Below, piece after piece: positions 1 through 64,000 of a stretch of DNA of 64,000 bases (positions within the stretch are counted from its first letter, which is position 1; every line of letters starts with the position of its first letter). The stretch comes from an uncultured archaeon (GTDB taxonomy: Archaea; Asgardarchaeota; Thorarchaeia; Thorarchaeales; Thorarchaeaceae): assembly GCA_964558645.1 (NCBI GenBank), contig CAZLEV010000003.1:96001-160000 (forward strand), in the 5' to 3' direction. The notes beneath the pieces were generated by a model. It worked only from the letters and a program-made list of their open reading frames with translations. It was not told the origin of the DNA and did no database searches. The translations under genes were made by a program, and so were the position numbers.

Positions 1-256
1 CCACGAATTCTCTCTTATCGAGGGGCATCAGGTCAACACCCTTGTAGATCACCGACCCCTCGATTACCTTATGCGGAGGATGGATTAGCCGCAGAATGGA
101 CATCGCTAGAGTTGTCTTGCCACATCCTGACTCGCCTGCAATCCCAAGTGTTTCGTTCTCACTGAGACCAAGACTGCATCCATCGACGGCTTTCACGGGA
201 CCCGATGCAGTGATGTAGCGTGTCTTCATGTCCTTAACTGTCAGTATCTCGCTCAT
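1..256 (-). CDS. dppD: Dipeptide/oligopeptide ABC transporter ATP-binding subunit (5' part; runs off window)
   Basis: Manual translation from ATG at 256 gives MSEILTVKDMKTRYITASGPVKAVDG...GIAGESGCGKTTLAMSILRLI, with a Walker A typical of DppD/OppD; it follows dppC. Confidence 0.85.
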   Translation of the reverse strand, partial: MSEILTVKDMKTRYITASGPVKAVDGCSLGLSENETLGIAGESGCGKTTLAMSILRLIHPPHKVIEGSVIYKGVDLMPLDKREFV

Positions 257-259
257 TCT

Positions 260-1177
260 CTATATCTCCTCCAGCGAAGTTCCAAGAATCTTGTTCAATG
301 AGTCTCCGAGCAGACTAAAGCCTAGAACTGTCATGAATATGAAGGCCGAGGGAATCATGGTTGTCCACCAGACACCCGATAATATGGTCTGGCGGGCCGC
401 TGCTAGATCAGAACCCCACTCTGGTGTTGGCGGAGGTACTCCTAGGCCAAGGAAACCAAGACCCGATATGCTTAGTATAGCTGTAGCAACGCTTATTGTG
501 AACACAACAACAAGAACTGAGAAGGTCAACGGGAGTACATGACGAAAGACGATGTATAAATCGCTAGCACCGAGAGATACTTCCGCTTCTATAAACTCCT
601 CTTCAGAGATAGAAACAGCTGCACTCCTTGTCGTTCTGTAGAATCTGGGAACGAGGCCGATAGCAACTGCAATAGAAGTATACAATGGCCCTCCGCCTAA
701 GGCCACGGACACAAGCAAGGCCGTGAGAAAGGCCGGAAACGCATAAAGACCATCCATAGGTAAAGTCAGAAGTCGGTCGAGCCATCCGCCGTAGTAGCCG
801 GCAAGGACTCCTAATAGTACTCCAATGCTCGAGGCTATGAGCACGGAAATCAATCCAACAAGCAGTGATACTCTTGCCCCGAAGATAATCCTACTCCATA
901 CGTCCCTGCCGAGTGTGTCAGTGCCGAAGATATTTGGAAAACCGGGAGGTTGGAGAACGTTTTCAGGATATATCGTCGTCGGGCTATAGGGCGCTATGAA
1001 GTCCGCGACAAGCCCAAGGAGAACAACAAACAGCACGAGACCCAGACCAAGAAAGAACGAAGCTTGGTCTACCCTCTGAAGCGACCACAGCTTGCTTTCC
1101 CTAATTCTGTTACTTGCCTTTGAGAAGTATTCTTTTAGTACTTCTAACGGCGGTCTACTGCTTTCACTTATCTGCAT
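260..1177 (-). CDS. dppC: Dipeptide/oligopeptide ABC transporter permease (DppC/OppC)
   Basis: FGTDTLGRDVWSRIIFGARVSL, EAA-like loop (EFIEAEVSLGAS), LGFLGLGVPPPTPEWG. Confidence 0.92.
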   Translation of the reverse strand: MQISESSRPPLEVLKEYFSKASNRIRESKLWSLQRVDQASFFLGLGLVLFVVLLGLVADFIAPYSPTTIYPENVLQPPGFPNIFGTDTLGRDVWSRIIFGARVSLLVGLISVLIASSIGVLLGVLAGYYGGWLDRLLTLPMDGLYAFPAFLTALLVSVALGGGPLYTSIAVAIGLVPRFYRTTRSAAVSISEEEFIEAEVSLGASDLYIVFRHVLPLTFSVLVVVFTISVATAILSISGLGFLGLGVPPPTPEWGSDLAAARQTILSGVWWTTMIPSAFIFMTVLGFSLLGDSLNKILGTSLEEI

Positions 1178-1216
1178 GGTCTTTCTATACCTCTCTCAGT
1201 CTATTAGCTGTTTAGA

Positions 1217-2224
1217 TTAGAATCTCATTCTTGGATCCAGATAGTAGTATGATATATCGATAAGAAGCCCGATGACTGCATTAGTTAGAACAAATAGGGT
1301 CACCACTCCTTGAGTAAGTATGTAGTCTCTTAACGATGCGGCGGTCAGCAATAGTGAGCCTAGACCATTCAGAACGAATACGGATTCAATCAGAACCGAG
1401 CCGGTTAGAAGCGCCCCTGCTTGCATGGCCGTAATCGTAACCACAGGTAGAAGCGCATTTCTGAACGCATGTTTGTTCACGATTGTCTTTTCAGACATGC
1501 CTTTTGCTTCTGCAAGAAGGCAATAACTCCGTTTCATCGCTTTCAGAGTTTCAGACCGTGTTAGCCTTATTGTAACTGCAGCATACCCGGATGCGAGTAC
1601 GAGGGAAGGCAGAAGGAAATGTGAGAACGCATCAACAAAGGCCACAAAATCTCCGGCGAGCAATGAATCGAGGAGTATCATTCCAGTAATAGGTGGTGGC
1701 CTGATTCCTGGGCTTCGAGTGCCAAAGATGGGCAAAACCTGCAGGTAAACTCCGAATATAAGCTGGCACATAACCCCAAGAACGAAGACCGGGATCGCGT
1801 ATAAAGACAGAGTTGCCAGTCTAGTCACATGATCCTCCATCTTACCTGCATTGCGAGCACTCCTCCTTCCGACTGCTATTCCGATTACGACGGAGAAAAT
1901 CCACGCAAGAATTGCCAGTTGTATAGTGACTCCTGCACGCTGCCATATCAGAAATGAAACGTCCTCCCTGAGAATGAAAGATCTTCCGAAGTTTCCAGTA
2001 AAGGCACTTAGCATATAATCAAAGTATTGCATGTGCAGAGGTTGGTCGAGTCCTAGATCAGCTCGAACTTTCTCAATCACTTCTGGAGGTGCATCCTCGC
2101 CAACCATGTTAAGAACTGGATCACCGGGGATGATGTGAATCACAACGAAGATGAAGGTCATCATGAAGAACACGACAAGCGCCATCGTTACTAATCGGTT
2201 TAGAATGTACTTCTTGAAACCCAT
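1217..2224 (-). CDS. dppB: Dipeptide/oligopeptide ABC transporter permease (DppB/OppB)
   Basis: PGDPV, GLDQPL, AKG...HAFRNALLP, C-terminal LDPR. Confidence 0.92.
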   Translation of the reverse strand: MGFKKYILNRLVTMALVVFFMMTFIFVVIHIIPGDPVLNMVGEDAPPEVIEKVRADLGLDQPLHMQYFDYMLSAFTGNFGRSFILREDVSFLIWQRAGVTIQLAILAWIFSVVIGIAVGRRSARNAGKMEDHVTRLATLSLYAIPVFVLGVMCQLIFGVYLQVLPIFGTRSPGIRPPPITGMILLDSLLAGDFVAFVDAFSHFLLPSLVLASGYAAVTIRLTRSETLKAMKRSYCLLAEAKGMSEKTIVNKHAFRNALLPVVTITAMQAGALLTGSVLIESVFVLNGLGSLLLTAASLRDYILTQGVVTLFVLTNAVIGLLIDISYYYLDPRMRF

Positions 2225-2657
2225 GGGTTATCATCCTCAGGCGTAGGGGCATAGGCCAAAATATTCGATATAAAAGTGTCGCTTGCAGTAAAATAGGGAA
2301 GAATATCCTGCGCAAACTATCAAATAATATCAGCATCCCGGTTTTCGAGCTTATTTTCTCTTTAGTACCAAGGTGGGGCGCTGGGGGGTTGCCTTGGACC
2401 TGCAGCTCATTTGAAGCTTGAGTGAAGCTAGTGTTATGCTGTTAGGGGAAAAATCAATAGTGGCAAGTCCATTACAGTAGAGAGGCTAAATGAGAGCCAC
2501 AGGCGGTTCTGTGGTTTCCAGATGACAACACGTATACATTCGCTTGTGACACTCATACCTCGATCAGGACCTTTACAATTGCTGGGTCGGACGAACTGAA
2601 GAAACGACTGAGATCACACTGAGTAGTAAACCAGCTTCCCATTTCCGTCAGGTCAAT

Positions 2658-2715
2658 AATATTCCCTGAATATTTTGTCGCCAAGAGTTAAATATTGGAA
2701 TATTATGAAAATATT
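2658..2715. promoter_or_regulatory. Two AATATT-N5-AATATT palindromic sites (2658-2674, 2699-2715) upstream of nadX
   Basis: Read directly from the sequence; a further AATATT lies at 2691-2696; located in the divergent dppB/nadX promoter region. Confidence 0.45.
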
Positions 2716-2747
2716 GTATTGTTGTAGATATTCAAAAGCGAACACAG

Positions 2748-3551
2748 ATGATTCCTGGTGATACTATGGATAAGAAAATCGGTCTAATTGGATTTGGACG
2801 AATCGGATTATACGTTTATGAGATGACTGAAAACGATGAGAGTGTATCTCTCGATTTTGCGCTTGACGCAGACCCGGAAAAGACCAAAGCGCTCGATGAG
2901 AGAAAGGTGCTTAGCAGTGCGGAGCAGATTGGAAGTCGGGTTGTTGATCTTGTTGTGGAAGCAGCAAACTCAGATGTTGTCAGAGAACTAGCTCCCAAGA
3001 TTTTGAAATCGAATGATTTGATGGTTTTATCAGTCACGGCTCTTGCTGATGCAGAGTTCTACGACGAGCTCAGGGATGTCTGTGCGAAGAATGGAACACG
3101 TTTGTTCATTCCACACGGCGCATTGTTGGGAATGGATGGACTTTTTGATGCGAAGCACACACTTGACGAAGTCACGATAACGACTACAAAGAACCCCCGA
3201 AACATAGATTTCAGCTACACAGACAAATATAGCGCGGCAGACATCAAGGAGCCTACCGTATTGTACGATGGACCCGCCAGAGGAATATGCAGTATGTTTC
3301 CTAGGAATGTGAACTCACATGCAATTGTGGCCCTAGCAGGGATTGGTTTTGACAAGACTCGTGCAGTTCTGATAGCTGATCCCACGTCAGATGATGCAGT
3401 ACAGCATATTGTCGCAAGAGGTGAGGGAACAGTCCTTGAGATAAAGAGGTCTTCAGCCATCAAGGGAGTGACGGGAGAGTATACCCTTGCCTCCATCTAC
3501 GGTTCCATTCGAAGAGCTGTTCTGAGCCCCCATGGAGTGAATATAGTGTGA
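2748..3551 (+). CDS. nadX: L-aspartate dehydrogenase family (NadX/DUF108)
   Basis: Rossmann GFGRIG, VVEAA, GALLGMDGL, FPRNVN..ALAG. Confidence 0.8.
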   Translation: MIPGDTMDKKIGLIGFGRIGLYVYEMTENDESVSLDFALDADPEKTKALDERKVLSSAEQIGSRVVDLVVEAANSDVVRELAPKILKSNDLMVLSVTALADAEFYDELRDVCAKNGTRLFIPHGALLGMDGLFDAKHTLDEVTITTTKNPRNIDFSYTDKYSAADIKEPTVLYDGPARGICSMFPRNVNSHAIVALAGIGFDKTRAVLIADPTSDDAVQHIVARGEGTVLEIKRSSAIKGVTGEYTLASIYGSIRRAVLSPHGVNIV

Positions 3552-3597
3552 AACACACCTGTGATGCTTCTCAGGAACGAATGGAGAGTAGAAAGGA

Positions 3598-4935
3598 ATG
3601 ACAACATTAGATGAGAGAATTGCGAGTTTCGTGGATGAGCTATCTTACAGGTCTCTTCCTAAAGATGTAGTGGAACATGCCAAGACCTTGATTCTGCATC
3701 ACCTATATACGGGCTATGCAGGAATAAGTGAGGAAGAAACGCAGATTGCTGCATCGATTGCATTAGATGACATTAGGGGCGAGGGAGAGTCCACCGTACT
3801 TGGTAGGAAGCGTAAGACCTCCGCGCCACTGGCGGCATTTGTTAACGCAACATTCATGCATGGAGTTCAGCAAGAAGACACCTATCGCGGCCTTCATCCC
3901 GGCCCTCATACTATCCCGGCGGCAATTGCGATTGGTGAGGAGCGTAAGGGCGACGGCGTCACCTTCCTTGAGTCGATAGTCGCAGGGTATGAGGTCAATC
4001 TTCATCTGGGGGAGTCATTTGCCAAGTATACGAGCCCCAACGGGTGGAGAGGGACAACCATCTATGGTGTTCTCGGGGTTGCCGCAACATCTGCCAAGAT
4101 GCTGGGCCTAGATAGTCCACAGATTGCTGACGCTCTGTCGCATTCCACGAATATGGCCGGCGGTTTGATGCAGTGTTGGCTGGAAGGGACTCCTGAATGG
4201 CTATATGCTAGCGGTCTTGCTGCTCAGAATGGTCTCGTGAGCGCGCTGCTTGCTGAGCGCGGAGCGGTCGGAGCTCGTTCATCCTTTGCCGGTCCAAAGG
4301 GATTCCTGAAGGCCTTCTGCGGTATAGTTCCTGACGACGCTGAGGAGCTACCGGACAAGATGGAGCGGGAGTTCCTAACACCCAAGGTCATTCTCAAACC
4401 TTATTCAGTTATTACTTCAATTCTCCCCGTTATTCACAACGTAGTTATGCTTCGTGAGAGAGAAGGTATCATTTGGGATGAGATAAAGTCGATTGAGATT
4501 GTAGCTGAGCCGCGGGTCACTCACGGCCCTCTTGCAGCCTCGATTCTCGATTCTGGACCGTACACAAACAAAACACAGGCCTACAAATCATTGCCGTGTG
4601 CAACAGGCATTGCGTTGCGTTTCGGCACAGTGCTCCCGCATACTGTTTCCAAGTTCGAGAACAAGGATGTGAGTAGTCTGGCGGCATTGGTTGATGTTAA
4701 GATGGAGGAATCCTATGAGAGTTTCTATAGCTCCGTAGAAATACTCACGCAAGATGGTTCGAAGTACTCTATCGAAGGCGAGGCCTTTCCGAGTCTTAGT
4801 CCAGAGGAGGTTCGGGAGAATCTGCTGCTTGCAGCTTCTGAATACGTTGGAGAAGAGAAGACTCGCAAGATGATCGGCGTCATTGAGAATCTTGAGAGAG
4901 AGTCTGTTGAATCTCTCTCGAAGTGTCTTTCCTGA
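3598..4935 (+). CDS. MmgE/PrpD family protein
   Basis: LPKDVVEHAK, AAFVNA..H...EDT..HPG, IVAGYEV, SFAGPKGFL, ILKPYS. Confidence 0.88.
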   Translation: MTTLDERIASFVDELSYRSLPKDVVEHAKTLILHHLYTGYAGISEEETQIAASIALDDIRGEGESTVLGRKRKTSAPLAAFVNATFMHGVQQEDTYRGLHPGPHTIPAAIAIGEERKGDGVTFLESIVAGYEVNLHLGESFAKYTSPNGWRGTTIYGVLGVAATSAKMLGLDSPQIADALSHSTNMAGGLMQCWLEGTPEWLYASGLAAQNGLVSALLAERGAVGARSSFAGPKGFLKAFCGIVPDDAEELPDKMEREFLTPKVILKPYSVITSILPVIHNVVMLREREGIIWDEIKSIEIVAEPRVTHGPLAASILDSGPYTNKTQAYKSLPCATGIALRFGTVLPHTVSKFENKDVSSLAALVDVKMEESYESFYSSVEILTQDGSKYSIEGEAFPSLSPEEVRENLLLAASEYVGEEKTRKMIGVIENLERESVESLSKCLS

Positions 4936-5003
4936 GGCAGAAGAAATGTCCTGCGCCTAGACCATTAGAACAATCTGTAGTTGGCTCATGGAATACTGCG
5001 CCC

Positions 5004-5408
5004 CTACAGATTGGCTCTTTGTTTCGTGGATGACTTCACGAAATCTAGGATCCTCTCAAATGTTTCTGTATGAATCATGTGTTCGATTTTGCAGGCATCC
5101 ATTTCGGCTGTTTCTTCATCAATGCCCAGAAGCATGAAGAACTCCTTGAGCACACGATAGGTCTTCTCTAACTCCATTGCAACCTTTCGACCCTTCTTGG
5201 TGAGGTTGACAGTCCTGTATCGTTCATAATCAACCATGTTGAGCTCAGAGAGCTTCTTGAGGGCCACTGTAACACTGGGTGCTTTGACCTCCATTGCTTG
5301 AGCGATGTCCGACACGCTTGCTGAGCCGTTTTTCATCTCCAATCTGTGAATCGTCTTCACATACATCTCCATGGCATCACTCAAGGTCACGATGATCTTC
5401 TCCTGCAT
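5004..5408 (-). CDS. DtxR/MntR-family metal-dependent transcriptional repressor
   Basis: EMYVKTI, DIAQAMEVKAPSVT HTH, DACKIEH metal site. Confidence 0.9.
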   Translation of the reverse strand: MQEKIIVTLSDAMEMYVKTIHRLEMKNGSASVSDIAQAMEVKAPSVTVALKKLSELNMVDYERYRTVNLTKKGRKVAMELEKTYRVLKEFFMLLGIDEETAEMDACKIEHMIHTETFERILDFVKSSTKQRANL

Positions 5409-5667
5409 TAGCGTACATCCTCCCTTTGTCAGTTACATAATAGGTCTCACCCAGATCCCCTATCAGATTGCACCCAGATGCCATTGGGCATGATGAGCAG
5501 CCCGCATCTTTTGGTGCAGTACATTCGCTAGGTCGCAAGAGACCTCTACGAACCAGCAGTTGGAGGATGTCCTGAAGTGTAGCCTCTTGAATACCCACCT
5601 TTTTCGCGATTTGCTTCTCAGTAAGCATCCCCTCAGCGATGATGAGACGAAGTATCTTCTTGATCAA
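5377..5667 (-). CDS. feoC: FeoC-like winged-helix protein with Cys cluster
   Basis: wHTH followed by C-x6-C-x2-C-x5-C; located in the feo operon. Confidence 0.65.
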   Translation of the reverse strand: MIKKILRLIIAEGMLTEKQIAKKVGIQEATLQDILQLLVRRGLLRPSECTAPKDAGCSSCPMASGCNLIGDLGETYYVTDKGRMYANAGEDHRDLE

Positions 5668-6131
5668 TGACCCTGCCCTCCTGATATCCGATGCCCATTT
5701 TCATGGAGCTGGCTGAATGCGCTGGAGATTCCAAGGACTGCAAGTGTGATGACAAAAAGCCAAATAGATGGAGTGAGATGCTGTTGCACAGTCCAATCGC
5801 TCCAGTCCTCGAACCCTAGTATCCAACCGAGCGTTCCTGTGCCGATTATGACCAGTTGTACCACGCATATCAGGCCCGCTATTAGGATTCCAACGACCAC
5901 AAAAGACACGCCCTCCCGTTTCCCGCTTCGAATCGGTTTCACACCAGTAAGGAAGACTGAGGCAACCACTACTAGCAAGAGTCCTCCGAGGAAGTCAGTC
6001 ATTCCCACAACATACGGGAGGAATCCGAGAGAAACTCCAATCTGCAAGACTCCTGCGGCAAGGTAAGCCACTCCTAGCACGAGTGCCAGCACGAGCGCGT
6101 TCTTGTTCACAATCTCTGGAATCTCAGCCAA
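5664..6131 (-). CDS. Hypothetical 4-TM membrane protein in feo operon
   Basis: Four hydrophobic segments; overlaps its neighbours, suggesting translational coupling. Confidence 0.7.
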   Translation of the reverse strand: MAEIPEIVNKNALVLALVLGVAYLAAGVLQIGVSLGFLPYVVGMTDFLGGLLLVVVASVFLTGVKPIRSGKREGVSFVVVGILIAGLICVVQLVIIGTGTLGWILGFEDWSDWTVQQHLTPSIWLFVITLAVLGISSAFSQLHENGHRISGGQGH

Positions 6132-7452
6132 AGAAGAACCCTCCTATGAGAACAGCGAGCGACGCCATGCCATATGCGAGAAGCACCTGATAGGCTACTG
6201 AAAACGCGGTCCATCCCCATGAACCTGTTTCCTTCTTGACAGCTCCAACAGTAGCGAGACAGGGGACATAGAGAAGAACGAACAGCATGAGTGCAAAAGC
6301 CGACACCGGACTTAGAGTTGCCATCAGTGCGGTCTCGATGGCCGTCTCTCCAGAAACAGAGAAGATAATTGACAGCGACTGAACAACTGCTTCTTTTGCC
6401 ACAAAGCCGAAAATAAGGGCAGCAACGACATGCCATGTGAATCCCAGATGAGCGAAAAAGGGTTGCATGCTGGCACCAATGATGGCGATGAATGATTGCT
6501 CAACTGGAACACCGTATCCTCCGGGTCCGAAAGCAGAGAGCCCCCAGACAATGAGGCTTCCGGCAAGAAGAAAGGTGCCCGCCTGCTTCAAGAAGAGAAC
6601 TCCTCTATCCCACATATGTCGGAAAGAGCCGTGTATCGTTGGCAGTTGGTACATAGATAGCTCCATGATGAGAGGTGAAGACTCCTCCTTCAGAATAGTG
6701 CGTTTGAGGACCATAGCCACGATGATGGCCATGATGATTCCAATGATATACATCAAGAATACCATGGTACCTGTGAAGGTCGGGAAGAAGACTCCTGCAA
6801 TGAGTATATACAACGGCAGCCGTCCTGCACAGGACATCAACGGACTGACCAATATCGTTGTCAATCGATTGGATTCTCCATCTACTGTACGGGCCGCCAT
6901 GACTGCTGCGACGCTGCACCCGAAACCAAGGAGTAGTGGAATGAACGAACGCCCTTGGAGCCCCATCTTTGTCATCCATCTGTCCATCACGAACGCCGCC
7001 CGTGAGAGATACCCTGTGTCCTCTAAGATGGATATGGCAAGATAGAGCAAGAATATGGGTGGAATGAAAGTCAGAATGAATCCTACCCCTCCGAGGATCC
7101 CCTCAGTGACAAGTGATGCTAACCACGGAATGGGTATCTGCGATGTGAATCCGCCTAACCATTCAAACAGAGCCTCTATCATAGTCATGAATACCAGGGA
7201 TGCCTCAAAAGTGAAGGTGAACATCGCCCACATCGTTACGAGGAAAATTGGCACTCCGAGATACTTGTGAAGAAACACCTCGTCAAGCATGTCGCTAAGC
7301 TGCCACTTTCCTGCTCCAGGTTCATAGGCCTCGCAAAGGATGTCTCCAATGACCTCGTAGCGCTCATCAGCTAGTACAATCTGAGGATCGATTATGAGCT
7401 GCTCCTCGACGAGGGCTTCACCATTCCTTCTGGCATTCTCGGTCGCTTTCAA
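6124..7452 (-). CDS. feoB: Ferrous iron transporter FeoB, membrane (C-terminal) part
   Basis: ADERY, LEDTGYLSRAAF, GFGCSV, MSCAGRLP, GFVAKE, YVPCLAT; TTG start with GGAGGTG SD. Confidence 0.9.
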   Translation of the reverse strand: MKATENARRNGEALVEEQLIIDPQIVLADERYEVIGDILCEAYEPGAGKWQLSDMLDEVFLHKYLGVPIFLVTMWAMFTFTFEASLVFMTMIEALFEWLGGFTSQIPIPWLASLVTEGILGGVGFILTFIPPIFLLYLAISILEDTGYLSRAAFVMDRWMTKMGLQGRSFIPLLLGFGCSVAAVMAARTVDGESNRLTTILVSPLMSCAGRLPLYILIAGVFFPTFTGTMVFLMYIIGIIMAIIVAMVLKRTILKEESSPLIMELSMYQLPTIHGSFRHMWDRGVLFLKQAGTFLLAGSLIVWGLSAFGPGGYGVPVEQSFIAIIGASMQPFFAHLGFTWHVVAALIFGFVAKEAVVQSLSIIFSVSGETAIETALMATLSPVSAFALMLFVLLYVPCLATVGAVKKETGSWGWTAFSVAYQVLLAYGMASLAVLIGGFFFG

Positions 7453-8261
7453 ACGGCCACCTCCAACAGTTGCTTCTGGAGTTCTTCATCACTAATCAGA
7501 CTCATAACATCGGGGTCACGTTCTAGTATCCTCAAGGCAAGCCAACGCGGCGGGAATCTGTCAAGAATCTCTCGTTCATCCCGCAGAATCTCAAGAATCT
7601 GTTTCAGTTTCCTCTCAATCTCGGTACTGTACTTGATCCTTGGTGGCTTCAATCGTTCGAATTCTCCGTGATGATGCTCTCGAGGATGATAGTGAAGATG
7701 GTCTCCTCCATTGATGTCACCTGGCAGATGGAGGTCTGCTCTCTCATACCTCTCCTTCGACAGTGCGTGTTCTTCAGCAGCCTCAAGGATCGCCTGCTTG
7801 AGGTTGTCCATTCCCTCCCCCTTTGTGGCTACAGTCGTGACAACCTTCGCTCCGAGCCTCTCTGAAAGTCTCTGTGTGTCGAGCTTATCTCCTCGGCTCC
7901 TGACCACATCATACATGTTTAGAACTACAACAAGGTTGAGCTGCAGTTCCACGAGTAATAGAGTGAGGTAGAGATTTCTCTCTATCTGGGAGGCATTGAC
8001 GATATCGACAACCACATCAGGCCTTGTGTGGATGAGATAGTCTCTAGCAACCCTCTCATCTTCGGAGAGTGCACTCAGGCTATACACACCGGGAAGGTCA
8101 ACAATCTCAAACTCATGTCCCTTGTACTCGAAGAACCCTATCTTCTGCTCAACTGTCTTCCCCGGCCAATTGCCTGTGTGCTGCTTCAAACCTGTCAGGT
8201 TATTGAAGACCACTGACTTTCCAACGTTTGGATTCCCTATCAGAGCAACACGAACCTTCAT
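7449..8261 (-). CDS. feoB: FeoB N-terminal GTPase domain as a separate ORF
   Basis: GNPNVGKS, NWPGKTVE, DLPG, NMYD; His-rich insert. Confidence 0.9.
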   Translation of the reverse strand: MKVRVALIGNPNVGKSVVFNNLTGLKQHTGNWPGKTVEQKIGFFEYKGHEFEIVDLPGVYSLSALSEDERVARDYLIHTRPDVVVDIVNASQIERNLYLTLLLVELQLNLVVVLNMYDVVRSRGDKLDTQRLSERLGAKVVTTVATKGEGMDNLKQAILEAAEEHALSKERYERADLHLPGDINGGDHLHYHPREHHHGEFERLKPPRIKYSTEIERKLKQILEILRDEREILDRFPPRWLALRILERDPDVMSLISDEELQKQLLEVAV

Positions 8262-8653
8262 CTTGCTGATGTCGCCTCCTTAACTAGCACCCTCTCAGCC
8301 AACGCGTGTCCAAGGGCAATTCTGGTCCCTCTTATCTCTACAAGTACAGGTCCCTTTGATCCGCCCTGAACCACCTTGAATTTACATCCTCTTGTAAGCC
8401 CCAAATCGACAAGTCTTCCCATTATCTCTCTCATTTCAGAATGCGGGTTCTTTCTGAAATGCTGTTTGAAGGGTCCTTTCATGAGCTTGTGACGCCTACC
8501 CCGACGACCATGACCACGTCCTCTCCTAGGCCCGATAACAGCATCTACCTTGCTTCCTGCGAGACCTATTATCGCGTATTCTGCGCCCGGTTCTGCCTCT
8601 GTAAGCCTCTGAACTGTTGAAGTCTCCTTGTCATGTGAACCGGTATCATCCAT
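8258..8653 (-). CDS. feoA: FeoA family protein with basic insertion
   Basis: RLVDLGLTRG...GPVLVEIRGTRIALGHALAERVLV. Confidence 0.85.
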   Translation of the reverse strand: MDDTGSHDKETSTVQRLTEAEPGAEYAIIGLAGSKVDAVIGPRRGRGHGRRGRRHKLMKGPFKQHFRKNPHSEMREIMGRLVDLGLTRGCKFKVVQGGSKGPVLVEIRGTRIALGHALAERVLVKEATSAR

Positions 8654-8677
8654 ATGCTTCTGCTTCCTTGCTTTCTA

Positions 8678-8766
8678 CTAGGTTGACCTTATGGAGAGCC
8701 TTCTGTTTGATTTTGAGCTTAGACACCAAACTTAGCTTCGACTAACTCCAACTTAGACTAGTCTAA
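8678..8766. promoter_or_regulatory. Candidate DtxR-family operators: TTAGACTAGTCTAA (8753-8766), TTAGCTTCGACTAA (8732-8745), CTAGGTTGACCTTA (8678-8691)
   Basis: A perfect 14-bp palindrome plus two TTAG-N6-CTAA-like copies lie between a minus-strand TATA (~8783-8788) and feoA; they resemble DtxR/MntR boxes. Confidence 0.65.
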
Positions 8767-8873
8767 ATCAGAGACGAGCGCAATATAAGGCTTGTCACAC
8801 GGACCTCATTCCATTGTTCGCACGAAGGGCGCAATGGTTATCTTCGTGTCTATCATTGAGAAGGTGAGCTGCT

Positions 8874-10259
8874 ATGCCTTATCACAACACACCCTTGAAA
8901 TACGGAAACTACATCATTGACGAGTTCATTCCGAAGTCGTTGACCGATGTTCAGGTTCTCAAGATTGAAGAGTTTGAGCCGGCCTTTTCTGACTTTGACG
9001 AGAGACTCAATGAGGTGCTTGCCAATCCTCTGGGAACGAAACCATTTGACGGAATGGTTTCAGACCTCTACTCTGAGGGAGAAACGGTCATCATCATAGT
9101 TGATGACAATACGCGTCCGAACATTCACACACGAGCCATTCTGCCTCGATTGACAGGACGTTTGATGAACAGTGGTGTACGCAAGGAAGACATCAAGATC
9201 ATTGTTGCCAGTGGGTCACATGTCCCACCAAGAGCATTTGCACTCGAAAACAAGATTCTCAATTCAGAGCTCTATGCGGAGTGGAAGGATAACATTCTGA
9301 TTCATGACTGTGACTCAGGGAACCGCCACATGGGAAAGACATCTCGAGGTACTCCGATTTTCATTGATGAACGAGTCATAGACTCATGTTTCGTCATTGC
9401 GCTCAGCGACTCGGAGTATCACTACTTCGCCGGGCAGGCGGGTACTGTGAAGCTATTCTGCCCTGGCGTGGCCGGCAGAGAAACCATCCGAGTCAATCAT
9501 CCGAGGATGTTTGATGTAGAGAAGGGATTTGTTCCCGGCTGTCGCTTGGGGAACACCGAGGACAATCCTGTCATTCAAGATATGATTGAGATCACTGAGC
9601 AGATGAAGCAGCATCTCATGATATTCTGCATTGATACTATCGTACACCATGGCGAGATCGTGTACCTGCAGGCGGGTGACATTATAGATTGTCACAAGGC
9701 AGCTTCTGCTCCTCTCAGAGATCTAAGAGTCGTAGATGTTCAGGAACCAGCCGATATTGTGTTTGTATCTGTGGGCGAGCTCGGAATCAATCTATACCAG
9801 GCTGGCAAGGGAGTCCACGCCGCTTGGAATGCTGTTCGTCATGACCTCAAGGGTTGGATTATTCTTCTTGCGCCTTGCCAAGAAGGTGTGGGGAGTGCAG
9901 CATATGAGGAGGCAATGACTGCTGCTAAGGACATGATGGTGAAAGATGCTCTTAGATTCGTGATTGAGAAGTATGGCTCTGAACAGACATTCAAGATAGG
10001 AAATCAGAAACCACCTGACCTTTTCAGAATCCTGCTTGATGTTGCGGAGAAGAACATCAAAGTCGTGACCGAGCTCGATCCTGAGCCAATGGGCGATATC
10101 TATCGGATGGAGGCCTGTAATCCTGAAACTCCTGAAGATAGCCAACGAGTGTTGAGAGAGCTGGTCCAGCGGTATCTGAAAGAGAACCCCGATAACAAGA
10201 ATCCTCGCATCTATGTGCTGGATGACCCTGGGCTCCTTATCAATGTCAAGAACCGTTGA
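8874..10259 (+). CDS. LarA-family nickel-pincer racemase/epimerase (DUF2088)
   Basis: DDNTRP, ASGSH, HYFAGQAGTVK, NLYQAGK, APCQEGVG. Confidence 0.8.
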   Translation: MPYHNTPLKYGNYIIDEFIPKSLTDVQVLKIEEFEPAFSDFDERLNEVLANPLGTKPFDGMVSDLYSEGETVIIIVDDNTRPNIHTRAILPRLTGRLMNSGVRKEDIKIIVASGSHVPPRAFALENKILNSELYAEWKDNILIHDCDSGNRHMGKTSRGTPIFIDERVIDSCFVIALSDSEYHYFAGQAGTVKLFCPGVAGRETIRVNHPRMFDVEKGFVPGCRLGNTEDNPVIQDMIEITEQMKQHLMIFCIDTIVHHGEIVYLQAGDIIDCHKAASAPLRDLRVVDVQEPADIVFVSVGELGINLYQAGKGVHAAWNAVRHDLKGWIILLAPCQEGVGSAAYEEAMTAAKDMMVKDALRFVIEKYGSEQTFKIGNQKPPDLFRILLDVAEKNIKVVTELDPEPMGDIYRMEACNPETPEDSQRVLRELVQRYLKENPDNKNPRIYVLDDPGLLINVKNR

Positions 10260-10364
10260 ACAGGCTTCGATTGTGATGGCCCCGAAAAGGCCTGCGAACG
10301 AGTCAACTGTCAATATCGACCAACAGACCACTGCACTAAGCAGATAGAATATGGTTCAGATTTC

Positions 10365-11801
10365 TTACTCAATCTTCCAGGTGGGGCCATCCTTAGTGTC
10401 AGAGATTGATATTCCCGCGCCTCCCAATCTCTCTCTGATCATGTCAGCAGTTGCATAGTCTTTCTCTTCTCGTGCTCTCTCTCTGAGTTCAAGTAGCAGT
10501 TCAACAGCTTCCTTGAGCATCTTCTGTGAGGCGTCACTTTGGGTATCAGTTGTTCTCTCTATGTCGAGTCCGAGAACAGCAAGAAGTTCTGTGAGTGTAG
10601 CGAGTGATTCGCGAAGCACCGCAGGGCTCTCTGCTTCTGAAGAATGAGTGTTGATTTCACGAACAAAGGAATAGAGTGCCGCAAATGCTCCGGGCGAGTT
10701 GAAATCGTCATCCATCTCACGTTCGAAGTTCTGCCTTACTACCTCGATTGCAGTCCTCAAGATATCGTCTGAATCACCATGACCAAGACCTTTCCGTTCA
10801 AGGATGGAGATTCTGCCACGGATAGTGTCTGCTGCGTTGCGAAATCGTCCCATTGACTGTTCTGCTTGTTGAAGTGCCTGTGTGTTATAATCGAGTGGTT
10901 GCCGATAGTGGCCGGACATGAGGAACAGTCTCACTGCCTGATTGTCAAAATTGTCAAGAACCTCCCGTGCGGTGAAGAAGTTGCCTTCGGACTTCGACAT
11001 CTTCTCAGTGTTTATGGTGAGAAACCCATTGTGTAGCCAGTACTTGACAGGCACATCCACATCATATGCAGCTGATGTCTGGGCAATCTCGTTCTCGTGG
11101 TGTGGAAATATAAGATCCTGACCGCCTCCGTGGATGTCAAATGGAACTCCTAAGTAGTGCTTGCCCATCACAGAGCATTCCATGTGCCATCCCGGTCTTC
11201 CTCTTCCCCACGGGCTATCCCACGACGGCTCACCCGGTTTCTCTGCCTTCCAGAGTGCGAAGTCTCGGGGATCCTGTTTCTTCTCATCAACCCCTACTCT
11301 GGCACCAGCAGCCAACTCGTCTAGTTGGACGCCTGATAACTGTCCATATGCCTGGAACTCGCTTACGTCGAAGTAGACGTCGCCATCGATAACGTAGGCC
11401 TTGTTATGCTCGATTATCTTCTCTATCATCTCTATCATTTGCTGAATATGTTCAGTTGCTCTGGGGTTGATATTTGCAGGTTTGAGATTGAGTTCATCGG
11501 CAATCTGGCGGTATTCTGTGATGAACTTCTCTGCGAGTTCGGAGACCTCTATCCCTTGTTGGTTGGCTCTGTCTATCATTTTATCGTCAATGTCTGTGAA
11601 ATTCGTGACATAGTAGACATTGAATCCGCGATACTCGAGATAGCGTCGGATCATGTCAAAGACAACAAATGACCGAGCATTCCCAATGTGGGGGTAATCG
11701 TACACTGTTGGACCGCAAACATACATGCCAACTTTCCTGTCGTTTAGCGGCCGGAGTTCTTCCTTCTTGCGTGTACGGGTGTTGTAGAGTTCGATCATCA
11801 T
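10365..11801 (-). CDS. cysS: Cysteinyl-tRNA synthetase
   Basis: CGPTVY, HIGN, WHMECS, HGGGQDLIFPHHENE, KMSKS; start trimmed to ATG 11801. Confidence 0.97.
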   Translation of the reverse strand: MMIELYNTRTRKKEELRPLNDRKVGMYVCGPTVYDYPHIGNARSFVVFDMIRRYLEYRGFNVYYVTNFTDIDDKMIDRANQQGIEVSELAEKFITEYRQIADELNLKPANINPRATEHIQQMIEMIEKIIEHNKAYVIDGDVYFDVSEFQAYGQLSGVQLDELAAGARVGVDEKKQDPRDFALWKAEKPGEPSWDSPWGRGRPGWHMECSVMGKHYLGVPFDIHGGGQDLIFPHHENEIAQTSAAYDVDVPVKYWLHNGFLTINTEKMSKSEGNFFTAREVLDNFDNQAVRLFLMSGHYRQPLDYNTQALQQAEQSMGRFRNAADTIRGRISILERKGLGHGDSDDILRTAIEVVRQNFEREMDDDFNSPGAFAALYSFVREINTHSSEAESPAVLRESLATLTELLAVLGLDIERTTDTQSDASQKMLKEAVELLLELRERAREEKDYATADMIRERLGGAGISISDTKDGPTWKIE

Positions 11802-12086
11802 ATCTACCGACTTGAGGAAAGAACTGCTGACATAAAAAGGCCTCTGCAACATTTGCCCATACTTCTCCAGAGAACACTATAGGACAGAATGCAATGACAA
11901 CTCACAACTCCGACTAACTGAGCTGCAAGATACTGTAGGAAGAGCCAGCACTCTGACTGGTCCTGCTAAATGCATCGATGATATATTCTGTGTTGGCAGT
12001 GCTTCGATGGATTGCCGAGGTTCGCGACTTTTATATCGTTGCAGCACAGTCGTTCGGTACTAGATGATGACTGCGGAGACCTAAGA

Positions 12087-12842
12087 ATGGACGAAGACGC
12101 AGAGAAGCTCATAGAACGAGCTCGTGAACTACACCGCGATGAGCGATACGAAGAGGCCGAGAGTATTCTCCGTAAAGGTCTAGAGGGGTATCCTGATAAC
12201 GAAGAACTGAAGGTTGAGCTTGGCATTACTCTTGCGTCAATGGCTCGGGATGAGAGAGCTGAAAGAGTTCTACGCAGTGTTCTTGACACCAATCCTACAC
12301 ATGAGAGAGCAGCAGGAGCTCTCGGACGTCTGCTTGACAGTTGTCTTCGAAGCGATGAGGCCGAGGCAATCTATCGTGACATAATCGAGCTAGAACCAAG
12401 GAGCCATCATGTCTTTGAAGACCTAGTTCGGTTGCTGGTGTCCGAAGGGAGAACGCCCGAGGCCCTCAGCCTTGCGCGGGAACATGCAGAGGCCTACCCA
12501 CGAGACTATGAGGCATATGACGCTCTTCGGGTGGTCCTGCTCAAGATTGAGGATGACATGGACTCATTCCTCGATAGGGATCTTGGGAAACCCGGGAATC
12601 TCCTCAGAGTTCTTTCAAATTATCTTGAGCAGTATTCGGTCTATCGGCAGATGCTGGAGCAGGTTGACCAACAGACACTCGAAACTGAGAATAGACGTGA
12701 GATTCTAGAAGATGAGATCGACCGGGTAATCGCTGAAATATGCGCTCTACGAGATCATATCGAGTCCAACAGAGATGTCCTATCTCCTGGTGTTCTTGCT
12801 GCGGCGGATGAGTTGACATCCCAGAGGTCAGCCTCTGAATGA
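12087..12842 (+). CDS. Tetratricopeptide-repeat protein
   Basis: Repeated A..ILR..LE.YP / LDTNP / IELEP helical TPR-like units. Confidence 0.75.
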   Translation: MDEDAEKLIERARELHRDERYEEAESILRKGLEGYPDNEELKVELGITLASMARDERAERVLRSVLDTNPTHERAAGALGRLLDSCLRSDEAEAIYRDIIELEPRSHHVFEDLVRLLVSEGRTPEALSLAREHAEAYPRDYEAYDALRVVLLKIEDDMDSFLDRDLGKPGNLLRVLSNYLEQYSVYRQMLEQVDQQTLETENRREILEDEIDRVIAEICALRDHIESNRDVLSPGVLAAADELTSQRSASE

Positions 12843-12860
12843 GAGCGACTCGTATTGGTT

Positions 12861-13157
12861 CTACTGCCACATGTAACCAAGGATCTCCTCATCTTGAGGT
12901 TTCTCTGCTTCAGAGATATAGACAATATGCTGATTGCCTTGATTCGCAAGCCAAATATGATATGGCTTTTCTCCGAGGGTTTCAAGGAGATCAACTCTCT
13001 GTTCTGCATCCATTCCCATCACTCTCAGCAGGGTACTGATGTTAACAGCTCTGTCCAAGTTTTTACTGACCGTAGCCATGATTCTCTTTTCTGACCCCTC
13101 TTCCATGTTCAGGATTTCCTTGTTTCTAAGAACCGACTTTATCCTCATCTGCTTCAC
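12861..13157 (-). CDS. Small hypothetical protein
   Basis: Globular-looking 98-aa ORF convergent with the TPR gene. Confidence 0.6.
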   Translation of the reverse strand: MKQMRIKSVLRNKEILNMEEGSEKRIMATVSKNLDRAVNISTLLRVMGMDAEQRVDLLETLGEKPYHIWLANQGNQHIVYISEAEKPQDEEILGYMWQ

Positions 13158-13299
13158 GAGGAGGCATTGTCATGCGCGAGAAATAAGGCTAACTTTCTCA
13201 GACGAGAATGAACCCATCATGTGTTGAATCTCTTTCCCTTAGGAGTGGGGGACTAAGAGGCCTGCGACAAGCCCTGAATAAGCATTGTCAGAGTTGCGT

Positions 13300-13542
13300 T
13301 CATATCTTTCTCTTTTTTCTGAGACGGAGGTGGGTACCCACAAGGCCCGCAGATAAGAGCGCGACGATGCTAAGAATAAGAACCTGAAGATGCAGGCTGC
13401 TCATATCAGATTCAACAACAACAGTGATTACTTCACTTAGTGAATTCCTGTATGGATCTCTTGCTATAACCAACAAGTGATACTCACCTGACAACAGAGT
13501 TACGGTGCTGATAATAGTCCCTGTAGAAGTTTGCGATTGCAG
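13300..13542 (-). pseudogene. Remnant C-terminus of an Ig-like, membrane-anchored surface protein
   Basis: TGTIISTVTLLSGEYHLLVIARDPYRNSLSEVITVVV + TM + RLRKKRK; in-frame TGA at 13543-13545; no signal peptide or N-terminus. Confidence 0.55.
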
Positions 13543-13702
13543 TCATAGGCAGAAGAAGAGGTGTTTCAAGCTGATATCGTGGACCATTTTGAGAACTATT
13601 CTCTAAATTCAGTAATCCTGATGCAGGGCTATTCAGCCCGTTGGTGAGGTTCAGCGCGCCACTAGAACGTGAGGCATCTCACAAGAAAAGGAGTCTAAGA
13701 GA

Positions 13703-14041
13703 TTGTCAGAAACAGGTATTGAACAAGTAGCAGATAAGATCGTCTTCGGTCTGAATCTAGGATACGGCGTCTTTCTCGCGCTATTCTCACTATCCGGTTT
13801 GATATTCCTAGGCCCGATTGCAGCAGTTGGAGTCATGCTCGGACTAGCCCTAGTTCTGATCGCGTGGATGTTCCTCAAGCCGGTGAAGAAGGAAGGACGG
13901 TTGTACGCTATCATCGTCAACATAATCACTATACCCACGGCGGCCCTTCTGCCGTTTCCACTGTGGGCATTCCCGATTACGTTCGCTGTTTTGATTGTGT
14001 TCATAATGCTCGTCCCACCAATTAGAGAACCGCATACGTGA
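13703..14041 (+). CDS. Small multi-TM membrane protein
   Basis: Four hydrophobic segments, SD AAGGAG upstream. Confidence 0.65.
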   Translation: MSETGIEQVADKIVFGLNLGYGVFLALFSLSGLIFLGPIAAVGVMLGLALVLIAWMFLKPVKKEGRLYAIIVNIITIPTAALLPFPLWAFPITFAVLIVFIMLVPPIREPHT

Positions 14042-14159
14042 GACCTTTTGCGGCAACCGTCGGAGGTGGCCATTTCTTTTTCTTCTTCCATCTAGAACCA
14101 GTGAGATGACTGTACATGGACAATGGATTTAAACCAGAACCTTTCCCCAGGGAGCTACG

Positions 14160-15485
14160 TTGAGCCTCCTAGGATATTCAAGACTGAAAGCTAGAGAGTT
14201 CACTGGACTATCCACTTTTCAAATCCTGACATACTTTCGCAGGGCTATCGTCTACACTTTCTTGTCACTCTATCTGCGGTCGCTTGGCCTCTCAACAACT
14301 GAAGTGACCCTAATGGCCACTGTCGGGATGATTGCCAATGCATTCACCCAATCCCTCCTCTGGGGGAATCTACTGGACAAATACAGAAGGCCTGCGGACT
14401 TTATTGCCATTGGTGAGTTTCTTGCTGGCGTTGGGCACTTCTTCCTGGTTATGGGGTATGTCTTCTTCCTCGGTCTGGGCCAAACGATGGCTGCAGGCTA
14501 TGTCATCATTTTTGGTCTGGGTGGGATCGAAGTATTCTGGAGCATGTCGAATGTTGGCTGGTCTGCATTGGTATCCAAACTGACTGATATCGAAGAGAGG
14601 AAGAAGCTCATGGGGCAGTTTTCCACAATCGGTGGCTTCGGTGGAATCGGGGGTGCACTTCTCGGTGGATACCTCTACGATGTTGGAGGCTTCGCTGACG
14701 GCACCATCTTCAATGTCGCGGCAGTCATCATGATAATTTCCAGCATCATTGTGTATCTCACTATCCGCGCTAAGGATGAGGAGGATATTGAGCTCTCTGA
14801 AGAGGAGTCTGATGAGATTCCATCGTTGGGCAGCCTGCCATCTCAGCTCAGAACCGCCTATGTCCTCTTCATCGCAGCCCTGGTCTTCATCAACTTCGGA
14901 AGAAACTCCATATCCATCATCACCAGTCTGTTTCTTGAAGACCCCACTGGATTCGGAGCATCAGGATTGGATATCGCTCTCTTCAGCAACGTGCGCAGCG
15001 CTGCAAACATGATAGCAGGTCTCATCGTGGGTTCGGTGGTCGCGAAGACCGACGACAACAAGGCCTTGATGGCTGGAGTGATAACATCGATTACTGGAAT
15101 CCTTTGGCTGACAATAACTCCTACCTTCACACTCGCACTGATCGCTTCGTTCCTTAGGGGCGCATCAGAGGTCATCATCGGAGCCGCGAGCTATTCGATT
15201 GTTGCAGAAATGGCACCTGAAGAATACCGCGGGAGACTGTTTGCGTACTACAACACTACCTTCTTCCTCTCGTGGGGAATTGCTGCGACACTGATTGCAG
15301 GTCCAGTAGCAGATCTCCTCATCGCTGAGGGTGCATCAAATGCAGATGCCTACCGAGGTAGTTTCATCACTGCGATTGTTCTTGTTTCGATTGGTGTTGC
15401 GTTGCTTCTCTTTGCATTCAGATATGCAAAACGAAACGTCCTCTCTCACTCAGACGAAGATGGAACAGGCGTCATCTCTGAATGA
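14160..15485 (+). CDS. MFS transporter
   Basis: 12 TM pattern, GNLLDKYRR motif A-like, APEEYRGR. Confidence 0.9.
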   Translation: MSLLGYSRLKAREFTGLSTFQILTYFRRAIVYTFLSLYLRSLGLSTTEVTLMATVGMIANAFTQSLLWGNLLDKYRRPADFIAIGEFLAGVGHFFLVMGYVFFLGLGQTMAAGYVIIFGLGGIEVFWSMSNVGWSALVSKLTDIEERKKLMGQFSTIGGFGGIGGALLGGYLYDVGGFADGTIFNVAAVIMIISSIIVYLTIRAKDEEDIELSEEESDEIPSLGSLPSQLRTAYVLFIAALVFINFGRNSISIITSLFLEDPTGFGASGLDIALFSNVRSAANMIAGLIVGSVVAKTDDNKALMAGVITSITGILWLTITPTFTLALIASFLRGASEVIIGAASYSIVAEMAPEEYRGRLFAYYNTTFFLSWGIAATLIAGPVADLLIAEGASNADAYRGSFITAIVLVSIGVALLLFAFRYAKRNVLSHSDEDGTGVISE

Positions 15486-15740
15486 GCTATGTGCTATATC
15501 GCCATAGAACTCTCTGATTGTATGGCGACCCCTCTGTTCTTACGACAACTGCTTGCCATTTTTGCCGATATCATTTTAAGGATTCCGGGAGTGATTTGGA
15601 TTAGGAAGCCGGTTTGGCGGAGCAGCTACGCAACAGACTGCAGATCTGTACCACCTAGGTGCAAATCCCAGAGCCGGCTCCACTTCTTCTTTGGCCTATT
15701 GGCAAGAGAGTGTTAATCGAGTCGCGCTCACTAACTCGAA
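15347..15740 (+). repeat. Left copy of ~395 bp imperfect direct repeat (MFS 3' end + promoter + tRNA-Cys)
   Basis: Aligns at a constant offset of 9841 with 25188-25581; end point approximate. Confidence 0.9.
15608..15682 (+). tRNA. tRNA-Cys(GCA), copy 1, with A-C mismatch in the T-stem
   Basis: Acceptor GCCGGTT/AGCCGGC, anticodon arm ACAGA-CTGCAGA-TCTGT, U73, encoded CCA; T-stem CTAGG/CCCAG; TTTTAA TATA at 15574-15579. Confidence 0.85.
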
Positions 15741-15833
15741 AGTAGGAACATTGAGTACATTAATGGTCTAGATAACACTGCCAAGGAATACGAAGGAAAA
15801 AATACATAGGGCTTATGGTTTACCCTTGCCCCT

Positions 15834-16733
15834 TCATTGGTTATTCTCAACAAAGAAACCCATTTCCTCCAGCTCTCCTCTGAGGACCTTCATTTTTGAT
15901 AAGGTTTCAGAACGTTTGGCGCAAAACAATGGACCGCCTATTTTTCGCTCCGCCAGTTGTTTATCCAGAGAGGTCAGGACTGAACGCAATTCGCTAAGAC
16001 GGTTCTTGAGATTTGCCGCATACGATTTGCTTTCTGATTCAGACACCTGTAAAGGTTTCTGCCGTTCTCTGATTAGGCCATCTTGGATATGAAGAACCCT
16101 GTCAGCATCACGGACCATGTTCGCATCATGTGTAACCATTATGACGGTTTTCCCTAAGTCAGTAACTGAGTGACGAAGATAACCAACTACTTCAAGGGCA
16201 TTTGTGGAATCAAGAATTCCGGTTGGTTCATCAGCAAGAATGATCGGAGGATCATTAGCTAGGGCTCCAGCGATGGCTACACGTTGGCGTTCTCCGCCGC
16301 TCATTTCGGATGGGGTATGTTCAGCCCTTTCCAGAATGCCCACCATCTCCAGGAGTTCAGTCGCACGTTCATGACGCCGCTTCTTGTCAACGTCCATGGC
16401 AATCATCGGAACTTGTACATTCTCAAATGCAGTAAGGGTAGGAATGAGATTCAAATCTTGAAAGACATACCCGATCTTCGTAAGACGATACCTGTCCTGT
16501 TCTTTTTCTGAGAGGGTAGATAGGGTGATGCCATCTACCTCTACCGAACCTGCTGTGGGAACATCTACTGCACTTAGAATATTAAGAAATGTAGTTTTTC
16601 CACTTCCAGAGGGACCCATGATTGCAATGAATTCTGCCTGCTTTACAGTCAGTGATGCTCCTCGTAGAGCTTGCACTTCAACTGAACCAGTACGGTAGAC
16701 TTTTACTAAATCAACAACTCGAATGATATTCAA
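15834..16733 (-). CDS. LolD/MacB-type ABC ATPase with C-terminal helical extension
   Basis: GPSGSGKT, MSGGERQRVAIA, ILADEPTG, VTHD. Confidence 0.9.
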   Translation of the reverse strand: MNIIRVVDLVKVYRTGSVEVQALRGASLTVKQAEFIAIMGPSGSGKTTFLNILSAVDVPTAGSVEVDGITLSTLSEKEQDRYRLTKIGYVFQDLNLIPTLTAFENVQVPMIAMDVDKKRRHERATELLEMVGILERAEHTPSEMSGGERQRVAIAGALANDPPIILADEPTGILDSTNALEVVGYLRHSVTDLGKTVIMVTHDANMVRDADRVLHIQDGLIRERQKPLQVSESESKSYAANLKNRLSELRSVLTSLDKQLAERKIGGPLFCAKRSETLSKMKVLRGELEEMGFFVENNQ

Positions 16734-19495
16734 TATACCTTCCTCCTTTTTACAAGATTGGCATTCCGATTAAACATGTAAAAGATTGAATAAACGGTGA
16801 CGACAACAATCAGTAACTCCACAACAAGTACAACGCTTGATGAAATATCGATGATGAACCTATAAGGCACTCCTTGGGTACTCGATGCACTCATCTGTTT
16901 GATAGAGGAATAGGACAGCAACAAACCCAAAGGTATTCCGATTGTGAATGCGAGTAAGATATGAGTGACAAATCCTGAAAGTAGAATCAATGTCCTTGAA
17001 TGGTGTGAGATCCCCCGCCTCATGAGAGATATCAAGTCCTGCTCCATTCGTAGACTATATGCAGTACAAATAAGTGCAAGCCCGGAGATTGTGACAGCAA
17101 ATCCGAAAGAAGTGGTAATGGTGTTGACTGCATTTGGGCCCCGATATTCAGGGCCACTTAGTAAAGAAACAATTTTTTCACTGGCGATTTCAACACTCGC
17201 AGAAGAATCGATGGCAAGGATTTGCTGTCTAATTTCTTCTATGTTAGCCTCGTCAGATAACCGCGTCAAGATTCTTACCTCATATTGCGTTCTCTCAAGT
17301 ATCTCCACAAAATCCATGGGAACAAGAATACCCTCTGTGATTCCAGTAGCGTCATAATGAGGCATGTAGTCCATCAGTCCACTTACAGTCAGATTAACCA
17401 AGCTAACCGAAAATGGCTGCAAAGATAATGAGAGGGAATCTCCCACACCTAACCCAATTCTCTCAACAAATGACTGTTCAGCAATGCATTGATTTCCATT
17501 GAGCGAAGCGATAATATCGTGACCTGAACTTCCAGAAAACCAGCCGGCTTCGTAATACGCTGAATCTAACCAGCTGTCAACATCAATAGTCGCAACCGAA
17601 AGCCGCTGGTTTACCAGATACATTTGTGCTACGTAGACTTCGCTGTAGACAGGAGTATTCTCATTAACCTCAAGAGCACTTCGGGTCGCATTCAAATAAT
17701 CGCTACTAGATAGTGTTATTGTCATGTCAGAGCCGATTCTGGCTTGAATCGATCTAGTGTCATGATTAAGCTGAGAAGAAGCCAGTATTGGATTCATAGT
17801 TGAGAATGCTACAATGAAACAGAGAATAAAGAGCAAAGAAATGCTGTGTTCCATGTCTCTCATGGAACGGGAAGCAAAAACCGAGCCCAAATCTCCATTA
17901 ATTACTCTCCCTCCTTTGTCAGCTATTTTCTGAGGGAGCTCGAGATACCTAGTTATATACATCGCTATTGCATATGCAAGAATGATAGGACTAATGGGAC
18001 TAATCCACCGGATTACATTGCGTAGAAAGTCCAGAATTATTATTATCAAAGCATTTGATAGCGAGGATATTACCATCTGGTAAATCACATTACCGTCGAG
18101 CAAATCCCACAAGACTTGGATGATGGCAAGAAGAGTCAATGCGACTACGTATCTGAATGGAACGACGGACTCCTCACTTGAGTGATTATCTTCTTCAGAA
18201 TCTGAGTCTTTTATTTGATCAGTTAGCTGCCCATTACGTCCAGCAAGCATCAAAAAACCAGAACAACCAACAGAAAGAAGGGTTGTCAGTCCCAGTACAT
18301 ATAGAACCTGCATGGGAAAAATAGAAACGTGAAAAACAAGAAGGATCGCGCTCTTCGTTTGAAGGAACAAATATAAGAGAAAACCAACAACACCAACAAC
18401 AAATCCAACTACTCCTCCAAGAATTCCGTTTACTATTGATTCAGTGACCGCAAGCAAATTGACATCAGTACCACTGAAACCCCTTATCCGTAATTTACCA
18501 AGATTGACTTTCCGATGTTTCCAAGTAATGCCATATGATACATAGACGAGGTAAGCTGATACAAAGAGAATGTTAATGAGTGATTCTTGAGCTTGAGAGT
18601 TCTGTTTGTTTGACCAAGAAAGAATGTCCTTCATGAGTACGCCCAGATTGTTCGTCACGACAGAGGAAGGTGAAACACTTTGCACAACGTTCTTTGTTGA
18701 AGTGGTGATTTGGGTCAAGTGAAAGATGGAAGATTCTATTTGAAATGGGTTTATTACCTCTTCTCCAATAGTAGACAACAGCCAATTTGAATACCCTTGG
18801 AGAAACTCCAGAGAAAGAGTATCCTCTATGGATTCCATTATCCATCTGTAATCCATGATAACGACGTTGCCATAAATCGAAACGCTCGCATCATGCGCAG
18901 AACTAAGTATACCACGGGATATGTTCTTTTGAGATGATGTCAATTCCCTTGTTCTAATCTCATCGAGAGGTAGGTGGACCTGTTGCAAGTATCCATCTTT
19001 GTATAACGAAATGTTAGCATCGATAAGCGGGTTAATTCCTTCGTAATTGGTGAAATTGCCATCATCAGAAACAACTGCGGCGTTGCTTGCGTGATCTTCG
19101 TTCCATTCTGATGGTCTTACGGATTCGAAGTAGTGAGTATCAGAGTCAATTGCCGCTATTGTAGTGTTATGCCGGATTGAAGGATTCTCCCGTTCGTATA
19201 CAACACCATGAAAGATAGCAAATCGTTCACACGATTCAATTCCTTGGATCGATTTTACTTGTTCAGTTAGTGCTTCTGTTTGACTGCCATTGATACCATC
19301 CGGAGAAATTAGGTTGACTGTCATATCGACAAGAATGTCGCTTCGAGCATCGGAAACCGCTTCAGCACTTGAGAAAGAGAGAATGAGATTAGACTGAGTA
19401 ATCAAGGCCGAGCAAAGAATGAAAGAAATAAGTGTGAAAGTGTAGCCAACTTTGTCTCGGAATAATCCTCGAAGCAAGAGCTCCCTAATTGGCAT
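16730..19495 (-). CDS. FtsX-like ABC permease (duplicated 4-TM + extracellular domain)
   Basis: Two TM-large loop-3TM halves; LGKLRIRGFS, IGSDMTI, LISLMRRGIS. Confidence 0.8.
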   Translation of the reverse strand: MPIRELLLRGLFRDKVGYTFTLISFILCSALITQSNLILSFSSAEAVSDARSDILVDMTVNLISPDGINGSQTEALTEQVKSIQGIESCERFAIFHGVVYERENPSIRHNTTIAAIDSDTHYFESVRPSEWNEDHASNAAVVSDDGNFTNYEGINPLIDANISLYKDGYLQQVHLPLDEIRTRELTSSQKNISRGILSSAHDASVSIYGNVVIMDYRWIMESIEDTLSLEFLQGYSNWLLSTIGEEVINPFQIESSIFHLTQITTSTKNVVQSVSPSSVVTNNLGVLMKDILSWSNKQNSQAQESLINILFVSAYLVYVSYGITWKHRKVNLGKLRIRGFSGTDVNLLAVTESIVNGILGGVVGFVVGVVGFLLYLFLQTKSAILLVFHVSIFPMQVLYVLGLTTLLSVGCSGFLMLAGRNGQLTDQIKDSDSEEDNHSSEESVVPFRYVVALTLLAIIQVLWDLLDGNVIYQMVISSLSNALIIIILDFLRNVIRWISPISPIILAYAIAMYITRYLELPQKIADKGGRVINGDLGSVFASRSMRDMEHSISLLFILCFIVAFSTMNPILASSQLNHDTRSIQARIGSDMTITLSSSDYLNATRSALEVNENTPVYSEVYVAQMYLVNQRLSVATIDVDSWLDSAYYEAGWFSGSSGHDIIASLNGNQCIAEQSFVERIGLGVGDSLSLSLQPFSVSLVNLTVSGLMDYMPHYDATGITEGILVPMDFVEILERTQYEVRILTRLSDEANIEEIRQQILAIDSSASVEIASEKIVSLLSGPEYRGPNAVNTITTSFGFAVTISGLALICTAYSLRMEQDLISLMRRGISHHSRTLILLSGFVTHILLAFTIGIPLGLLLSYSSIKQMSASSTQGVPYRFIIDISSSVVLVVELLIVVVTVYSIFYMFNRNANLVKRRKVY

Positions 19496-22213
19496 TTATG
19501 GCCCCCTCCATTTGGTCACATAGCACGACAATCTCATTAGGGCAGCACAAAGTACCGAAATAAATGGAACAAAAATAATCGAAAATATACCGAATGAGAA
19601 TACTGGTATTACCAAAGCTGGCACTGGGCCAGACATGCCTCGGATGAACCCCAGTGAAGTGAAAGCTCCTATCGCCACGCCAACCATGATGAAAATCATC
19701 AGTGGTGCAATTTCCCAGTAGAGGAGACCACTGATTCTCTTGCGCCCAAAGCCGTGAATTTGTAAATTGCGAATTTCCTCAGCTCTGTTATTTCTGACCG
19801 ATGCAGTAAGTGAGAAAATACCTAATAATGAGAGCGGGATGGCAAAGAGAACACTGATTAGTCTGAAATCAACAAGAGAAACGCTCAGATTCATTTCTAA
19901 TGTATTAACATCATCTGCAGATTGAATCCGGTATATAGGTAGATTCATCATTTCAAGGGAGTGAATGACCTCTGATTTGACGGCGGAATCCTCAACGCGG
20001 ACGAGCACTCTATCACGAGTTGCAATGAGTCCCTCCAAGGCATCACAGAATTGAGTATTCACATATGACCATGTTTCTTCGCAGAGATATTCAGCGCCGG
20101 AACCAACAGACGATTCCACAAGGATGGGATCAGGTCCATATAGTCCAATAATGTGAAGAACCCATGAATGATCGTTGAGTGAGAGAGTTATGAAGTCGCC
20201 AATAGCTAAGCCAAGTCTAGCTGCCACTAGCCGTTCAAGGATAATTGTGTCATTGCTAACGAGTGATTGAATTCCTTGAGAGCTGTCATTGAATGCAAAC
20301 CAACTTCGACGGTAGTATGCTGCCGAAGTCCAGTTTTGCGGCTCAATTCCTCTTATTCTAATTCTGTCTGTAATGGCATCGAGAGAAAATTCGCGCTCTA
20401 CTGCGAGGGAATCGACTCCTGATAAGTCAAGGACTTTCTCCAATTCGAAACTATTATTTCCTACACTCAACTGAAATGAAATGTCAGAACCGTTTTCGAC
20501 GAGGGCAAACTCACGATGATGTGCCGTCATTATATCAAGAGATAGTGATGTCCAAGTAGCATAGCCAACGACAAGTGCGAGAATTAGAGCAAGATGGGCA
20601 TTACGTTCTCGATTTCGATAGAGATTCCTTGACGCAAGTATCCCAAGCGTGCCTTTGAGTCTGGCTGAAATGCCTGACAGCTCGTAAAGAACTCTTTCCG
20701 ATGTTGCGGATAAAGATGCTAGACCATACATGAGAAGCAGGGGGCCGATGACATTGAGAATGTAATCTATCGAAATCCACGTAGAGAATACGATTTGTAC
20801 AAAGACATCTTCGAAGCCGCCTGCAGCCATCATCATTTCGAAGGGGTCAATTCTGGCCATCCATGCAGCCATCTTGTAAATCCCTAAAGCTGTACAAAGA
20901 AGAGGAAGGCCAATACCTCGATTTCGTGTTTCTTCATAATGAGTAATCTTGTTGATTAATCCTTGAGAATGTTCAGCAAAGGAATGAAGAGTAACATGGG
21001 CGGTATATGCAGGTATTGATGCGGCAATCACCACTATCATCGAAAAGGCCGCTATATCTAAGGCCGCGGAATCAATATGAGAGAAGCTAGAATATGCACC
21101 AACAATTCCCAGCGTCAAGCCCACTACCAACGAAGCTAGTGTGACAACAAAAGAATGCCAATACTGTCCTATTCTAATGAAGCCCAGTGAATACCCCTTA
21201 GTTCTTAATAGACGGATTTCTCTCTTCTTCCTCTTAGCAGTCCGAATTCCCTGAATTCTTGCTATAATCAAGGTTAGAAAAATTATGGGAAGAAAGCTGG
21301 TAACAAGGTCAAATAATAGACTATCGTAATACTGCTTCAGACTACTCAGCTTGCCTTCAAGATTTGAACCGATAACATATCTTCCATTACCGCCTAATGC
21401 CAAAGTCAATTTAGTCTTCATTTCATCTATGAGATTGGTTACTGAGCCAAGGACTATGTTTTGTTGAACCAAGTCTTGATCCAGCGTTATGGCTGTGTGG
21501 CAAAGCAGCGCTGGGGATAAGCTTGTTGCTCTCTCAGAGATGAAATCCAGTATTGGTGCAATAGTTTCACCGAAATTGGTTAACACGACTGAAGCGGGAC
21601 TGGTTTGGCTTATCATTCCAGGTGCATTTGAATATTCGAAAAACAATGCTGAAAGGTCAATGTCTGTCGATACGAGTCCGGAAACTGTTAGATTAAGCGA
21701 CACGGAAGGTACAACTGAGCTTCCCTTCTCGAAATAAGGAATTGAAAAGGGTATTGTCGAGTTTAGGTCATAGTGGAGAGCAGCTTCAGTATTCACGACT
21801 ACAAGACACTGGTTAACATCCGGAATATCAAAGGCATCATGAAAAGTGAAATGTTGCCAGATATCCGAATCCGCCTCCAAAGCGACGAAACCCTTTGGCG
21901 ATTCTCCTCCGCTGGAAATGACAGATATGGCAACCGATTCCGCATGACCCACTCCTTCCACCGAATCCAGCAATGAAATGCGATTCTGTAGGTCTGATTC
22001 TGATAGAACGCCTTGATGCTGAACTGTCATGTCAAAAACAATTTGTTTGGTAGTATCAACTGCCGCCTGTCGAAATACAATATTCGAGGATAGAAAGAGG
22101 AGGGTCAATGCCAGAATAACAAGAAACGGACTGATGCAGTCACTAAGGAAATGCTTCTTCTTTCTGCGTATCTGTTTGGTCGAGTAGATACATGATTTAA
22201 AGATATGACTCAT
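19496..22213 (-). CDS. FtsX-like ABC permease (paralog)
   Basis: KREIRLLRTKGYS, RNLYRNRER, NGSDISF, LGLAIGDFITL, EIRNLQIHGF. Confidence 0.8.
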   Translation of the reverse strand: MSHIFKSCIYSTKQIRRKKKHFLSDCISPFLVILALTLLFLSSNIVFRQAAVDTTKQIVFDMTVQHQGVLSESDLQNRISLLDSVEGVGHAESVAISVISSGGESPKGFVALEADSDIWQHFTFHDAFDIPDVNQCLVVVNTEAALHYDLNSTIPFSIPYFEKGSSVVPSVSLNLTVSGLVSTDIDLSALFFEYSNAPGMISQTSPASVVLTNFGETIAPILDFISERATSLSPALLCHTAITLDQDLVQQNIVLGSVTNLIDEMKTKLTLALGGNGRYVIGSNLEGKLSSLKQYYDSLLFDLVTSFLPIIFLTLIIARIQGIRTAKRKKREIRLLRTKGYSLGFIRIGQYWHSFVVTLASLVVGLTLGIVGAYSSFSHIDSAALDIAAFSMIVVIAASIPAYTAHVTLHSFAEHSQGLINKITHYEETRNRGIGLPLLCTALGIYKMAAWMARIDPFEMMMAAGGFEDVFVQIVFSTWISIDYILNVIGPLLLMYGLASLSATSERVLYELSGISARLKGTLGILASRNLYRNRERNAHLALILALVVGYATWTSLSLDIMTAHHREFALVENGSDISFQLSVGNNSFELEKVLDLSGVDSLAVEREFSLDAITDRIRIRGIEPQNWTSAAYYRRSWFAFNDSSQGIQSLVSNDTIILERLVAARLGLAIGDFITLSLNDHSWVLHIIGLYGPDPILVESSVGSGAEYLCEETWSYVNTQFCDALEGLIATRDRVLVRVEDSAVKSEVIHSLEMMNLPIYRIQSADDVNTLEMNLSVSLVDFRLISVLFAIPLSLLGIFSLTASVRNNRAEEIRNLQIHGFGRKRISGLLYWEIAPLMIFIMVGVAIGAFTSLGFIRGMSGPVPALVIPVFSFGIFSIIFVPFISVLCAALMRLSCYVTKWRGP

Positions 22214-22236
22214 CAGTCCTTCTTCACTCCAGCAGA

Positions 22237-23214
22237 CTAAAAGCCTCTCTTCTTGCCGCTACGCTTTCTCTTGTTGCCTCGCCGATTATTACTTCTCGCA
22301 TTCTTTAGGGCTTTTACCGATATGAAGAACATCCCTACAAACACGCCAATCCCCGCTATTAGATAGACCATTGAAAATGGAATGCCAGCAGTCTGCACGG
22401 GTTCGCCAAGGTCAAAGCTGGTGTTAATCAGGGTGATTTTTCCGGATCCAGATGAAAGATTGCAGGTACCCATTAGAAAGAAATCTATCGGGCTATCCAC
22501 AATCTCAAGTAGCAATCCAGTGTCATAATCAAAACTGTACACCGAACTCTGATTTTTTCCGAGTACGTCTTCTCCCAAGGCATCAAAAGTATATATTCTT
22601 TGCAACCCATCCATTGTGTCAATTACAACTGGACTCTCATACGACCGGCGTTCCCCCATAAGAGGGTCAAAACCATTCCTTGAAGATAGTATCTTTCCTT
22701 CCCCTTGATCCTCTCGCTCTCCAAATAGCCTAAAGATGCCTGTCATACCGAGGTGAGCACCACTTCGAACTGTGTACTCTCCTGTTTCGGTATTCAAGCT
22801 GAAATTGAAACTCGCAGAATAATGGTATTTATCTGGATTTTGTGAGGTGAAGGAGGCATTGACCATGTTGATTTCATCTGTTTGTTCTATAACCTCAAGC
22901 TCAAGCGTCAGCTCTATCAAATCTCCCTCGTAGCCTACAACATACGTGGAATTCTCAAGTTGTACATGTGCAAATTCGAACTTGTACGTGAAAGTCAGCC
23001 CCTTAGAAAGGGGAGCGAGAGACATCTTCTTTTGTGTCCGCGGTTCGCCAGGTGCTGAGATACTACCAGAAACCTCATAGAGAGTGTTTGCATTTCCCAA
23101 TTGAGGGATGGAGGGAATTTGCACCATAAGCAGAATCAGTATTAGGTAAACAATGCAGATATTGTCGGATATTTGGTCTAGTTCATTCATTTGATACATT
23201 TCATCTACTCCCAA
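22237..23214 (-). CDS. Hypothetical secreted protein with C-terminal TM anchor and basic tail
   Basis: N-terminal hydrophobic stretch, beta-rich middle, C-terminal TM followed by NRRGNKRKRSGKKR; start uncertain. Confidence 0.7.
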   Translation of the reverse strand: MGVDEMYQMNELDQISDNICIVYLILILLMVQIPSIPQLGNANTLYEVSGSISAPGEPRTQKKMSLAPLSKGLTFTYKFEFAHVQLENSTYVVGYEGDLIELTLELEVIEQTDEINMVNASFTSQNPDKYHYSASFNFSLNTETGEYTVRSGAHLGMTGIFRLFGEREDQGEGKILSSRNGFDPLMGERRSYESPVVIDTMDGLQRIYTFDALGEDVLGKNQSSVYSFDYDTGLLLEIVDSPIDFFLMGTCNLSSGSGKITLINTSFDLGEPVQTAGIPFSMVYLIAGIGVFVGMFFISVKALKNARSNNRRGNKRKRSGKKRGF

Positions 23215-23267
23215 CTTGTATTTTGATCATTCATTTTCGAGTCATAAAACGATGGAGCCATAACCGG

Positions 23268-23308
23268 AAAAAAATCGGGCTGGTGGGCAACTAAACACCA
23301 ACCAGCCC
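23268..23308 (-). terminator. Hairpin + T-tract downstream of the 153-aa secreted gene
   Basis: GGGCTGGT...ACCAGCCC inverted repeat (23277-23308) followed by T7 on the minus strand. Confidence 0.6.
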
Positions 23309-23365
23309 TCCTATTGTCTCTATCAATAATGAATCGACTAAGTTTCTACGAAGCTACTACTCTCA

Positions 23366-23827
23366 TTACACCCTCCAATCAACAAATACAAGATCGTTGC
23401 CTGTATCCCCTTGGAGATAGACATCAGTGTAAAGTTTGGTTGTCTTTCTTTCAATCTGGATCCAACCCCATGGAGACCATAATCCTGTTCCAAAGTCATA
23501 GAAGCAACTCACTCTTACAAAGTTGGAATACCCCATTGTATCCTCTTCTGTTTCGGGCGTATTGAATAGGACAACTGGCCAAACGATATGGTACTTGGGC
23601 ATTGAATCATACCACGTTAAATCCCAGTCTTCACCTTCTGCGGTCGTGCCTATTCCAATATACGACCCAAACCAGTTCCACCCAGTCCAAGCATCATCCA
23701 AATTGACCCTATATAGATGGGACTCATGCACAGCTTGCACAGTTGGTGTGACAAAGGCTACAACTGTGATGCCCGTAAAGGCAAGAGCTAGGGCCAATGA
23801 TGCCAAGTATATTTCTCTATTATTCAT
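23366..23827 (-). CDS. Small secreted Trp/aromatic-rich protein
   Basis: Sec signal peptide ending VQA; AGGTGA SD; ~120-aa mature part with many W/Y/F. Confidence 0.75.
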   Translation of the reverse strand: MNNREIYLASLALALAFTGITVVAFVTPTVQAVHESHLYRVNLDDAWTGWNWFGSYIGIGTTAEGEDWDLTWYDSMPKYHIVWPVVLFNTPETEEDTMGYSNFVRVSCFYDFGTGLWSPWGWIQIERKTTKLYTDVYLQGDTGNDLVFVDWRV

Positions 23828-24432
23828 CTTCTTTCACCTGTTTTACAGTTGCTTAGAAAGGAGATTCAGATGTTATTCTATCTCCATCCTCGGCGCAAGA
23901 GAGCAATCAGAACGTAGTATATCACTGGAATTTGTACTAAAGATTCGCATGCCGTCTCTGATGTGTACCTAGTATACACATAATCATAATCCTGCTCCTC
24001 TAATACCAAGCTTAGTTATTCGTTATAGAATATAAAGATGACCACGGTTCATGCATAGAAACGTGAATTGCCAAATCTATTCAAATTAATCGCTGGAATC
24101 ACCGGAGACATGCACCATCGAACATCGAAATGTATCGAAACGCTATATGAAAAGGCCCCATTTTTCGTGAAGTTGAAGCCATTTACGCTAGAATCTCATT
24201 TTGTTCACGGGAACAGGACGAGTCTATTTTCAACCGGGTAGAATGGAGACATTAAATTCACAGTACAGATGCATAAGCAACATCGTTTCTCTATGAAGCG
24301 TGATATAGGAAGGACCCTACAAAAACAGACAACGAGAGCGTCAATATCTTAACAAACGGACACAACGAAGGACACTGAGTGTGGAGTACTAATGCAGCGG
24401 TGGTAGGTGGCTGGATCCCATCTATGAGAATG

Positions 24433-25196
24433 GGCTCTGTGTGAAAAGTCGAGGAGAGTAATAGAAGGATATGTGACCAGACTGGCTGGTTCGCATGATT
24501 CATGTCTTACTCTTCATCGTACGACACAGCCAAGTCTCGTCATCCTCAGTTCTTGCTCCATGAGCTTATGAAGCTTCGTACTATGGTCCCCACCCGATCC
24601 TCTACCCTGGGCCGACCTGTCGATTTTCCCCTCCCTGCTCTCTTTGTCCTCCTGGGCCTCAAGTTCGACTCCGGCCTCAGCTACCGGAGCTTCGTGGCCC
24701 AGCTCTCCTCCAACCCGCAGCTCCTTGAACTCCTCGGTCTTAAGCGGGCGCCAAGCTATTCCATCCTCCAACAGGCACTCAGACGATTGGACACCCAGCT
24801 CCTCCACCAGATGTACCGGCTGCTGGCTCGGAGGAGGCCTCCTCCCAGACACATCGCCGTGGACGCCACGGGGTTCTCTCACGCCACCGGGGGTGAGTGG
24901 TACTCCGTGCGGTTCAAAACGACGCGGAGACGACGGTTCCACGGCCTGCACAACGCCGTCGACCCAGATAGCCTGATGATCACTGCATCCCGGGTCCGGG
25001 CGGGTCCCGGTGGCGATGCACAGCACCTGGTGGCGCTGATCCGACGGATCAGTCCTGCAAGCATTGAGGTGGTCTACGGTGACAGGGGGTACATCTCACG
25101 GAAGAATGTCCAGTTCATCAGTGATGTCGGTGCGTATCCTGCCATCGAACCGAAGGAAAACGCGGTACTAAGGCCACGGGGGAATCCTGCCTACCG
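24433..25196 (+). mobile_element. Truncated IS5-family (IS903-like) element, left part only
   Basis: GC-rich block; candidate left end GGCTCTGTGTGAAAAG at 24433; right end replaced by MFS-derived sequence. Confidence 0.6.
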
Positions 25197-25335
25197 AGGT
25201 AGTTTCATCACTGCGCTTGTTCTTGTTTCGATTGGTGTTGCGTTGCTTCTCTTTGCATTCAGATATGCAAGACGGAATGGACTCTCTCGTTCAGATCGTA
25301 ATGAAACCCGTTTCTTCTCTGAAAAGGTCACATGA
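24502..25335 (+). pseudogene. IS5-family DDE transposase, C-terminally truncated and fused in frame to a copy of the last MFS TM helix
   Basis: IAVDATGFS, LHNAVD, YGDRGY present; third catalytic E region absent; ends AYRGSFITALVLVSIGVALLLFAFRYA, matching the MFS C-terminus. Confidence 0.85.
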
Positions 25336-25581
25336 AGGGTCATCTCAGAGTTTCCTGCTTGCATCGTAGTCCTAACGCTCGCATGAGCATTGCTTGCCAT
25401 TTTTGCCGATATCATTTTAAGGATTCCGGGAGTGATTCGGATTAGGAAGCCGGTTTGGCGGAGCAGCTACGCAACAGACTGCAGATCTGTACCACCTGGG
25501 TGCAAATCCCAGAGCCGGCTCCACTTCTTCTCTGGTCTATTGTCAAGAGATTGTTAGTCGAGTCATGCTCACCAACTCCGA
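25188..25581 (+). repeat. Right copy of ~395 bp imperfect direct repeat
   Basis: Colinear with 15347-15740; end point approximate. Confidence 0.9.
25449..25523 (+). tRNA. tRNA-Cys(GCA), copy 2, fully paired
   Basis: Same cloverleaf as copy 1 but T-stem CTGGG/CCCAG is perfect; U73 + CCA. Confidence 0.92.
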
Positions 25582-25667
25582 AGAGCCGAAAGCCGTTCAA
25601 ATGGTACGCTAACGTCAGTGATTCGGAGGTCTTATCTGAATGGTACAGGATATAGATATGGAGATAT

Positions 25668-26957
25668 GTGTATATAGAGGTGTCATTGATGAAGACCTCC
25701 CGACAAGTCGGCCGTTTCGGCATTCTCATACTCATTGCAATAGCTGTCTTCTCCACTCCGATTCTCATCTGGCATTTAACAAGAGCCCCCTCTACTATGC
25801 AATTGCCTGCTCCCGATTTGGTGGGTTATCTCCCTCTCTCTGACGCCTTGGGTATTGATGTCGTCGATGATTCTTTTGAAGGTCAGGCTCTGAATCTAAC
25901 TGATGTTTCTCAGCTCTTGTGGTCGATGCAGGGGATGACCAGTGCTGCCGGGTTCAGAGTCGCTCCCTCTGCAGGGGGAACATATCCGCTTGAGGTCTTT
26001 GTAGCTGTGAACCGCGTGTCAGACCTAGAAACCGGTTTCTATCGCTACAATCCCAATGGTCATTCTTTGACCGAAGTTTCAATCAACGAAAGCGCAGATC
26101 TTACTGATTGCTTTGCTGTTGATGATAGGGTAGTTCTAGAAGAAGCGTCCGTTGTATTGGCAGTCTTCGCTGAATATGCACGAACGACACAGAGATATGG
26201 TGCGAGGGGGATTCAGTATGTTCATCTCGAGGTAGGCCATGTGCTACAGAATGCCTTTCTCCAGATGGCAGCCCTTGATCTGCGAACCAAGCCGATATTG
26301 AATTTGGATGAGGGAATGCTTCAAGGGTTCATGAATACCGCCTATCATCCTCTTCTCGTCTTGCCTGTTGGAAGATCTTGGACTCTTGGGCCATTGAGAA
26401 ACGTCCCGATGGATGGTACTGAAATGACCGTCGAGCAGGCAATCAACAGTCGCCGTTCTGTGAGAGATTACCTGAACCATAGTTTTCCTAATGAGAAGCT
26501 TCTTGAAATCCTTAACAGCTGCGCCTTGGCCCCTCTGATCGGAGGCAATGCATCGCATTACAGCTTACGTCTAGTATTGCGAGATGTTACGCTGCTTGAT
26601 ACAGGACTCCACGAATTCTCTTTGACAAATGGGACTCTTACAATGCTGAGCGATGAGAATCTGGTTGAAAGCATCTTCGAAGCAGGTCTCAGTCAGCCTT
26701 GGATTCGCGAAGCCCAGGTCAATCTGGTCATCTCTGCAGAGTTTGGATGGACGCGGCAATTGCATGATGCGGATTTTCAGTGGAGGATGATGCTTTACAA
26801 TATCGGGATGCTGAGCCAGATTGTCTATCTCAAGTGCGCGTCCATGGGTCTAGGTACCGTTGCAGTAGGCGGGCTCTATGAGGATCAGGTCGCCCAAGTA
26901 GTTCAAGTTCCTGAAGGGTTCACCTCTGTATACATCATGCCCATTGGAGTTCTATAA
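25668..26957 (+). CDS. SagB/ThcOx-family nitroreductase-like dehydrogenase, tandem domains, N-terminal TM
   Basis: RVAPSAGGTYPLE, RYGARGIQYVHLEVGH, second domain AINSRRSVRDY...LGTVAVGG. Confidence 0.85.
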   Translation: MYIEVSLMKTSRQVGRFGILILIAIAVFSTPILIWHLTRAPSTMQLPAPDLVGYLPLSDALGIDVVDDSFEGQALNLTDVSQLLWSMQGMTSAAGFRVAPSAGGTYPLEVFVAVNRVSDLETGFYRYNPNGHSLTEVSINESADLTDCFAVDDRVVLEEASVVLAVFAEYARTTQRYGARGIQYVHLEVGHVLQNAFLQMAALDLRTKPILNLDEGMLQGFMNTAYHPLLVLPVGRSWTLGPLRNVPMDGTEMTVEQAINSRRSVRDYLNHSFPNEKLLEILNSCALAPLIGGNASHYSLRLVLRDVTLLDTGLHEFSLTNGTLTMLSDENLVESIFEAGLSQPWIREAQVNLVISAEFGWTRQLHDADFQWRMMLYNIGMLSQIVYLKCASMGLGTVAVGGLYEDQVAQVVQVPEGFTSVYIMPIGVL

Positions 26958-27005
26958 CTCAACTGCACAAGACCTATCTCTGTCCCCTGTGAATGAATCG
27001 CTCGA

Positions 27006-29198
27006 ATGTCCATGAGTGACCTTGATGGCAATCTTGCTCTGAGAATAGTAGACGAAACAAGGCAGATTGCTGACCGTCTCGGAATCACTTCCGAGCACTC
27101 CCAGCGTCATGTTATGGAATGCACACGTCTGGCGTCACTCAACTGGCTTTATCGCCGCACATACGGCCACAGAAATGCGGTTGATGAACTGTTCTTTCGA
27201 AGGCTTACATTCTTTGGAGAGAAATTAGGACTCGATCAGTCGCGTGTTGTCGACGATGTCCGACAGCTCCTGGAGGCATTCCGCAGTAGCAGTTTGATGG
27301 AAGAACTTGGGCGTTCTCCGTGTTATAGTCCTACAAGCCTTATGCTGAAACTCCATTCGATAGGGGCCTTTAGACCTATTAGCCATTCTATGGTTCAGAA
27401 AAGACGGCGCATTCTTGGAAGCTACTTCACGCCTATGCCTTTGGCTCAACATATCGTTGGAATCACCCTCGGACCTTGGCTGGAAGAGAGAAACCTGCGA
27501 GAGAGCTCTTCCGCTTGGGAGCGCGCTGCCCGTGATTTCACACTAATCGACCCGGCCTGCGGCCCGGGGGCGTTTCTTCTTTCTGCGGTTGATTATCTGT
27601 CTAGCCAGCTCAAGCGGAAATGTGACAGGACTAACTACAGACGGAATCTGTCCTTGTTTGTTGATGGTCTCTATGGAGTTGAACTTGATGGGGCTAGTGT
27701 GGAGGTTGCTCATAGAGTGCTAAACCACAGGTTGACAGAGCTTGGGCTGGAGAAGCCGATACCTAGTTCACACATAATTCAAGGTGATTCCTTGATTGGT
27801 TTTCTTAGGGAGCAATCAGGTGCTCCGAAGGAGTATCTATCTAGCCCATCGATCAATGAATTCAATTGGAACGAACGTTTTGAGTGCGAGATGCTGGAGC
27901 AAGGCGGATTCCGTTTTGTGGTGATGAATCCTCCATATGACAGACTCCATCCAAGCCGTGCTGAGTACATCAGAGAGCGCCTTTCTCAAGGCGAACGCGA
28001 AGTCGATATGGAAGGTTTTGAGGCATACAAGACTGAGTTGAAACAAAGAGTTGAGTACTTCAGGAACTCTGGTGAATATAGCCTTGCAAACAAGTACACC
28101 TTAGATACTCACAGGCTGTTCATCGAGCGAGCACTTCGCATCTCAAGAAGTGACGCTCGACTAGGTTTCATCGTTCCTGCATCGGTTCTCGGGGACCTCT
28201 CGGCTGCAGCTTTGAGAGAGGAGATCCTCACCAAGCACTCCATCTATCGCCTTGAAGAATACCAAGAAGGATCCTCGCTTTTCCCCAACGTGACACAGGC
28301 CCTCTGTATTATGAGTGTGAAGAAGGGAAGCCCCAGTGGTATCATCCCTGCTGCTTTCGGTCTTCGGCATCTGCATTCTCGTTCAAAGTTACGACTCGAG
28401 AGTATCTCTGTTCAAAGGATAGAAAACCTCTCAGGAAGTGAGTATATCATTCCACGCTTGAAGTCACAGGATTGGCAGATACTTGACATTATACACAAGC
28501 ATGCAAGCTTGAACAGGCATGACTGGGTACGTATATGTAGAGGGGAGCTTGACCTCACTCTGGATAAGAATCTGATAAGTGCAGATAATGATAAGCCTCC
28601 ACTTCTCAGAGGGTCACACATCAGAAGATTCGTTCATACCTCGAGTATTGAGATTGAGGACTTCGTCGACTATGATGCTTTCAAAGAGAAGCATAGCACC
28701 TCGGAACGCATTGCTCACTCGGAGCGGGAGCGAATCGCTTGTCAGCAGGTCTCGAATCGGAAGCAACGCTGGAGGTTGAAATTCGCGCTCGTGGAACCTC
28801 ATGTAGTGTTGGCAAACTCCTGCAACTACCTGACTCTTACCTGCTGTGGGAGTAGGCCTCTCCTCCTATACCTCTTAGGGGTTCTGAACTCCTCACTCCT
28901 AAACTGGCGGTTTGACATCACAAATACCAACAATCATGTTTCCAATAGAGAACTGGGGCACCTGCCGATTCCGTCGCCTTTTGATTTAACCCCAGAAGCA
29001 GAGCATCTTTACGATGCGATTGTGAAGGATGTCGGAGCTATATTGAACGGAGACACAGATTGTAGTCACAGACTAGAAGGACATGTATTTCAACTCTATG
29101 AGATACCTTCTGCACAAGCCCGAATCGTTCTATCTCACCTTGCCGCAGAGGAGAGAGAAGTCGAAGCTATCGTGCGAGGAATGGATGAAGCCATGTAA
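27006..29198 (+). CDS. N6-adenine DNA methyltransferase, Alw26I/Eco31I/Esp3I-like (gamma class with C-terminal TRD)
   Basis: GSYFTP, DPACGPGAFL, MNPPY, LFIERAL, RGELDLT, LLGVLNSSLLNWRF. Confidence 0.85.
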   Translation: MSMSDLDGNLALRIVDETRQIADRLGITSEHSQRHVMECTRLASLNWLYRRTYGHRNAVDELFFRRLTFFGEKLGLDQSRVVDDVRQLLEAFRSSSLMEELGRSPCYSPTSLMLKLHSIGAFRPISHSMVQKRRRILGSYFTPMPLAQHIVGITLGPWLEERNLRESSSAWERAARDFTLIDPACGPGAFLLSAVDYLSSQLKRKCDRTNYRRNLSLFVDGLYGVELDGASVEVAHRVLNHRLTELGLEKPIPSSHIIQGDSLIGFLREQSGAPKEYLSSPSINEFNWNERFECEMLEQGGFRFVVMNPPYDRLHPSRAEYIRERLSQGEREVDMEGFEAYKTELKQRVEYFRNSGEYSLANKYTLDTHRLFIERALRISRSDARLGFIVPASVLGDLSAAALREEILTKHSIYRLEEYQEGSSLFPNVTQALCIMSVKKGSPSGIIPAAFGLRHLHSRSKLRLESISVQRIENLSGSEYIIPRLKSQDWQILDIIHKHASLNRHDWVRICRGELDLTLDKNLISADNDKPPLLRGSHIRRFVHTSSIEIEDFVDYDAFKEKHSTSERIAHSERERIACQQVSNRKQRWRLKFALVEPHVVLANSCNYLTLTCCGSRPLLLYLLGVLNSSLLNWRFDITNTNNHVSNRELGHLPIPSPFDLTPEAEHLYDAIVKDVGAILNGDTDCSHRLEGHVFQLYEIPSAQARIVLSHLAAEEREVEAIVRGMDEAM

Positions 29199-29245
29199 CG
29201 CCACGCACTACATTTTTCAGTGTAACAGAGAATTCCAGTCTGCAC

Positions 29246-30511
29246 TTGGTGTACTTGATGACCATCGACTTGAGACCTGAAACCACGGATGAGAATAGAG
29301 CTGTTCTCTATAATCATGGGGCTCCTTCTCTCAGTGATCTTGACATCGAAATCATCAAGTCGGTGCCGCCTGGGGGCAACTGGGAAGACATACCTCTCAC
29401 TATTGCCAGGAAATCCAAGAGAATCATGCAGATTCGAAGGTCTGGTGGTCGTACAACATACTATGGTCGTTTAAGGAATGACCTCCCAAGCTACACCGTT
29501 AGCACATACTTCTACCGTCCCGGGAATGGTAGCTTCGCGCACCCTGTGCAAGACCGCATGATCTCGGTTCGAGAGGCAGCCAGGCTCCAGTCTTTCTTCG
29601 ATGACTACAGGTTTTTGGGCTCAGTAAGCTCCCAGTACAAACAGGTGGGGAATGCAGTACCACCTCTGCTTGCAAGGGCTGTTGGTATGACAATCCCTCG
29701 TGGAAAAGCTGTAGATTTGTTCTGTGGAGCGGGCGGCCTGTCGTGCGGCCTTCAGCTCGCAGGACATGAAATTGCGGTTGCCTCTGATGTGGAGAAGGCA
29801 ATGTGTGAGACATACTCATTCAATCATCCCAGTGTGAAGACCATACAGGCAGACATCTCTAACCCTAACGAATATGCGGCATTGATGTCTGCTATAGATG
29901 AATCTCTGGGAACTGATAAGCTCAGTTTGTTGGTGGGGGGCCCGCCCTGCCAAGGATTCTCAACCGCTGGAAAGTGGAGCCTATCAGACAATCGCAACAA
30001 TCTCATCGGCATCATGGTTAGGGCAATTGAAGACTTGTCACCAGACTTCTTCCTTATAGAAAATGTGACCGGGCTCTCATGGATTGGAAAGGGCAGAATC
30101 CTGAGGGGGTTGATTGAAAGGATTGAAGCGCTGGGATATGCCGTAGACTGGTTCATTCTGAAAGCTGAGCAATTCGGCGTTCCTCAGAGGAGAAGGCGTG
30201 TGTTCATTGTAGGTTCCTCTACGGAAAATGAACCACTAAGAAGACCTATGCCCCTGTTTTCAGCGATCAAGACTGGCACCAACCGTGCTGAACCCGCCTA
30301 CGACCCCCCTAATCTCCCCAAGCCTGTTTCCGTCATTGAGGCGATTTCTGATCTTCCTCCTTTGGAGACCGGCGAGGTCTATGAATCCTCTAACTATTCG
30401 ATATCTGATCCAGAATATGAATACCAGAAAGCAATGAGAGGCATCACAGATGTCAGTGATTTTCTCAAGCGACGAGCAGATCCGCAAGCGCATGACTCCC
30501 GCACCTTGTAA
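29246..30511 (+). CDS. C5-cytosine DNA methyltransferase with circularly permuted motif order (M2.Eco31I-like)
   Basis: TRD and motifs IX-X (REAARLQSF; KQVGNAVPP) precede motifs I (DLFCGAGG), IV (GPPCQGFS), VI (ENV), VIII (QRRRR). Confidence 0.9.
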   Translation: MVYLMTIDLRPETTDENRAVLYNHGAPSLSDLDIEIIKSVPPGGNWEDIPLTIARKSKRIMQIRRSGGRTTYYGRLRNDLPSYTVSTYFYRPGNGSFAHPVQDRMISVREAARLQSFFDDYRFLGSVSSQYKQVGNAVPPLLARAVGMTIPRGKAVDLFCGAGGLSCGLQLAGHEIAVASDVEKAMCETYSFNHPSVKTIQADISNPNEYAALMSAIDESLGTDKLSLLVGGPPCQGFSTAGKWSLSDNRNNLIGIMVRAIEDLSPDFFLIENVTGLSWIGKGRILRGLIERIEALGYAVDWFILKAEQFGVPQRRRRVFIVGSSTENEPLRRPMPLFSAIKTGTNRAEPAYDPPNLPKPVSVIEAISDLPPLETGEVYESSNYSISDPEYEYQKAMRGITDVSDFLKRRADPQAHDSRTL

Positions 30512-30586
30512 GAACATCGGAAATGGTTTATAGCACATAACTATTTCATGTCGTCCGTCGTTGCCCCAACAAGGAGAATCAGTTCA

Positions 30587-32275
30587 GTGATACGTTCTGC
30601 GTATCTTATAGACCTCATAGGCTCGAAGATCCTGTCAGAGATGAGCTTCGAGAACGAGAGTATGGTGAAGACCAGATTTGGCTTGATTATGGAGAGGATC
30701 TACAATCTTGTTGAGCGTGAACCCGACGCAGGATGCACCACAATCAGTGCGATAGACTTCAAGTGTCTGGTTGGCCGTCTGGATGAACGGACTGCGTTGC
30801 TTTGTGTCATCGAGGGAGAGCAGTGTGATGCTGAAGAGATGTCCGGTTTCAAGAAACTCAGAACGGCAGTTCAGGATTTGATTGCATCATCATCAGCCCT
30901 CGAAGAGAAGGACAGTTTTCCCTCCATGGCATCCGATATTCTCCAAAAGGACGTGAGAGTATGCTTCATCAGTCCCTCGAAGCCCCCTCCGCGGAACCGA
31001 ACTGGGCTGGCGGTCAGTCGAGTCGTTCAGCAAAAAGAGAAGGACGGTGATATTTTCACATCGGCGTTTTCGTTTGGTCCCTTAGGTGTGAGATTCTGCC
31101 AGATTGATCTTGATGCCGCTGCTTCCCGAGGTCTCCCCTCAGAGATGCAATCTTGCGACGTATACGCCATTGTCGTCAATTCCGAGGCTGAAACAGACGA
31201 GATCCGTTCCGTTGTACCAAGGGTCAGAGAAGTATATAGCGATGAAATAGTCATCGTACCCGGCCACGAAGAGTGTTTGGAATTGGCTCGCGACCTTGAG
31301 TATGAACTTGACCTCGTGCTATCCGATGCTTCATCTGGCGATCCAACTCATTTGGTTCTCTCCGCACTTGCAATGAGTGGGCTCATGGACATGCATCCCG
31401 AGCTCGCAATGAAACGCTGGAAGATTGAGGGATTCGAGAAGGATGAACAAGACGAGGTTCTCAGTGAAGAGAAAGTCCTCGGGCACCAAGCCTTCTTTGT
31501 TGTTGACAAGAACTTGGGTGATGCAATCTACACATACTATTACGAATCAAAGTCATCGGTTCTTTCACGGGCCCCAAACATTGTAGCGGCCTTGTCGATG
31601 TTCAATGTGGAATCCATGCAGCAGATGAAGACTGAGGTGTTCAAAGCAGGGAATCTCACCTACATCATGATAGAACGGGGTGACCTCATCTTCACTCTGA
31701 TAACAGGGAACAGGGCTGATGTGGACGAACTCAGACAGACTTTCTCGTTTCTGCCAGATCTGTACGCAGACGAGCAGCCCGAAGAGGTTGCGGCAGGAGA
31801 TGACCTTTATGCATCTCCACCATTTACCCTCAAACTTCTTGCCACTCTTCCTCCTGAAACACTCTCAAATCGAATGGCTCCATATCGTCTCTCCGCTCCC
31901 GATTGGGATCATTTCAAGTCAGATCTCGTGCGTGACTTTCTGATGGCTGTCTGGAACACGGTTGATGGCTCGTTAACTATCGAAACAATTGTACAGGGTG
32001 CGGGCCCGAAGATGAGCCTGGGTGCTATTCACTTGCTCAAAGCGCTTGATTCCATAGGCTTTGATTTACTCATCACCTCCGAGGACATCCCTCAGATGTC
32101 GAGTTCCCCTGATCCTGAGGTTCTCAAGCTCTATGCAGAACTTGAGCGCATCCTAATAGCTGTGGACGGAGCCAAGACGATTAAGGACATCTCTGAAGTG
32201 ACAAGAATCGATGTTGGGGTTGTGCTTCATGTGCTTAGAGACCTTCATAAACGGGGCATGGTTGCGTTCAAATAG
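30587..32275 (+). CDS. Longin - pseudo-GTPase - longin - 2x winged-helix protein
   Basis: Likely GTG start at 30587 after AGGAG; segment-by-segment similarity to the downstream paralog; lacks GxxxxGKS, DxxG and NKxD. Confidence 0.65.
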   Translation: MIRSAYLIDLIGSKILSEMSFENESMVKTRFGLIMERIYNLVEREPDAGCTTISAIDFKCLVGRLDERTALLCVIEGEQCDAEEMSGFKKLRTAVQDLIASSSALEEKDSFPSMASDILQKDVRVCFISPSKPPPRNRTGLAVSRVVQQKEKDGDIFTSAFSFGPLGVRFCQIDLDAAASRGLPSEMQSCDVYAIVVNSEAETDEIRSVVPRVREVYSDEIVIVPGHEECLELARDLEYELDLVLSDASSGDPTHLVLSALAMSGLMDMHPELAMKRWKIEGFEKDEQDEVLSEEKVLGHQAFFVVDKNLGDAIYTYYYESKSSVLSRAPNIVAALSMFNVESMQQMKTEVFKAGNLTYIMIERGDLIFTLITGNRADVDELRQTFSFLPDLYADEQPEEVAAGDDLYASPPFTLKLLATLPPETLSNRMAPYRLSAPDWDHFKSDLVRDFLMAVWNTVDGSLTIETIVQGAGPKMSLGAIHLLKALDSIGFDLLITSEDIPQMSSSPDPEVLKLYAELERILIAVDGAKTIKDISEVTRIDVGVVLHVLRDLHKRGMVAFK

Positions 32276-32372
32276 ACTGTCAGTATCCCCACCAAAGGTT
32301 CATAGAGGTTGATTTAACTACACGTCCTGAAGGAAAACATCATCTCACATAAAACAAACCCGCTCTGCTGGA

Positions 32373-34346
32373 GTGTGCTGCAATCTGATTCACAATGTTA
32401 TACTCATCGACAAGGCGACTGGAGAAGTCGTCACTAGGGTCAGATTCTGGAAGATAGACTTCACTGATGATGATATACGTGAGTTCATGAATGGGTATTC
32501 GGATCTCATGGACACCGAGGGTCTCTCTCCAGACACTCCGGTCTATGTCGGCGAGCACAAGGTGTTCCACTCTCTTGTTGATGATGATATTCAGCTCATG
32601 CTTGTTACTGATGGCAGAGATGAGGATCGAACAATTGTCCGAAAAGCCAAAGAAGGAGCCGCCCGGATATCTACTGCACTGAGGGGTAATAGCATAGGGT
32701 ATGTGAAAGACAATCTGGATGATATTCTAGATGAGCTGGTCTTCACAAGATTCAAGGTGTCTTTTGTTGGCTCCGGTGGTGTTGGCAAGAGTACGTTGCT
32801 CAGACTACTGTTTGGCAAGGAACCAGCACCAGGCGGCTATGTTCCCACTATCAACGTCGCCGTAGACTCGTCAGAGACAATACAGTTCGGCACTTTTCTC
32901 GTCACCATATGGGACTTCGCAGGGCAGGCGGTATTTCAAGATCTCTGGGCCTTCTATTTCTCGGGCACAGATGTCATTTTCCTCATTACTGACAGCAGTT
33001 TCCGGAATGTGATGCAGACCAAGAGCCTGCTGCGAACCATTCGGAAGGAAGCTCCTGCGGTTCCGCTCTTCATCATTGCAAACAAACAGGATCTCCCGGA
33101 GTCCATGCGAGCTGAGAAGATTCAGCGGCTTCTGGGTGCACCTACGTTCCCAATGGTTGCAACGGACAAGACTCGAAGGGACGAGTTCATTCGACTGATG
33201 CTCGAGGTAGCCACGAAGACAGTGGGAGTCGAGTTGCCCGACAGGCCTCTGAGTGAGATGATTACGGTTCACCGAAAGGACAAGGAGGTTGAACTACCTC
33301 CTCAGCCTGGCAATATTCGCAGCGATTCAGGTGCCACGTCTGGTGAGAAAGGGGAGTGGATCGAAGCTCAGCACAGTGGAGAGAGCGGACTCTCGGGTGA
33401 CTTGAGAGCGGGCGAAGTCAGTGGCGACTCGACAATCGACTACCCCGTCAATATCGAGCCCGAATCTGATGCGGTTGTTGAGATTCCTGAGAAGATTGCT
33501 GAGCAGGCACGGGTTCTCCATGTGATTATGATCGTTCAGGACAGCGGGACGTTCCATACCTGCTACGAGCTCAACTATGCCAACGAGGAAGTGGACGCCA
33601 CCGCAATCACATCTTTGATCTCCGCTCTCGATTCCTTTGGTGGAATCGACGGTGATCCCAGCGGCATGGCCGATAAGAGTGACGCCCTTAAGAGAATCGA
33701 ACACGAAGGAAACCTGGTCATGGTGGAGAAGTCTGACCATTTCTTGCTAGGTGTGACAGTCACCAATGACAGTGAAGAAGAGAAGTATCGAAGGATCATG
33801 TCCTCTCTGCTCTTCGAGTTCGAAGAAGCATATCAAGGAACTTGGGGTGCCTGGGATGGAGATGTGACAATCTTTGAACCCACCGTTTTTTCACTTCTGC
33901 AGAAGATACCAATGAGCCCTATCAGTTTCGACTATGTAGTTCGCGCACGTGAGGCCGGTCGTCCGCTATCATTTGACAGTAGAGAGGTGGGTCGTTCCAT
34001 TGTGGAAGTCAAGAGCGCAATAGAAGGGTCTGAGACCGTTGGAGGCTTGGTTAGAAGCCTAGACCTTCCCCGGGAGAATGTCACTGGAGCGCTGCAGATC
34101 ATGGAGCATTTTGGATGGATTAGCTTTCAAGTTGACCTCGGGCCACAGAGCATTCCTAGGAAAGTCAAGAATCCTGATCCTGACACAGTCAAGGCTTATG
34201 GCACAGCGGTTGTCAAGTTCGTGGATTACTGTGATGGCGAAACACCTCTGGAGGATGTCGTAAAGAAGGTCGGTGTAAGCTACAACGCTATGAAGTTCGT
34301 CGCGACCAAGCTTGTGCTATCTGGTGTTCTTGAGATTGTGGCTTAG
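32373..34346 (+). CDS. Longin - Arf/Ras-like small GTPase - longin - 2x winged-helix protein
   Basis: GSGGVGKST, YVPT, WDFAGQ..F..LW..YF, NKQDLP; longin-like IHNVILIDKATG and LHVIMIVQDSG..LISALDSF; C-terminal (D/E)G..T wHTH repeats. Confidence 0.85.
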   Translation: MCCNLIHNVILIDKATGEVVTRVRFWKIDFTDDDIREFMNGYSDLMDTEGLSPDTPVYVGEHKVFHSLVDDDIQLMLVTDGRDEDRTIVRKAKEGAARISTALRGNSIGYVKDNLDDILDELVFTRFKVSFVGSGGVGKSTLLRLLFGKEPAPGGYVPTINVAVDSSETIQFGTFLVTIWDFAGQAVFQDLWAFYFSGTDVIFLITDSSFRNVMQTKSLLRTIRKEAPAVPLFIIANKQDLPESMRAEKIQRLLGAPTFPMVATDKTRRDEFIRLMLEVATKTVGVELPDRPLSEMITVHRKDKEVELPPQPGNIRSDSGATSGEKGEWIEAQHSGESGLSGDLRAGEVSGDSTIDYPVNIEPESDAVVEIPEKIAEQARVLHVIMIVQDSGTFHTCYELNYANEEVDATAITSLISALDSFGGIDGDPSGMADKSDALKRIEHEGNLVMVEKSDHFLLGVTVTNDSEEEKYRRIMSSLLFEFEEAYQGTWGAWDGDVTIFEPTVFSLLQKIPMSPISFDYVVRAREAGRPLSFDSREVGRSIVEVKSAIEGSETVGGLVRSLDLPRENVTGALQIMEHFGWISFQVDLGPQSIPRKVKNPDPDTVKAYGTAVVKFVDYCDGETPLEDVVKKVGVSYNAMKFVATKLVLSGVLEIVA

Positions 34347-34349
34347 AGG

Positions 34350-36485
34350 TTAGACGTCAAGCACAATCCTCTCCTTGTATTGGGGTAATAGGATATCGCC
34401 ACTTGTTTTCTTGATTGGAGTATGAACCATGGCTTTCTTGCCCGTGCAAGAAGCAACGAACTCTGCGAGCCTTGAAGCTGATGAGTGGGCACTAAGCCGT
34501 GCATATTCAACAGCACACTTGTGATCTTCGTATCCATGCAAGAGATTCCATCCGGTTGTACGTGGTGCAAGGTACCCACACAAGATGACAGCTGCATCTG
34601 GGTTATGTCGATGCTCATTGTAGTGCATTTTGGCAAAGCCGCCGTCGAGCATTCCACCTCCAGCCACTAGAATGTCGTCATCTTCGAGAACGACTTTGTT
34701 CTTTTTCATGCCTGTCCAGTCGCCATTGTAACCCGTCAGCTTGGTCACTCGTTCTGCCATGCCCGCCACAATCACGTTTCTAGATGAGGTAATCCCAAGT
34801 TCGTCAAGCATGACAAGGACTTCCTGTGACCTGCCGACGGCGAAGGTCGGAATAATCACTGGACCGTGTCTGGCTATGGTCTGCGAGACCTGATCAGATA
34901 CTTGTCTTCTGTCGAAATCCTCCCTTTCCCAGTATGTACCGTCAAAGATTGTCAAATCGCAGTCTGTAGGTAGGGTAGCTCCGTGGAACAGCACGGATTT
35001 ATCAAGATTGAAATCACCTGTGTAGAGAATCCTTTTTCCCTCCACATCCACGACAAAAGCCGAGCTTCCGGGAATGTGTCTTGCCTCAGTCGGGGTGACA
35101 ACAATGCCTCCGGCTAGCTCGCTTGCTGTCCCCGTTTCTAGTTGTACATAGTTTCTCTTGACTTTGTCTATGTTCGTCCGATTGAACCAGGAAACCATGT
35201 CATACTTGTCATTCCGTCTCGGCGGAAGTGGAGTCCCTACCTTGAGGGCATCCTCAAGAAGAGTCATCGAAACTGCCCCCGTGATCCCGCTTGCACACCA
35301 CTTCCCCGGATAGTGCTCATAGAGCGCAGGAAGTCCTCCAACGTGATCAAGATGTGAGTGTGTGATAAGCACGCAGTCAATCATCTCCAGTTCAGGGACC
35401 CATTCAGGGATTCTCTGATTAGCGACTGACAGACCGTAATCAAGGAGGATGGCACTGGTATCTGTCCTCACCAGAATGCCACTTCTGCCAATCTCTGGCC
35501 CACCAAGGAATATTATCTCTACTTGCTTGGCCCTTCTAGAATACGCAATTGACGACATCAGTTCCACTCGGAGTTTCTGTGGAATCATCTCAAAGAGGAC
35601 GGGTTCAACTGCTTCAGGAGGGGGTGCCGAATCAAGATCCTGCAGGCGGATGGGCAGTACTCTCCCTTCAGCACTCATGAATCTCCTCTTCTGATAGACT
35701 CTCTGAACGGCATCATATGCCTCTGAAACACCTGCCTCCGGACCAATCTTCTCTTGTGCTTCTTGATTGACTCTCTTTCGGAATATATCGAGAATCCTAG
35801 ATGACAGCACATCAGGCAGCCAGCTTCGGGTTGCCTTATAGACATCCAAGTATTCCTTCCCCCGGAGAGCCTCCTCCAAGTACTCCGGATATCGGCGGAT
35901 CGAATCTGTGAGTCTGAAGTCATCGGATTCCAGGGCTGATTCCAGATTCAAGCCAAGCTCTGAGGCGGGTTCTCTGAAATCATCCGGCTTATAGTAGGGG
36001 GATCCTAAGAACGCAATCCATTCTCTTAGACCACTCATTACCTGCATCGCATTCTTTCCCGATGCGATTTCGATGAGAACAAGGGCTCTCTTCAGAAGGG
36101 CATCTACGCCTTCTTGATGGAGCTTTCCGAGAGAGTATCGATACACATATCGAAGGTCTTCCTCGTCGAAATTTCCGAAGATAAAACCATAGCAACACAT
36201 TGCCAGCGCATCGAGGTATTCCTGCAACGATAATCGGTCTATCTCGCTCAGAAAGATCTTACGTAGGGTCTCGCTCACCTTCGCACCATGCTCTATTCCT
36301 TCGATATCCTCATCAATAGCTACTCTGGCCTGGTAGACTGCAATTTCCAGGCTTCGCTTCAATGGACCGTCCAGGTCCGAAATATCAGCTCTTTCGTCGG
36401 ATATAGAATGGGAGCTGACTCTGGAGAAGAAATCCTGAATCACTTCTGTTGAGGCATCTTCCCGGAGTCGTTCGATCAGTGTCAT
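34350..36485 (-). CDS. Metallo-beta-lactamase/beta-CASP ribonuclease (aCPSF2-like) with ~315-aa N-terminal extension
   Basis: GGPEIGRS, THSHLDHVG, HIPGS, YTGDF, DGTY, FAVGRSQE, SAHS. Confidence 0.8.
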   Translation of the reverse strand: MTLIERLREDASTEVIQDFFSRVSSHSISDERADISDLDGPLKRSLEIAVYQARVAIDEDIEGIEHGAKVSETLRKIFLSEIDRLSLQEYLDALAMCCYGFIFGNFDEEDLRYVYRYSLGKLHQEGVDALLKRALVLIEIASGKNAMQVMSGLREWIAFLGSPYYKPDDFREPASELGLNLESALESDDFRLTDSIRRYPEYLEEALRGKEYLDVYKATRSWLPDVLSSRILDIFRKRVNQEAQEKIGPEAGVSEAYDAVQRVYQKRRFMSAEGRVLPIRLQDLDSAPPPEAVEPVLFEMIPQKLRVELMSSIAYSRRAKQVEIIFLGGPEIGRSGILVRTDTSAILLDYGLSVANQRIPEWVPELEMIDCVLITHSHLDHVGGLPALYEHYPGKWCASGITGAVSMTLLEDALKVGTPLPPRRNDKYDMVSWFNRTNIDKVKRNYVQLETGTASELAGGIVVTPTEARHIPGSSAFVVDVEGKRILYTGDFNLDKSVLFHGATLPTDCDLTIFDGTYWEREDFDRRQVSDQVSQTIARHGPVIIPTFAVGRSQEVLVMLDELGITSSRNVIVAGMAERVTKLTGYNGDWTGMKKNKVVLEDDDILVAGGGMLDGGFAKMHYNEHRHNPDAAVILCGYLAPRTTGWNLLHGYEDHKCAVEYARLSAHSSASRLAEFVASCTGKKAMVHTPIKKTSGDILLPQYKERIVLDV

Positions 36486-36504
36486 GGTTTATCATCTACT
36501 AGGA

Positions 36505-37548
36505 TTAGCGCTCGATGGGCTTGACGGCCATAAATAGTCCTCGTCTGCTATCGCGGAGTGACAGGTGCTTCTTGACCAGTCCTTCAGACATCAGGATGGA
36601 GAGTGCATGTCTGACTGTTCTCGCAGGTAGCATGGTCTCCTCTATGATTTGTCTGGCTGTCAGCTTCTCATGGTATTCCAGTACTTTGAGCACGAGCTTC
36701 GCACTGGGAGGTAGATCTTGAGCAAGATCCTCAAGGATGTCTGTTTTCTTCTGCAATTTGCCGCGCAGGGCGGCGATTCTCTCTTCGGTAAGTTTCACGA
36801 ATATCGCATCGCTATCTGCTCTTCTAACAATGATTGGGCCAGAGTTCACGTTATGCCTGAGCTGCCCATCTAGAATGGTCTCTACCATTACCGGGCAGGT
36901 CAGTTTGCGAATCTCGATTTCTATATTATCCGCCACAATCAGTGGTCTTCTTGCGGGATTTGTGCTGTTCACTGGTATCACAGAGAGAACCGGGGCAGGA
37001 GATAGCACTATGGGGCCGCCTGTACTCAAGGAGTAGGCTGTACTTCCAGTAGGAGTGGCTATGATAAGTCCATCACTGCCGTCTTTCCAAAACTCCTCTC
37101 CATCGAGGTTCAGTGAATACCTGATAAGTGTAGCATTGCGTTTGGCAAAGATAGCTGCTTCATTAAGAGCAGGTGGAATTTCGCTATCGCCAACAGTAAC
37201 TGAGAGGCGAGAACGATGATCTTCAGTCCACTCGCCTGCAATCAAGTCTTCAACGGCAAGTTCGAAATTGCCTGTCGTAACGTCAAAGAAGAAGTCCGGC
37301 TGCCCTCGTGAAGAAATAGGCAGAATTGGGGTTGGGCAGTTGCCCATCTGTAGTAGGGTGTCAAGGACTGTTCGGTCAGAGCCAACGACGGCCACGACAT
37401 CCGCATCTAGGTCATCAAGGTTCTTGCCCGAGGAATCCAAGGCTTCTGCCAGCCCATGCTCTAGAATCACGTCTGCTCCCTCTTGATTGAGCAGATACAG
37501 CACTGACTTTGCGTCCTGAATCATGCTTGACTCATTGCCGGAAATCAA
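36505..37548 (-). CDS. nadK: NAD kinase-like domain fused to C-terminal winged HTH
   Basis: ALNE, DGLIIATPTGSTAYSLSTGGP; GGDGT replaced by GSDRT; C-terminal LPPSAKLVLKVLE..RTVRHAL; the frame extends upstream to ACG at 37560. Confidence 0.8.
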   Translation of the reverse strand: MISGNESSMIQDAKSVLYLLNQEGADVILEHGLAEALDSSGKNLDDLDADVVAVVGSDRTVLDTLLQMGNCPTPILPISSRGQPDFFFDVTTGNFELAVEDLIAGEWTEDHRSRLSVTVGDSEIPPALNEAAIFAKRNATLIRYSLNLDGEEFWKDGSDGLIIATPTGSTAYSLSTGGPIVLSPAPVLSVIPVNSTNPARRPLIVADNIEIEIRKLTCPVMVETILDGQLRHNVNSGPIIVRRADSDAIFVKLTEERIAALRGKLQKKTDILEDLAQDLPPSAKLVLKVLEYHEKLTARQIIEETMLPARTVRHALSILMSEGLVKKHLSLRDSRRGLFMAVKPIER

Positions 37549-37657
37549 ACCAATCTTCGTGTTTCATTCCTCCCCAGAGGGAACATGTCTTGTCGTTCTA
37601 CCTTACCCTCTTAAATTGAGTGCCGAATTGTAAAGCATCACTATACTCATATTGTTT

Positions 37658-37699
37658 GGCAATTATTGCCGAGGCTTCATCAATGGGTCAATAATTGCC
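37658..37699. promoter_or_regulatory. Two GGCAATwATTGCC-type palindromes between the divergent nadK and nadA promoters
   Basis: GGCAATTATTGCC 37658-37670; GTCAATAATTGCC 37687-37699. Confidence 0.55.
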
Positions 37700-37758
37700 G
37701 GTTGAGATTTCATTAAAATACCCTATTTGATGCTTAATCTCGACGGATTTGATGAAGG

Positions 37759-38715
37759 ATGAAACTCAACGAACTTCAGAAACGCATTGTCGAACTGAAA
37801 GCAAGGCGTAATGCACTCATCCTGGCCCACAACTATCAGACACTTGAAGTACAGCAAATAGCAGATTTCGTTGGTGATTCGCTGCAGCTCGCTAGGAAAT
37901 CATCAGAGATAGAGGGCTTTGATATGGTCATCTTTGCAGGTGTACGTTTCATGGCCGAAATGTCAGCTGTCTTGACGGACATCCCAGTCTATATTCCAGA
38001 TCCAGATGCTCTCTGCCCCTTGGCTGCTTGGGTCCATCCTGAGAAGATTCGTTCAAGACGGAGCGAGTATCCTGATGCTCCAGTAGTAGTCTATGTCAAT
38101 ACGACTGCAGAAACCAAGGCCGAATGTGATGTCATATGCACGTCGAGCAATGCCGTTGAGGTCATTGAATCTCTTGGTGCTACACAGGTTCTGTTCGGTC
38201 CAGACAGGAATCTAGCCGAGTATGTTCGCAGGCAGACTGACTGTGAAATTGTTGATATAGAACCTCGTGGGAGCTGCTATGTTCACCTCCAATTCGTGCC
38301 CGAGGATATCACTCGACTGAAGGAGGAGCATCCTGATGCTATTGCTATTGCCCATCCGGAATGTCCACCAGAGGTTCAAGAGGTATCGGACATCGTTGGT
38401 TCGACAGGGAAGATGGTTCAAGTTGTTGCTGAGTCTTCAGCTCGAAAGTTCATTATAGCCACTGAGTTAGGCCTAGTAGAGCAGCTCCAGGCTGACCATC
38501 CTGACAAGATGATCATGGCTGCAAAGCCCACTGCAGTATGTAGAACTATGAAGAGGATTACTCTTGAGAAAATTCTTCATGTCTTAGAAGACTTACCTGC
38601 CGATCATCGGGTAACAGTTCCGAATCATATGACTGATCACATACGCACTGTATTGGAGAAGATGAACCGCCTCAAGACACGTGAAGAGGCAGAAACTGTG
38701 ACTGCCTCACATTAG
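37759..38715 (+). CDS. nadA: Quinolinate synthase
   Basis: ILAHNYQ, GDSLQL, YVNT, CTSSNA, CYVH, AHPEC, C.TMK. Confidence 0.95.
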   Translation: MKLNELQKRIVELKARRNALILAHNYQTLEVQQIADFVGDSLQLARKSSEIEGFDMVIFAGVRFMAEMSAVLTDIPVYIPDPDALCPLAAWVHPEKIRSRRSEYPDAPVVVYVNTTAETKAECDVICTSSNAVEVIESLGATQVLFGPDRNLAEYVRRQTDCEIVDIEPRGSCYVHLQFVPEDITRLKEEHPDAIAIAHPECPPEVQEVSDIVGSTGKMVQVVAESSARKFIIATELGLVEQLQADHPDKMIMAAKPTAVCRTMKRITLEKILHVLEDLPADHRVTVPNHMTDHIRTVLEKMNRLKTREEAETVTASH

Positions 38716-38900
38716 TCTGAATAGAACCACATAGCATCAATAGTCTGGATATCGCATCTCGTTATCATGATAGGCCACTCTCGTGCTGAGGCGATGGAAT
38801 TTCCAGAAACTGGTGAGGTCAATTTGCACAACCGACCACCTAGAATCATATTGGGGAAATGAAGTGGCTCAAGAAGCTGGGTGGGTATCAAGCGCTCGAG

Positions 38901-39569
38901 CTAGTCCTCCTCTCGAAATCTGATTACATCAAGGAGCTCAGATAGTTCTCCAATTACAGGCCCGTCATGTCCAGCCTCTCTGAAATCATCTTCAGAAAAC
39001 ATCCCTGCAACCGCTACGAAGGAGCAATATCCATTTGCTCTCTCATAGTCCTTGATTGAATCTCCAACAAAGACAATTTCTGACATCTCAATATTGTGTT
39101 GCTCTTGCACATACTTGAAGTGATCCTTGCCCTTTTCGAATCCGGGCCTGTATCCCAATATCTGGTCGAAGAAGTTCTGCAGGTTCCTTCTGGCAAAGTA
39201 CTTCTCAATTGTCGACTGAAAAGTCGACGAGGAAACGAATACCGAAAACCCCCTGTCGTTAAGCACGGCAAGGGTCCTGACTGTATCAGGGAAGAGTCTC
39301 TGGTCATAGATGGAGTCTATCTTCAGTTTCTCAAACTCTTCAATCGCATGCTTATTTTCGGTTCTGTCAGGGAAGTTGATTTGTATCTGCTGTTCGAATG
39401 GTAATCCTGTTGTTGTCCTGTATCTCTTGGTGGCTTCTTCGCTGGTGATGTCGTAATACTTCATCATGGTTCTGACACCAATTCTCTCCAGGAATGGCAT
39501 GCTGTCTGCCAGCGTTCCATCAAAGTCAAGGATGACAGCAGTACACGGGATTGGCTCTCTCATATTCAT
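38901..39569 (-). CDS. HAD-superfamily hydrolase
   Basis: DFDGT, SS, K, GDS..D motifs. Confidence 0.88.
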   Translation of the reverse strand: MNMREPIPCTAVILDFDGTLADSMPFLERIGVRTMMKYYDITSEEATKRYRTTTGLPFEQQIQINFPDRTENKHAIEEFEKLKIDSIYDQRLFPDTVRTLAVLNDRGFSVFVSSSTFQSTIEKYFARRNLQNFFDQILGYRPGFEKGKDHFKYVQEQHNIEMSEIVFVGDSIKDYERANGYCSFVAVAGMFSEDDFREAGHDGPVIGELSELLDVIRFREED

Positions 39570-39681
39570 CGCCTAGGCCTTTCAATGACTTAGATTGTTC
39601 TTCTAAACACTTTTGGTCGTACAAGGCCGACCTAGAATACAGGTTTGGTATCTTGTGATGTTCTTCAGAAGACTGCTGACC

Positions 39682-40224
39682 TCAACATGATGTGTCCTCT
39701 CCGCGTTGATTTCTCTTGTAGTCTTCTATGCATCTGTTGATCGATACGTATGCATCTTTGAGTTCCTTGAATTTCTTGACCTCTGTATGAACACCCTCGT
39801 AGACCTTGTAGAAGCGGTAGAACTGTGCAATTTCGTTGACCTGACTCTTGGGGAGGTCAAGAATGCTGTTCACTTCACGGTAGTAGGGGTCGTTGACGTG
39901 TACTGCAATGATTTTGTCATCAATGCGTCCAGCGTCTTCCATTTCCATCATACCTATTGGTCTGGCATGCACGAGGCAGGAAGTGAAAGTTGGTTCCTTA
40001 ATCAGCAAGATGACATCGAGAGGGTCACCATCACAGTCAAGAGAGTGCGGCATGAATCCGTAATCGAAAGGCGCGAAGGTGTAAAGAACTCTGTCCACAT
40101 GGAAGCAGTTGTACTCTGTATTGTACTCAAGTTTGTTCTTGCTGGCTCTGGTCATCTCGATTATGACGTATATCTCACTCGGAGGGTCTGGTCCAGGAGG
40201 TATATCGTGAAGGTAGTTCGTCAT
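39682..40224 (-). CDS. ppa: Family I inorganic pyrophosphatase
   Basis: KLEY, DRVL, YGF, DGDPLD, DDKII, YK. Confidence 0.92.
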   Translation of the reverse strand: MTNYLHDIPPGPDPPSEIYVIIEMTRASKNKLEYNTEYNCFHVDRVLYTFAPFDYGFMPHSLDCDGDPLDVILLIKEPTFTSCLVHARPIGMMEMEDAGRIDDKIIAVHVNDPYYREVNSILDLPKSQVNEIAQFYRFYKVYEGVHTEVKKFKELKDAYVSINRCIEDYKRNQRGEDTSC

Positions 40225-40347
40225 GTGCTTTCCGCCAAGTGGTTTCGAGAGTCTCCCTTCTAATGAGGTTTGCCACTTGGCATTCACTTGCTGGAATAGG
40301 TATCATCAGCAAGGGTTTTTACTGAGTATTATTCTCTATTCTACGGA

Positions 40348-40941
40348 GTGATTCACATATTGCCAGACCTCAATGAATCAGCTGAAGATAGACCTGAACC
40401 TGAAGATGACACTCTCGACATCGGCTCGCTATTCAGGGGCACAGCTACAGTCACATTCATGGTCGAGGTCGTCACAGCCATCATGATGCTTGGTTCGGGT
40501 GTTGCTTTCGTTGTAAGCAGCTCGGGCTTCTTGGACTTCCTAGAGGGCGACGTGTTAATCTTCCTATTCCTGCTAGGCTCTATGATTACGCTATTCTTCT
40601 TCTTGGGAACAATTGGCTTCTTCGTCAGGGTCAACAGGAAGTTGGGTCGCACAGTGTTCTGGGAGGGTGTGGGTCAAGTGGATCTATCTAAGCCACGCGT
40701 CAAAACAGTCGTGCTAATCTATGGGCTTGCTGTAGGTCTTGTTCTCGTAATGGGCATGTATGGCTACTGGCTGGTATGGAAGTACTTCTTTGAAGCCATG
40801 GCGGCCACCTCTTTGAGTGTATTCGGTTTTGGAATATCTCTTGGTGGATTTATGCTCGCACTCCTTGTGCAGATGGTTGTGATTGCCGTGGGTAGAACCG
40901 CCTCGAATGTTGTGAGAACCGTCCTCGCGGAGGACAGCTAA
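40348..40941 (+). CDS. Hypothetical 4-TM membrane protein
   Basis: Four TM segments with an internal two-fold repeat pattern. Confidence 0.7.
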   Translation: MIHILPDLNESAEDRPEPEDDTLDIGSLFRGTATVTFMVEVVTAIMMLGSGVAFVVSSSGFLDFLEGDVLIFLFLLGSMITLFFFLGTIGFFVRVNRKLGRTVFWEGVGQVDLSKPRVKTVVLIYGLAVGLVLVMGMYGYWLVWKYFFEAMAATSLSVFGFGISLGGFMLALLVQMVVIAVGRTASNVVRTVLAEDS

Positions 40942-41131
40942 GAAACCGACATGTGTGGATCTTCAGTGATGGGAAGCCAGCTGCCACCCCTGCAGTGCTC
41001 CATTCAGACAAATATCCGCGGACTACCGGTAGCGTAGCATCCTGCGTATTCACTCATCTCAAGACTGTACACGCTCGAGTCATGGGCTTCTGTTCATGCA
41101 CGAACAGGTTACTATAAGACTCAGAGGAGAC

Positions 41132-41365
41132 CTAGAAATGGTGTGACTCGGCAAGTATCTGAGTCTTGACAATCTCGGATATCACCAAGAACTCGGTCGG
41201 CTCTTCCTTTTCTCGGTGTTTCAGGGCGACGATGTCATCTCCAACCTCAGCAACTAATGCTTCCGCAAGGATGACCATTGCGTGCCCAAAGAATCGAAGC
41301 TCCTTTCCGGTATCTTTGCTCCATCTGAGAACTGATTCCAGTGTTCGCAAATTGCTCTCATTCAT
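41132..41365 (-). CDS. Small protein, possible Sm/Hfq-like fold (paralog B)
   Basis: Helix + beta strands, VAEVGDDIVALKH...EFLVISEI; similar to 41591-41827. Confidence 0.6.
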   Translation of the reverse strand: MNESNLRTLESVLRWSKDTGKELRFFGHAMVILAEALVAEVGDDIVALKHREKEEPTEFLVISEIVKTQILAESHHF

Positions 41366-41590
41366 GATATGCCATTGAATTCGAATCGCAATAACGGTTT
41401 CCAATTCGATGTTTTGGTCTAAGTTGCTGGCCAGTTGATTGCCATCTGGAACAAACGATACGGCAGTATCCCATCGTTACTGCTTTGGCGCTTGGGCTAT
41501 ACAGAGTAAAGAGAAATCCGGTGTCGGATTCTGTCTTGAGATCGTTGCAGTCCTACGCCTGTTGCGTGAGACCTGGTTTCCGAGGTGTTT

Positions 41591-41827
41591 CTAGACGTGA
41601 GGTCGTTTACCAAGAACTGTGATCTTGGTTATCTCGTCAAGACGTAAGAACTCGTCAGGTTTGTCATCCTTGTTGTGCAATATTGCGACGACGTCATCTC
41701 CGATATATGCAACTCTTCCCTCTGAGAGAGTCTTAGAGTCGCGACCGTACAGCTTGAGGTCGATCTCCTCCTTGGAAGCCCAGATCAAGACTGCTCTAAG
41801 ATTCGGTAGCTTATCTGGTTGATTCAT
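41591..41827 (-). CDS. Small protein, possible Sm/Hfq-like fold (paralog A)
   Basis: EGRVAYIGDDVVAILH...EFLRLDEITKI. Confidence 0.6.
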   Translation of the reverse strand: MNQPDKLPNLRAVLIWASKEEIDLKLYGRDSKTLSEGRVAYIGDDVVAILHNKDDKPDEFLRLDEITKITVLGKRPHV

Positions 41828-41898
41828 GATACCAATAGAAGCTCTCAATACAGATAAGGTTAGAGCTCTCGCAATCATATGAAAAAGAAGAGTGATGA

Positions 41899-41922
41899 GG
41901 TGTTTCCCTCATGAGAAACACC
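41899..41922 (-). terminator. Hairpin downstream of kbl
   Basis: GGTGTTTC-N8-GAAACACC followed by a T-rich tract on the minus strand. Confidence 0.5.
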
Positions 41923-41942
41923 CCAGCTATGTGACAGCGTTG

Positions 41943-43136
41943 TTAGATGATGTCGAGCTTCTTGCCGACTTTCTCATAGGCATTAAGGGACTTGTCTAGG
42001 TGTTCCTTTGTGAGGCCGCTGTTCATCATATTCCTGATGCGAGCTTTATCTCGGGCAACCATCGGGAACACGATGGGGAGCGCCAATATCCCCTCATCAT
42101 ATAAGCCGCTGCTAAGCTCATTGGCCTTTGAGCTTTCTCCTACCATTGCTGGCACAATTGGTGTCTGACTGAAGCCAGTATCGTAGCCAAGCTCTTGAAG
42201 TCCTTTCTTGAAGTATTCGCGGTTGTCCCACAGCGTCTTCACATGCTGCTCTTCTGTCTCAAGAATGTCGATTGCAGCAATGCACGCGGCGGCCGTGGCT
42301 GGTGGATGTGAAGCACTGAGAAGCCATGAACGGCTTTTGTTGAATGCATACTTGACCATGTGGTCGCTTCCAGACACATGGCCGCCCATAACTCCGAAGG
42401 CCTTTGAGAAAGTTCCCATCTCAAAATGAACATCCTTGTGAGTGAGACCAAAGTGTGATACAATCCCTCTTCCGCCCTCACCAAGGACTGCCTCACCATG
42501 GGCATCGTCCACGTAGATCATGGCTCCGTGCTCCTTACCAAGCTTCACTATCTCATCGAGAGGTGCGATGTCTCCGTCCATGCTGAACACACCATCAGTG
42601 ATAATCAGAATTCGCCGTGGATTATCCTTCTCGACTTCGTCAAGAACTCTCTCAAGGTCCGCCATGTCACTGTGTTTATACACAAACCGCTTGGCCTTCG
42701 TCAATCGGACGCCATCAATAATACTCCCATGATTCAGTTCGTCGGACACAATTGCATCCTCTTTGTCAACGAGCTGAGGGATGAGACCCTCATTCGCCGT
42801 GAAGCCTGCCGAATAGGTCAGTGATGCCTCTGCGCCTTTGAAGTTGGCGAGTCTTCTCTCAAGTTCCAAATGTAGGTCCATGGTACCTGCGATTGCTCGT
42901 ACAGAACCCGAGCCAACACCGTGAGTTCTGATAGCCTCCAAAGCTGCCTCCCTAAGTTTCGGATGATTAGCAAGATTGAGGTAGTTGTTGCTGCAAAGCA
43001 TTATGACCTCTACACCGTCTACCTTGGATATCGGCAGGCTTGGGCCCTGAAGTTCTCTAATCTTCCAATTCAGGTCTTGCTCAACCAGCCTCTCATACTC
43101 ATCTTTCATCCATTTCGTTGGGTCTCTCTTCGCCAT
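41943..43136 (-). CDS. kbl: Glycine C-acetyltransferase / 8-amino-7-oxononanoate synthase family (PLP)
   Basis: SNNYL, SDELNHGSIIDG, DGVFSMDGD, DDAH, GTFSKAFG. Confidence 0.88.
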   Translation of the reverse strand: MAKRDPTKWMKDEYERLVEQDLNWKIRELQGPSLPISKVDGVEVIMLCSNNYLNLANHPKLREAALEAIRTHGVGSGSVRAIAGTMDLHLELERRLANFKGAEASLTYSAGFTANEGLIPQLVDKEDAIVSDELNHGSIIDGVRLTKAKRFVYKHSDMADLERVLDEVEKDNPRRILIITDGVFSMDGDIAPLDEIVKLGKEHGAMIYVDDAHGEAVLGEGGRGIVSHFGLTHKDVHFEMGTFSKAFGVMGGHVSGSDHMVKYAFNKSRSWLLSASHPPATAAACIAAIDILETEEQHVKTLWDNREYFKKGLQELGYDTGFSQTPIVPAMVGESSKANELSSGLYDEGILALPIVFPMVARDKARIRNMMNSGLTKEHLDKSLNAYEKVGKKLDII

Positions 43137-43354
43137 TATCTTCACCGTTATAGTCACGTTACTACTACGAAACATTATTGCGTCGTATCTGCCTCGGGCT
43201 CAATATGCTAGCTATTTATGGGCTTCGCTCCCTGATTATTTGGTTTATTCCTTTCTCTTAGAATCTCTATTTGAAGCAGCAAGAGATGGCGTGACGTTGT
43301 TCTTTTTTCTACCAGCGACACCCAGGTGCGATAGACGCCGAATTTCGGACGGGA

Positions 43355-43993
43355 TCAGTCGCTCAAGAGATCCTTTGCTTCGGAGATCCAAGCCTTGACT
43401 CTCCTAATATTGAACCTGTACCCTTCCGGAATTGTCACATGGCCGAGCTGCACCGCATCGTTGATTCGTCCAAGCAATGACTCGGGATTTGCCGAGGCCA
43501 ATTCTTCGAGGTCTGTGATACCCCCACCGTACACGATTGCCTCAGCGTCTTCCTGCGACACCGACTGGAGCCAACAGAACCTGCTGACTGCAATCCATAT
43601 CTGAGCCTCCTCCAGGCTCACATTGCAGACACCTGCGACCTCGTCAGCCATGCTACTCAGGAGATCCGCCAAGTTATTGATACCTGCATCACGGAGTTTC
43701 TTCCCATGCTTTGGGCCTATTCCCTCGACTGTTTCAACAGGCAGTTCAACAAGTTCAGCACGAGGCTGCTCAACCTGCGGGACATAGGATTCGGTGACAT
43801 CTTCAGAAACAGCCATGGCCTTAGCTGAAGAGGCCACTGCTCCCTCAACTCTTTCTTCTCTTGAGCACACAATGCCAATGAGCCCAAACACTGATAGCAT
43901 GAGAAGAATCTCGTTCTTACTTGCTAGACTGTAACACAATGCTAACGCTACCAGAGATAGTGTGCGAACCCTGCTGTTTCGGATGACCGTCAT
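43355..43993 (-). CDS. DUF4332 / helix-hairpin-helix domain protein with N-terminal hydrophobic segment
   Basis: VEGIGPKHGKKLRDAGI, second repeat GGITDLEELASAN, VKAWISEAK. Confidence 0.7.
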   Translation of the reverse strand: MTVIRNSRVRTLSLVALALCYSLASKNEILLMLSVFGLIGIVCSREERVEGAVASSAKAMAVSEDVTESYVPQVEQPRAELVELPVETVEGIGPKHGKKLRDAGINNLADLLSSMADEVAGVCNVSLEEAQIWIAVSRFCWLQSVSQEDAEAIVYGGGITDLEELASANPESLLGRINDAVQLGHVTIPEGYRFNIRRVKAWISEAKDLLSD

Positions 43994-44078
43994 ATCTACA
44001 CTCTTGCTCCCTTTTATTGGTTGACTGTGTTAGGGCCTTGCTGAATAATGAATCTTGCTGAATTCTCTGGCAGACATA

Positions 44079-45410
44079 TCAGACGCCATTCTCTTCGAGA
44101 GATAGGGTCTCCCTTCTTCTCCCTTCATTGCGTTTTACGGCAATGTACATAGGAAGAACAGAGAGTGGATACAGACTCATCGCGATTGGGAAGAAGAAGA
44201 CTCCGAATGGCACTATTCCGTTGAAGACCCCTGCAGACAACATTAGGGAGGTCAAGAGTGTACCTGTCTGACGGGGAAACGTCCACATTATGCGATTCAC
44301 CGCCCAAGAGCGCCCTCTTCTTGAGCTCGTGATTTCGCCCATGAACAACGAGTGCGTGGCTGGTCTCGCCATGTTAGCAACAGCCATCCTAATGACATAG
44401 AAGACAACCATTAGGAAGAAGTAAGGTGCATACACCATCCCTACTGTCAGAATCGGTGCCATGAGGTATAGTAGGAACACAAGTCGTAGCTTTCCTATTC
44501 TCTCACTTGAAAAACCGACAAATAGCGTGCCGGTGGTGAGAAGCAGGTTTGAGACTGTAGGTACGCTCCCTAATACAACTGGGTCAGTGGTAAATGCCTT
44601 GTTAATCCAGGGAATAAGATAGGGGACGACCATGCCCGAGGCCAGCCCCATGATGAGACTATTAATCCCAAACAGAAGAGAGGTCTTTGCGTCATTCTCT
44701 GTGGGATCCTCAAGGCTCTCCAGTCTGGGCAATTCTTCGATTGCCGGAGAGTCTTCCATGACATAGTTCTCCTCCAACCATCTCTCAGTCCGAATCCCGT
44801 AAAGGCCGGTTAGTATTGTGATTGCACCCATGATGAAGAAGATGACTGCGAACCGCGTTAGCGCACTTGATACTCCAGGGATGCTGATGGCGTCTAGAAA
44901 CGGGGCTGCAACGGGATCGAGGATAAAGCCTCCAAGAAAGGGTGCCACGGTACCAGATAGGGTTGCTGCTGCCTGCGTCACTCCATATGATCTCGTTCTA
45001 TCCTCTCCTTTCTCGGTGAAATCGGCAACGAGAGAGTCTACAGATGTACTGGTAAATCCGCTTCCTATTCCTGTGAGGGCATACACCCCAAGCGACCAGA
45101 GTCCACCCGTGAAGGGTAGTGCAAACAGGCACAGACCGCTTGCGACACTGCCGATGAGTATGGCCTTTCCTCTCCCTGCTCTGTCACTGAAAGTCCCTGC
45201 AGGAAAGAGAACCGCTGACTGAACGTAGCCGGCTGCAGCCACCATGAGCCCATAGAATGCCTCATCTTGTCCGATGCTGATCGCGAACAATGGAAGAACA
45301 ACGATGTTGAATGCCCAACCCAGCCGACTCGTGGCTGTGAGAATGGAGAGCCGCGTCATCTTCTCTGCTGAATTCACATCAATGACAGAGCTATCAGGGC
45401 TCAAGGGCAT
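44079..45410 (-). CDS. MFS transporter
   Basis: GTFSDRAGR motif A, SERIGK, 12 TM. Confidence 0.9.
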   Translation of the reverse strand: MPLSPDSSVIDVNSAEKMTRLSILTATSRLGWAFNIVVLPLFAISIGQDEAFYGLMVAAAGYVQSAVLFPAGTFSDRAGRGKAILIGSVASGLCLFALPFTGGLWSLGVYALTGIGSGFTSTSVDSLVADFTEKGEDRTRSYGVTQAAATLSGTVAPFLGGFILDPVAAPFLDAISIPGVSSALTRFAVIFFIMGAITILTGLYGIRTERWLEENYVMEDSPAIEELPRLESLEDPTENDAKTSLLFGINSLIMGLASGMVVPYLIPWINKAFTTDPVVLGSVPTVSNLLLTTGTLFVGFSSERIGKLRLVFLLYLMAPILTVGMVYAPYFFLMVVFYVIRMAVANMARPATHSLFMGEITSSRRGRSWAVNRIMWTFPRQTGTLLTSLMLSAGVFNGIVPFGVFFFPIAMSLYPLSVLPMYIAVKRNEGRRRETLSLEENGV

Positions 45411-45523
45411 CCTATTCTCACATCCCTTATGGGGGTTGTCTGGTAGGCGGAGTAGGGCATTTACATAAATGATTGGCCTGCGGCCATCTGTTGAGATGCC
45501 TGTCGTGGTCAGAGGCCTTCGTT

Positions 45524-46294
45524 CTACTCTCTTCTCTTGTTTATCTCATGGAACTGCTTACTCACCAAGAAGAAGAGCAGACTTGTGAATAGGAGTACGA
45601 CGATGCTGAGCAAAGGTGGAACACCAAATGACTCTACTCCGAGACCGCGACGAATGAGGATCAATGTATGCGTCAAGGGTGAAAACATCGAGACTACTTG
45701 CCCGGCGAAGGGAAGACTCTCTATCGGGATGAATATCCCGCTGATGAAGAGTAGCGGTATCCGGATGAAGTTCATTGGCATCATGATGTTTCCAACACTC
45801 TCTGTGGGGATGCTGGCAAACATGATTCCCATAGCTGCAAAGGCTATACATGAGAGGAGGACTCCCAACACAAAGAGAATGACATCGACCACTTGGAGCG
45901 AGAAGAACAACCATCCCACAAGGAATGGAATAACTGATACAATCAGGCCAAAGGCCACTCCTGCCAAAGACTTCCCTAGAATCACTGAGAGCAATGACAT
46001 CGGGGCTGAGAGATACCTATCAAATGTCTTTGTTCTCCGCTCGAGTGGTATGACAACTGGTCCGACAGTTGAGGCGGCCCAGAAAACGGTTTGTGAGAAC
46101 AGGACCGGTAGCATCTCGGTGATGCTGAGATTTCTTCCCACGGTGAATGTAAAGAACAACGCAAAAGGAAACATCACTCCAAACATCAGAGTGGGGGGTG
46201 AGAGGTAATAGACCTTGATGTCCTTCCATCCTATTGCCCATGCGCGCGACGCTTCCTTTCGGATTCTGGTGATGATTGTTGCATCATTCGACAA
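45524..46294 (-). CDS. ABC-2 type permease
   Basis: ERRTKTFDRYLSAP, FISGIFIPIESLP, SPLTH. Confidence 0.9.
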   Translation of the reverse strand: MSNDATIITRIRKEASRAWAIGWKDIKVYYLSPPTLMFGVMFPFALFFTFTVGRNLSITEMLPVLFSQTVFWAASTVGPVVIPLERRTKTFDRYLSAPMSLLSVILGKSLAGVAFGLIVSVIPFLVGWLFFSLQVVDVILFVLGVLLSCIAFAAMGIMFASIPTESVGNIMMPMNFIRIPLLFISGIFIPIESLPFAGQVVSMFSPLTHTLILIRRGLGVESFGVPPLLSIVVLLFTSLLFFLVSKQFHEINKRRE

Positions 46295-46297
46295 TAA

Positions 46298-47278
46298 CTA
46301 TTGCCTCCCTTTTCCTCTGTTTCCTGTCTGGAACTTTCCTCTGTGAACAATCTCTTCTCCCGTCAGTTCCAAGAATACGTCCTCAAGTGTGGGTCCAAGG
46401 GTGTTAACGCTTAGTATCTTCATTCCATTTTGCTTCGCTAGTTCGAAGACGCCCGTAAGGGTTTCAGGTGGAGTCAGGGTGAATAGTCTAAATTTGTCTC
46501 CCCGTTTCTGGACTTCCCTAACGCCCTCAAGATCCGTCAACTTGGAAGAGAGCGCATCGTTTCCAGTATCAAAGGAAACCTCTATTGAGTGCATCTTCTC
46601 CATGGCCTGTTTCAACTTTTCAGGCGGTCCGATGGTTCCTATTCTGCCTTGGTTAATGATGGCAATTCTGCTACACAGTTCATTTGCTTCTTGCATGTTG
46701 TGAGTGGTCAGAAAGATAGTTGTGCCATTCTCATTGAGTTCACGTACAAGTCCTCGTATCGTTCTCACGCTCTGGACATCAAGCGCTGTTGTGGGTTCAT
46801 CGAGAAACAGAACTTGAGCGTCGTTGATCAGAGCCATGGCAATAGTGAGGCGTCGTTTCATGCCCCCGGAGAACTCGCGCACGTTATCATCTCTGACTTC
46901 CTGCAGGCCAAACATCTCCAGCAGTTCCTCAGCCTTCTCCTCACGTTTGTGTTTTTCCAGTCCGTAGAGTTTGGCTGTGAATATGAGATTGTCCCATGCA
47001 CTGAGATCGTTGTACACGTTGGACAGGTCCGTGACGACACCCATTATCTCTTTGGCAGCAAAGGCCTCATGCTGGATATCATGACCCATGATTCTTGCTG
47101 TTCCCTTAGTAGGAGTAGAGATGCCAGTCAGCATCCGGGTCGTCGTCGTCTTACCTGCTCCGTTGGGGCCCAAGAACCCAAAGACCTCACCTTGTTGCAC
47201 CTCGAAACTGATATGATCCACAGCCATGAAGTTTCCGAACTTCTTAGTGAGGTCCTTAACAGAGATGGCAGATGTCAT
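46298..47278 (-). CDS. DrrA-like ABC ATPase
   Basis: GPNGAGKTT, FSGGMKRRL, FLDEPT, TTH, PTLEDVF. Confidence 0.92.
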   Translation of the reverse strand: MTSAISVKDLTKKFGNFMAVDHISFEVQQGEVFGFLGPNGAGKTTTTRMLTGISTPTKGTARIMGHDIQHEAFAAKEIMGVVTDLSNVYNDLSAWDNLIFTAKLYGLEKHKREEKAEELLEMFGLQEVRDDNVREFSGGMKRRLTIAMALINDAQVLFLDEPTTALDVQSVRTIRGLVRELNENGTTIFLTTHNMQEANELCSRIAIINQGRIGTIGPPEKLKQAMEKMHSIEVSFDTGNDALSSKLTDLEGVREVQKRGDKFRLFTLTPPETLTGVFELAKQNGMKILSVNTLGPTLEDVFLELTGEEIVHRGKFQTGNRGKGRQ

Positions 47279-47399
47279 GATTCTTCTAGATAGCTTCCAT
47301 CTGATAAATCCGGTACTTTCAGAGGTTGGAATCTTCAAGGCAACAGATTCATAATCCTTCTCCGAATATGGTTACGTACCCACTGGGGGTTGCGCGACC

Positions 47400-49004
47400 A
47401 TGGAGGAAAGCACCCAATTCGACAAAGAGATGTATCTTGACATTTTGCAGAATGACCTCCCCATGAAACGGTATGTTTCCAGAGGAGACACGCCTGACGG
47501 AGTGGACATCCGGGGGCCGCATGAGGAGGCAGACCGATCGATTGCTAGGGCTATTCGTTTCACGAAGAGCGATGGGACCCCTCGGTTTCAACCGGTGCTC
47601 GGCAGTGCAGGGATGGGAAAGACACACTTCTTCTGGGTGTTGAAGGAACGAGAGGCGGATCCCAAGTTCGGTCCTTACACCACCATCTACGTTCCCTCTC
47701 CACCGAGTCCAGCACGCGTACCTTTGCACTTCCACGCCTGCATAGTTGACGAGGCGGGGGATGAGCTGTTTGCAAGTGCCGGACGAATGTTAGTCGCCCG
47801 TTTTGGCGATGGTTCCGATAATGGCAGCCAAGATATCGATCATATAATGGACCGCGCATTGGAAGAGTATCCCGGAATCAGCTCAGATGCAGTCAAGGTG
47901 TTACTTCAGTATCAGCTAGATCCAAAGCGAAGGGTGCTTGCCAGAAGATGGCTTCTTGGAGACGCGTTGAGTCAAGAAGAGATTGATAGCCTAGATGTCC
48001 ATACTGTGCTAGAGGATGATGATGTCACACTAGCAACAATCAAGGTCTTATCGGAGGGGGCACAGGAGCCGCTTACACTATTCATAGACGAGATGGAGGG
48101 GCCTTACAATACACATGGAGATCACGGTGAGAGGCAGTTCCTTGAGGTCATGAAACGGTTATACAATGAATCAAAGAACATCGTAATTGTGGCTTCTTGC
48201 TTGACTGAAATCTGGCCCAGAATCTACGAGCTAGCTGATGCTCCAATGAAGTCCCGTATGGAAGAGCCTGTGGAATTACGCCACTTCACTAAGAACGACG
48301 TGGCCGGATTCGTGGCCCGCACCATGAACAGGTATTGGGAAGAGAAGAACGTTGATCCTCCACCCAATCCACTATTCCCACTCTCAGAGGAGGATATTGA
48401 CACCGCATTCACCAAATCTAGGGGTGTTCCCCGTGAGGCGATAAGGCACATCATCAATCGTCTCGACGGGATTCTGCTTGGCCGCGAAGAAACTGCGGTT
48501 GAAGAACAGGATGACTACGTTGTCAAGTTGACTCCGAATGTGGTCATCGGTGCCATTGTGAAAGCGATACTCATCGCTGGCCTGAAGATGGATGTTGAGG
48601 TGCGACTGCACACTGCATCAGGCGGTGAGAAATCCCAAGCCTCGGCTACTGTCGTTCTGCACCGAGAAGGAGATGAGCATAAGGTATCAATTGATGTGCC
48701 AAATGTCAAGGACTGGAATCGAAGCGGTGGTGTGGCTGCCTACTACTCGGCAAAGAGACTCCAGAGTGCTCTTGAAGAAGGTGAGGCTGAGATTGCTGTT
48801 ATTGCCATCCCTGAAGAGTCGCGTGGTGCCAAATTCGAGTCTATCAGTGCCTCATTGGGTAGAAGGCTGTTCAAGCTCCGCTTGAATGAAACCACTGCTA
48901 AGCAACTGGTTGAGATGACAAACCGGGCAAAGCTCAGTGAAGCACGAAAAGCTGTGTTTCTGGATTTGATTGGCAGTGTCTTTGGTCCATCTGAATTGAT
49001 GTGA
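47400..49004 (+). CDS. P-loop/AAA+ ATPase with C-terminal alpha/beta domain
   Basis: GSAGMGKTH, LFIDEME, SR (arginine finger-like), SRGVPREAIR. Confidence 0.75.
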   Translation: MEESTQFDKEMYLDILQNDLPMKRYVSRGDTPDGVDIRGPHEEADRSIARAIRFTKSDGTPRFQPVLGSAGMGKTHFFWVLKEREADPKFGPYTTIYVPSPPSPARVPLHFHACIVDEAGDELFASAGRMLVARFGDGSDNGSQDIDHIMDRALEEYPGISSDAVKVLLQYQLDPKRRVLARRWLLGDALSQEEIDSLDVHTVLEDDDVTLATIKVLSEGAQEPLTLFIDEMEGPYNTHGDHGERQFLEVMKRLYNESKNIVIVASCLTEIWPRIYELADAPMKSRMEEPVELRHFTKNDVAGFVARTMNRYWEEKNVDPPPNPLFPLSEEDIDTAFTKSRGVPREAIRHIINRLDGILLGREETAVEEQDDYVVKLTPNVVIGAIVKAILIAGLKMDVEVRLHTASGGEKSQASATVVLHREGDEHKVSIDVPNVKDWNRSGGVAAYYSAKRLQSALEEGEAEIAVIAIPEESRGAKFESISASLGRRLFKLRLNETTAKQLVEMTNRAKLSEARKAVFLDLIGSVFGPSELM

Positions 49005-49017
49005 ATCTCTACCGACC

Positions 49018-49662
49018 TCACTGCCCCTCTGAATCGGTGTTGTGCTCATCGTCTACTTCGGGTGATTCTGTTTCATCCTCCTCTTCCTTGCACGCAACCT
49101 CAGGCAATACTAGGATGAGGATGAAGATGACCACTATCGTGATTTGACCAAGGGGTTCTTTCAGCCAAAGGCTCACATGGCCAATCTGTGGAATTATGAG
49201 AACAACCTCTCCCACAATTTCATCGATGGTTCTATTTCCAGGATCCCTTTGTGAATTCGCATCTCCTCTCGTGTAGTAGAAGAAAACGCCATCTATCTCC
49301 TCAATTTCTACAACGCGATGCACAATGGGATTCGGATTCCAGTCGTCTTGATACACAACTATATCGCCGACCTGTATCCCTTCTTCAGTTCGGCCTTGGA
49401 GGACAAGAAGGTCTCCGACGTTGATTGTCGGAACCATAGACTCACTCGTTACCACAACAAGGGGTGTGGTCGTGCCCATCGCGGCCATGAAGACACCATA
49501 ACCGCCCAGTGTAACACCTACAACAAGGATTAGGAGTACACCTGTCTTCACCATTTCGGACCTGTTGTCCCAATCAAGGGCTCTTCGGGTGCGTTCCATG
49601 GGCTCTACGCTCGATACGAGGGGACTGTGGTCGGCTAATAAGGCTTCTGAGAATTGGCCCAC
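49018..49662 (-). CDS. Signal peptidase I (Sec11-type, Ser-His)
   Basis: SESMVP, GD, IVHRV, TRGDAN...D; start uncertain. Confidence 0.9.
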   Translation of the reverse strand: MGQFSEALLADHSPLVSSVEPMERTRRALDWDNRSEMVKTGVLLILVVGVTLGGYGVFMAAMGTTTPLVVVTSESMVPTINVGDLLVLQGRTEEGIQVGDIVVYQDDWNPNPIVHRVVEIEEIDGVFFYYTRGDANSQRDPGNRTIDEIVGEVVLIIPQIGHVSLWLKEPLGQITIVVIFILILVLPEVACKEEEDETESPEVDDEHNTDSEGQ

Positions 49663-49718
49663 AACAAAAGGTTAAACTTGTGACTCTTGGCCACTTGTCT
49701 TCCAAGAGGCACCCCGCA

Positions 49719-50870
49719 ATGAGCAGCATCTGGGTCAGAACATGGGAGAGCACGCCGAAGATCGACTGCGGCCTATGTGGGAGAAATAGCTGCTCAAGTT
49801 TCTCGCGGGCGGTTCTTGTTGGCGACCTTGAAGTTGCGGCATGTCCCATACTTCGTCTACCTGAGTTTGTCAGCCTCAGGGAGGAGTTGGAAACGAATCG
49901 CGCCCGAAAAATGAAAGCGCGCTCCAGAGTGGCACCCGACCGACCAAAGAATGGTGTCTTGTACACAAGACCCTGCAAGGACACGGATGAACGTCTTATG
50001 GCTGAGCTCAGAGTCCACAATGGGATAGAGCCCGGTGAACCCGTTCGGTTTCCGCAGTTCGACCCTCTGATTCTCTGTGACATGTTGGAATGCTTGGATG
50101 TTCCTTTCGAAGATGTGAAGTGTAGTCGTGAACTAGGGTATGGGCGGATTAAGGCTTCTGAGATGAGTATCACCGTGCTCCGGGACGGCCGTGTGAATAT
50201 TCGCAGGGTCGAGAGCAAGGAATCAGTCGCTCAGGTGTTTCAGAAGATTGAGCGCGTCATAATCGGTTCAGTTGTATGCGAGTGTTGTGGATGTGATTTG
50301 CTTTCAATACTCGCAGGATGTAGGACGCGAGATATTGACCCAGACCATCCTGTGCTCGCTGCTGGAAGCAGCCTCTCTCTGAACGAAGATATTGCTCGTC
50401 AACCGCTTACGAGAGGAAGCCTGGAGGCGGCATTAGGCGACAGTGCCTCGACGACCATAGAGACGATAGACTCACTTCACAATCTGTTGGTTCGGGGGAT
50501 CGGACAGCTTGCAGACGATGGTTCTTCGTCAAGCGCGGAGGAACCAGATATGGATGAAGCCAGATGCACGGTTGCTAGATTGATGCAGAGCCATGATGTT
50601 CGCGGCAATGAGACCGTTGTCCTCAAAGCTCTATCGATTCTCAGTGCAACTCTTGCTGCATTGGATAGCATCAATGATGTTGGGCGTCTGCGAGATCAGC
50701 TTGATGAAGAAGGCCATCGTTCAGTCCAGTCCTATATTGAAAGGGCAAAGGCCGGTCTGCTCACTGAAGTCATTCCCGCTACTGAAACCTCTAGCCTGCT
50801 ACTCTGTTATGCCCATCTGAACAAGGTGAACAGAGCTATTCGACTTCTGAACAGATGGGACCATTCATAG
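49719..50870 (+). CDS. Protein with N-terminal putative Fe-S domain (CxxCxxxxC...CP) and further Cys clusters
   Basis: DCGLCGRNSC...ACP; PC; CxxxxC; CECCGC. Confidence 0.7.
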   Translation: MSSIWVRTWESTPKIDCGLCGRNSCSSFSRAVLVGDLEVAACPILRLPEFVSLREELETNRARKMKARSRVAPDRPKNGVLYTRPCKDTDERLMAELRVHNGIEPGEPVRFPQFDPLILCDMLECLDVPFEDVKCSRELGYGRIKASEMSITVLRDGRVNIRRVESKESVAQVFQKIERVIIGSVVCECCGCDLLSILAGCRTRDIDPDHPVLAAGSSLSLNEDIARQPLTRGSLEAALGDSASTTIETIDSLHNLLVRGIGQLADDGSSSSAEEPDMDEARCTVARLMQSHDVRGNETVVLKALSILSATLAALDSINDVGRLRDQLDEEGHRSVQSYIERAKAGLLTEVIPATETSSLLLCYAHLNKVNRAIRLLNRWDHS

Positions 50871-50955
50871 CGGTGATTGAGGCTTCTGCTTGCTTGATGT
50901 GTTACCTCACATCTTAAAAGTGGGCCGGCGAGTTGTGCATTACAGGGAATTTGAA

Positions 50956-52332
50956 ATGAGAGTTGTTAAGATACGCTCTGAAGGGCTCTCGCATCTCTCC
51001 TATTTCGTACATTCTGGGAATGATGCATTTGTTGTAGATCCCCGAAGAGACATTGACGTCTACGTGAAGTTGGCTGAGGAGAACGATTGCGAAATCAAGC
51101 ACATCTTCGAAACTCACAGAAACGAGGACTATGTTATTGGTTCATTGGAACTGAAGAATCGAATACCATCTGCGCGGATTGGACACAGTGATGCTATCGA
51201 TTTCGAGTTCGGTGACGATTCTATACCTGATGGCGAAACCATTGCGATAGGGGCCATGAAAATCACCTGCACAAACACACCAGGTCACACCCCCGACAGT
51301 ATGTGTTATGCAGTTGCTGATGAATCTGTGAGCACTGATCCCATTGTTGTATTCACAGGCGACACGTTGTTCGTTAACGAAGTCGGACGAACGGACCTTG
51401 TGGACCCAGACAGAACTGGTGAGTTTGCCGAAGTATTGTACGAAAGTCTTCATGAGAAGGTCCTTCCACTCGGAGATCATGTCATTATTCATCCTGCGCA
51501 CGGAGCGGGATCCGTCTGTGGTGGTGACATTGGCGAACGCGAGTTCTCCACAATTGGATATGAGAAACGAAATAACAAGTGGCTATCAATGGACCGAGAC
51601 GAGTTTGTGAAGCATAAGCTCGAACAAAAACTCATACTGTCGCCCTACTTCAAGCACTGCGAGAAATTGAACACCATTGGCCCCCCACTCCTTAGTGATA
51701 GAGATCCAGTTCGCACGCTTGATGTTGACACATTTGAGGAAATGAGGAATAAGCCAAAGCACGTAGTAATTGACACCCGTGATCCTAAAGCGTATCTTGA
51801 AGGACACATCCCTGACTCGATCAGCAGCTTTCTAGGAGCCATGGGGATGATTGCTGGCTGGGTTTTCAATCCCGATGACCTATTCCTCCTCATCCTTAGT
51901 AACCCAGCAGACATGGAAGAGACAAGAAGCTACTTGATTCGCGTTGGTTATGATAATGTATTAGGTTATCTTGCAAGGGGATTCGAGGGCTGGAAACAAG
52001 CCGGTAATCTAGTAAGTTCAATGAAGAACTATGAAATCCCTGAGCTGAAAGAGCGTCTAGATAAAGGCGGAGTTCAGATTGTAGACGTGCGACAGCCTCA
52101 TGAGTATCATCGGGGCACCATGAAGGATTCCCACTTCATCCCCCTTACATCAATCGACGAGAAGATGGGCTCCCTTGAGCAGAATAAGGAGGTCATCACG
52201 ATTTGCCCATCTGGAATCCGAAGCACCACAGCGGCAAGCATTCTCAAGAGGAACGGTTTTGAGAAAGTTGGTGTGCCTGTTGAAGGCCTGAAGTCTTGGC
52301 GAGAGGCAGGTCTTCCTCTAGAGAAGGATTAA
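50956..52332 (+). CDS. MBL-fold hydrolase fused to two rhodanese domains
   Basis: THRNED, PGHT, TGDTLF, PAHGAGSVCG, IDTR..GHIP, VDVR, ICPSGIRS. Confidence 0.88.
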   Translation: MRVVKIRSEGLSHLSYFVHSGNDAFVVDPRRDIDVYVKLAEENDCEIKHIFETHRNEDYVIGSLELKNRIPSARIGHSDAIDFEFGDDSIPDGETIAIGAMKITCTNTPGHTPDSMCYAVADESVSTDPIVVFTGDTLFVNEVGRTDLVDPDRTGEFAEVLYESLHEKVLPLGDHVIIHPAHGAGSVCGGDIGEREFSTIGYEKRNNKWLSMDRDEFVKHKLEQKLILSPYFKHCEKLNTIGPPLLSDRDPVRTLDVDTFEEMRNKPKHVVIDTRDPKAYLEGHIPDSISSFLGAMGMIAGWVFNPDDLFLLILSNPADMEETRSYLIRVGYDNVLGYLARGFEGWKQAGNLVSSMKNYEIPELKERLDKGGVQIVDVRQPHEYHRGTMKDSHFIPLTSIDEKMGSLEQNKEVITICPSGIRSTTAASILKRNGFEKVGVPVEGLKSWREAGLPLEKD

Positions 52333-52334
52333 GC

Positions 52335-53921
52335 ATGTTCTGGCAACGCAAGACAGGTCGCTCTGATATCATTGCGAAGAATGGAGCAGTTGCGACTTCC
52401 CAGCCGCTTGCCACACAGGCTGGCGTAGAAATTCTGAAGAGGGGAGGTAATGCTGTTGACGCAGCCATAGCTGCAGCAGCTGTCCTCGATGTTGTTGAGC
52501 CGTTCTCGACTGGATGCGGTGGAGATGCGTTTGCACTTGTCCATCTGACGGGATCGAATAGACCACTTGGATACAATGGCTCAGGGCATTCTGGTTCGTT
52601 GGTAACTCTGTCTGACCTACGTGAGCGCGGATGGGAAGCTATGCCGACTCGGGGGGGTCCAACTGTCACGGTCCCCGGAGCCATGCATCTCTGGCATACT
52701 CTTGTTGATGCCCATGGACGACTTGAGTTCTCAGATGTTCTTTCTCCAGCAATCAGATACGCAGAAGAGGGATTCCCGGTGTCTCCTGTCATTTCCGAGG
52801 TCTGGGGTCTAGTGACTGATTTTCTTAGGAGCGAATACGCCCGTGAGATCTTTACTCTAGATGGGGCTCCTCCACGAAGAGGTCAGCTTATGAAGAATCC
52901 GGACCTTGCAGGTGTCTTCAGAGGTGTCGGTAGGGAAGGGCTTGAGTATTTCTATGAGGGTGAGGTAGCCAGACGAATTGTTGAAACAGTACAGGATGAC
53001 GGAGGCTTCTTGACTCTTGAGGATATGAAGACGCATGCTACAACCGTTACCGAGCCCATCTCGTTGAGTTATCGTGGGCATGATGTATATGAGCATCCTC
53101 CCAATGGACAGGGTTTCGCTGCTTTGATTATGCTGGGACTAATGCAGGAACTCGAATCATCAACTCAACCTGCAATGAGTGCTGAACGGTACCATCTGAT
53201 GATTGAGGCCAAGAAGCTCGCTTATGCGGACCTCTATGCTCACAATGCGGATCCCGATTTCTATGATGTACCACTGGAGGATATGCTCTCAGGAGAGTAT
53301 CTGCAGAAACGTGCTCATATGATAGACAGCGATGCAGCCATGAAACTCCCAGAATCGGGTCTGGGCTATGAATGCGATACTGTCTATCTCGCTGCAGCTG
53401 ACAGGGATGGGAACGCCGTCAGTTTCATCAACAGCCTCTATATGGGCTTTGGAAGCGGGCTGGTTGTACCTGGAACTGGAATCAAGCTCCAAAACCGAGG
53501 AAGCCTTTTCCAATTAGATCCCGGGCATCCCAATGCTTATGCTCCCAACAAGAGGCCCTTCCATACAATCATCCCCGGGGCGGTATACAGAAACAAAAAG
53601 ATGGAAGGTGTTTTCGGCATTATGGGCGGCCCGCATCAGGCACAGGCACATGCTCAGTTCATCAGTAACATGATAGACTACGAGATGAGTCCTCAAGAGG
53701 CCCTTGACTATCCAAGGTTTCATCACGATCAAGAATCTAACACTGTTGCCTTAGAGAACGGTGTTCCGCCGAATATCCAAGGCAATCTTCGAAAACTCGG
53801 CCACGTACTTGCCCATGAGACCTCCTTCGGTTTCGGAGGGGGGCAGGCAATCTTCAAGCTAGAAGATTCATGGATTGCAGGTTCTGATTTCAGGAAGGAT
53901 GGCCAAGCTGCCGGTTTTTAG
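52335..53921 (+). CDS. ggt: Gamma-glutamyltransferase
   Basis: GGNAVDAAIA, nucleophile DTVY, GFGSG, KRPFHTIIP, GIMGG, SDFRKDG. Confidence 0.93.
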   Translation: MFWQRKTGRSDIIAKNGAVATSQPLATQAGVEILKRGGNAVDAAIAAAAVLDVVEPFSTGCGGDAFALVHLTGSNRPLGYNGSGHSGSLVTLSDLRERGWEAMPTRGGPTVTVPGAMHLWHTLVDAHGRLEFSDVLSPAIRYAEEGFPVSPVISEVWGLVTDFLRSEYAREIFTLDGAPPRRGQLMKNPDLAGVFRGVGREGLEYFYEGEVARRIVETVQDDGGFLTLEDMKTHATTVTEPISLSYRGHDVYEHPPNGQGFAALIMLGLMQELESSTQPAMSAERYHLMIEAKKLAYADLYAHNADPDFYDVPLEDMLSGEYLQKRAHMIDSDAAMKLPESGLGYECDTVYLAAADRDGNAVSFINSLYMGFGSGLVVPGTGIKLQNRGSLFQLDPGHPNAYAPNKRPFHTIIPGAVYRNKKMEGVFGIMGGPHQAQAHAQFISNMIDYEMSPQEALDYPRFHHDQESNTVALENGVPPNIQGNLRKLGHVLAHETSFGFGGGQAIFKLEDSWIAGSDFRKDGQAAGF

Positions 53922-54014
53922 TTTCTGTTCCTGATGCATAGACTGAAATCGGCTGGCTTCAATACGCAGAGCAGAAAGTCCAGTTCCCAATTGACGTTAT
54001 GGCTTGTGAGAATC

Positions 54015-55526
54015 ATGGATGAAGAGTCAATCGAATATCGAGAAGAGAGTGACATGCTTGGCACGCGTCGAATACCGAGAGATGCTTATTGGGGTGTACA
54101 GACTCTGCGGGCGGTGGAGAACTTCGGGGTCTCACTGATACCATTGAGCAACTACACTACCCTTGTCCAAGCGCTGGCCATGGTCAAGAAGTCCTGTACG
54201 ATGGCTAACCAAGAACTTGGTCACCTTGGAGATGAATATGCCAATGCCATCATTCAGGCATGTGATGAGGTTATTGATGAACAGATGCATGACCAGTTCG
54301 TTGTCGATATGCTTCAGGGAGGGGCAGGTACCAGTACGAACATGAACATGAATGAGGTGCTTGCCTCTCGAGCTAACGAGATTCTGGGACATCCGCGGAA
54401 TTCCATGAGTCCCGTGTCTGCCAATGACCATGTGAACATGGCCCAGAGTACAAATGATGTCTATCCCACTGCAATCAAGATTGCTGCAATCTTCGGTCTC
54501 TCAGACTTGTCATCAGCTTTGGAGCAGTTGATTCTGGCACTGGATGAGAAGGCGCGAGAATGCAGTGACCTACTGAAGCTCGGCCGTACAGAGATGCAAG
54601 ATGCTGTACCGATCACTCTCGGTCAGGAGTTTTCAGCATGGTCTGGATGTCTGAAGCGCGATTTGCTACGAATCGGCTTGGCGGTGGACGTGTTGGAAAA
54701 GCACAATATTGGGGCTACTGCAATAGGCACCTCTCTAAACGCGGATCCTGAATATATCCGAGGAGCAGAGAGGCATCTACGAGATGTAACAGGTCTTGAT
54801 GGACTCACAACTGCTGAGAACCTGATTGATGACACTCAAAATAGTGACGAGTTTGTGCATGCCTCTGGTTTGCTTCGAGTACTTGCCACAAATCTAAGCA
54901 AGATATGCAATGATCTGATCCTGCTTTCATCCGGTCCTATAGGTGGCTTTCATGAGATCACCCTCCCTGCCGTTCAGCCTGGTAGCTCGATCATGCCTGG
55001 TAAAGTCAATCCTGTCATCTGCGAGATGGTCATTCAGTGTGCCTATGAGGTAATTGGTCATGATGCAGTGATATCGCTGGCTGCGCAGGCTGGCCAGCTT
55101 GAGTTGAATGCCTATGAACCAGTTATTGCCTACAACTTCTTTCAGGCTGTCAAGCTGCTTCGAAACTCGATGCCCATTCTGACCAACAAGTGCATCAAAG
55201 GAATTGAACCTAACAGAGAGGGCCTTGATGTTGTTCACAGGAGCATCGGGCTGGTGACTGCTCTGAACCCTGTCCTAGGTTACAAGGCGGCAACTCGAAT
55301 TGCTAAGAAGGCTCTTGATACGAAGAAGACCATCCGTGAGATTGTGCTGGAGGAAGGGATTTTCGATGAGAGTTACCTCGATGTGCTTCTCTCCCCAGAG
55401 CGAATGACGACAGCAGGAATCGCAGGACATAGTCATGCTTCCACGAGTGATGAAGATGGTGATGACGGTCCGAATGATGAGAGGCCGGATGGACAAGACA
55501 ATGTGACAGCAACAGAGGAGCGCTAA
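54015..55526 (+). CDS. aspA: Aspartate ammonia-lyase
   Basis: QGGAGTSTNMN, QSTND, GRTEMQDA, GSSIMPGKVNP. Confidence 0.92.
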   Translation: MDEESIEYREESDMLGTRRIPRDAYWGVQTLRAVENFGVSLIPLSNYTTLVQALAMVKKSCTMANQELGHLGDEYANAIIQACDEVIDEQMHDQFVVDMLQGGAGTSTNMNMNEVLASRANEILGHPRNSMSPVSANDHVNMAQSTNDVYPTAIKIAAIFGLSDLSSALEQLILALDEKARECSDLLKLGRTEMQDAVPITLGQEFSAWSGCLKRDLLRIGLAVDVLEKHNIGATAIGTSLNADPEYIRGAERHLRDVTGLDGLTTAENLIDDTQNSDEFVHASGLLRVLATNLSKICNDLILLSSGPIGGFHEITLPAVQPGSSIMPGKVNPVICEMVIQCAYEVIGHDAVISLAAQAGQLELNAYEPVIAYNFFQAVKLLRNSMPILTNKCIKGIEPNREGLDVVHRSIGLVTALNPVLGYKAATRIAKKALDTKKTIREIVLEEGIFDESYLDVLLSPERMTTAGIAGHSHASTSDEDGDDGPNDERPDGQDNVTATEER

Positions 55527-55530
55527 CTCT

Positions 55531-55992
55531 ATGGATATCCAACCCGAGCTACGTGAGAGAGTGATGAACCTTCTAGAGAGCCAGTTGGTAGGTGCGCTGT
55601 CTACAACAAGCAATGGTATTCCCTACTCTTGTTTGGTCAGCTACAGGTTCACTGATGACCTTGAAACTGCGATATTCGCGACCAAGAGAGATCGGCTCAA
55701 GTACCGCAAGATGATGGAGAATCCGAATGTGTCGTTGCTCATTGACGACCGTCAGAACCGAATGGATGATTTTCGAACAGTGACCTCCCTTAGCGTCTTG
55801 GGAACCGTTATTGATACGGAGGGACCAACGAGGGAGAGGTATATGGACCTGCTTCTCGAGAAGCATCCATATTTCACCGACTTTGTCCGTGCCTCAGACA
55901 CAGCAGTGATTGAGGTCTCTGTGAAGCATATGTACATCGTAAAAGATTTCGAGAGTGTAACGAAACTCACAATTGAAGAAAAGGGTGAGTAG
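55531..55992 (+). CDS. Pyridoxamine 5'-phosphate oxidase-like FMN-binding protein
   Basis: LST..NGIPY, KYRKMMENPNVSLLID. Confidence 0.85.
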   Translation: MDIQPELRERVMNLLESQLVGALSTTSNGIPYSCLVSYRFTDDLETAIFATKRDRLKYRKMMENPNVSLLIDDRQNRMDDFRTVTSLSVLGTVIDTEGPTRERYMDLLLEKHPYFTDFVRASDTAVIEVSVKHMYIVKDFESVTKLTIEEKGE

Positions 55993-56032
55993 TGGTCAGT
56001 TGACCACGAGCAGAGATGGACTGTCTGTACGC

Positions 56033-56182
56033 ATGGCTGCACGAAGTTGCTCGCGGCCAACCTTCCCGGTAGGATGACATGTCTGAGTTGTTACCCTCCG
56101 TTCGAGTTGAACAGAAGCCCTAGGCCTCGGACCTCAACTTCCTACTCCGCCATGTCACAGGGTCGGATGACACGACAGCCAT
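56033..56182 (-). ncRNA. Candidate multi-stem structured RNA (unassigned)
   Basis: Nested stems ATGGCTG/CAGCCAT, CCGACC/GGTTGG, GTGACATG/CATGTCAT, plus two inner hairpins; G-U pairs form only on the minus strand. Confidence 0.3.
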
Positions 56183-56302
56183 AGAGGTTTGATAGTCAAA
56201 ACATATGCTATGCATACTCGAACATGAATGATTTTGGGTAATATCTTACACGTCATATGGAAACCAACAAAAGGGGGAACAGTTTACTATTGTTATTGAG
56301 AA

Positions 56303-57169
56303 GTGATAGAGTTGCCAGAAGAAGATGTCAAACGTGGTGGAGATACCGTCTATCGGGTATTCTCTCAAGATTTCTATGCAACGGATTTACACATTGAAGA
56401 AATCGGAATCAAACAGCAAGAAGAGTGGAGGTCTAGAAGTCGTCAGTATACAACGGATTCCGAGATAATTGGAAAAGTGGAAACTGCGCAACGAGGCTCT
56501 GCTTCGGATTCGATGCCTGACTTGGAGAAAGAGGGGTTTATCGTCCAGCGAGAACGCCCTTGGGATGATGCTCCGAATGAGTATTCGAAGAGGCTAGTTC
56601 TCAAGCTGTTTACGGACACTGGGAACTGGTATGCGACCATTGAAGAGATGTTGGCGGATGAATATGCTAGGAGTTTCTCTGCAGATATGCCGTTAGTGTC
56701 ATTTGCTGTCTTGACCGATGAGAATGAGATTCTCACACGAATCAGTCAGAATCGTCGGGGTCCGGTCGACACTGAGAGTTATTCCTTTTTTCTGGTTGGT
56801 AACGATGGCCAGTTCCAAGTCTTCAGAATCGAAGGAAAGAGGATCACCATGGGCGACGATTTCCGTGTAGTAATGGCCACAGACGACGCAACAGTGGCTG
56901 AGATAGACAGCAAGGTGGTTAACATAGGTGGCGAGTGCACTGTCAAGATACGCGATCCGATTCTGGCAAATAATGATTGGTTCTGTAGGGTTCTTCAGGC
57001 ATTCTCAACGACAATCAAGTACAGAAAGGACATCTGGAAGAAAATCTCGCGGGGCTTGGAGGCGCTTAAGGACAGCAAGGGTACGCCTTTGCAAGAGCGG
57101 TTCGAAGTCAGCCTGCTTGCAAACCCGCGCCGTCTGACGCTTGAGATAGATGAGTTCGATGACGTCTAA
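56303..57169 (+). CDS. Hypothetical protein, possible Tubby-C/LURP-one/scramblase-like beta-barrel
   Basis: Serial beta-hairpins RITMGDDFRV..VAEIDSKVVNIGGECTVKI followed by a hydrophobic helix. Confidence 0.55.
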   Translation: MIELPEEDVKRGGDTVYRVFSQDFYATDLHIEEIGIKQQEEWRSRSRQYTTDSEIIGKVETAQRGSASDSMPDLEKEGFIVQRERPWDDAPNEYSKRLVLKLFTDTGNWYATIEEMLADEYARSFSADMPLVSFAVLTDENEILTRISQNRRGPVDTESYSFFLVGNDGQFQVFRIEGKRITMGDDFRVVMATDDATVAEIDSKVVNIGGECTVKIRDPILANNDWFCRVLQAFSTTIKYRKDIWKKISRGLEALKDSKGTPLQERFEVSLLANPRRLTLEIDEFDDV

Positions 57170-58041
57170 GCTTTGCTGATGATTTCCCTAACTTTGTGGA
57201 GAGCATCGCTTACAAAGCCAGTTCTCTCCATTGATTGGAGAGCATCCTTGACTGCTTTGTAATGGAGAATCGCCTCCGCGGTGACTTCTCCCTCCTTGAC
57301 ATCGTCTGCGACTCGAACGACATTCATGAGATGGGTTTCCCGTGCACGGTCTTTGAGCGACCCGATGTCAACGGTCCACCGTCCGAAGTCAGTGACATAC
57401 TCTAGATTGGCTCTCACCAGGTCCAAGTTGTCCTGCGGTGGATCATGCCCAGAGAGTATCAGTTTCGCGTCAGCCTGGAGGTAGCCGCCAAGAGTTGCCT
57501 TGTATTCCTGAATGTTCATCTGATTGATGTATGGGATTGGACTCTCGATGTTGTCTCCAACAAACAAGACCCTGTCTCTCTTGTCAAAGCAACTGGCAGA
57601 GTCTCGTGTATGCCCAGGCGTGTGAAAGAACTCAATCTCCTCCTCCGCGAAGTCCAGTTTCTCTCTGAATGTCATATTGGGTGGAAGTCTGAATACATTT
57701 CCTCGCTGATGTGAGGAATACTTCTCCAACACGTTCTCCCATTCTGTGATGACTCGCTTACGGCATAGCTCATGGCCTATGATTAGTTTTCCCTCGAAAT
57801 GACAGTTGCCCCAGATGTGATCATAGTCTGCATGCGAATTGAATATGATGAGTCTTGATGGCAAGCTGTATCTCTTTGATAGTTGCGTCATCAGTTCTCT
57901 CATCGGTTCTGGACCACAAAAAGTGTCACAGACAAAGAGGGATGTTTCTCCAACTACGACGTACACATTGCCGATGTATGGATCATCGAAAGTAAACAAG
58001 AGTCCTCTGTCAGAGACTTCTGTGACCTGCATCCTGTTCAC
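57166..58041 (-). CDS. MBL-fold metallo-hydrolase (cyclase-like)
   Basis: SHADYDHIWGN, PGHT, FVGD, SGH. Confidence 0.88.
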   Translation of the reverse strand: MNRMQVTEVSDRGLLFTFDDPYIGNVYVVVGETSLFVCDTFCGPEPMRELMTQLSKRYSLPSRLIIFNSHADYDHIWGNCHFEGKLIIGHELCRKRVITEWENVLEKYSSHQRGNVFRLPPNMTFREKLDFAEEEIEFFHTPGHTRDSASCFDKRDRVLFVGDNIESPIPYINQMNIQEYKATLGGYLQADAKLILSGHDPPQDNLDLVRANLEYVTDFGRWTVDIGSLKDRARETHLMNVVRVADDVKEGEVTAEAILHYKAVKDALQSMERTGFVSDALHKVREIISKA

Positions 58042-58099
58042 CTTCTTCTCGCCTTACATACTAGTAAGCGGTCTCTAATGAAACCTCTTCTAAGCCACA

Positions 58100-59053
58100 T
58101 TAGATCCGCTTGCTTCTGAAGAGACCTGAGCATGCGTGGGTCTCGAGACCTCGCTTTTCCAGTTCATCCAGAATCATGTTCATCCCAATCGAATCGCTGC
58201 TCATATGTCCGGCGATTACTACGTAGAGCCCCTCTCTCTCACATTCCTCTTTGAGTTTGTCTGTCAAGTGCATGGTCACAATTGTGCTGACCCCTGCTCT
58301 TGCGAGCTTGCGAATAGAGTCAGGGCCAGGAGTCGTGCCGCCTGTGAAGAAGACAAACTTCTCGCCACAGCTTCCTGATTCGCTTCCAACGAGAATTTCA
58401 GGTCCTGCACCGTACTTCTCGGCCTCTTGATACTCAGGGATTTCGAGGAGCGCCTCGGTCAGCTCACCCAACGTTGAAGGGTCTTTCTCCTTAAGATAGT
58501 CGTCAAGATACTGATATCCCAGAGAGTCGGCTGGTGTGTGAGAACACATGAATGGCATATCGATGAGTCGGGCTGCATCTATCGTCTGTGTGTGGTTTCG
58601 CGCTTTGGTCGCGAAGTGAACTTCCTTGAGCCTCTTTGCCATGGCGGATTCGGCCTGTGCAATCGGTACCCCGAGCTTTGCCCAGTGGTCGGGCTGTAGC
58701 TTCATCACCCAGTCCAAGTTACTAGTTCCGATACCATGCGGATGGTGGGCCAGAACTAGTTCTATCTTGGTTCCTTTGTCGTTCAGTCGATCGGCCAGAA
58801 CAATCTCGCCAGACGTGATGTCGATGCCTGCAAGAACGCTGCCAACCTCCCTGTCTTCTGTGCCATAGAGTAATCTGCAGTCTGTATATGGATTCCAAAC
58901 AACGTCCGGGTCAGCGAGCTCCTTCTTCTTCCCTTCGAGCTTATCATACTTCTCTTTCGACTTTTCGAGAATCTCTTTGACCCGGTCCTCGCCGCGCGGG
59001 TCTGCTTCGATGCCCATCTGCACAATCAAACGGTATATGTCGCCTAGTTTCAT
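58100..59053 (-). CDS. NIF3/YqfO-like metal-binding protein
   Basis: GID, AHHP, HTPAD, TGGT, MH, GHMSSDSIG. Confidence 0.85.
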   Translation of the reverse strand: MKLGDIYRLIVQMGIEADPRGEDRVKEILEKSKEKYDKLEGKKKELADPDVVWNPYTDCRLLYGTEDREVGSVLAGIDITSGEIVLADRLNDKGTKIELVLAHHPHGIGTSNLDWVMKLQPDHWAKLGVPIAQAESAMAKRLKEVHFATKARNHTQTIDAARLIDMPFMCSHTPADSLGYQYLDDYLKEKDPSTLGELTEALLEIPEYQEAEKYGAGPEILVGSESGSCGEKFVFFTGGTTPGPDSIRKLARAGVSTIVTMHLTDKLKEECEREGLYVVIAGHMSSDSIGMNMILDELEKRGLETHACSGLFRSKRI

Positions 59054-59194
59054 GAGACTGCACTAGAGTCTGACTGTATGAAGCTTTCGCATCAAGCATG
59101 AACTCCGCTGCATCTCCCAAATTAGGTCTAAGTTAGAGCGTCGCACAAAGGTTTTATTGAACCATGTTACCAGTTGTGATGAGGTGCGCGCCCG

Positions 59195-61543
59195 ATGCCC
59201 AATGGGTGGAGAGCAAAAATAGCAATATTCGCAATGGTTCTAATCATAGCATCAGTATGTGTAAATGTGAACGCAATCTACGTCCAGACTCAGTCATGGA
59301 GCCAGAGTCAGACCCTTACAAGGGAAGACAACGGCCATGCATATTTGAGAGTAGACGGAGATGATGGAGTATTCGGTGATCGGCATCTGCTCACTGTAGA
59401 TGAAGATGTTGACTATATCAGGTACAACTACGGTCACTCCTCTTGGAGCCGACAGACTGGCACGTTCGAAGGTCCCGCCACGATGTACACTTACTTGGGA
59501 CGAGACTCAATAGACAATCAAGGTTGGCTATCCAACGGAACACGGTATCCCTACTTCTATGACTTCATCAATACAACGGAGGACTTCACACTCTCACTTG
59601 AACATATGAGGCATGAGTTCCCAGTTATAGTTGGAGAAGAGTTCTCGGTTCTCATCGAGTCTAATCGTGCTTACTATGGTACTTTCAATCTGACATCAGA
59701 GGAAGAGTACTTCCACTTCACCTTGGCTTCTCGTCAGGATGACTGTGAGATGGTTGCTGTAGTCGTGGACCCCCTAGGCAGGCTTCTGACTGAAATCTTT
59801 GTGGAGGATGGTGACATCCAACTGATGCCATTCAACCCTTCAATACCGGGAATGTACACAATCGTGCTCATCGCTGTTTCCGGAAACCGAGGGATTCTGA
59901 CGGCTGATTTACTCCTTGAAGAAGTTGAGCCTATTCTTCTTGAACCTGACCAGATTGTCGAGGGAATGCTTCCGGGATCCGAGATGAAAGTCAGACAAGA
60001 CGACGGCGATTTCGTGTATACAGAGATACCCCCGTCTGCAATGACATACAAGGTGACAGGGAACTACACTCATCCCGGCCGGCTCAGATACTCCTTCAAC
60101 TACATGGCTATGATGATGGGAGGCATGGAGCCGTTCATCATCGTCACTGGCGACTCTTTCTCCTGCAGCAATGAAGTGACAGGTTTCATGGATGGAATGG
60201 GTGGTGCTGGAGACACCTATTGGTATCAGTGCTTCAGGAATGGGTCTTACTATTTCACTGTTATCGGAATGGATGAGACACAATACACACTGCTCAACGA
60301 GGTTCCTGATACCCCCGTCCTGCCTCTGAACCAAGAGTTCTATCTCGAGAGCCCGTATCAGGATGGAAGCAGACAGGCTTTCACGCTAAACTTGGCACAG
60401 GACTCGGTCTTTGTCGTGAATCGGTCCACGGAGAGCGATCCATTCGACTGGAGTATATGGACCGTGGATGATAACAACTGCTTCCGGTATAGATCTGTCC
60501 CCAGTCATCAGGACCTCGAATCTGCCTCGCCCTTCTACTTACCTGCTGGGCGGTACTTGCTGGTTGCCACATCCTATAACATGGATGACAAGGGATTCTA
60601 CGAGTTCAACGTTGGTCCAATTCTTGATGGAACTGGTCAGGTCGCTGTGGACGCTGGGCGGATCATAGGAGTGAGTGTAGAGACCGATCCTATTCATTTC
60701 TACCGGGCAAATGTTACTCTTGAGACCCTCGACAATGTTACTGTATCTGCGCGGTACGTTATACTCGGAGACTATGGAAGCACCATAACTACTTGGATCC
60801 AAGATCTCGGGAACCGAAGAGCTGGCTTCGGTTGGCAAAAGGTGATGGCAAACTGGACGTCAAAGGATCTCGGACTTCCAATAACCTACGACCGATTTTC
60901 CGGTGAGAGAAGCATCATTGCAATCGTGCCCTATCAAGTGGTGAACAACACGCCCGGGGGAGGCAATGAGTATCACGAGTACACCGTCGACTACGGCATC
61001 CACTTCGATCCACTGTGGGATGATTATTTCAATGGAACCGGAAGCTTGACTGTGGGAAGCAGCGTTGCGATACACAACTTCACTCTTGGCGATCCTGGTG
61101 AATCCACTGAGATATACGTGCTCAGTGTAGATGCCTCTGCAGGAGTCTGGCACAATGTCACTGTCGTGGTTTCTGACGTGACATCTTGGACAGCCTCTGT
61201 CAGACAGGAAGCCCCGTTCGGCGCTCAGGTCCTTAGATGGTTCGATCTCGACGATACACTGGTTGGTTCGACCTCGGACGAGGCTGCCTTTCAGTTCGGA
61301 ACCCTTGAAGGCCGATTTAACCTAATCTTCTATGTGCAACGTGTTCTAGCCGGTGAAGGCAGTCTTGACGTTATAATCGAGCCCTTCACCACGAATGTTC
61401 TGGGTTCTCCACCAGCAATCAGGTACCTTGGCATTTCGGCTGAAAGCGTGGGTGATCTCGGTCCCGTTCTCATAGTCGTTGGTGGCGTCGGCGCAGCAGT
61501 TGCCATTGTGGCAATAGTGTATTTCGTGAAAGTGAAGAAGTAG
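59195..61543 (+). CDS. Large secreted beta-rich surface protein with C-terminal TM anchor
   Basis: Signal peptide, repeated PPC-like beta-sandwich units (PGMYTIVL, NGSYYFTV, AGRYLLV), TM + KVKK. Confidence 0.75.
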   Translation: MPNGWRAKIAIFAMVLIIASVCVNVNAIYVQTQSWSQSQTLTREDNGHAYLRVDGDDGVFGDRHLLTVDEDVDYIRYNYGHSSWSRQTGTFEGPATMYTYLGRDSIDNQGWLSNGTRYPYFYDFINTTEDFTLSLEHMRHEFPVIVGEEFSVLIESNRAYYGTFNLTSEEEYFHFTLASRQDDCEMVAVVVDPLGRLLTEIFVEDGDIQLMPFNPSIPGMYTIVLIAVSGNRGILTADLLLEEVEPILLEPDQIVEGMLPGSEMKVRQDDGDFVYTEIPPSAMTYKVTGNYTHPGRLRYSFNYMAMMMGGMEPFIIVTGDSFSCSNEVTGFMDGMGGAGDTYWYQCFRNGSYYFTVIGMDETQYTLLNEVPDTPVLPLNQEFYLESPYQDGSRQAFTLNLAQDSVFVVNRSTESDPFDWSIWTVDDNNCFRYRSVPSHQDLESASPFYLPAGRYLLVATSYNMDDKGFYEFNVGPILDGTGQVAVDAGRIIGVSVETDPIHFYRANVTLETLDNVTVSARYVILGDYGSTITTWIQDLGNRRAGFGWQKVMANWTSKDLGLPITYDRFSGERSIIAIVPYQVVNNTPGGGNEYHEYTVDYGIHFDPLWDDYFNGTGSLTVGSSVAIHNFTLGDPGESTEIYVLSVDASAGVWHNVTVVVSDVTSWTASVRQEAPFGAQVLRWFDLDDTLVGSTSDEAAFQFGTLEGRFNLIFYVQRVLAGEGSLDVIIEPFTTNVLGSPPAIRYLGISAESVGDLGPVLIVVGGVGAAVAIVAIVYFVKVKK

Positions 61544-61561
61544 TTTCGCTTCGCAGGTGAT

Positions 61562-61600
61562 GGAGAGGGTTATCCCTCTCCTCCCTTCCCTTTTCTTTCT
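61562..61600 (+). terminator. Hairpin + pyrimidine tract
   Basis: GGAGAGGG-TTAT-CCCTCTCC followed by a C/T tract. Confidence 0.6.
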
Positions 61601-61714
61601 CTGTTCAATGAAATATATCGTGAACCAAGTCTATTGGGAGCTTGATATTCGCAAGCCAATAGACAAGAGGGCCACCAACTAGTTTCTTCAGAACTGTGGC
61701 AGCCTTCAGTTTCA

Positions 61715-64000
61715 CTACTTTCTCTTTCGAACGTAGAACGCGACTACAGCAACTACGACCACTGCGATTCCTAGAGCCGCCAAGACCATAGGCAGTGTCA
61801 AATCCACAGGTCTTGTTGTTGCTTCTTGGGGTTGAACAGCTAGTACAGTGACGTCTACCCTATCAGAAACGGAATTTGCAGATCTATCATAGACTGTGAG
61901 TACGAAGTATGTTTCTCCGGGCTCTAGGTGGTCGACACTGTAAACGATGCGCGAACCGGACCAAGGTCCCGATGCCACAACACTGTTGTTTCTCTCAATC
62001 TGATACCATGCAGGATAGTCATCGTCTGGAGTCCAGACGACAGTGTTTCCAGTCGAGCCGTGCATGTAGGTCAGGTCGTCCGGTGAGTCTATGGTCGGAT
62101 CTACATCATCATCAATGACTTGGACAAGAATTGTATCGCTGTCAGAGTTTCTATCCAAGTCGTAAATGACAATGTGGTACTCGTAGATTCCTTCAATGAG
62201 TCCATCGAGACCCAAGGTCAGGGTGCCAGATGTCCATGTGCCCGTGATTTGCTCCTCCCCATCAATGTACACCATATAGATGTCGGGATTCAGGTCGGAA
62301 ATCTGCCACGTGACAGACTGATTGGTGCCGTCTTCGAAGACGGTGACATCTGCTGCAGAACTCATCACAGGCGGAGTGTTATCGAACACATGGATGAGCA
62401 CTTCATCAGTTGCGCTGTTGTCTTCAGTGTCCCAGATGGTGAAGGTTGCCGTATGGGTGCCATATGTGAGGTTATCCACATTGACAGTCACGCCGTCTTC
62501 GAACTTCCAGGCGTCCTCTTCCCAGAGCTGGCCATCGATCTCAAGTGTCCAAGACTTCAGGAAATCGTCTCGTGGGCGCCACGTGAGTGTGTTCCCCGCA
62601 GAACCCTCGGCATAGCTTATGTCCAGTGGCTGGTCAATCATCGGGGTCGTTGGTGCAAAGAGACATGGATAGTTATCTACCGATGAGCCTCCGGCAATCT
62701 CGTCATAGATGCCGGTTCCATCCCAGTCATCCCAGCAGTTACCAAGCTCAACGCCATCATCAAATGTGTTGAGACTATCATCATAGGCGTTTGCCGTACC
62801 ACTGAAGGCGATGGTGTTGTAGTAGACATCCGTGCCTGCTGACGAGAGCAAGACTATGCCAAACTGGGAGGACCACAGGATTGTGTTGTTCGTGATAAGT
62901 TGGTTGTCGCCGTTCACCACGCGGATTGCCTGACCACAGCTCTCGAAGTGGTTCAGGGTCACATTGTGCCCGTCTGAGGTGCTGCCAATTGGCTCAACTC
63001 CATACGAAGTACAATGCCGAAAGACGTTGCCTGTGATGTTGTAGTCGGATGAGCTGTATGCTGCAATTCCGATTGTGCAATTGTAGATGGTATTATTGAT
63101 GATTTGATGCGAGTTTGACTCGTAGAGCCCGTAGATGACCTGACCTGGAATGTGTCTAAAAACAGATCCCATCACGACCCCATTGTCCCCGTATTCACAG
63201 TATACGCCTTGGAAGGAGTTCTCTACGGTCAGGTTCAAGAGTTGAAACTGGTCAGACTCATAGAGATGGATTGCTGTTCCAGTTGGAATGAAGCGGTCAA
63301 AGGACGACTCTGCGACATACAGCCCATCGGAACGGTATCCGTAGATACCTTTCGCAGCCCCAATGCCGGTGAGCTGAGAATCAAGGACAGTTGCATTCTC
63401 GGTTTCGTGGACGACGATGCCATATCGGTTCCCAGAGATTTCAACGCCCTCGATGTTGATCTCCTCAGAGAAGGCAGTCAGGATTCCGGCCGATGACGTT
63501 TCGAATTCACCACCTTGTATCGTCATATTCTCGCAGTCCACGATGATGATTTCGCCACATTGTGTTCCATCTATGACCATGTCTGATTGTGCTCTGAGGT
63601 ACAGCAGATCCTTGCCATTGACGATGTTGTCGTTGACTGTATGATTGTAGTGCTGCACGTTCGGACTAATGGGCGCGAGTATGCCACATCCGGTGAACTC
63701 ATTTCCTTCTATGGTGCAGTTGATACACTGAAACAAGTAGAGTCCGTTCAGTGCCTGCGATACTATGTTGTTCGAGAAGGTAGCATTTACTGCGCCGTAG
63801 AATGCCGCTCCTTCATTCTCGATTGCCGTGATGGTGTTCTCGATCACCGTGAGATTGTCTGAACCAGTGATATAGATACCATCAACCGAATCGGAGATGT
63901 CATTGTCAGACAAGTATGCCCTGTCGCAGTCGGAAAGGTAGAGAGCCTGCGAAAATGCATCCGACAAGATATTGCCGATGATGACTGAATCTGGAGAGTT
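61715..64000 (-). CDS. NosD/right-handed beta-helix + three Ig-like repeats + TM surface protein (5' end outside window)
   Basis: N..I..N beta-helix repeats, GNCWDDW, P..D.P.D.Y..GS.GN...W repeats, C-terminal TM + RKRK. Confidence 0.85.
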   Translation of the reverse strand, partial: NSPDSVIIGNILSDAFSQALYLSDCDRAYLSDNDISDSVDGIYITGSDNLTVIENTITAIENEGAAFYGAVNATFSNNIVSQALNGLYLFQCINCTIEGNEFTGCGILAPISPNVQHYNHTVNDNIVNGKDLLYLRAQSDMVIDGTQCGEIIIVDCENMTIQGGEFETSSAGILTAFSEEINIEGVEISGNRYGIVVHETENATVLDSQLTGIGAAKGIYGYRSDGLYVAESSFDRFIPTGTAIHLYESDQFQLLNLTVENSFQGVYCEYGDNGVVMGSVFRHIPGQVIYGLYESNSHQIINNTIYNCTIGIAAYSSSDYNITGNVFRHCTSYGVEPIGSTSDGHNVTLNHFESCGQAIRVVNGDNQLITNNTILWSSQFGIVLLSSAGTDVYYNTIAFSGTANAYDDSLNTFDDGVELGNCWDDWDGTGIYDEIAGGSSVDNYPCLFAPTTPMIDQPLDISYAEGSAGNTLTWRPRDDFLKSWTLEIDGQLWEEDAWKFEDGVTVNVDNLTYGTHTATFTIWDTEDNSATDEVLIHVFDNTPPVMSSAADVTVFEDGTNQSVTWQISDLNPDIYMVYIDGEEQITGTWTSGTLTLGLDGLIEGIYEYHIVIYDLDRNSDSDTILVQVIDDDVDPTIDSPDDLTYMHGSTGNTVVWTPDDDYPAWYQIERNNSVVASGPWSGSRIVYSVDHLEPGETYFVLTVYDRSANSVSDRVDVTVLAVQPQEATTRPVDLTLPMVLAALGIAVVVVAVVAFYVRKRK

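Follow-up and report, generated by a model that had tools for sequence, protein, structure and literature searches.

Within the 64,000-nucleotide stretch of Asgard (Thorarchaeota-like) DNA analyzed here (the window), a 9.4-kb cargo island, made up of a five-gene MacB/FtsX-type ABC exporter operon and a broken IS, is bracketed by two diverged copies of a segment that holds the 3' end of an MFS transporter gene and a tRNA-Cys gene. We favor, with a probability of about 0.55, a homology-dependent and recombinase-independent insertion of DNA that came from a diverged congener, by a Campbell-type single crossover with a circle or by one-sided homology combined with an illegitimate joint.

The repeat pair

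The original prediction placed an indel-free repeat at an offset of 9841, and our alignment bears it out. Copy A (15347–15742, + strand) and copy B (25188–25583, + strand) are 396 bp each, have no internal indel and lie 9841 apart from start to start; the 3.63-Mb assembly has no further copy. Copy A comprises the last TM helix and tail of the MFS protein, a 64-nt spacer, a promoter block, tRNA-Cys and 60 nt more. Copy B has an MFS 3' fragment, whose stop codon falls 9 nt later than that of copy A, followed by spacer, promoter, tRNA-Cys and 60 nt, and it runs on into the native flank. For 60 nt beyond either end of the repeat, identity is random (22–23 %).

Identity within the repeat is a mosaic. 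In coordinates of copy A, it amounts to 82/84 (97.6 %) in the last TM helix (15347–15430), 35/55 (63.6 %) in the MFS tail (15431–15485), 29/64 (45.3 %) in the spacer (15486–15549), 57/58 (98.3 %) in the promoter block (15550–15607), 74/75 (98.7 %) in the tRNA gene (15608–15682) and 50/60 (83.3 %) after it (15683–15742). Both tRNA-Cys(GCA) genes, on the + strand, are complete. That of copy A (15608–15682; Rfam 45.9 bits) carries a G>A change at 15657 which, placed by hand, would correspond to A51·C63 in the T stem; that of copy B (25449–25523; 51.4 bits) is identical to the tRNA-Cys of two congeners, G001 and G002.

Despite its 45 % identity, the spacer is a true homolog. Its ungapped identity exceeds that of shuffles (p = 5e-4), and its differences comprise 24 transitions and 11 transversions, as against a ratio of about 1:2–3 in non-homologous controls. 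Substitution directions are symmetric, and the K2P distance between the spacers is about 1.4. In the MFS tail, copies A and B differ at 20/55 positions, a distance as large as that to the distant congener G002 (17/55 from A, 23/55 from B). The original claim that the copies come from different lineages is upheld by these tail and spacer distances, from which we take A and B to be true orthologs of one locus. The fragment in copy B stems from a functional gene, since it retains the "RRNGLS" tail start typical of the family.

As an alternative, the MFS–tRNA-Cys segment might have been duplicated long ago and have diverged in place, the cargo having come in between only afterward, a history that would suit the exactly equal length of the copies and their lack of indels. 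We consider it very improbable. The spacer divergence is at least as deep as that between congeners, and G001 and G002 have one copy of the locus each; decay in place cannot give 82/84 and 131/133 beside 45 %; and the MFS fragment of copy B starts exactly at the truncated IS.

The near-identical tracts had been attributed to purifying selection, and this part of the original prediction fails. The last-TM tract shows 2/84 differences between A and B but 14/84 and 13/84 to G002, and the promoter 1/58 but 15–16/58 to G001. Scaled to the neighboring segments, about 16.5 and 14.5 differences would be expected (P ~1e-5 and 7e-6, respectively). The tracts are too similar by the measure of these congeners, which requires recombination or gene-conversion tracts, or exchange; the mosaic is thus not to be read as purifying selection. 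Further, a plain single crossover predicts uniform divergence between A and B, and the near-identical tracts therefore need additional recombination events.

Cargo operon and composition

Horizontal acquisition is the best explanation for the DNA between about 15743 and 25187. The GC content of the cargo operon, 0.428, compares with a mean of 0.496 (sd 0.016) for the genome and falls within the lowest 0.06 % of its 8-kb windows; the best homologs of the cargo among 85 other family genomes are 40 % identical and belong to a different genus. Together these values mark the cargo as foreign, in keeping with the composition check that had been proposed for it.

All five cargo genes lie on the − strand. 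The first of the operon, gene 1 (23366–23827), encodes a small, Trp-rich protein of 153 aa whose N-terminus resembles a signal segment. Gene 2 (22237–23214) encodes a protein without a family, with an N-terminal hydrophobic segment, a C-terminal TM anchor and a basic tail; its sole non-self homolog, out of 5.8 billion proteins, shows 47 % identity and comes from a Thorarchaeota MAG. Genes 3 (19496–22213, 905 aa; PF02687) and 4 (16730–19495, 921 aa; PF12704 MacB_PCD and PF02687 FtsX) encode FtsX-type permeases, the latter of FtsX/MacB type, with a top family homolog only 40 % identical. Gene 5 (15834–16733, 299 aa) encodes an ABC ATPase (PF00005, 6.6e-35). The matches to PF00005, PF02687 and PF12704 are all above cut-offs, and the cargo resembles MacB/FtsX exporters in joining an ABC ATPase, FtsX permeases and a MacB-like extracytoplasmic domain in one operon. 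It differs from them in that both permeases are very large and in that two of its proteins, secreted or anchored, are without a family. The same five-gene order was found in one other operon, in the Thorarchaeota MAG GCA_013388835.1, at 40–47 % identity.

The IS fragment and its joint to the MFS gene

The right edge of the cargo is formed by a truncated IS5-family member (24432–25187, + strand; GC 0.59), of which only the left 756 bp are present. Its left inverted repeat lies at 24436–24448; about 250 bp are missing, and with them the right inverted repeat and the C-terminus of the transposase. It matches PF01609 (1.2e-14, profile positions 2–116 of 200) and NF033579 (111.7 bits, under the cut-off of 140). 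Full-length relatives of about 1006 bp occur elsewhere in the genome, and the left end is 97 % identical to a copy on contig C8. The element is cut within the transposase gene, such that transposase residues 1–228 run in frame into the MFS C-terminal fragment as a chimeric ORF of 277 aa (24502–25335, + strand). By tblastx, IS homology extends to about 25197, and MFS homology begins at 25188. IS relatives have a similar Y-R-G-coding string at the joint, yet they are only 70–79 % identical, none of them a close copy of this IS. The short overlap of IS and MFS homology at 25187/25188 is compatible with a microhomology joint.

This fragment also invites an explanation by IS-mediated rearrangement, in which an IS5 element already sat in the host MFS gene, and a double crossover (left flank and IS–IS) put donor DNA with a related IS at its end in place of the upstream part, or in which the cargo was itself mobile, as a composite or one-ended transposon. 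The genome indeed holds several related copies of the element that edges the cargo, and the segment to the left of the island (13149–14160) also varies between strains. We judge this explanation improbable, given that the 64 kb hold a single inverted-repeat match and one truncated IS, with neither a second IS nor a target duplication at 15743. The right end of the IS is missing at the MFS joint, and IS insertion followed by IS–IS exchange would therefore need an additional deletion; transposition leaves the duplication of the tRNA locus unexplained.

Recombinase searches

No integrase-like gene was detected among the ORFs scanned from 8.8 to 34.3 kb with Pfam, NCBIfam and PHROGs, and no tyrosine, SSV-type or serine recombinase lies within the window. 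In six-frame searches of the genome, the only match to PF00589 was on contig C1, PF16795 had no match, and PF00239 had only a sub-threshold match, on contig C2. The absence of an integrase from the island, as originally claimed, is thus confirmed by both kinds of search.

These results bear on the possibility that the island is a decayed site-specific integrative element (tyrosine or SSV-type) at tRNA-Cys that lost its integrase later, perhaps when the IS was truncated. Such elements usually target tRNA genes, also in Asgard archaea (PMC8813620, PMC11529989). The island resembles tRNA-targeting elements in its site, its foreign base composition, its accessory cargo and its direct repeats with tRNA sequence, and its IS-side end is visibly eroded. 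Even so, we hold this origin to be unlikely. Neither end bears a recombinase or a remnant of one, and six-frame searches around the island found no integrase fragment. In place of a short exact att core over the 3' part of a tRNA, the repeat is a diverged mosaic that begins within the neighboring gene, 261 nt before the tRNA, and takes in the entire tRNA and its promoter. An attP with two homologous arms would itself need to derive from a chromosomal tRNA-Cys locus.

Assembly support

The genome is a 37-contig MAG with 6.3 % contamination, and the window could in principle have been misassembled or misphased from a single MFS–tRNA-Cys–nitroreductase locus and a separate 9841-bp circle or second strain with the cargo, the IS fragment and the second copy. 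Independent contigs (Logan, k=31) were available from the probable source run. All of them end within the identical stretches of 55–60 nt and at the left end of the IS, so that the graph also allows an empty site plus a circle, and the linkage of spacers A and B to their flanks therefore comes from the original assembly alone. In the tRNA tract, one 141-nt contig joins variants of the B type to others of the A type.

Several observations nonetheless make an artifact improbable. Depth in the source run is even over the flanks, the cargo and both spacers (left flank 10.8, spacer A 11, cargo 11.4, IS–MFS junction 7.2, spacer B 8.8, right flank 11), where a mixture of strains would double the shared flanks. 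A chimera of two strains, which the original prediction had named as a way for it to be wrong, is counter-indicated by this depth of about 11. The junction near 25188, its other weak point, is bridged by one k=31 contig (24578–25246). The same pieces of the island are 100 % identical in a second study and 99.7 % identical in a third. Reads are typically longer than the shared runs, and a 9.8-kb circle that lacks a replication gene yet matches the chromosome exactly in copy number is itself unlikely.

Flanks and relatives

To the left, collinearity with G001, the closest congener (89 % nt identity), spans 8001–13148 by blastn and includes a TPR-repeat protein of 276 aa (12012–12842, + strand; NCBIfam TPR matches) that is 88.8 % identical at the amino acid level in G001. 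A variable segment absent from G001 follows (13149–14159), with an unannotatable 146-aa ORF (13651–14091, − strand); in a related strain in metagenome run X3, other sequence stands in place of 13531–14057. The full-length MFS transporter (14160–15485, + strand, 441 aa; PF07690, 3.3e-33), whose last 139 nt lie in copy A, is 82 % identical at the amino acid level in G002 and present in 44/86 family genomes; it was not found in G001. To the right, collinearity with G001 extends over 25403–34000 and includes a nitroreductase-family protein (25668–26957, + strand).

G001 thus has the order TPR gene–tRNA-Cys–nitroreductase without 13149–25402. It has a single tRNA-Cys and is island-free, but it is not a clean empty site, because the MFS gene is absent there as well. 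In G002, three other genes occupy the 6 kb between MFS and tRNA-Cys. The order TPR–tRNA-Cys–methylase also occurs in another genus. Searches of 86 family genomes (G000 included), of other phylum-level relatives, of JGI metagenomes and of IMG/VR gave no donor locus (MFS–tRNA-Cys–ABC operon) and neither a circular nor an empty form; because these searches were limited, the absence is weak evidence.

Proposed route of entry

The insert lies between direct repeats of a segment that it has in common, by homology, with the chromosome, and the repeat is long, complete and diverged, taking in the whole tRNA, its promoter block and 260 nt of upstream sequence. This is the pattern of insertion-duplication and not that of an att core. 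We infer that transfer ran from a diverged relative in which tRNA-Cys was already directly preceded by the MFS gene and followed by the ABC-exporter operon and an IS5-family element. Entry at the tRNA-Cys locus would have relied on homology with the host's own segment of MFS 3' end and tRNA-Cys.

Two routes may be envisaged. Donor DNA could have been closed into a circle by an illegitimate IS–MFS joint and inserted by one recombination with the chromosomal locus (Campbell-type insertion-duplication). Alternatively, a linear fragment could have been anchored by homology within the MFS gene or farther upstream, and its other end, which lay in the IS, could have been joined illegitimately to the host MFS gene at a short microhomology. 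By either route the insert would end up between two copies of the homologous segment, one of each parental version. Recombination or gene conversion, whether it preceded or followed insertion, would then have made the last-TM and promoter-plus-tRNA tracts almost identical, while the 119 nt of tail and spacer would have kept their deep divergence. The original proposal, a circle from a related species integrated by single crossover, therefore fits the structure; one-sided homology with an illegitimate joint yields the same structure, and neither a donor nor a circle was found in the genomes and metagenomes searched.

Relation to known systems

Campbell-type insertion-duplication is textbook material, as in Hfr formation through IS homology and the integration of suicide vectors. 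A natural case, that of cfr(C) in Campylobacter, reportedly involves circular intermediates and homologous recombination (PMC10770853). The island shares with these systems an insert between direct repeats of a homologous segment, the lack of an encoded recombinase, and reversibility by recombination between the repeats. It differs in that the homologous sequence is an orthologous, diverged locus of another lineage (gene end plus tRNA), in that the repeats are mosaic, in that no circle was observed, and in its host, an Asgard-type archaeon, in which published integrated elements are integrase-based.

In homology-facilitated illegitimate recombination of naturally transformable bacteria, a one-sided homologous anchor is combined with a microhomology joint, a concept said to have been applied in papers on the displacement of islands or effectors (e.g. 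PMC5361080). Here, too, foreign DNA stands beside an anchor, the far joint lies in unrelated genes (IS transposase and MFS) at a candidate microhomology of 6–10 nt, and an orphan 3' gene fragment lies downstream. Classical cases, however, usually delete recipient DNA at the joint, whereas here 396 bp are duplicated.

The route had been called little-described. The island is a single locus with a mechanism that is known, indeed textbook in bacteria; it is the instance in an Asgard genome that is new. The integrated elements of Asgard archaea described so far are integrase- or transposase-driven, and homologous recombination is not mentioned in PMC11529989 or PMC8813620. If the locus is clearly a scar of insertion-duplication, ordinary homologous recombination between diverged relatives adds operons to Asgard genomes, and tRNA loci can act as homology anchors besides their role as att sites. 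Such islands would be missed by island finders that rely on integrases.

Possible spread of the island in metagenomes

In run X3, from the third study, the flanks are 96–99 % identical. Differences there number 27/8792 aligned positions in the island, including the junction after copy A, as compared with 15/1318 in the MFS gene, 24/1249 in the right flank and 46/1032 in the left flank (Fisher P from 1.5e-4 down to 1e-27). Among the matches listed for run X4, cargo pieces are about 98–99 % identical and the right flank 94 %, with no left flank at 90 % or above. This pattern, in which the island is more conserved than its flanks, is consistent with recent spread.

More tentatively, and at well under even odds, the island and its copy of the MFS end and tRNA-Cys may travel together between species of this genus, the segment serving as a portable homology arm with which to enter, and possibly leave, related chromosomes, while the duplicated tRNA-Cys and promoter evolve in concert. 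Were this so, the island identities of 99–99.7 % in three other metagenomes, against 94–99 % in the flanks, would reflect ongoing spread. Run X3 also shows differences in depth, which hint that some strains may be free of the island.

Structure of the island and its cargo

The DNA between repeat copies A (15347-15742) and B (25188-25583) is best read, with a probability that we put at roughly 55 %, as the product of a homology-dependent insertion. This reading draws on four features: the repeat is long and diverged, the cargo is foreign, an illegitimate joint lies within an insertion sequence (IS), and there is no recombinase. The left side holds, in order, a cysteinyl-tRNA synthetase gene on the minus strand (10365-11852), located only 3.7 kb upstream of the tRNA-Cys locus, a gene for a TPR protein (12012-12842), roughly 1 kb without a recognisable gene, and a full MFS transporter gene (14160-15485), which is followed by tRNA-Cys A (15608-15682). 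The cargo, to the right of this tRNA, is a five-gene operon on the minus strand. As read from the sequence, it encodes a Trp-rich protein of 153 aa with a signal-like N-terminus and a protein of 325 aa that carries a TM anchor at its C-terminus, both of them family-less. The other three genes encode two permeases of the FtsX/MacB type (905 and 921 aa) and an ABC ATPase. Non-coding DNA of 600 bp separates the operon from an IS5-family element, which extends from its left inverted repeat at 24432 to ~25187. There follow an MFS 3' fragment, a spacer, tRNA-Cys B (25449-25523), a nitroreductase-family gene and two DNA methyltransferase genes.

The identical five-gene order occurs in one Thorarchaeota MAG, at 40-47 % identity and not beside a tRNA. 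This conservation marks the 153-aa ORF as a real gene and the cargo as a predicted MacB-like export module. Searches of PHROGs, NCBIfam and Pfam returned no match for the small ORFs at 13300-13494, 13651-14091, 23523-23972 and 24291-24503; the third overlaps a conserved gene on the opposite strand and is probably spurious. The cargo is foreign. Its GC content is 0.428, against a mean of 0.496 (sd 0.016) for 8-kb windows of the assembly (G000), just 0.06 % of which are as low; that of the IS fragment is 0.59. The best permease homologue in the family's 85 other genomes comes from another genus and has 40 % identity; the congeners hold only permease paralogues of ~22 % identity. The FtsX permease had no match in JGI metagenomes, a blank that we do not count as evidence.

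Full-length relatives of the IS in G000 measure ~1006 bp and carry the inverted repeat TCTGTGTGAAAAG. The window's copy is short by ~250 bp, and its right inverted repeat was not found anywhere in the window; the element is broken, as the original prediction held. The transposase frame continues into the MFS fragment, yielding a chimeric ORF of 277 aa. Protein-level IS homology extends to ~25197 and MFS homology begins at 25188. Given this overlap, and a similar Y-R-G string encoded by the IS relatives at the joint position, a short microhomology at the IS-MFS joint is possible. An exchange mediated by the IS is improbable, and the structure is unlike a composite transposon, failing the tests that define one. 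A second copy of the IS left end lies on another contig (C8, 83801-83944); its 144 bp are 97 % identical to 24432-24575, after which the sequences diverge.

Among the ORFs scanned from 8.8 to 34.3 kb, profile searches revealed no integrase. When protein families were searched in six frames across the genome, a single tyrosine recombinase turned up, on contig C1, and a sole, sub-threshold resolvase match on contig C2; no SSV-type integrase was found. These searches agree with the claim, made earlier from the sequence, that the island lacks an integrase. An integrase element that has since decayed is an unlikely source of the island, as the structure fails the defining tests of such elements.

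The two repeat copies

The repeat holds the end of the upstream MFS gene, the promoter and a full tRNA. When 15300-15800 is aligned with 25141-25641, the match is gap-free from 15347/25188 to ~15742/25583. A repeat finder returned the same two blocks, spaced by 9841, and a search of the whole assembly (a 3.63-Mb MAG in 37 contigs, 92.8 % complete and 6.3 % contaminated, in which the window spans C3:96001-160000) found only these two copies. The indel-free direct repeat with an offset of 9841 that had been proposed is therefore upheld, as is its pattern of near-identical and diverged segments. In the coordinates of copy A, the copies match at 82 of 84 positions in the last TM helix of the MFS protein (15347-15430), 57 of 58 in the promoter block (15550-15607) and 74 of 75 in the tRNA (15608-15682), versus 35 of 55 in the MFS tail (15431-15485), 29 of 64 in the spacer (15486-15549) and, as a moderate case, 50 of 60 after the tRNA (15683-15742). 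Identity is 22-23 % in the 60 nt beyond either repeat end. Duplication in situ is a very improbable origin for the two copies.

Spacers A and B are homologous despite their 45 % identity: this ungapped identity was matched by just 0.05 % of shuffles, and transitions outnumber transversions by 24 to 11 among their differences; the ratios in non-homologous controls are 30:83 and 43:77. The K2P distance is ~1.4. Directional hypermutation is ruled out by the symmetry of the substitutions (C>T 9, T>C 8; G>A 3, A>G 4), and the divergence is old and neutral. A self-BLAST of the genome for similar diverged local repeats gave no further tRNA-containing case. Besides the repeat described here, the largest local duplication in G000 is a 2.9-kb direct repeat on contig C5 (157556-160426 and 166140-169164; 86-90 % identity, ~7 kb apart). 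Contig C4 has very large, internally repetitive coding regions at about 50-55, 82-85 and 101-109 kb.

According to ARAGORN, copies A and B hold the sole tRNA-Cys genes detected in G000, and an Rfam scan of 12-27 kb found two tRNAs and nothing else. The tRNA-Cys genes of G001, the closest congener, and of G002, a distant one, have the same sequence as tRNA-Cys B. tRNA-Cys A differs by one G>A change at 15657, absent from all three. Assigned by hand, this change would fall in the middle of the T stem and create an A51·C63 mismatch, a placement supported by the lower Rfam score of copy A (45.9 versus 51.4 bits); MFE folding gave a cloverleaf for neither tRNA. The redundant tRNA-Cys A may be at the onset of decay. 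ARAGORN detects only 21 tRNA genes in this genome, which is 93 % complete; many others are probably intron-containing or unassembled.

Cause of the mosaic divergence

The original prediction ascribed the mosaic to purifying selection, an explanation that outgroup comparisons do not sustain. With G002 as outgroup, the last TM helix has 2 differences in 84 positions between A and B, 14 between A and the outgroup and 13 between B and the outgroup; the corresponding counts for the MFS tail are 20, 17 and 23 of 55. With G001, they are 1, 16 and 15 of 58 for the promoter block and 10, 11 and 19 of 60 after the tRNA. Scaled from the neighbouring segment, ~16.5 A-B differences would be expected in the TM helix, where 2 are observed (Poisson P = 1e-5), and ~14.5 in the promoter block, where 1 is observed (P = 7e-6). 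Judged by tail and spacer, the copies derive from lineages as distant as separate species. With such deep divergence beside near-identical tracts, the TM-helix and promoter tracts must have been exchanged or homogenised: either gene conversion acted between the two repeats, or lineages recombined with one another before the insertion.

The MFS tail of copy B opens with RRNGLS, as is typical of the family; this copy therefore descends from a working gene and not from random decay. A 49-aa fragment query for a full-length MFS protein with a B-type tail returned nothing, and none of the 120 best MFS homologues (the closest 82 % identical) has such a tail. We also asked whether spacer B lies closer than spacer A to the 83 bp that precede the G001 promoter, which would point to the native copy, and dropped the idea: local alignment yielded p values of 0.05 (spacer B) and 0.20 (spacer A), MAFFT columns favoured B by 9:4, and an ungapped, max-over-offset shuffle test was significant for neither copy.

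Assembly support and age of the island

The assembly was checked against Logan contigs (k=31). In the probable source run, depth is 10.8 over 12500-15405, 11 over the unique tail and spacer of A (15400-15579), 11.4 over 15661-24461 (100 % identical), 7.2 over 24578-25246, 8.8 over the unique tail and spacer of B (25241-25420) and 11 from 25502 onward. The fourth of these contigs crosses the IS-MFS joint at ~25188, with 59 nt on the MFS side; a failure to span this joint had been named as one of the findings that would overturn the prediction. The even depth across flanks, cargo and spacers argues against a two-strain chimera. Breaks in the contigs fall in the identical runs of 55-60 nt and at the IS left end (97 % identical to the C8 copy). 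The linkage of each spacer to its flanks thus comes from the original assembly, and the contigs also allow swapped spacers. They are likewise compatible with a single-copy chromosome plus a 9841-bp circle, though we regard an artefact of assembly or phasing as improbable.

Pieces of flank and cargo occur at 100 % identity in a second study. A run of a third study (X3) contains the whole island, including the junction after copy A, with 27 differences in 8792 aligned positions; the MFS gene (15/1318), right flank (24/1249) and left flank (46/1032) each differ significantly from the island. In a run of a fourth study (X4), the listed cargo pieces are ~98-99 % identical and the right flank 94 %, with no left flank at 90 % or more. 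Being more conserved than its flanks in both runs, the island seems to be more recent than the backbones in which it sits.

Proposed mechanism of insertion

Insertion-duplication is a textbook structure, and the island resembles either this or homology-facilitated illegitimate recombination. Two routes could underlie a homology-dependent insertion. In the first, that of the original prediction, a circle closed at the IS-MFS joint would have integrated by one crossover. In the second, homology in the MFS region would have anchored a linear fragment, and illegitimate recombination would have joined its IS end. Both would yield the same product, differing in the parent that supplied the tail and spacer of A and those of B. 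Our searches of related genomes, JGI metagenomes and IMG/VR found no donor locus.

Papers on Asgard mobile elements (PMC8813620, PMC11529989) describe integration via integrase, transposase or homing endonuclease and do not mention homologous recombination; on that basis the island would count as a new instance, among Asgard archaea, of an already known mechanism, not a new kind of system. The group label itself derives from homologues that databases name 'Candidatus Thorarchaeota archaeon'. In our literature searches, no description of a recombinase-free island structure with diverged repeats came up for any archaeon. The island is a clean, testable case, at one locus of an unphased MAG.

The locus in related genomes

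G001 (same genus, ~89 % nucleotide identity) is collinear with 8001-13148 and 25403-34000, with 83 bp between the blocks. It has neither the island nor the MFS gene nor the 1-kb segment, and a search of its genome for the MFS gene found nothing. G002 has, in order, the MFS gene (82 % aa identity), three intervening genes, tRNA-Cys, nitroreductase and methylase. The intervening genes encode a beta-lactamase-fold protein, an acyltransferase-like protein (2-oxoacid-dehydrogenase-type) and a GH2 beta-galactosidase (locus L023, G002 contig C61, 1956-7517), and the MFS gene there may be part of a sugar-utilisation cluster. In another genus, too, a TPR gene, tRNA-Cys and a methylase follow one another in this order. 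Of the 86 family genomes, counting G000, 44 have the conserved MFS gene; among genera in which both it and tRNA-Cys were located, the two lie side by side only in this one. Copies A and B share an arrangement of MFS stop, 64 nt and promoter that is in neither sampled congener. These differing arrangements make the space upstream of tRNA-Cys a variable spot. Blanks that we likewise do not count as evidence came from look-ups of the exact tRNA-Cys 3' pattern (no match in JGI metagenomes or IMG/VR) and of the exact MFS and nitroreductase proteins (no record).

A second variable spot, 13531-14057, lies between the TPR and MFS genes; the sequence found there in the main related strain of run X3, at a depth of ~51, is unrelated, and the X3 contig with the MFS gene reaches ~5 kb further upstream. 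Right of the island, 27006-30511 encodes an Eco57I/TaqI-like N6-adenine methyltransferase and then a C5-cytosine methyltransferase, with no recognisable nuclease adjacent; the linkage of tRNA-Cys to methylase is found again in several genera of the family. Beyond these, at 30548-34346, come two Asgard-type eukaryotic-signature genes: the first product (575 aa) has a weak longin-domain match, and the second (657 aa) a small GTPase domain of the Arf/Roc/Ras type.

Follow-up and report, generated by a model that had tools for sequence, protein, structure and literature searches.

Adjoining genes of a Thorarchaeota genome encode a predicted active Arf-like GTPase and a full-length paralogue whose GTPase domain is predicted to be dead

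The NPRL2-NPRL3 pair (Npr2-Npr3) of GATOR1/SEACIT, the GAP for RagA/Gtr1, consists of paralogous chains with an N-terminal longin followed by two or more winged helix-turn-helix (wHTH) repeats (PMC3747258), and the catalytic arginine finger of NPRL2, Arg78, is situated in a longin loop (PMC7464330). Rag/Gtr GTPases (RagA/B-RagC/D, Gtr1-Gtr2) are also composed of two paralogous chains, in which a G domain is joined to a C-terminal dimerisation domain of the longin/roadblock type. C9orf72-SMCR8 and FLCN-FNIP, longin-heterodimer GAPs for Arf and RagC, act as heterodimeric longin platforms on GTPases of the Arf/Rag family and carry DENN domains after the longin. In Asgard archaea, FLCN/SMCR8-type longins (PMC12290439) and longin/roadblock-GTPase fusions (PMC10933270) have been published, and the text of Liu et al. 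(bioRxiv 10.1101/2020.10.19.343400) describes an NPRL2-like family in most Thor MAGs together with longin-GTPase fusions. The gene pair analysed here bears on how eukaryotic longin regulators (GATOR1, folliculin, C9orf72-SMCR8) gained control of Rag/Arf GTPases, and on which Asgard longin protein partners which Asgard GTPase.

In a Thorarchaeota genome, of which a stretch of 64,000 nucleotides (the window) was analysed, sequence motifs and fold models indicate that two adjoining genes, A and B, encode a sister protein with a dead GTPase domain and a working Arf-like GTPase, respectively. Their features are as follows.

30587..32275, plus strand: gene A, with longin, predicted pseudo-GTPase domain, longin, and two winged helices; 562 aa from the GTG at 30587
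30587..30949, plus strand: N-terminal longin of A (aa 14-134 of the 575-aa ORF)
30950..31417, plus strand: predicted pseudo-GTPase domain of A (aa 135-290), a small-GTPase fold without P-loop, DxxGQ, and NKxD
31475..31777, plus strand: second, C-terminal longin of A (aa 310-410), aligned with the C-terminal longin of B and the best conserved part of A
31886..32275, plus strand: linker helix region, two winged helices, and stop of A (aa 447-575), collinear with the two winged helices of B
32373..34346, plus strand: gene B, with longin, Arf-like GTPase domain, disordered linker, longin, and two winged helices; 657 aa, GTG start
32388..32732, plus strand: N-terminal longin of B (aa 6-120), from profile-profile alignment with the modelled longin of A
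32733..33242, plus strand: predicted active small GTPase domain of B (aa 121-290), from Pfam Arf, TIGR00231, and motifs
33243..33503, plus strand: linker of B (aa 291-377), about 85 aa, acidic and of low complexity
33504..33842, plus strand: second longin of B (aa 378-490)
33843..34346, plus strand: short helical connector, two winged helices, and stop of B (aa 491-657), forming with the longin an NPRL2/NPRL3-like module

The ORF of gene A is also open from an ATG at 30548 (575-aa ORF). The GTG at 30587 is the better start because homologues begin at the equivalent position of the alignment and because an SD-like AAGGAG is located 8-16 nt 5' of it. A gap of 97 nt separates A from B, and a scan for promoters and terminators around both genes was uninformative, its models being of the bacterial type and the host an archaeon. 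A first-pass annotation, made from the sequence alone, had noticed two adjacent, co-oriented ORFs with a common five-domain layout. Both are found where it had placed them, both C-terminal strings quoted in it are present, and the layout is borne out by fold models (A 14-300, B 370-657) and by a Pfam Arf match on B 125-256. The homology of the two proteins, which it had also claimed, extends over their full length: in BLASTP, the C-terminal 260 aa match with an E-value of 6e-7, the N-terminal halves alone align with E 1.3e-7 in profile-profile comparison, and the whole-length profile-profile alignment (hhalign) covers 550 columns with E 4.6e-13. By these comparisons, A and B are full-length tandem paralogues found in one Asgard family, the Thorarchaeota. 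Homologues of gene A number 179, nearly all from Thorarchaeota and about 40% identical, and those of gene B number 371, from Thorarchaeota and about 64% identical, with source names such as "ADP-ribosylation factor-like protein" or "GTP-binding protein". Together, full-length A and B amount to 1,219 aa; no single-chain A+B fusion of more than 1,007 aa was found in the search, which is weak evidence against their pairing.

The N-terminal half of B comprises a longin with the loop motif TDGRDED, invariant in the orthologue alignment, and a G domain with the motifs GSGGVGKS (G1), Thr159 (G2), WDFAGQ (G3), NKQD (G4), and TDK (G5), which are invariant across 38 orthologues. The match to Pfam Arf has an E-value of 1.3e-17 and 64.3 bits (cut-off 22.3), Roc (58.8 bits) and Ras (49.2 bits) also score above their cut-offs, TIGR00231 small_GTP reaches 60.8 bits (cut-off 42.5), and the best PDB sequence matches of the domain are Arf1 (E 6e-15). 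Gtr1_RagA, in contrast, reaches 21.1 bits, under its cut-off of 22, and precomputed Pfam annotation includes a Gtr1_RagA match for some B orthologues. The N-terminal amphipathic helix of Arf proper is absent directly before the G domain of B, where a 115-aa longin stands. Judged by its sequence, the domain is an Arf-related GTPase and not an Arf; its mean pairwise identity across genera is 92%. The linker that follows is gapped, unconserved, and of varying length (mean identity 0.34, net charge about -11), and A has only about 20 residues at this place in the profile-profile alignment. For A, the model of residues 14-300 consists of a longin and a small-GTPase fold, as structural matches indicate, and nothing in Pfam or NCBIfam scores above cut-off. 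None of 47 aligned members contains GxxxxGK[ST], DxxG, or NKxD, the equivalent positions reading ITxxxPxxED, VxVM, and VPGSD. Alignment and model together identify A as a predicted pseudo-GTPase that has kept the fold and lost every nucleotide-binding motif, and the GTPase that the first-pass annotation had seen in both proteins is thus retained for B and becomes a pseudo-GTPase in A.

The C-terminal module was modelled by AF2 with a pLDDT of 86.6, and the model of B 370-657 comprises a longin and two winged helices (elements H168-E228 and H234-E286). The longins show a beta-beta-alpha-beta-beta-beta-alpha topology and match solved longins structurally, and the Gly of the beta1-beta2 loop is invariant in the module. 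The (D/E)G signature pointed out in the first-pass annotation is almost invariant in the last winged helix of 81 sequences. The 12 best Foldseek matches to the module in the PDB are all GATOR1/SEAC chains (NPRL2, NPRL3, or Npr2; E 8e-6 to 3e-3), aligned full-length over 296-380 columns, and a collinear match to all three domains is confined to NPRL chains. TM-scores are low (0.25-0.30), and the match is therefore one of domain order and not of rigid shape. When a broad family profile is compared with PDB sequences, human NPRL2 comes first (E 1e-4) and yeast Npr2 follows with E 1e-3; narrower module profiles, which reach NPRL2/Npr2 with E 0.75 and 0.11, place the alignment on another winged helix, leaving the register ambiguous (wH1 in the broad profile, wH2 in the narrower ones) and the sequence link borderline. 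Pfam NPR2 (PF06218), NPR3 (PF03666), and HTH_NPRL3 (PF24064) give no match on A or B at E<=1 and, in a six-frame search of the genome, none at this locus at E<=10; HTH_NPRL3 is touched only by a distant Helarchaeota relative (E 4.5e-5, below cut-off). The proposal of NPRL2-like C-termini of about 280 aa is thus carried by fold comparison and by the broad profile and not by these Pfam families. The opposite outcome, a match to ordinary wHTH or PqqD-like proteins in place of NPRL2, was not observed, as MarR/ArsR and PqqD-type winged helices score worse. Sequence profiles and models support the view that, of all solved proteins, the module is most similar to NPRL2/NPRL3. An arginine finger facing the GTP site, suggested for the pair as well, did not emerge: family alignments contain no invariant Arg in the loops of the C-terminal longins of A and B, the sole family-wide invariant Arg (B R473, A R396) being located in helix alpha2. 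This comparison, based on residue conservation, tentatively speaks against a GAP of the arginine-finger type (NPRL2 Arg78) found in GATOR1.

With NPRL2-NPRL3, the pair has in common the longin followed by two winged helices, the paralogous chains, the association with a small GTPase, and the best structure and top, though borderline, sequence-profile match in the PDB, including the "IDG" motif of the winged helix. Unlike there, the module of A and B makes up the C-terminal half of a longer chain, the rest of which holds a longin together with a G or pseudo-G domain, and the GTPase attached in B is Arf-like and not, as for GATOR1, Rag-like. As in Rag/Gtr heterodimers and the Asgard fusions, a G domain shares one chain with a longin/roadblock-type domain, whereas the longin of A and B is N-terminal to the G domain, A is a predicted dead GTPase, and both chains possess the additional NPRL-like module. 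C9orf72-SMCR8 and FLCN-FNIP resemble the pair in the conserved Gly of the longin beta1-beta2 loop and differ from it in having DENN domains where A and B have winged helices. A tri-longin Rab GEF (Mon1-Ccz1, Fuzzy-Inturned, HPS1-HPS4) was considered and rejected, since A and B have two longins split by the G domain and no third; Fuz_longin_1, which weakly matches the second longin of A (E 0.006), reaches 17.3 bits against a cut-off of 26.1, and MON1 is a weaker PDB sequence match (E 2e-3) for the longin alone. The stand-alone NPRL2-like family reported by Liu et al. consists of the same module without a G domain, and their text, Fig. 5c aside, does not mention a fusion of the module to a GTPase/pseudo-GTPase pair. 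Stand-alone module genes of about 280 aa that lack a G domain form a second tandem pair in the present genome, conserved across the family, and their profile matches the tail of B with an E-value of about 1e-48. The "undescribed system" of the first-pass annotation thus narrows: both the NPRL2-like family of Thorarchaeota and longin-GTPase fusions in Asgard archaea have been published before, and what seems to be new is that the two are fused and conserved as a tandem pair of active and dead GTPase. The preprint by Liu and co-workers reportedly appeared in Nature in 2021.

By analogy with these systems, it is moderately probable that A and B form a heterodimer whose NPRL2/3-like longin platform sets the nucleotide state of B. 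The proteins would heterodimerise via their longin domains, as longin/roadblock proteins, NPRL2-NPRL3, and RagA-RagC do, and the heterodimer would unite one active and one dead G domain with the platform. Tethered to the active G domain by the flexible 85-residue linker, the platform might dock on it and set its nucleotide state, as GAP, as GEF, or by GTP-dependent effector binding, and the role of the acidic winged helices would be to contact proteins and not DNA. During evolution, a stand-alone NPRL-like gene may have fused to a longin-GTPase gene, the fused gene may then have duplicated in tandem, and the upstream copy would have lost its nucleotide site, its NPRL-like module staying under strong selection. 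Complex prediction for A 303-575 with B 370-657 gave ipSAE values of 0.09 and 0.06 (mark 0.32), which, as no controls were run, are uninformative either way. It seems unlikely that the pair is a self-contained switch of tethered GTPase and regulator sharing ancestry with Rag-GATOR1 (or Arf-C9orf72/SMCR8), in which the tails form an NPRL2/3-type longin heterodimer with GAP or GEF activity towards the tethered Arf/Rag-like G domain and the dead G domain of A replaces the second Rag. Nutrient sensing by A and B would be pure analogy. As a whole, the interpretation given in the first-pass annotation is partly supported.

Common descent is enough to keep paralogues next to each other, and A and B might be functionally independent tandem duplicates that form separate homodimers, A decaying or neofunctionalised, with their adjacency due to ancestry and synteny. 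In 33 of the 40 Thorarchaeota genomes with A (16 genera), A immediately precedes B in the same orientation, and one inserted gene splits them in 2 more of the 40, so that co-orientation and co-occurrence, proposed as a check on the pair, are kept. The neighbourhood of seven genes (two methyltransferase genes, A, B, beta-CASP, NAD kinase, and nadA) is, however, syntenic across genera as a whole, which makes this adjacency weaker evidence of coupling than it appears. The same synteny is all that would connect the upstream m6A and m5C methyltransferase genes with the system, and since it extends equally to the downstream housekeeping genes, they were rejected as parts of it. Independence would also agree with the much faster evolution of A than of B (mean pairwise identity of the N-terminal half of A, 0.39-0.43), with one genome (G063) in which A and B are on different contigs though room exists upstream of B, and with a sister family (f2) that possesses B without detectable A. 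On the other hand, an intact A, without stops, is present in 39 of the 43 genomes of the family, and the C-terminal module of A is conserved to the same degree as that of B (mean pairwise identity of the C-terminal longin, 0.67 in A versus 65% in B), indicating that A is not decaying. Furthermore, none of the three family genomes that lack A has a high-scoring B, as if both had been lost together, and longin regulators and Rag GTPases are typically heterodimers of paralogues (PMC3747258; PMC7464330). Independent duplicates are thus rather improbable.

Two other explanations concern the winged helices and the origin of the module. The winged helix is the commonest archaeal DNA-binding fold, and A and B might be a Rag-like switch with transcriptional output, in which promoter occupancy by DNA-binding winged helices is gated by the GTP state of B. 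CodY, a GTP-sensing repressor, is among the weak PDB matches, and the last winged helix weakly matches Pfam TrmB, ArsR, MarR, Rrf2, and HTH_47 (TrmB/ArsR/MarR at A aa 540-573), all of them under the Pfam cut-offs. HTH_47 was rejected as the identity of the module, as it is sub-threshold and traces to an unrelated clostridial protein; in a Pfam scan of 81 module sequences it was matched by 21, followed by PaaA-like_N (13), Fuz_longin_1 (11), and DUF742 (4), every match being sub-threshold. The winged helices of both families, with a pI of 4.7-6.6 and a median net charge of 0 to -3 (about -1 and -3 in A), are neutral to acidic, unlike typical DNA-binding wHTHs, and the best structure and sequence matches are NPRL2/3, where winged helices make protein contacts. 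A switch with transcriptional output is for these reasons quite unlikely. Alternatively, the module might belong to the prokaryotic roadblock/wHTH/small-GTPase world of MglA/MglB and the actinobacterial conservon CvnB-CvnC-CvnD, its likeness to NPRL2/3 being a convergence of common domains. The longin and the wHTH are each a very common fold, MglB and roadblock structures are among the fold matches, and besides the weak DUF742 (CvnC) matches, one distant relative matches DUF742 with E 1e-4. The topology is nevertheless that of a longin and not of a roadblock, every prokaryotic wHTH protein ranks below NPRL2 and Npr2 when PDB sequences are searched, and the collinear match of all three domains is peculiar to NPRL chains. 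An exhaustive profile search of 1.84 billion proteins detected only 78 module relatives, and those looked up or sampled are from Asgard archaea, none being traced to a bacterium. Such convergence appears very unlikely. A shape search of the ESM Atlas yielded nothing but clusters from Thorarchaeota and generic longin or V4R proteins; a eukaryotic NPRL cluster was not among them.

In the favoured heterodimer of A and B, the assignment of partners could be read from gene structure, as a predicted active GTPase and an NPRL2/3-like module are present in one chain and the dead-GTPase sister is mostly adjacent. Small and soluble-looking, this two-protein system is a candidate for recombinant study of heterodimerisation, GAP/GEF activity, and what a pseudo-GTPase contributes. 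If the link to GATOR1 reflects descent, regulation of GTPases by an NPRL-type platform would predate eukaryotes, and if it does not, a clear pair of active and dead GTPases in archaea would still remain. Should the reading as a tethered switch be true, the pair would preserve, in archaea, a stage at which a single gene product was still both GTPase and longin regulator. In another Asgard family, two active longin-GTPase paralogues without the module are situated close together, which fits a pairing older than the fusion.

Two open reading frames in the same orientation occupy the interval in which the first-pass annotation had placed a tandem gene pair:

Gene A, 30587-32275, + strand: longin, pseudo-GTPase, longin and two winged helices
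Gene B, 32373-34346, + strand: 657 aa; longin, Arf-like GTPase, acidic linker, longin and two winged helices

B begins 97 nt downstream of A. The reading frame of A is open as far as an ATG at 30548. Because the first residue of its 179 database relatives is the one encoded by the GTG at 30587, and because AAGGAG precedes this GTG and a TTTATA-like box lies about 55 nt upstream of it, this codon, also chosen in the first-pass annotation, is the likely start of A, giving a protein of 562 aa. The C-terminal strings quoted in that annotation are found in both proteins. As had been proposed, A and B are homologous. A 303-548 and B 373-629 share 21% identity (BLASTP, E 6e-7), and in hhalign the profile of 47 A-type sequences aligns to that of 38 B-type sequences across 550 columns that reach from the first domain to the last (probability 97.9%, E 4.6e-13). 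Since the N-terminal halves align by themselves as well (profile-profile comparison, probability 94%, E 1.3e-7, 240 columns), the homology is independent of the C-terminal part, and sequence comparison establishes A and B as paralogues over their full length. The linker consists of about 85 acidic and unconserved residues in B and of about 20 residues at the equivalent place in A.

A GTPase domain had been assigned to both proteins, which holds for B but not for A. Residues 125-256 of B score above the cut-offs of the Pfam models Arf (E 1.3e-17), Roc and Ras and also match TIGR00231; the Gtr1_RagA model stays marginally below its cut-off (21.1 bits vs. 22). Arf1 provides the closest solved sequences (E 6e-15), and 38 orthologues show no variation in G1 (GSGGVGKS), the switch I Thr, G3 (WDFAGQ) or G4 (NKQD). 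This G domain can be classed as Arf-related; an Arf proper would have an amphipathic helix in front of the G domain, where B has a longin domain. The AlphaFold2 model of A 14-300 (46 aligned relatives; pLDDT 91, pTM 0.86) retrieves in Foldseek engineered LOV2-Rac1 fusions, in which a G domain comes after an alpha/beta sensor domain, as top matches, and longins and Rho-family GTPases next. As P-loop, DxxG and NKxD are absent from all 47 A-type members of the alignment, where other conserved motifs occupy the lost positions (e.g., VPGSD where B has NKQD), alignment and model together identify A as a pseudo-GTPase.

The two halves of A differ in conservation.

Mean pairwise identity per domain within the B and A families
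N-terminal longin: B 0.73; A 0.39
G domain (B) or pseudo-G domain (A): B 0.92 (across genera); A 0.43
Linker: B 0.34
C-terminal longin: B 0.65; A 0.67
Winged helices: B 0.70-0.76; A 0.60 and 0.49

The dead G half of A is relaxed, and its NPRL-like longin is constrained as tightly as that of B, as expected if A acts mainly through this longin, for example by pairing with that of B.

NPRL2 and NPRL3, subunits of GATOR1/SEAC, consist of an N-terminal longin and two or more wHTH repeats (PMC3747258). The AlphaFold2 model of B 370-657, for which the A-type and B-type families were aligned together, consists of a canonical longin and, after it, two winged helices (pLDDT 86.6, pTM 0.82). In Foldseek, its 12 best PDB matches all belong to GATOR1 or the SEA complex; the matched chains have 362-461 modelled residues and align over 296-380 columns, with E-values from 8e-6 to 3e-3. 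Beyond these only single-domain longins follow. Among the matches, 8adl_S is yeast Npr2; the NPRL2 sequence is present in entries 7t3a/7t3b, where the chains named B (362 modelled residues) agree with it in length, and the C chains are taken to be NPRL3, going by chain lengths. When the module profile is broadened to take in stand-alone and Helarchaeota relatives beside the fused types, human NPRL2 (E 1e-4) and yeast Npr2 (E 1e-3) head the ranking of 177,635 PDB sequences; the NPRL2 alignment runs from the connector through the first winged helix and takes in the 'YIDG' motif of NPRL2. MON1 longins follow, and the E-values of generic MarR/ArsR regulators exceed 0.01, a rank below NPRL2/Npr2 that speaks against the alternative that the C-termini are ordinary DNA-binding wHTH domains. 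DNA binding is also argued against by the neutral to acidic character of the winged helices in both families (pI 4.7-6.6). On the other side, TM-scores against NPRL chains are low (0.25-0.30), so that the likeness lies in the order of the domains and their local shape and does not include a rigid arrangement; narrower module profiles reach NPRL2 only at E 0.75 and 0.11 and align the NPRL2 helix to the second winged helix; and the Pfam models NPR2, NPR3 and HTH_NPRL3 match neither the A and B proteins nor the locus. For these reasons the claimed NPRL2/NPRL3 likeness stands for the architecture, with borderline sequence support, but does not extend to membership in the NPRL2 or NPRL3 families.

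The catalytic Arg78 of GATOR1 is a loop residue of the NPRL2 longin (PMC7464330). The C-terminal longin loops of A and B contain no invariant Arg; the only Arg of this domain that is invariant family-wide (R473 in B, R396 in A) is located in helix alpha2. An arginine finger facing the GTP site, a feature sought on the basis of the first-pass annotation, is therefore not evident in these longins. Eukaryotic GAP longins carry a GP motif (PMC12290439), and its counterpart in the module is just one invariant Gly in the beta1-beta2 loop. The N-terminal longin of B has two invariant Arg-bearing loops, TDGRDED and ALRGN, both missing in A, which are candidates for contacts with the G domain.

In a sample of 201 genomes from the phylum, matches to the B-type N-terminal profile (E<=1e-40) occur in each of the 43 other genomes belonging to the window's own family, in the single genome of a sister family and in 19/19 genomes of one further family, and in none of 24 other families; the proteins of the further family are longin-GTPases of about 290 aa in which the tail is missing. 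A is restricted to the window's own family (39/43 genomes). According to the coordinates from separate A and B profile searches, B directly follows A in the same orientation in 33 of 40 A-bearing genomes from 16 genera (start-to-start about 1.8 kb). In four genomes A and B are situated at contig ends, and in one (G063) they are apparently truly separate. In the remaining two (G152 and G170, of one genus), a single gene on the opposite strand is inserted, so that any co-transcription of A and B is broken there; the inserted gene (L025, 6438-8024, + strand) codes for a predicted membrane or secreted protein of 528 aa. Three genomes of the family without A have only low-scoring longin-GTPase matches (E 1e-75 to 1e-85), in the score range of a second longin-GTPase paralogue with an acidic tail and no NPRL module, and for this reason A and B seem to have been lost together. 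The order N6-adenine methyltransferase, C5-cytosine methyltransferase, A, B, convergent beta-CASP nuclease-like gene, NAD kinase-wHTH and nadA is syntenic across genera, and because the whole neighbourhood is syntenic, A-B adjacency alone is not strong proof of coupling.

Directly upstream of A (27006-30511, + strand) are encoded an Eco57I/N6-adenine-type (730 aa) and a C5-cytosine (421 aa) methyltransferase, with no nuclease gene visible beside them. Of seven Thorarchaeota loci representing different genera, six have this pair next to A-B, an unusual stability for genes of the restriction-modification type. Downstream (34350-38715) lie further genes in family-wide synteny with A-B. One encodes a metallo-beta-lactamase/beta-CASP protein of 711 aa that carries a long extension at its N-terminus; another joins an NAD kinase to a MarR-like winged helix, and the quinolinate synthase gene is transcribed divergently from it.

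A and B might form a heterodimer via longin-longin contacts, in which the NPRL-like platform would dock on the tethered G domain and, as a GAP, a GEF or an effector site, would set or read its nucleotide state. The observation made in the first-pass annotation is confirmed and its interpretation partly supported. Rag-family GTPases fused to longin domains, and an NPRL2-like family present in most Thor MAGs, are described by Liu et al. (bioRxiv 10.1101/2020.10.19.343400), longin/roadblock-GTPase architectures of MK-D1 by Tran et al. (PMC10933270), and other Asgard longins have been linked to eukaryotic GAP longins (PMC12290439). A-B is a variant on known kinds in which an NPRL2-like protein is joined to an Asgard longin-GTPase. 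In the literature covered by the search, no text on an NPRL-like module fused to a GTPase was found, nor a description of a pseudo-GTPase sister or a conserved tandem pair. The pair offers a ready-made test system.

Only 78 relatives of the module emerge when 1.84 billion representative proteins are searched exhaustively with its profile; they comprise A and B types, stand-alone forms some 270-300 aa long and Helarchaeota forms that carry a third winged helix. This genome (G000) encodes three stand-alone copies, two of them in tandem adjoining a Roadblock/LC7 gene:

C17, L003 88-480, + strand: Roadblock/LC7 gene (Pfam E 3e-10)
C17, L003 1483-2325 and 2385-3227, - strand: tandem stand-alone NPRL2/3-like pair, each protein of 280 aa with a longin and two winged helices
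C11, L004 1438-2346, - strand: third stand-alone NPRL-like module protein, single, 302 aa

The window's own family has the tandem pair in practically all its genomes, and this pair probably corresponds to the NPRL2-like family described by Liu et al. The tail of B matches the stand-alone module profile with E ~1e-48, and the data fit a fusion of a stand-alone NPRL-like gene to a longin-GTPase gene, after which the fused gene would have been duplicated. Paired longin-GTPases may be older than this fusion, since two active longin-GTPase paralogues lie close together in another Asgard family (f12). In its loci L027 (4397-7450), L028 (3403-6198) and L029 (3785-9740) these paralogues have about 290 aa each, and in two of the three they flank a conserved basic, Cys-containing protein of 298 aa of no assigned family.

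The second longin-Arf-like GTPase paralogue of this genome (C19, L019 4849-6633, - strand, 594 aa) has a highly acidic, disordered tail of about 300 residues where B has the NPRL module. The same locus encodes a 321-aa small GTPase with a winged-helix-like C-terminal tail (127-1092, - strand) and a 379-aa protein without Pfam match that by eye resembles a longin plus winged helices (8141-9280, - strand); a relative of the latter also adjoins longin-GTPases of another Asgard family.
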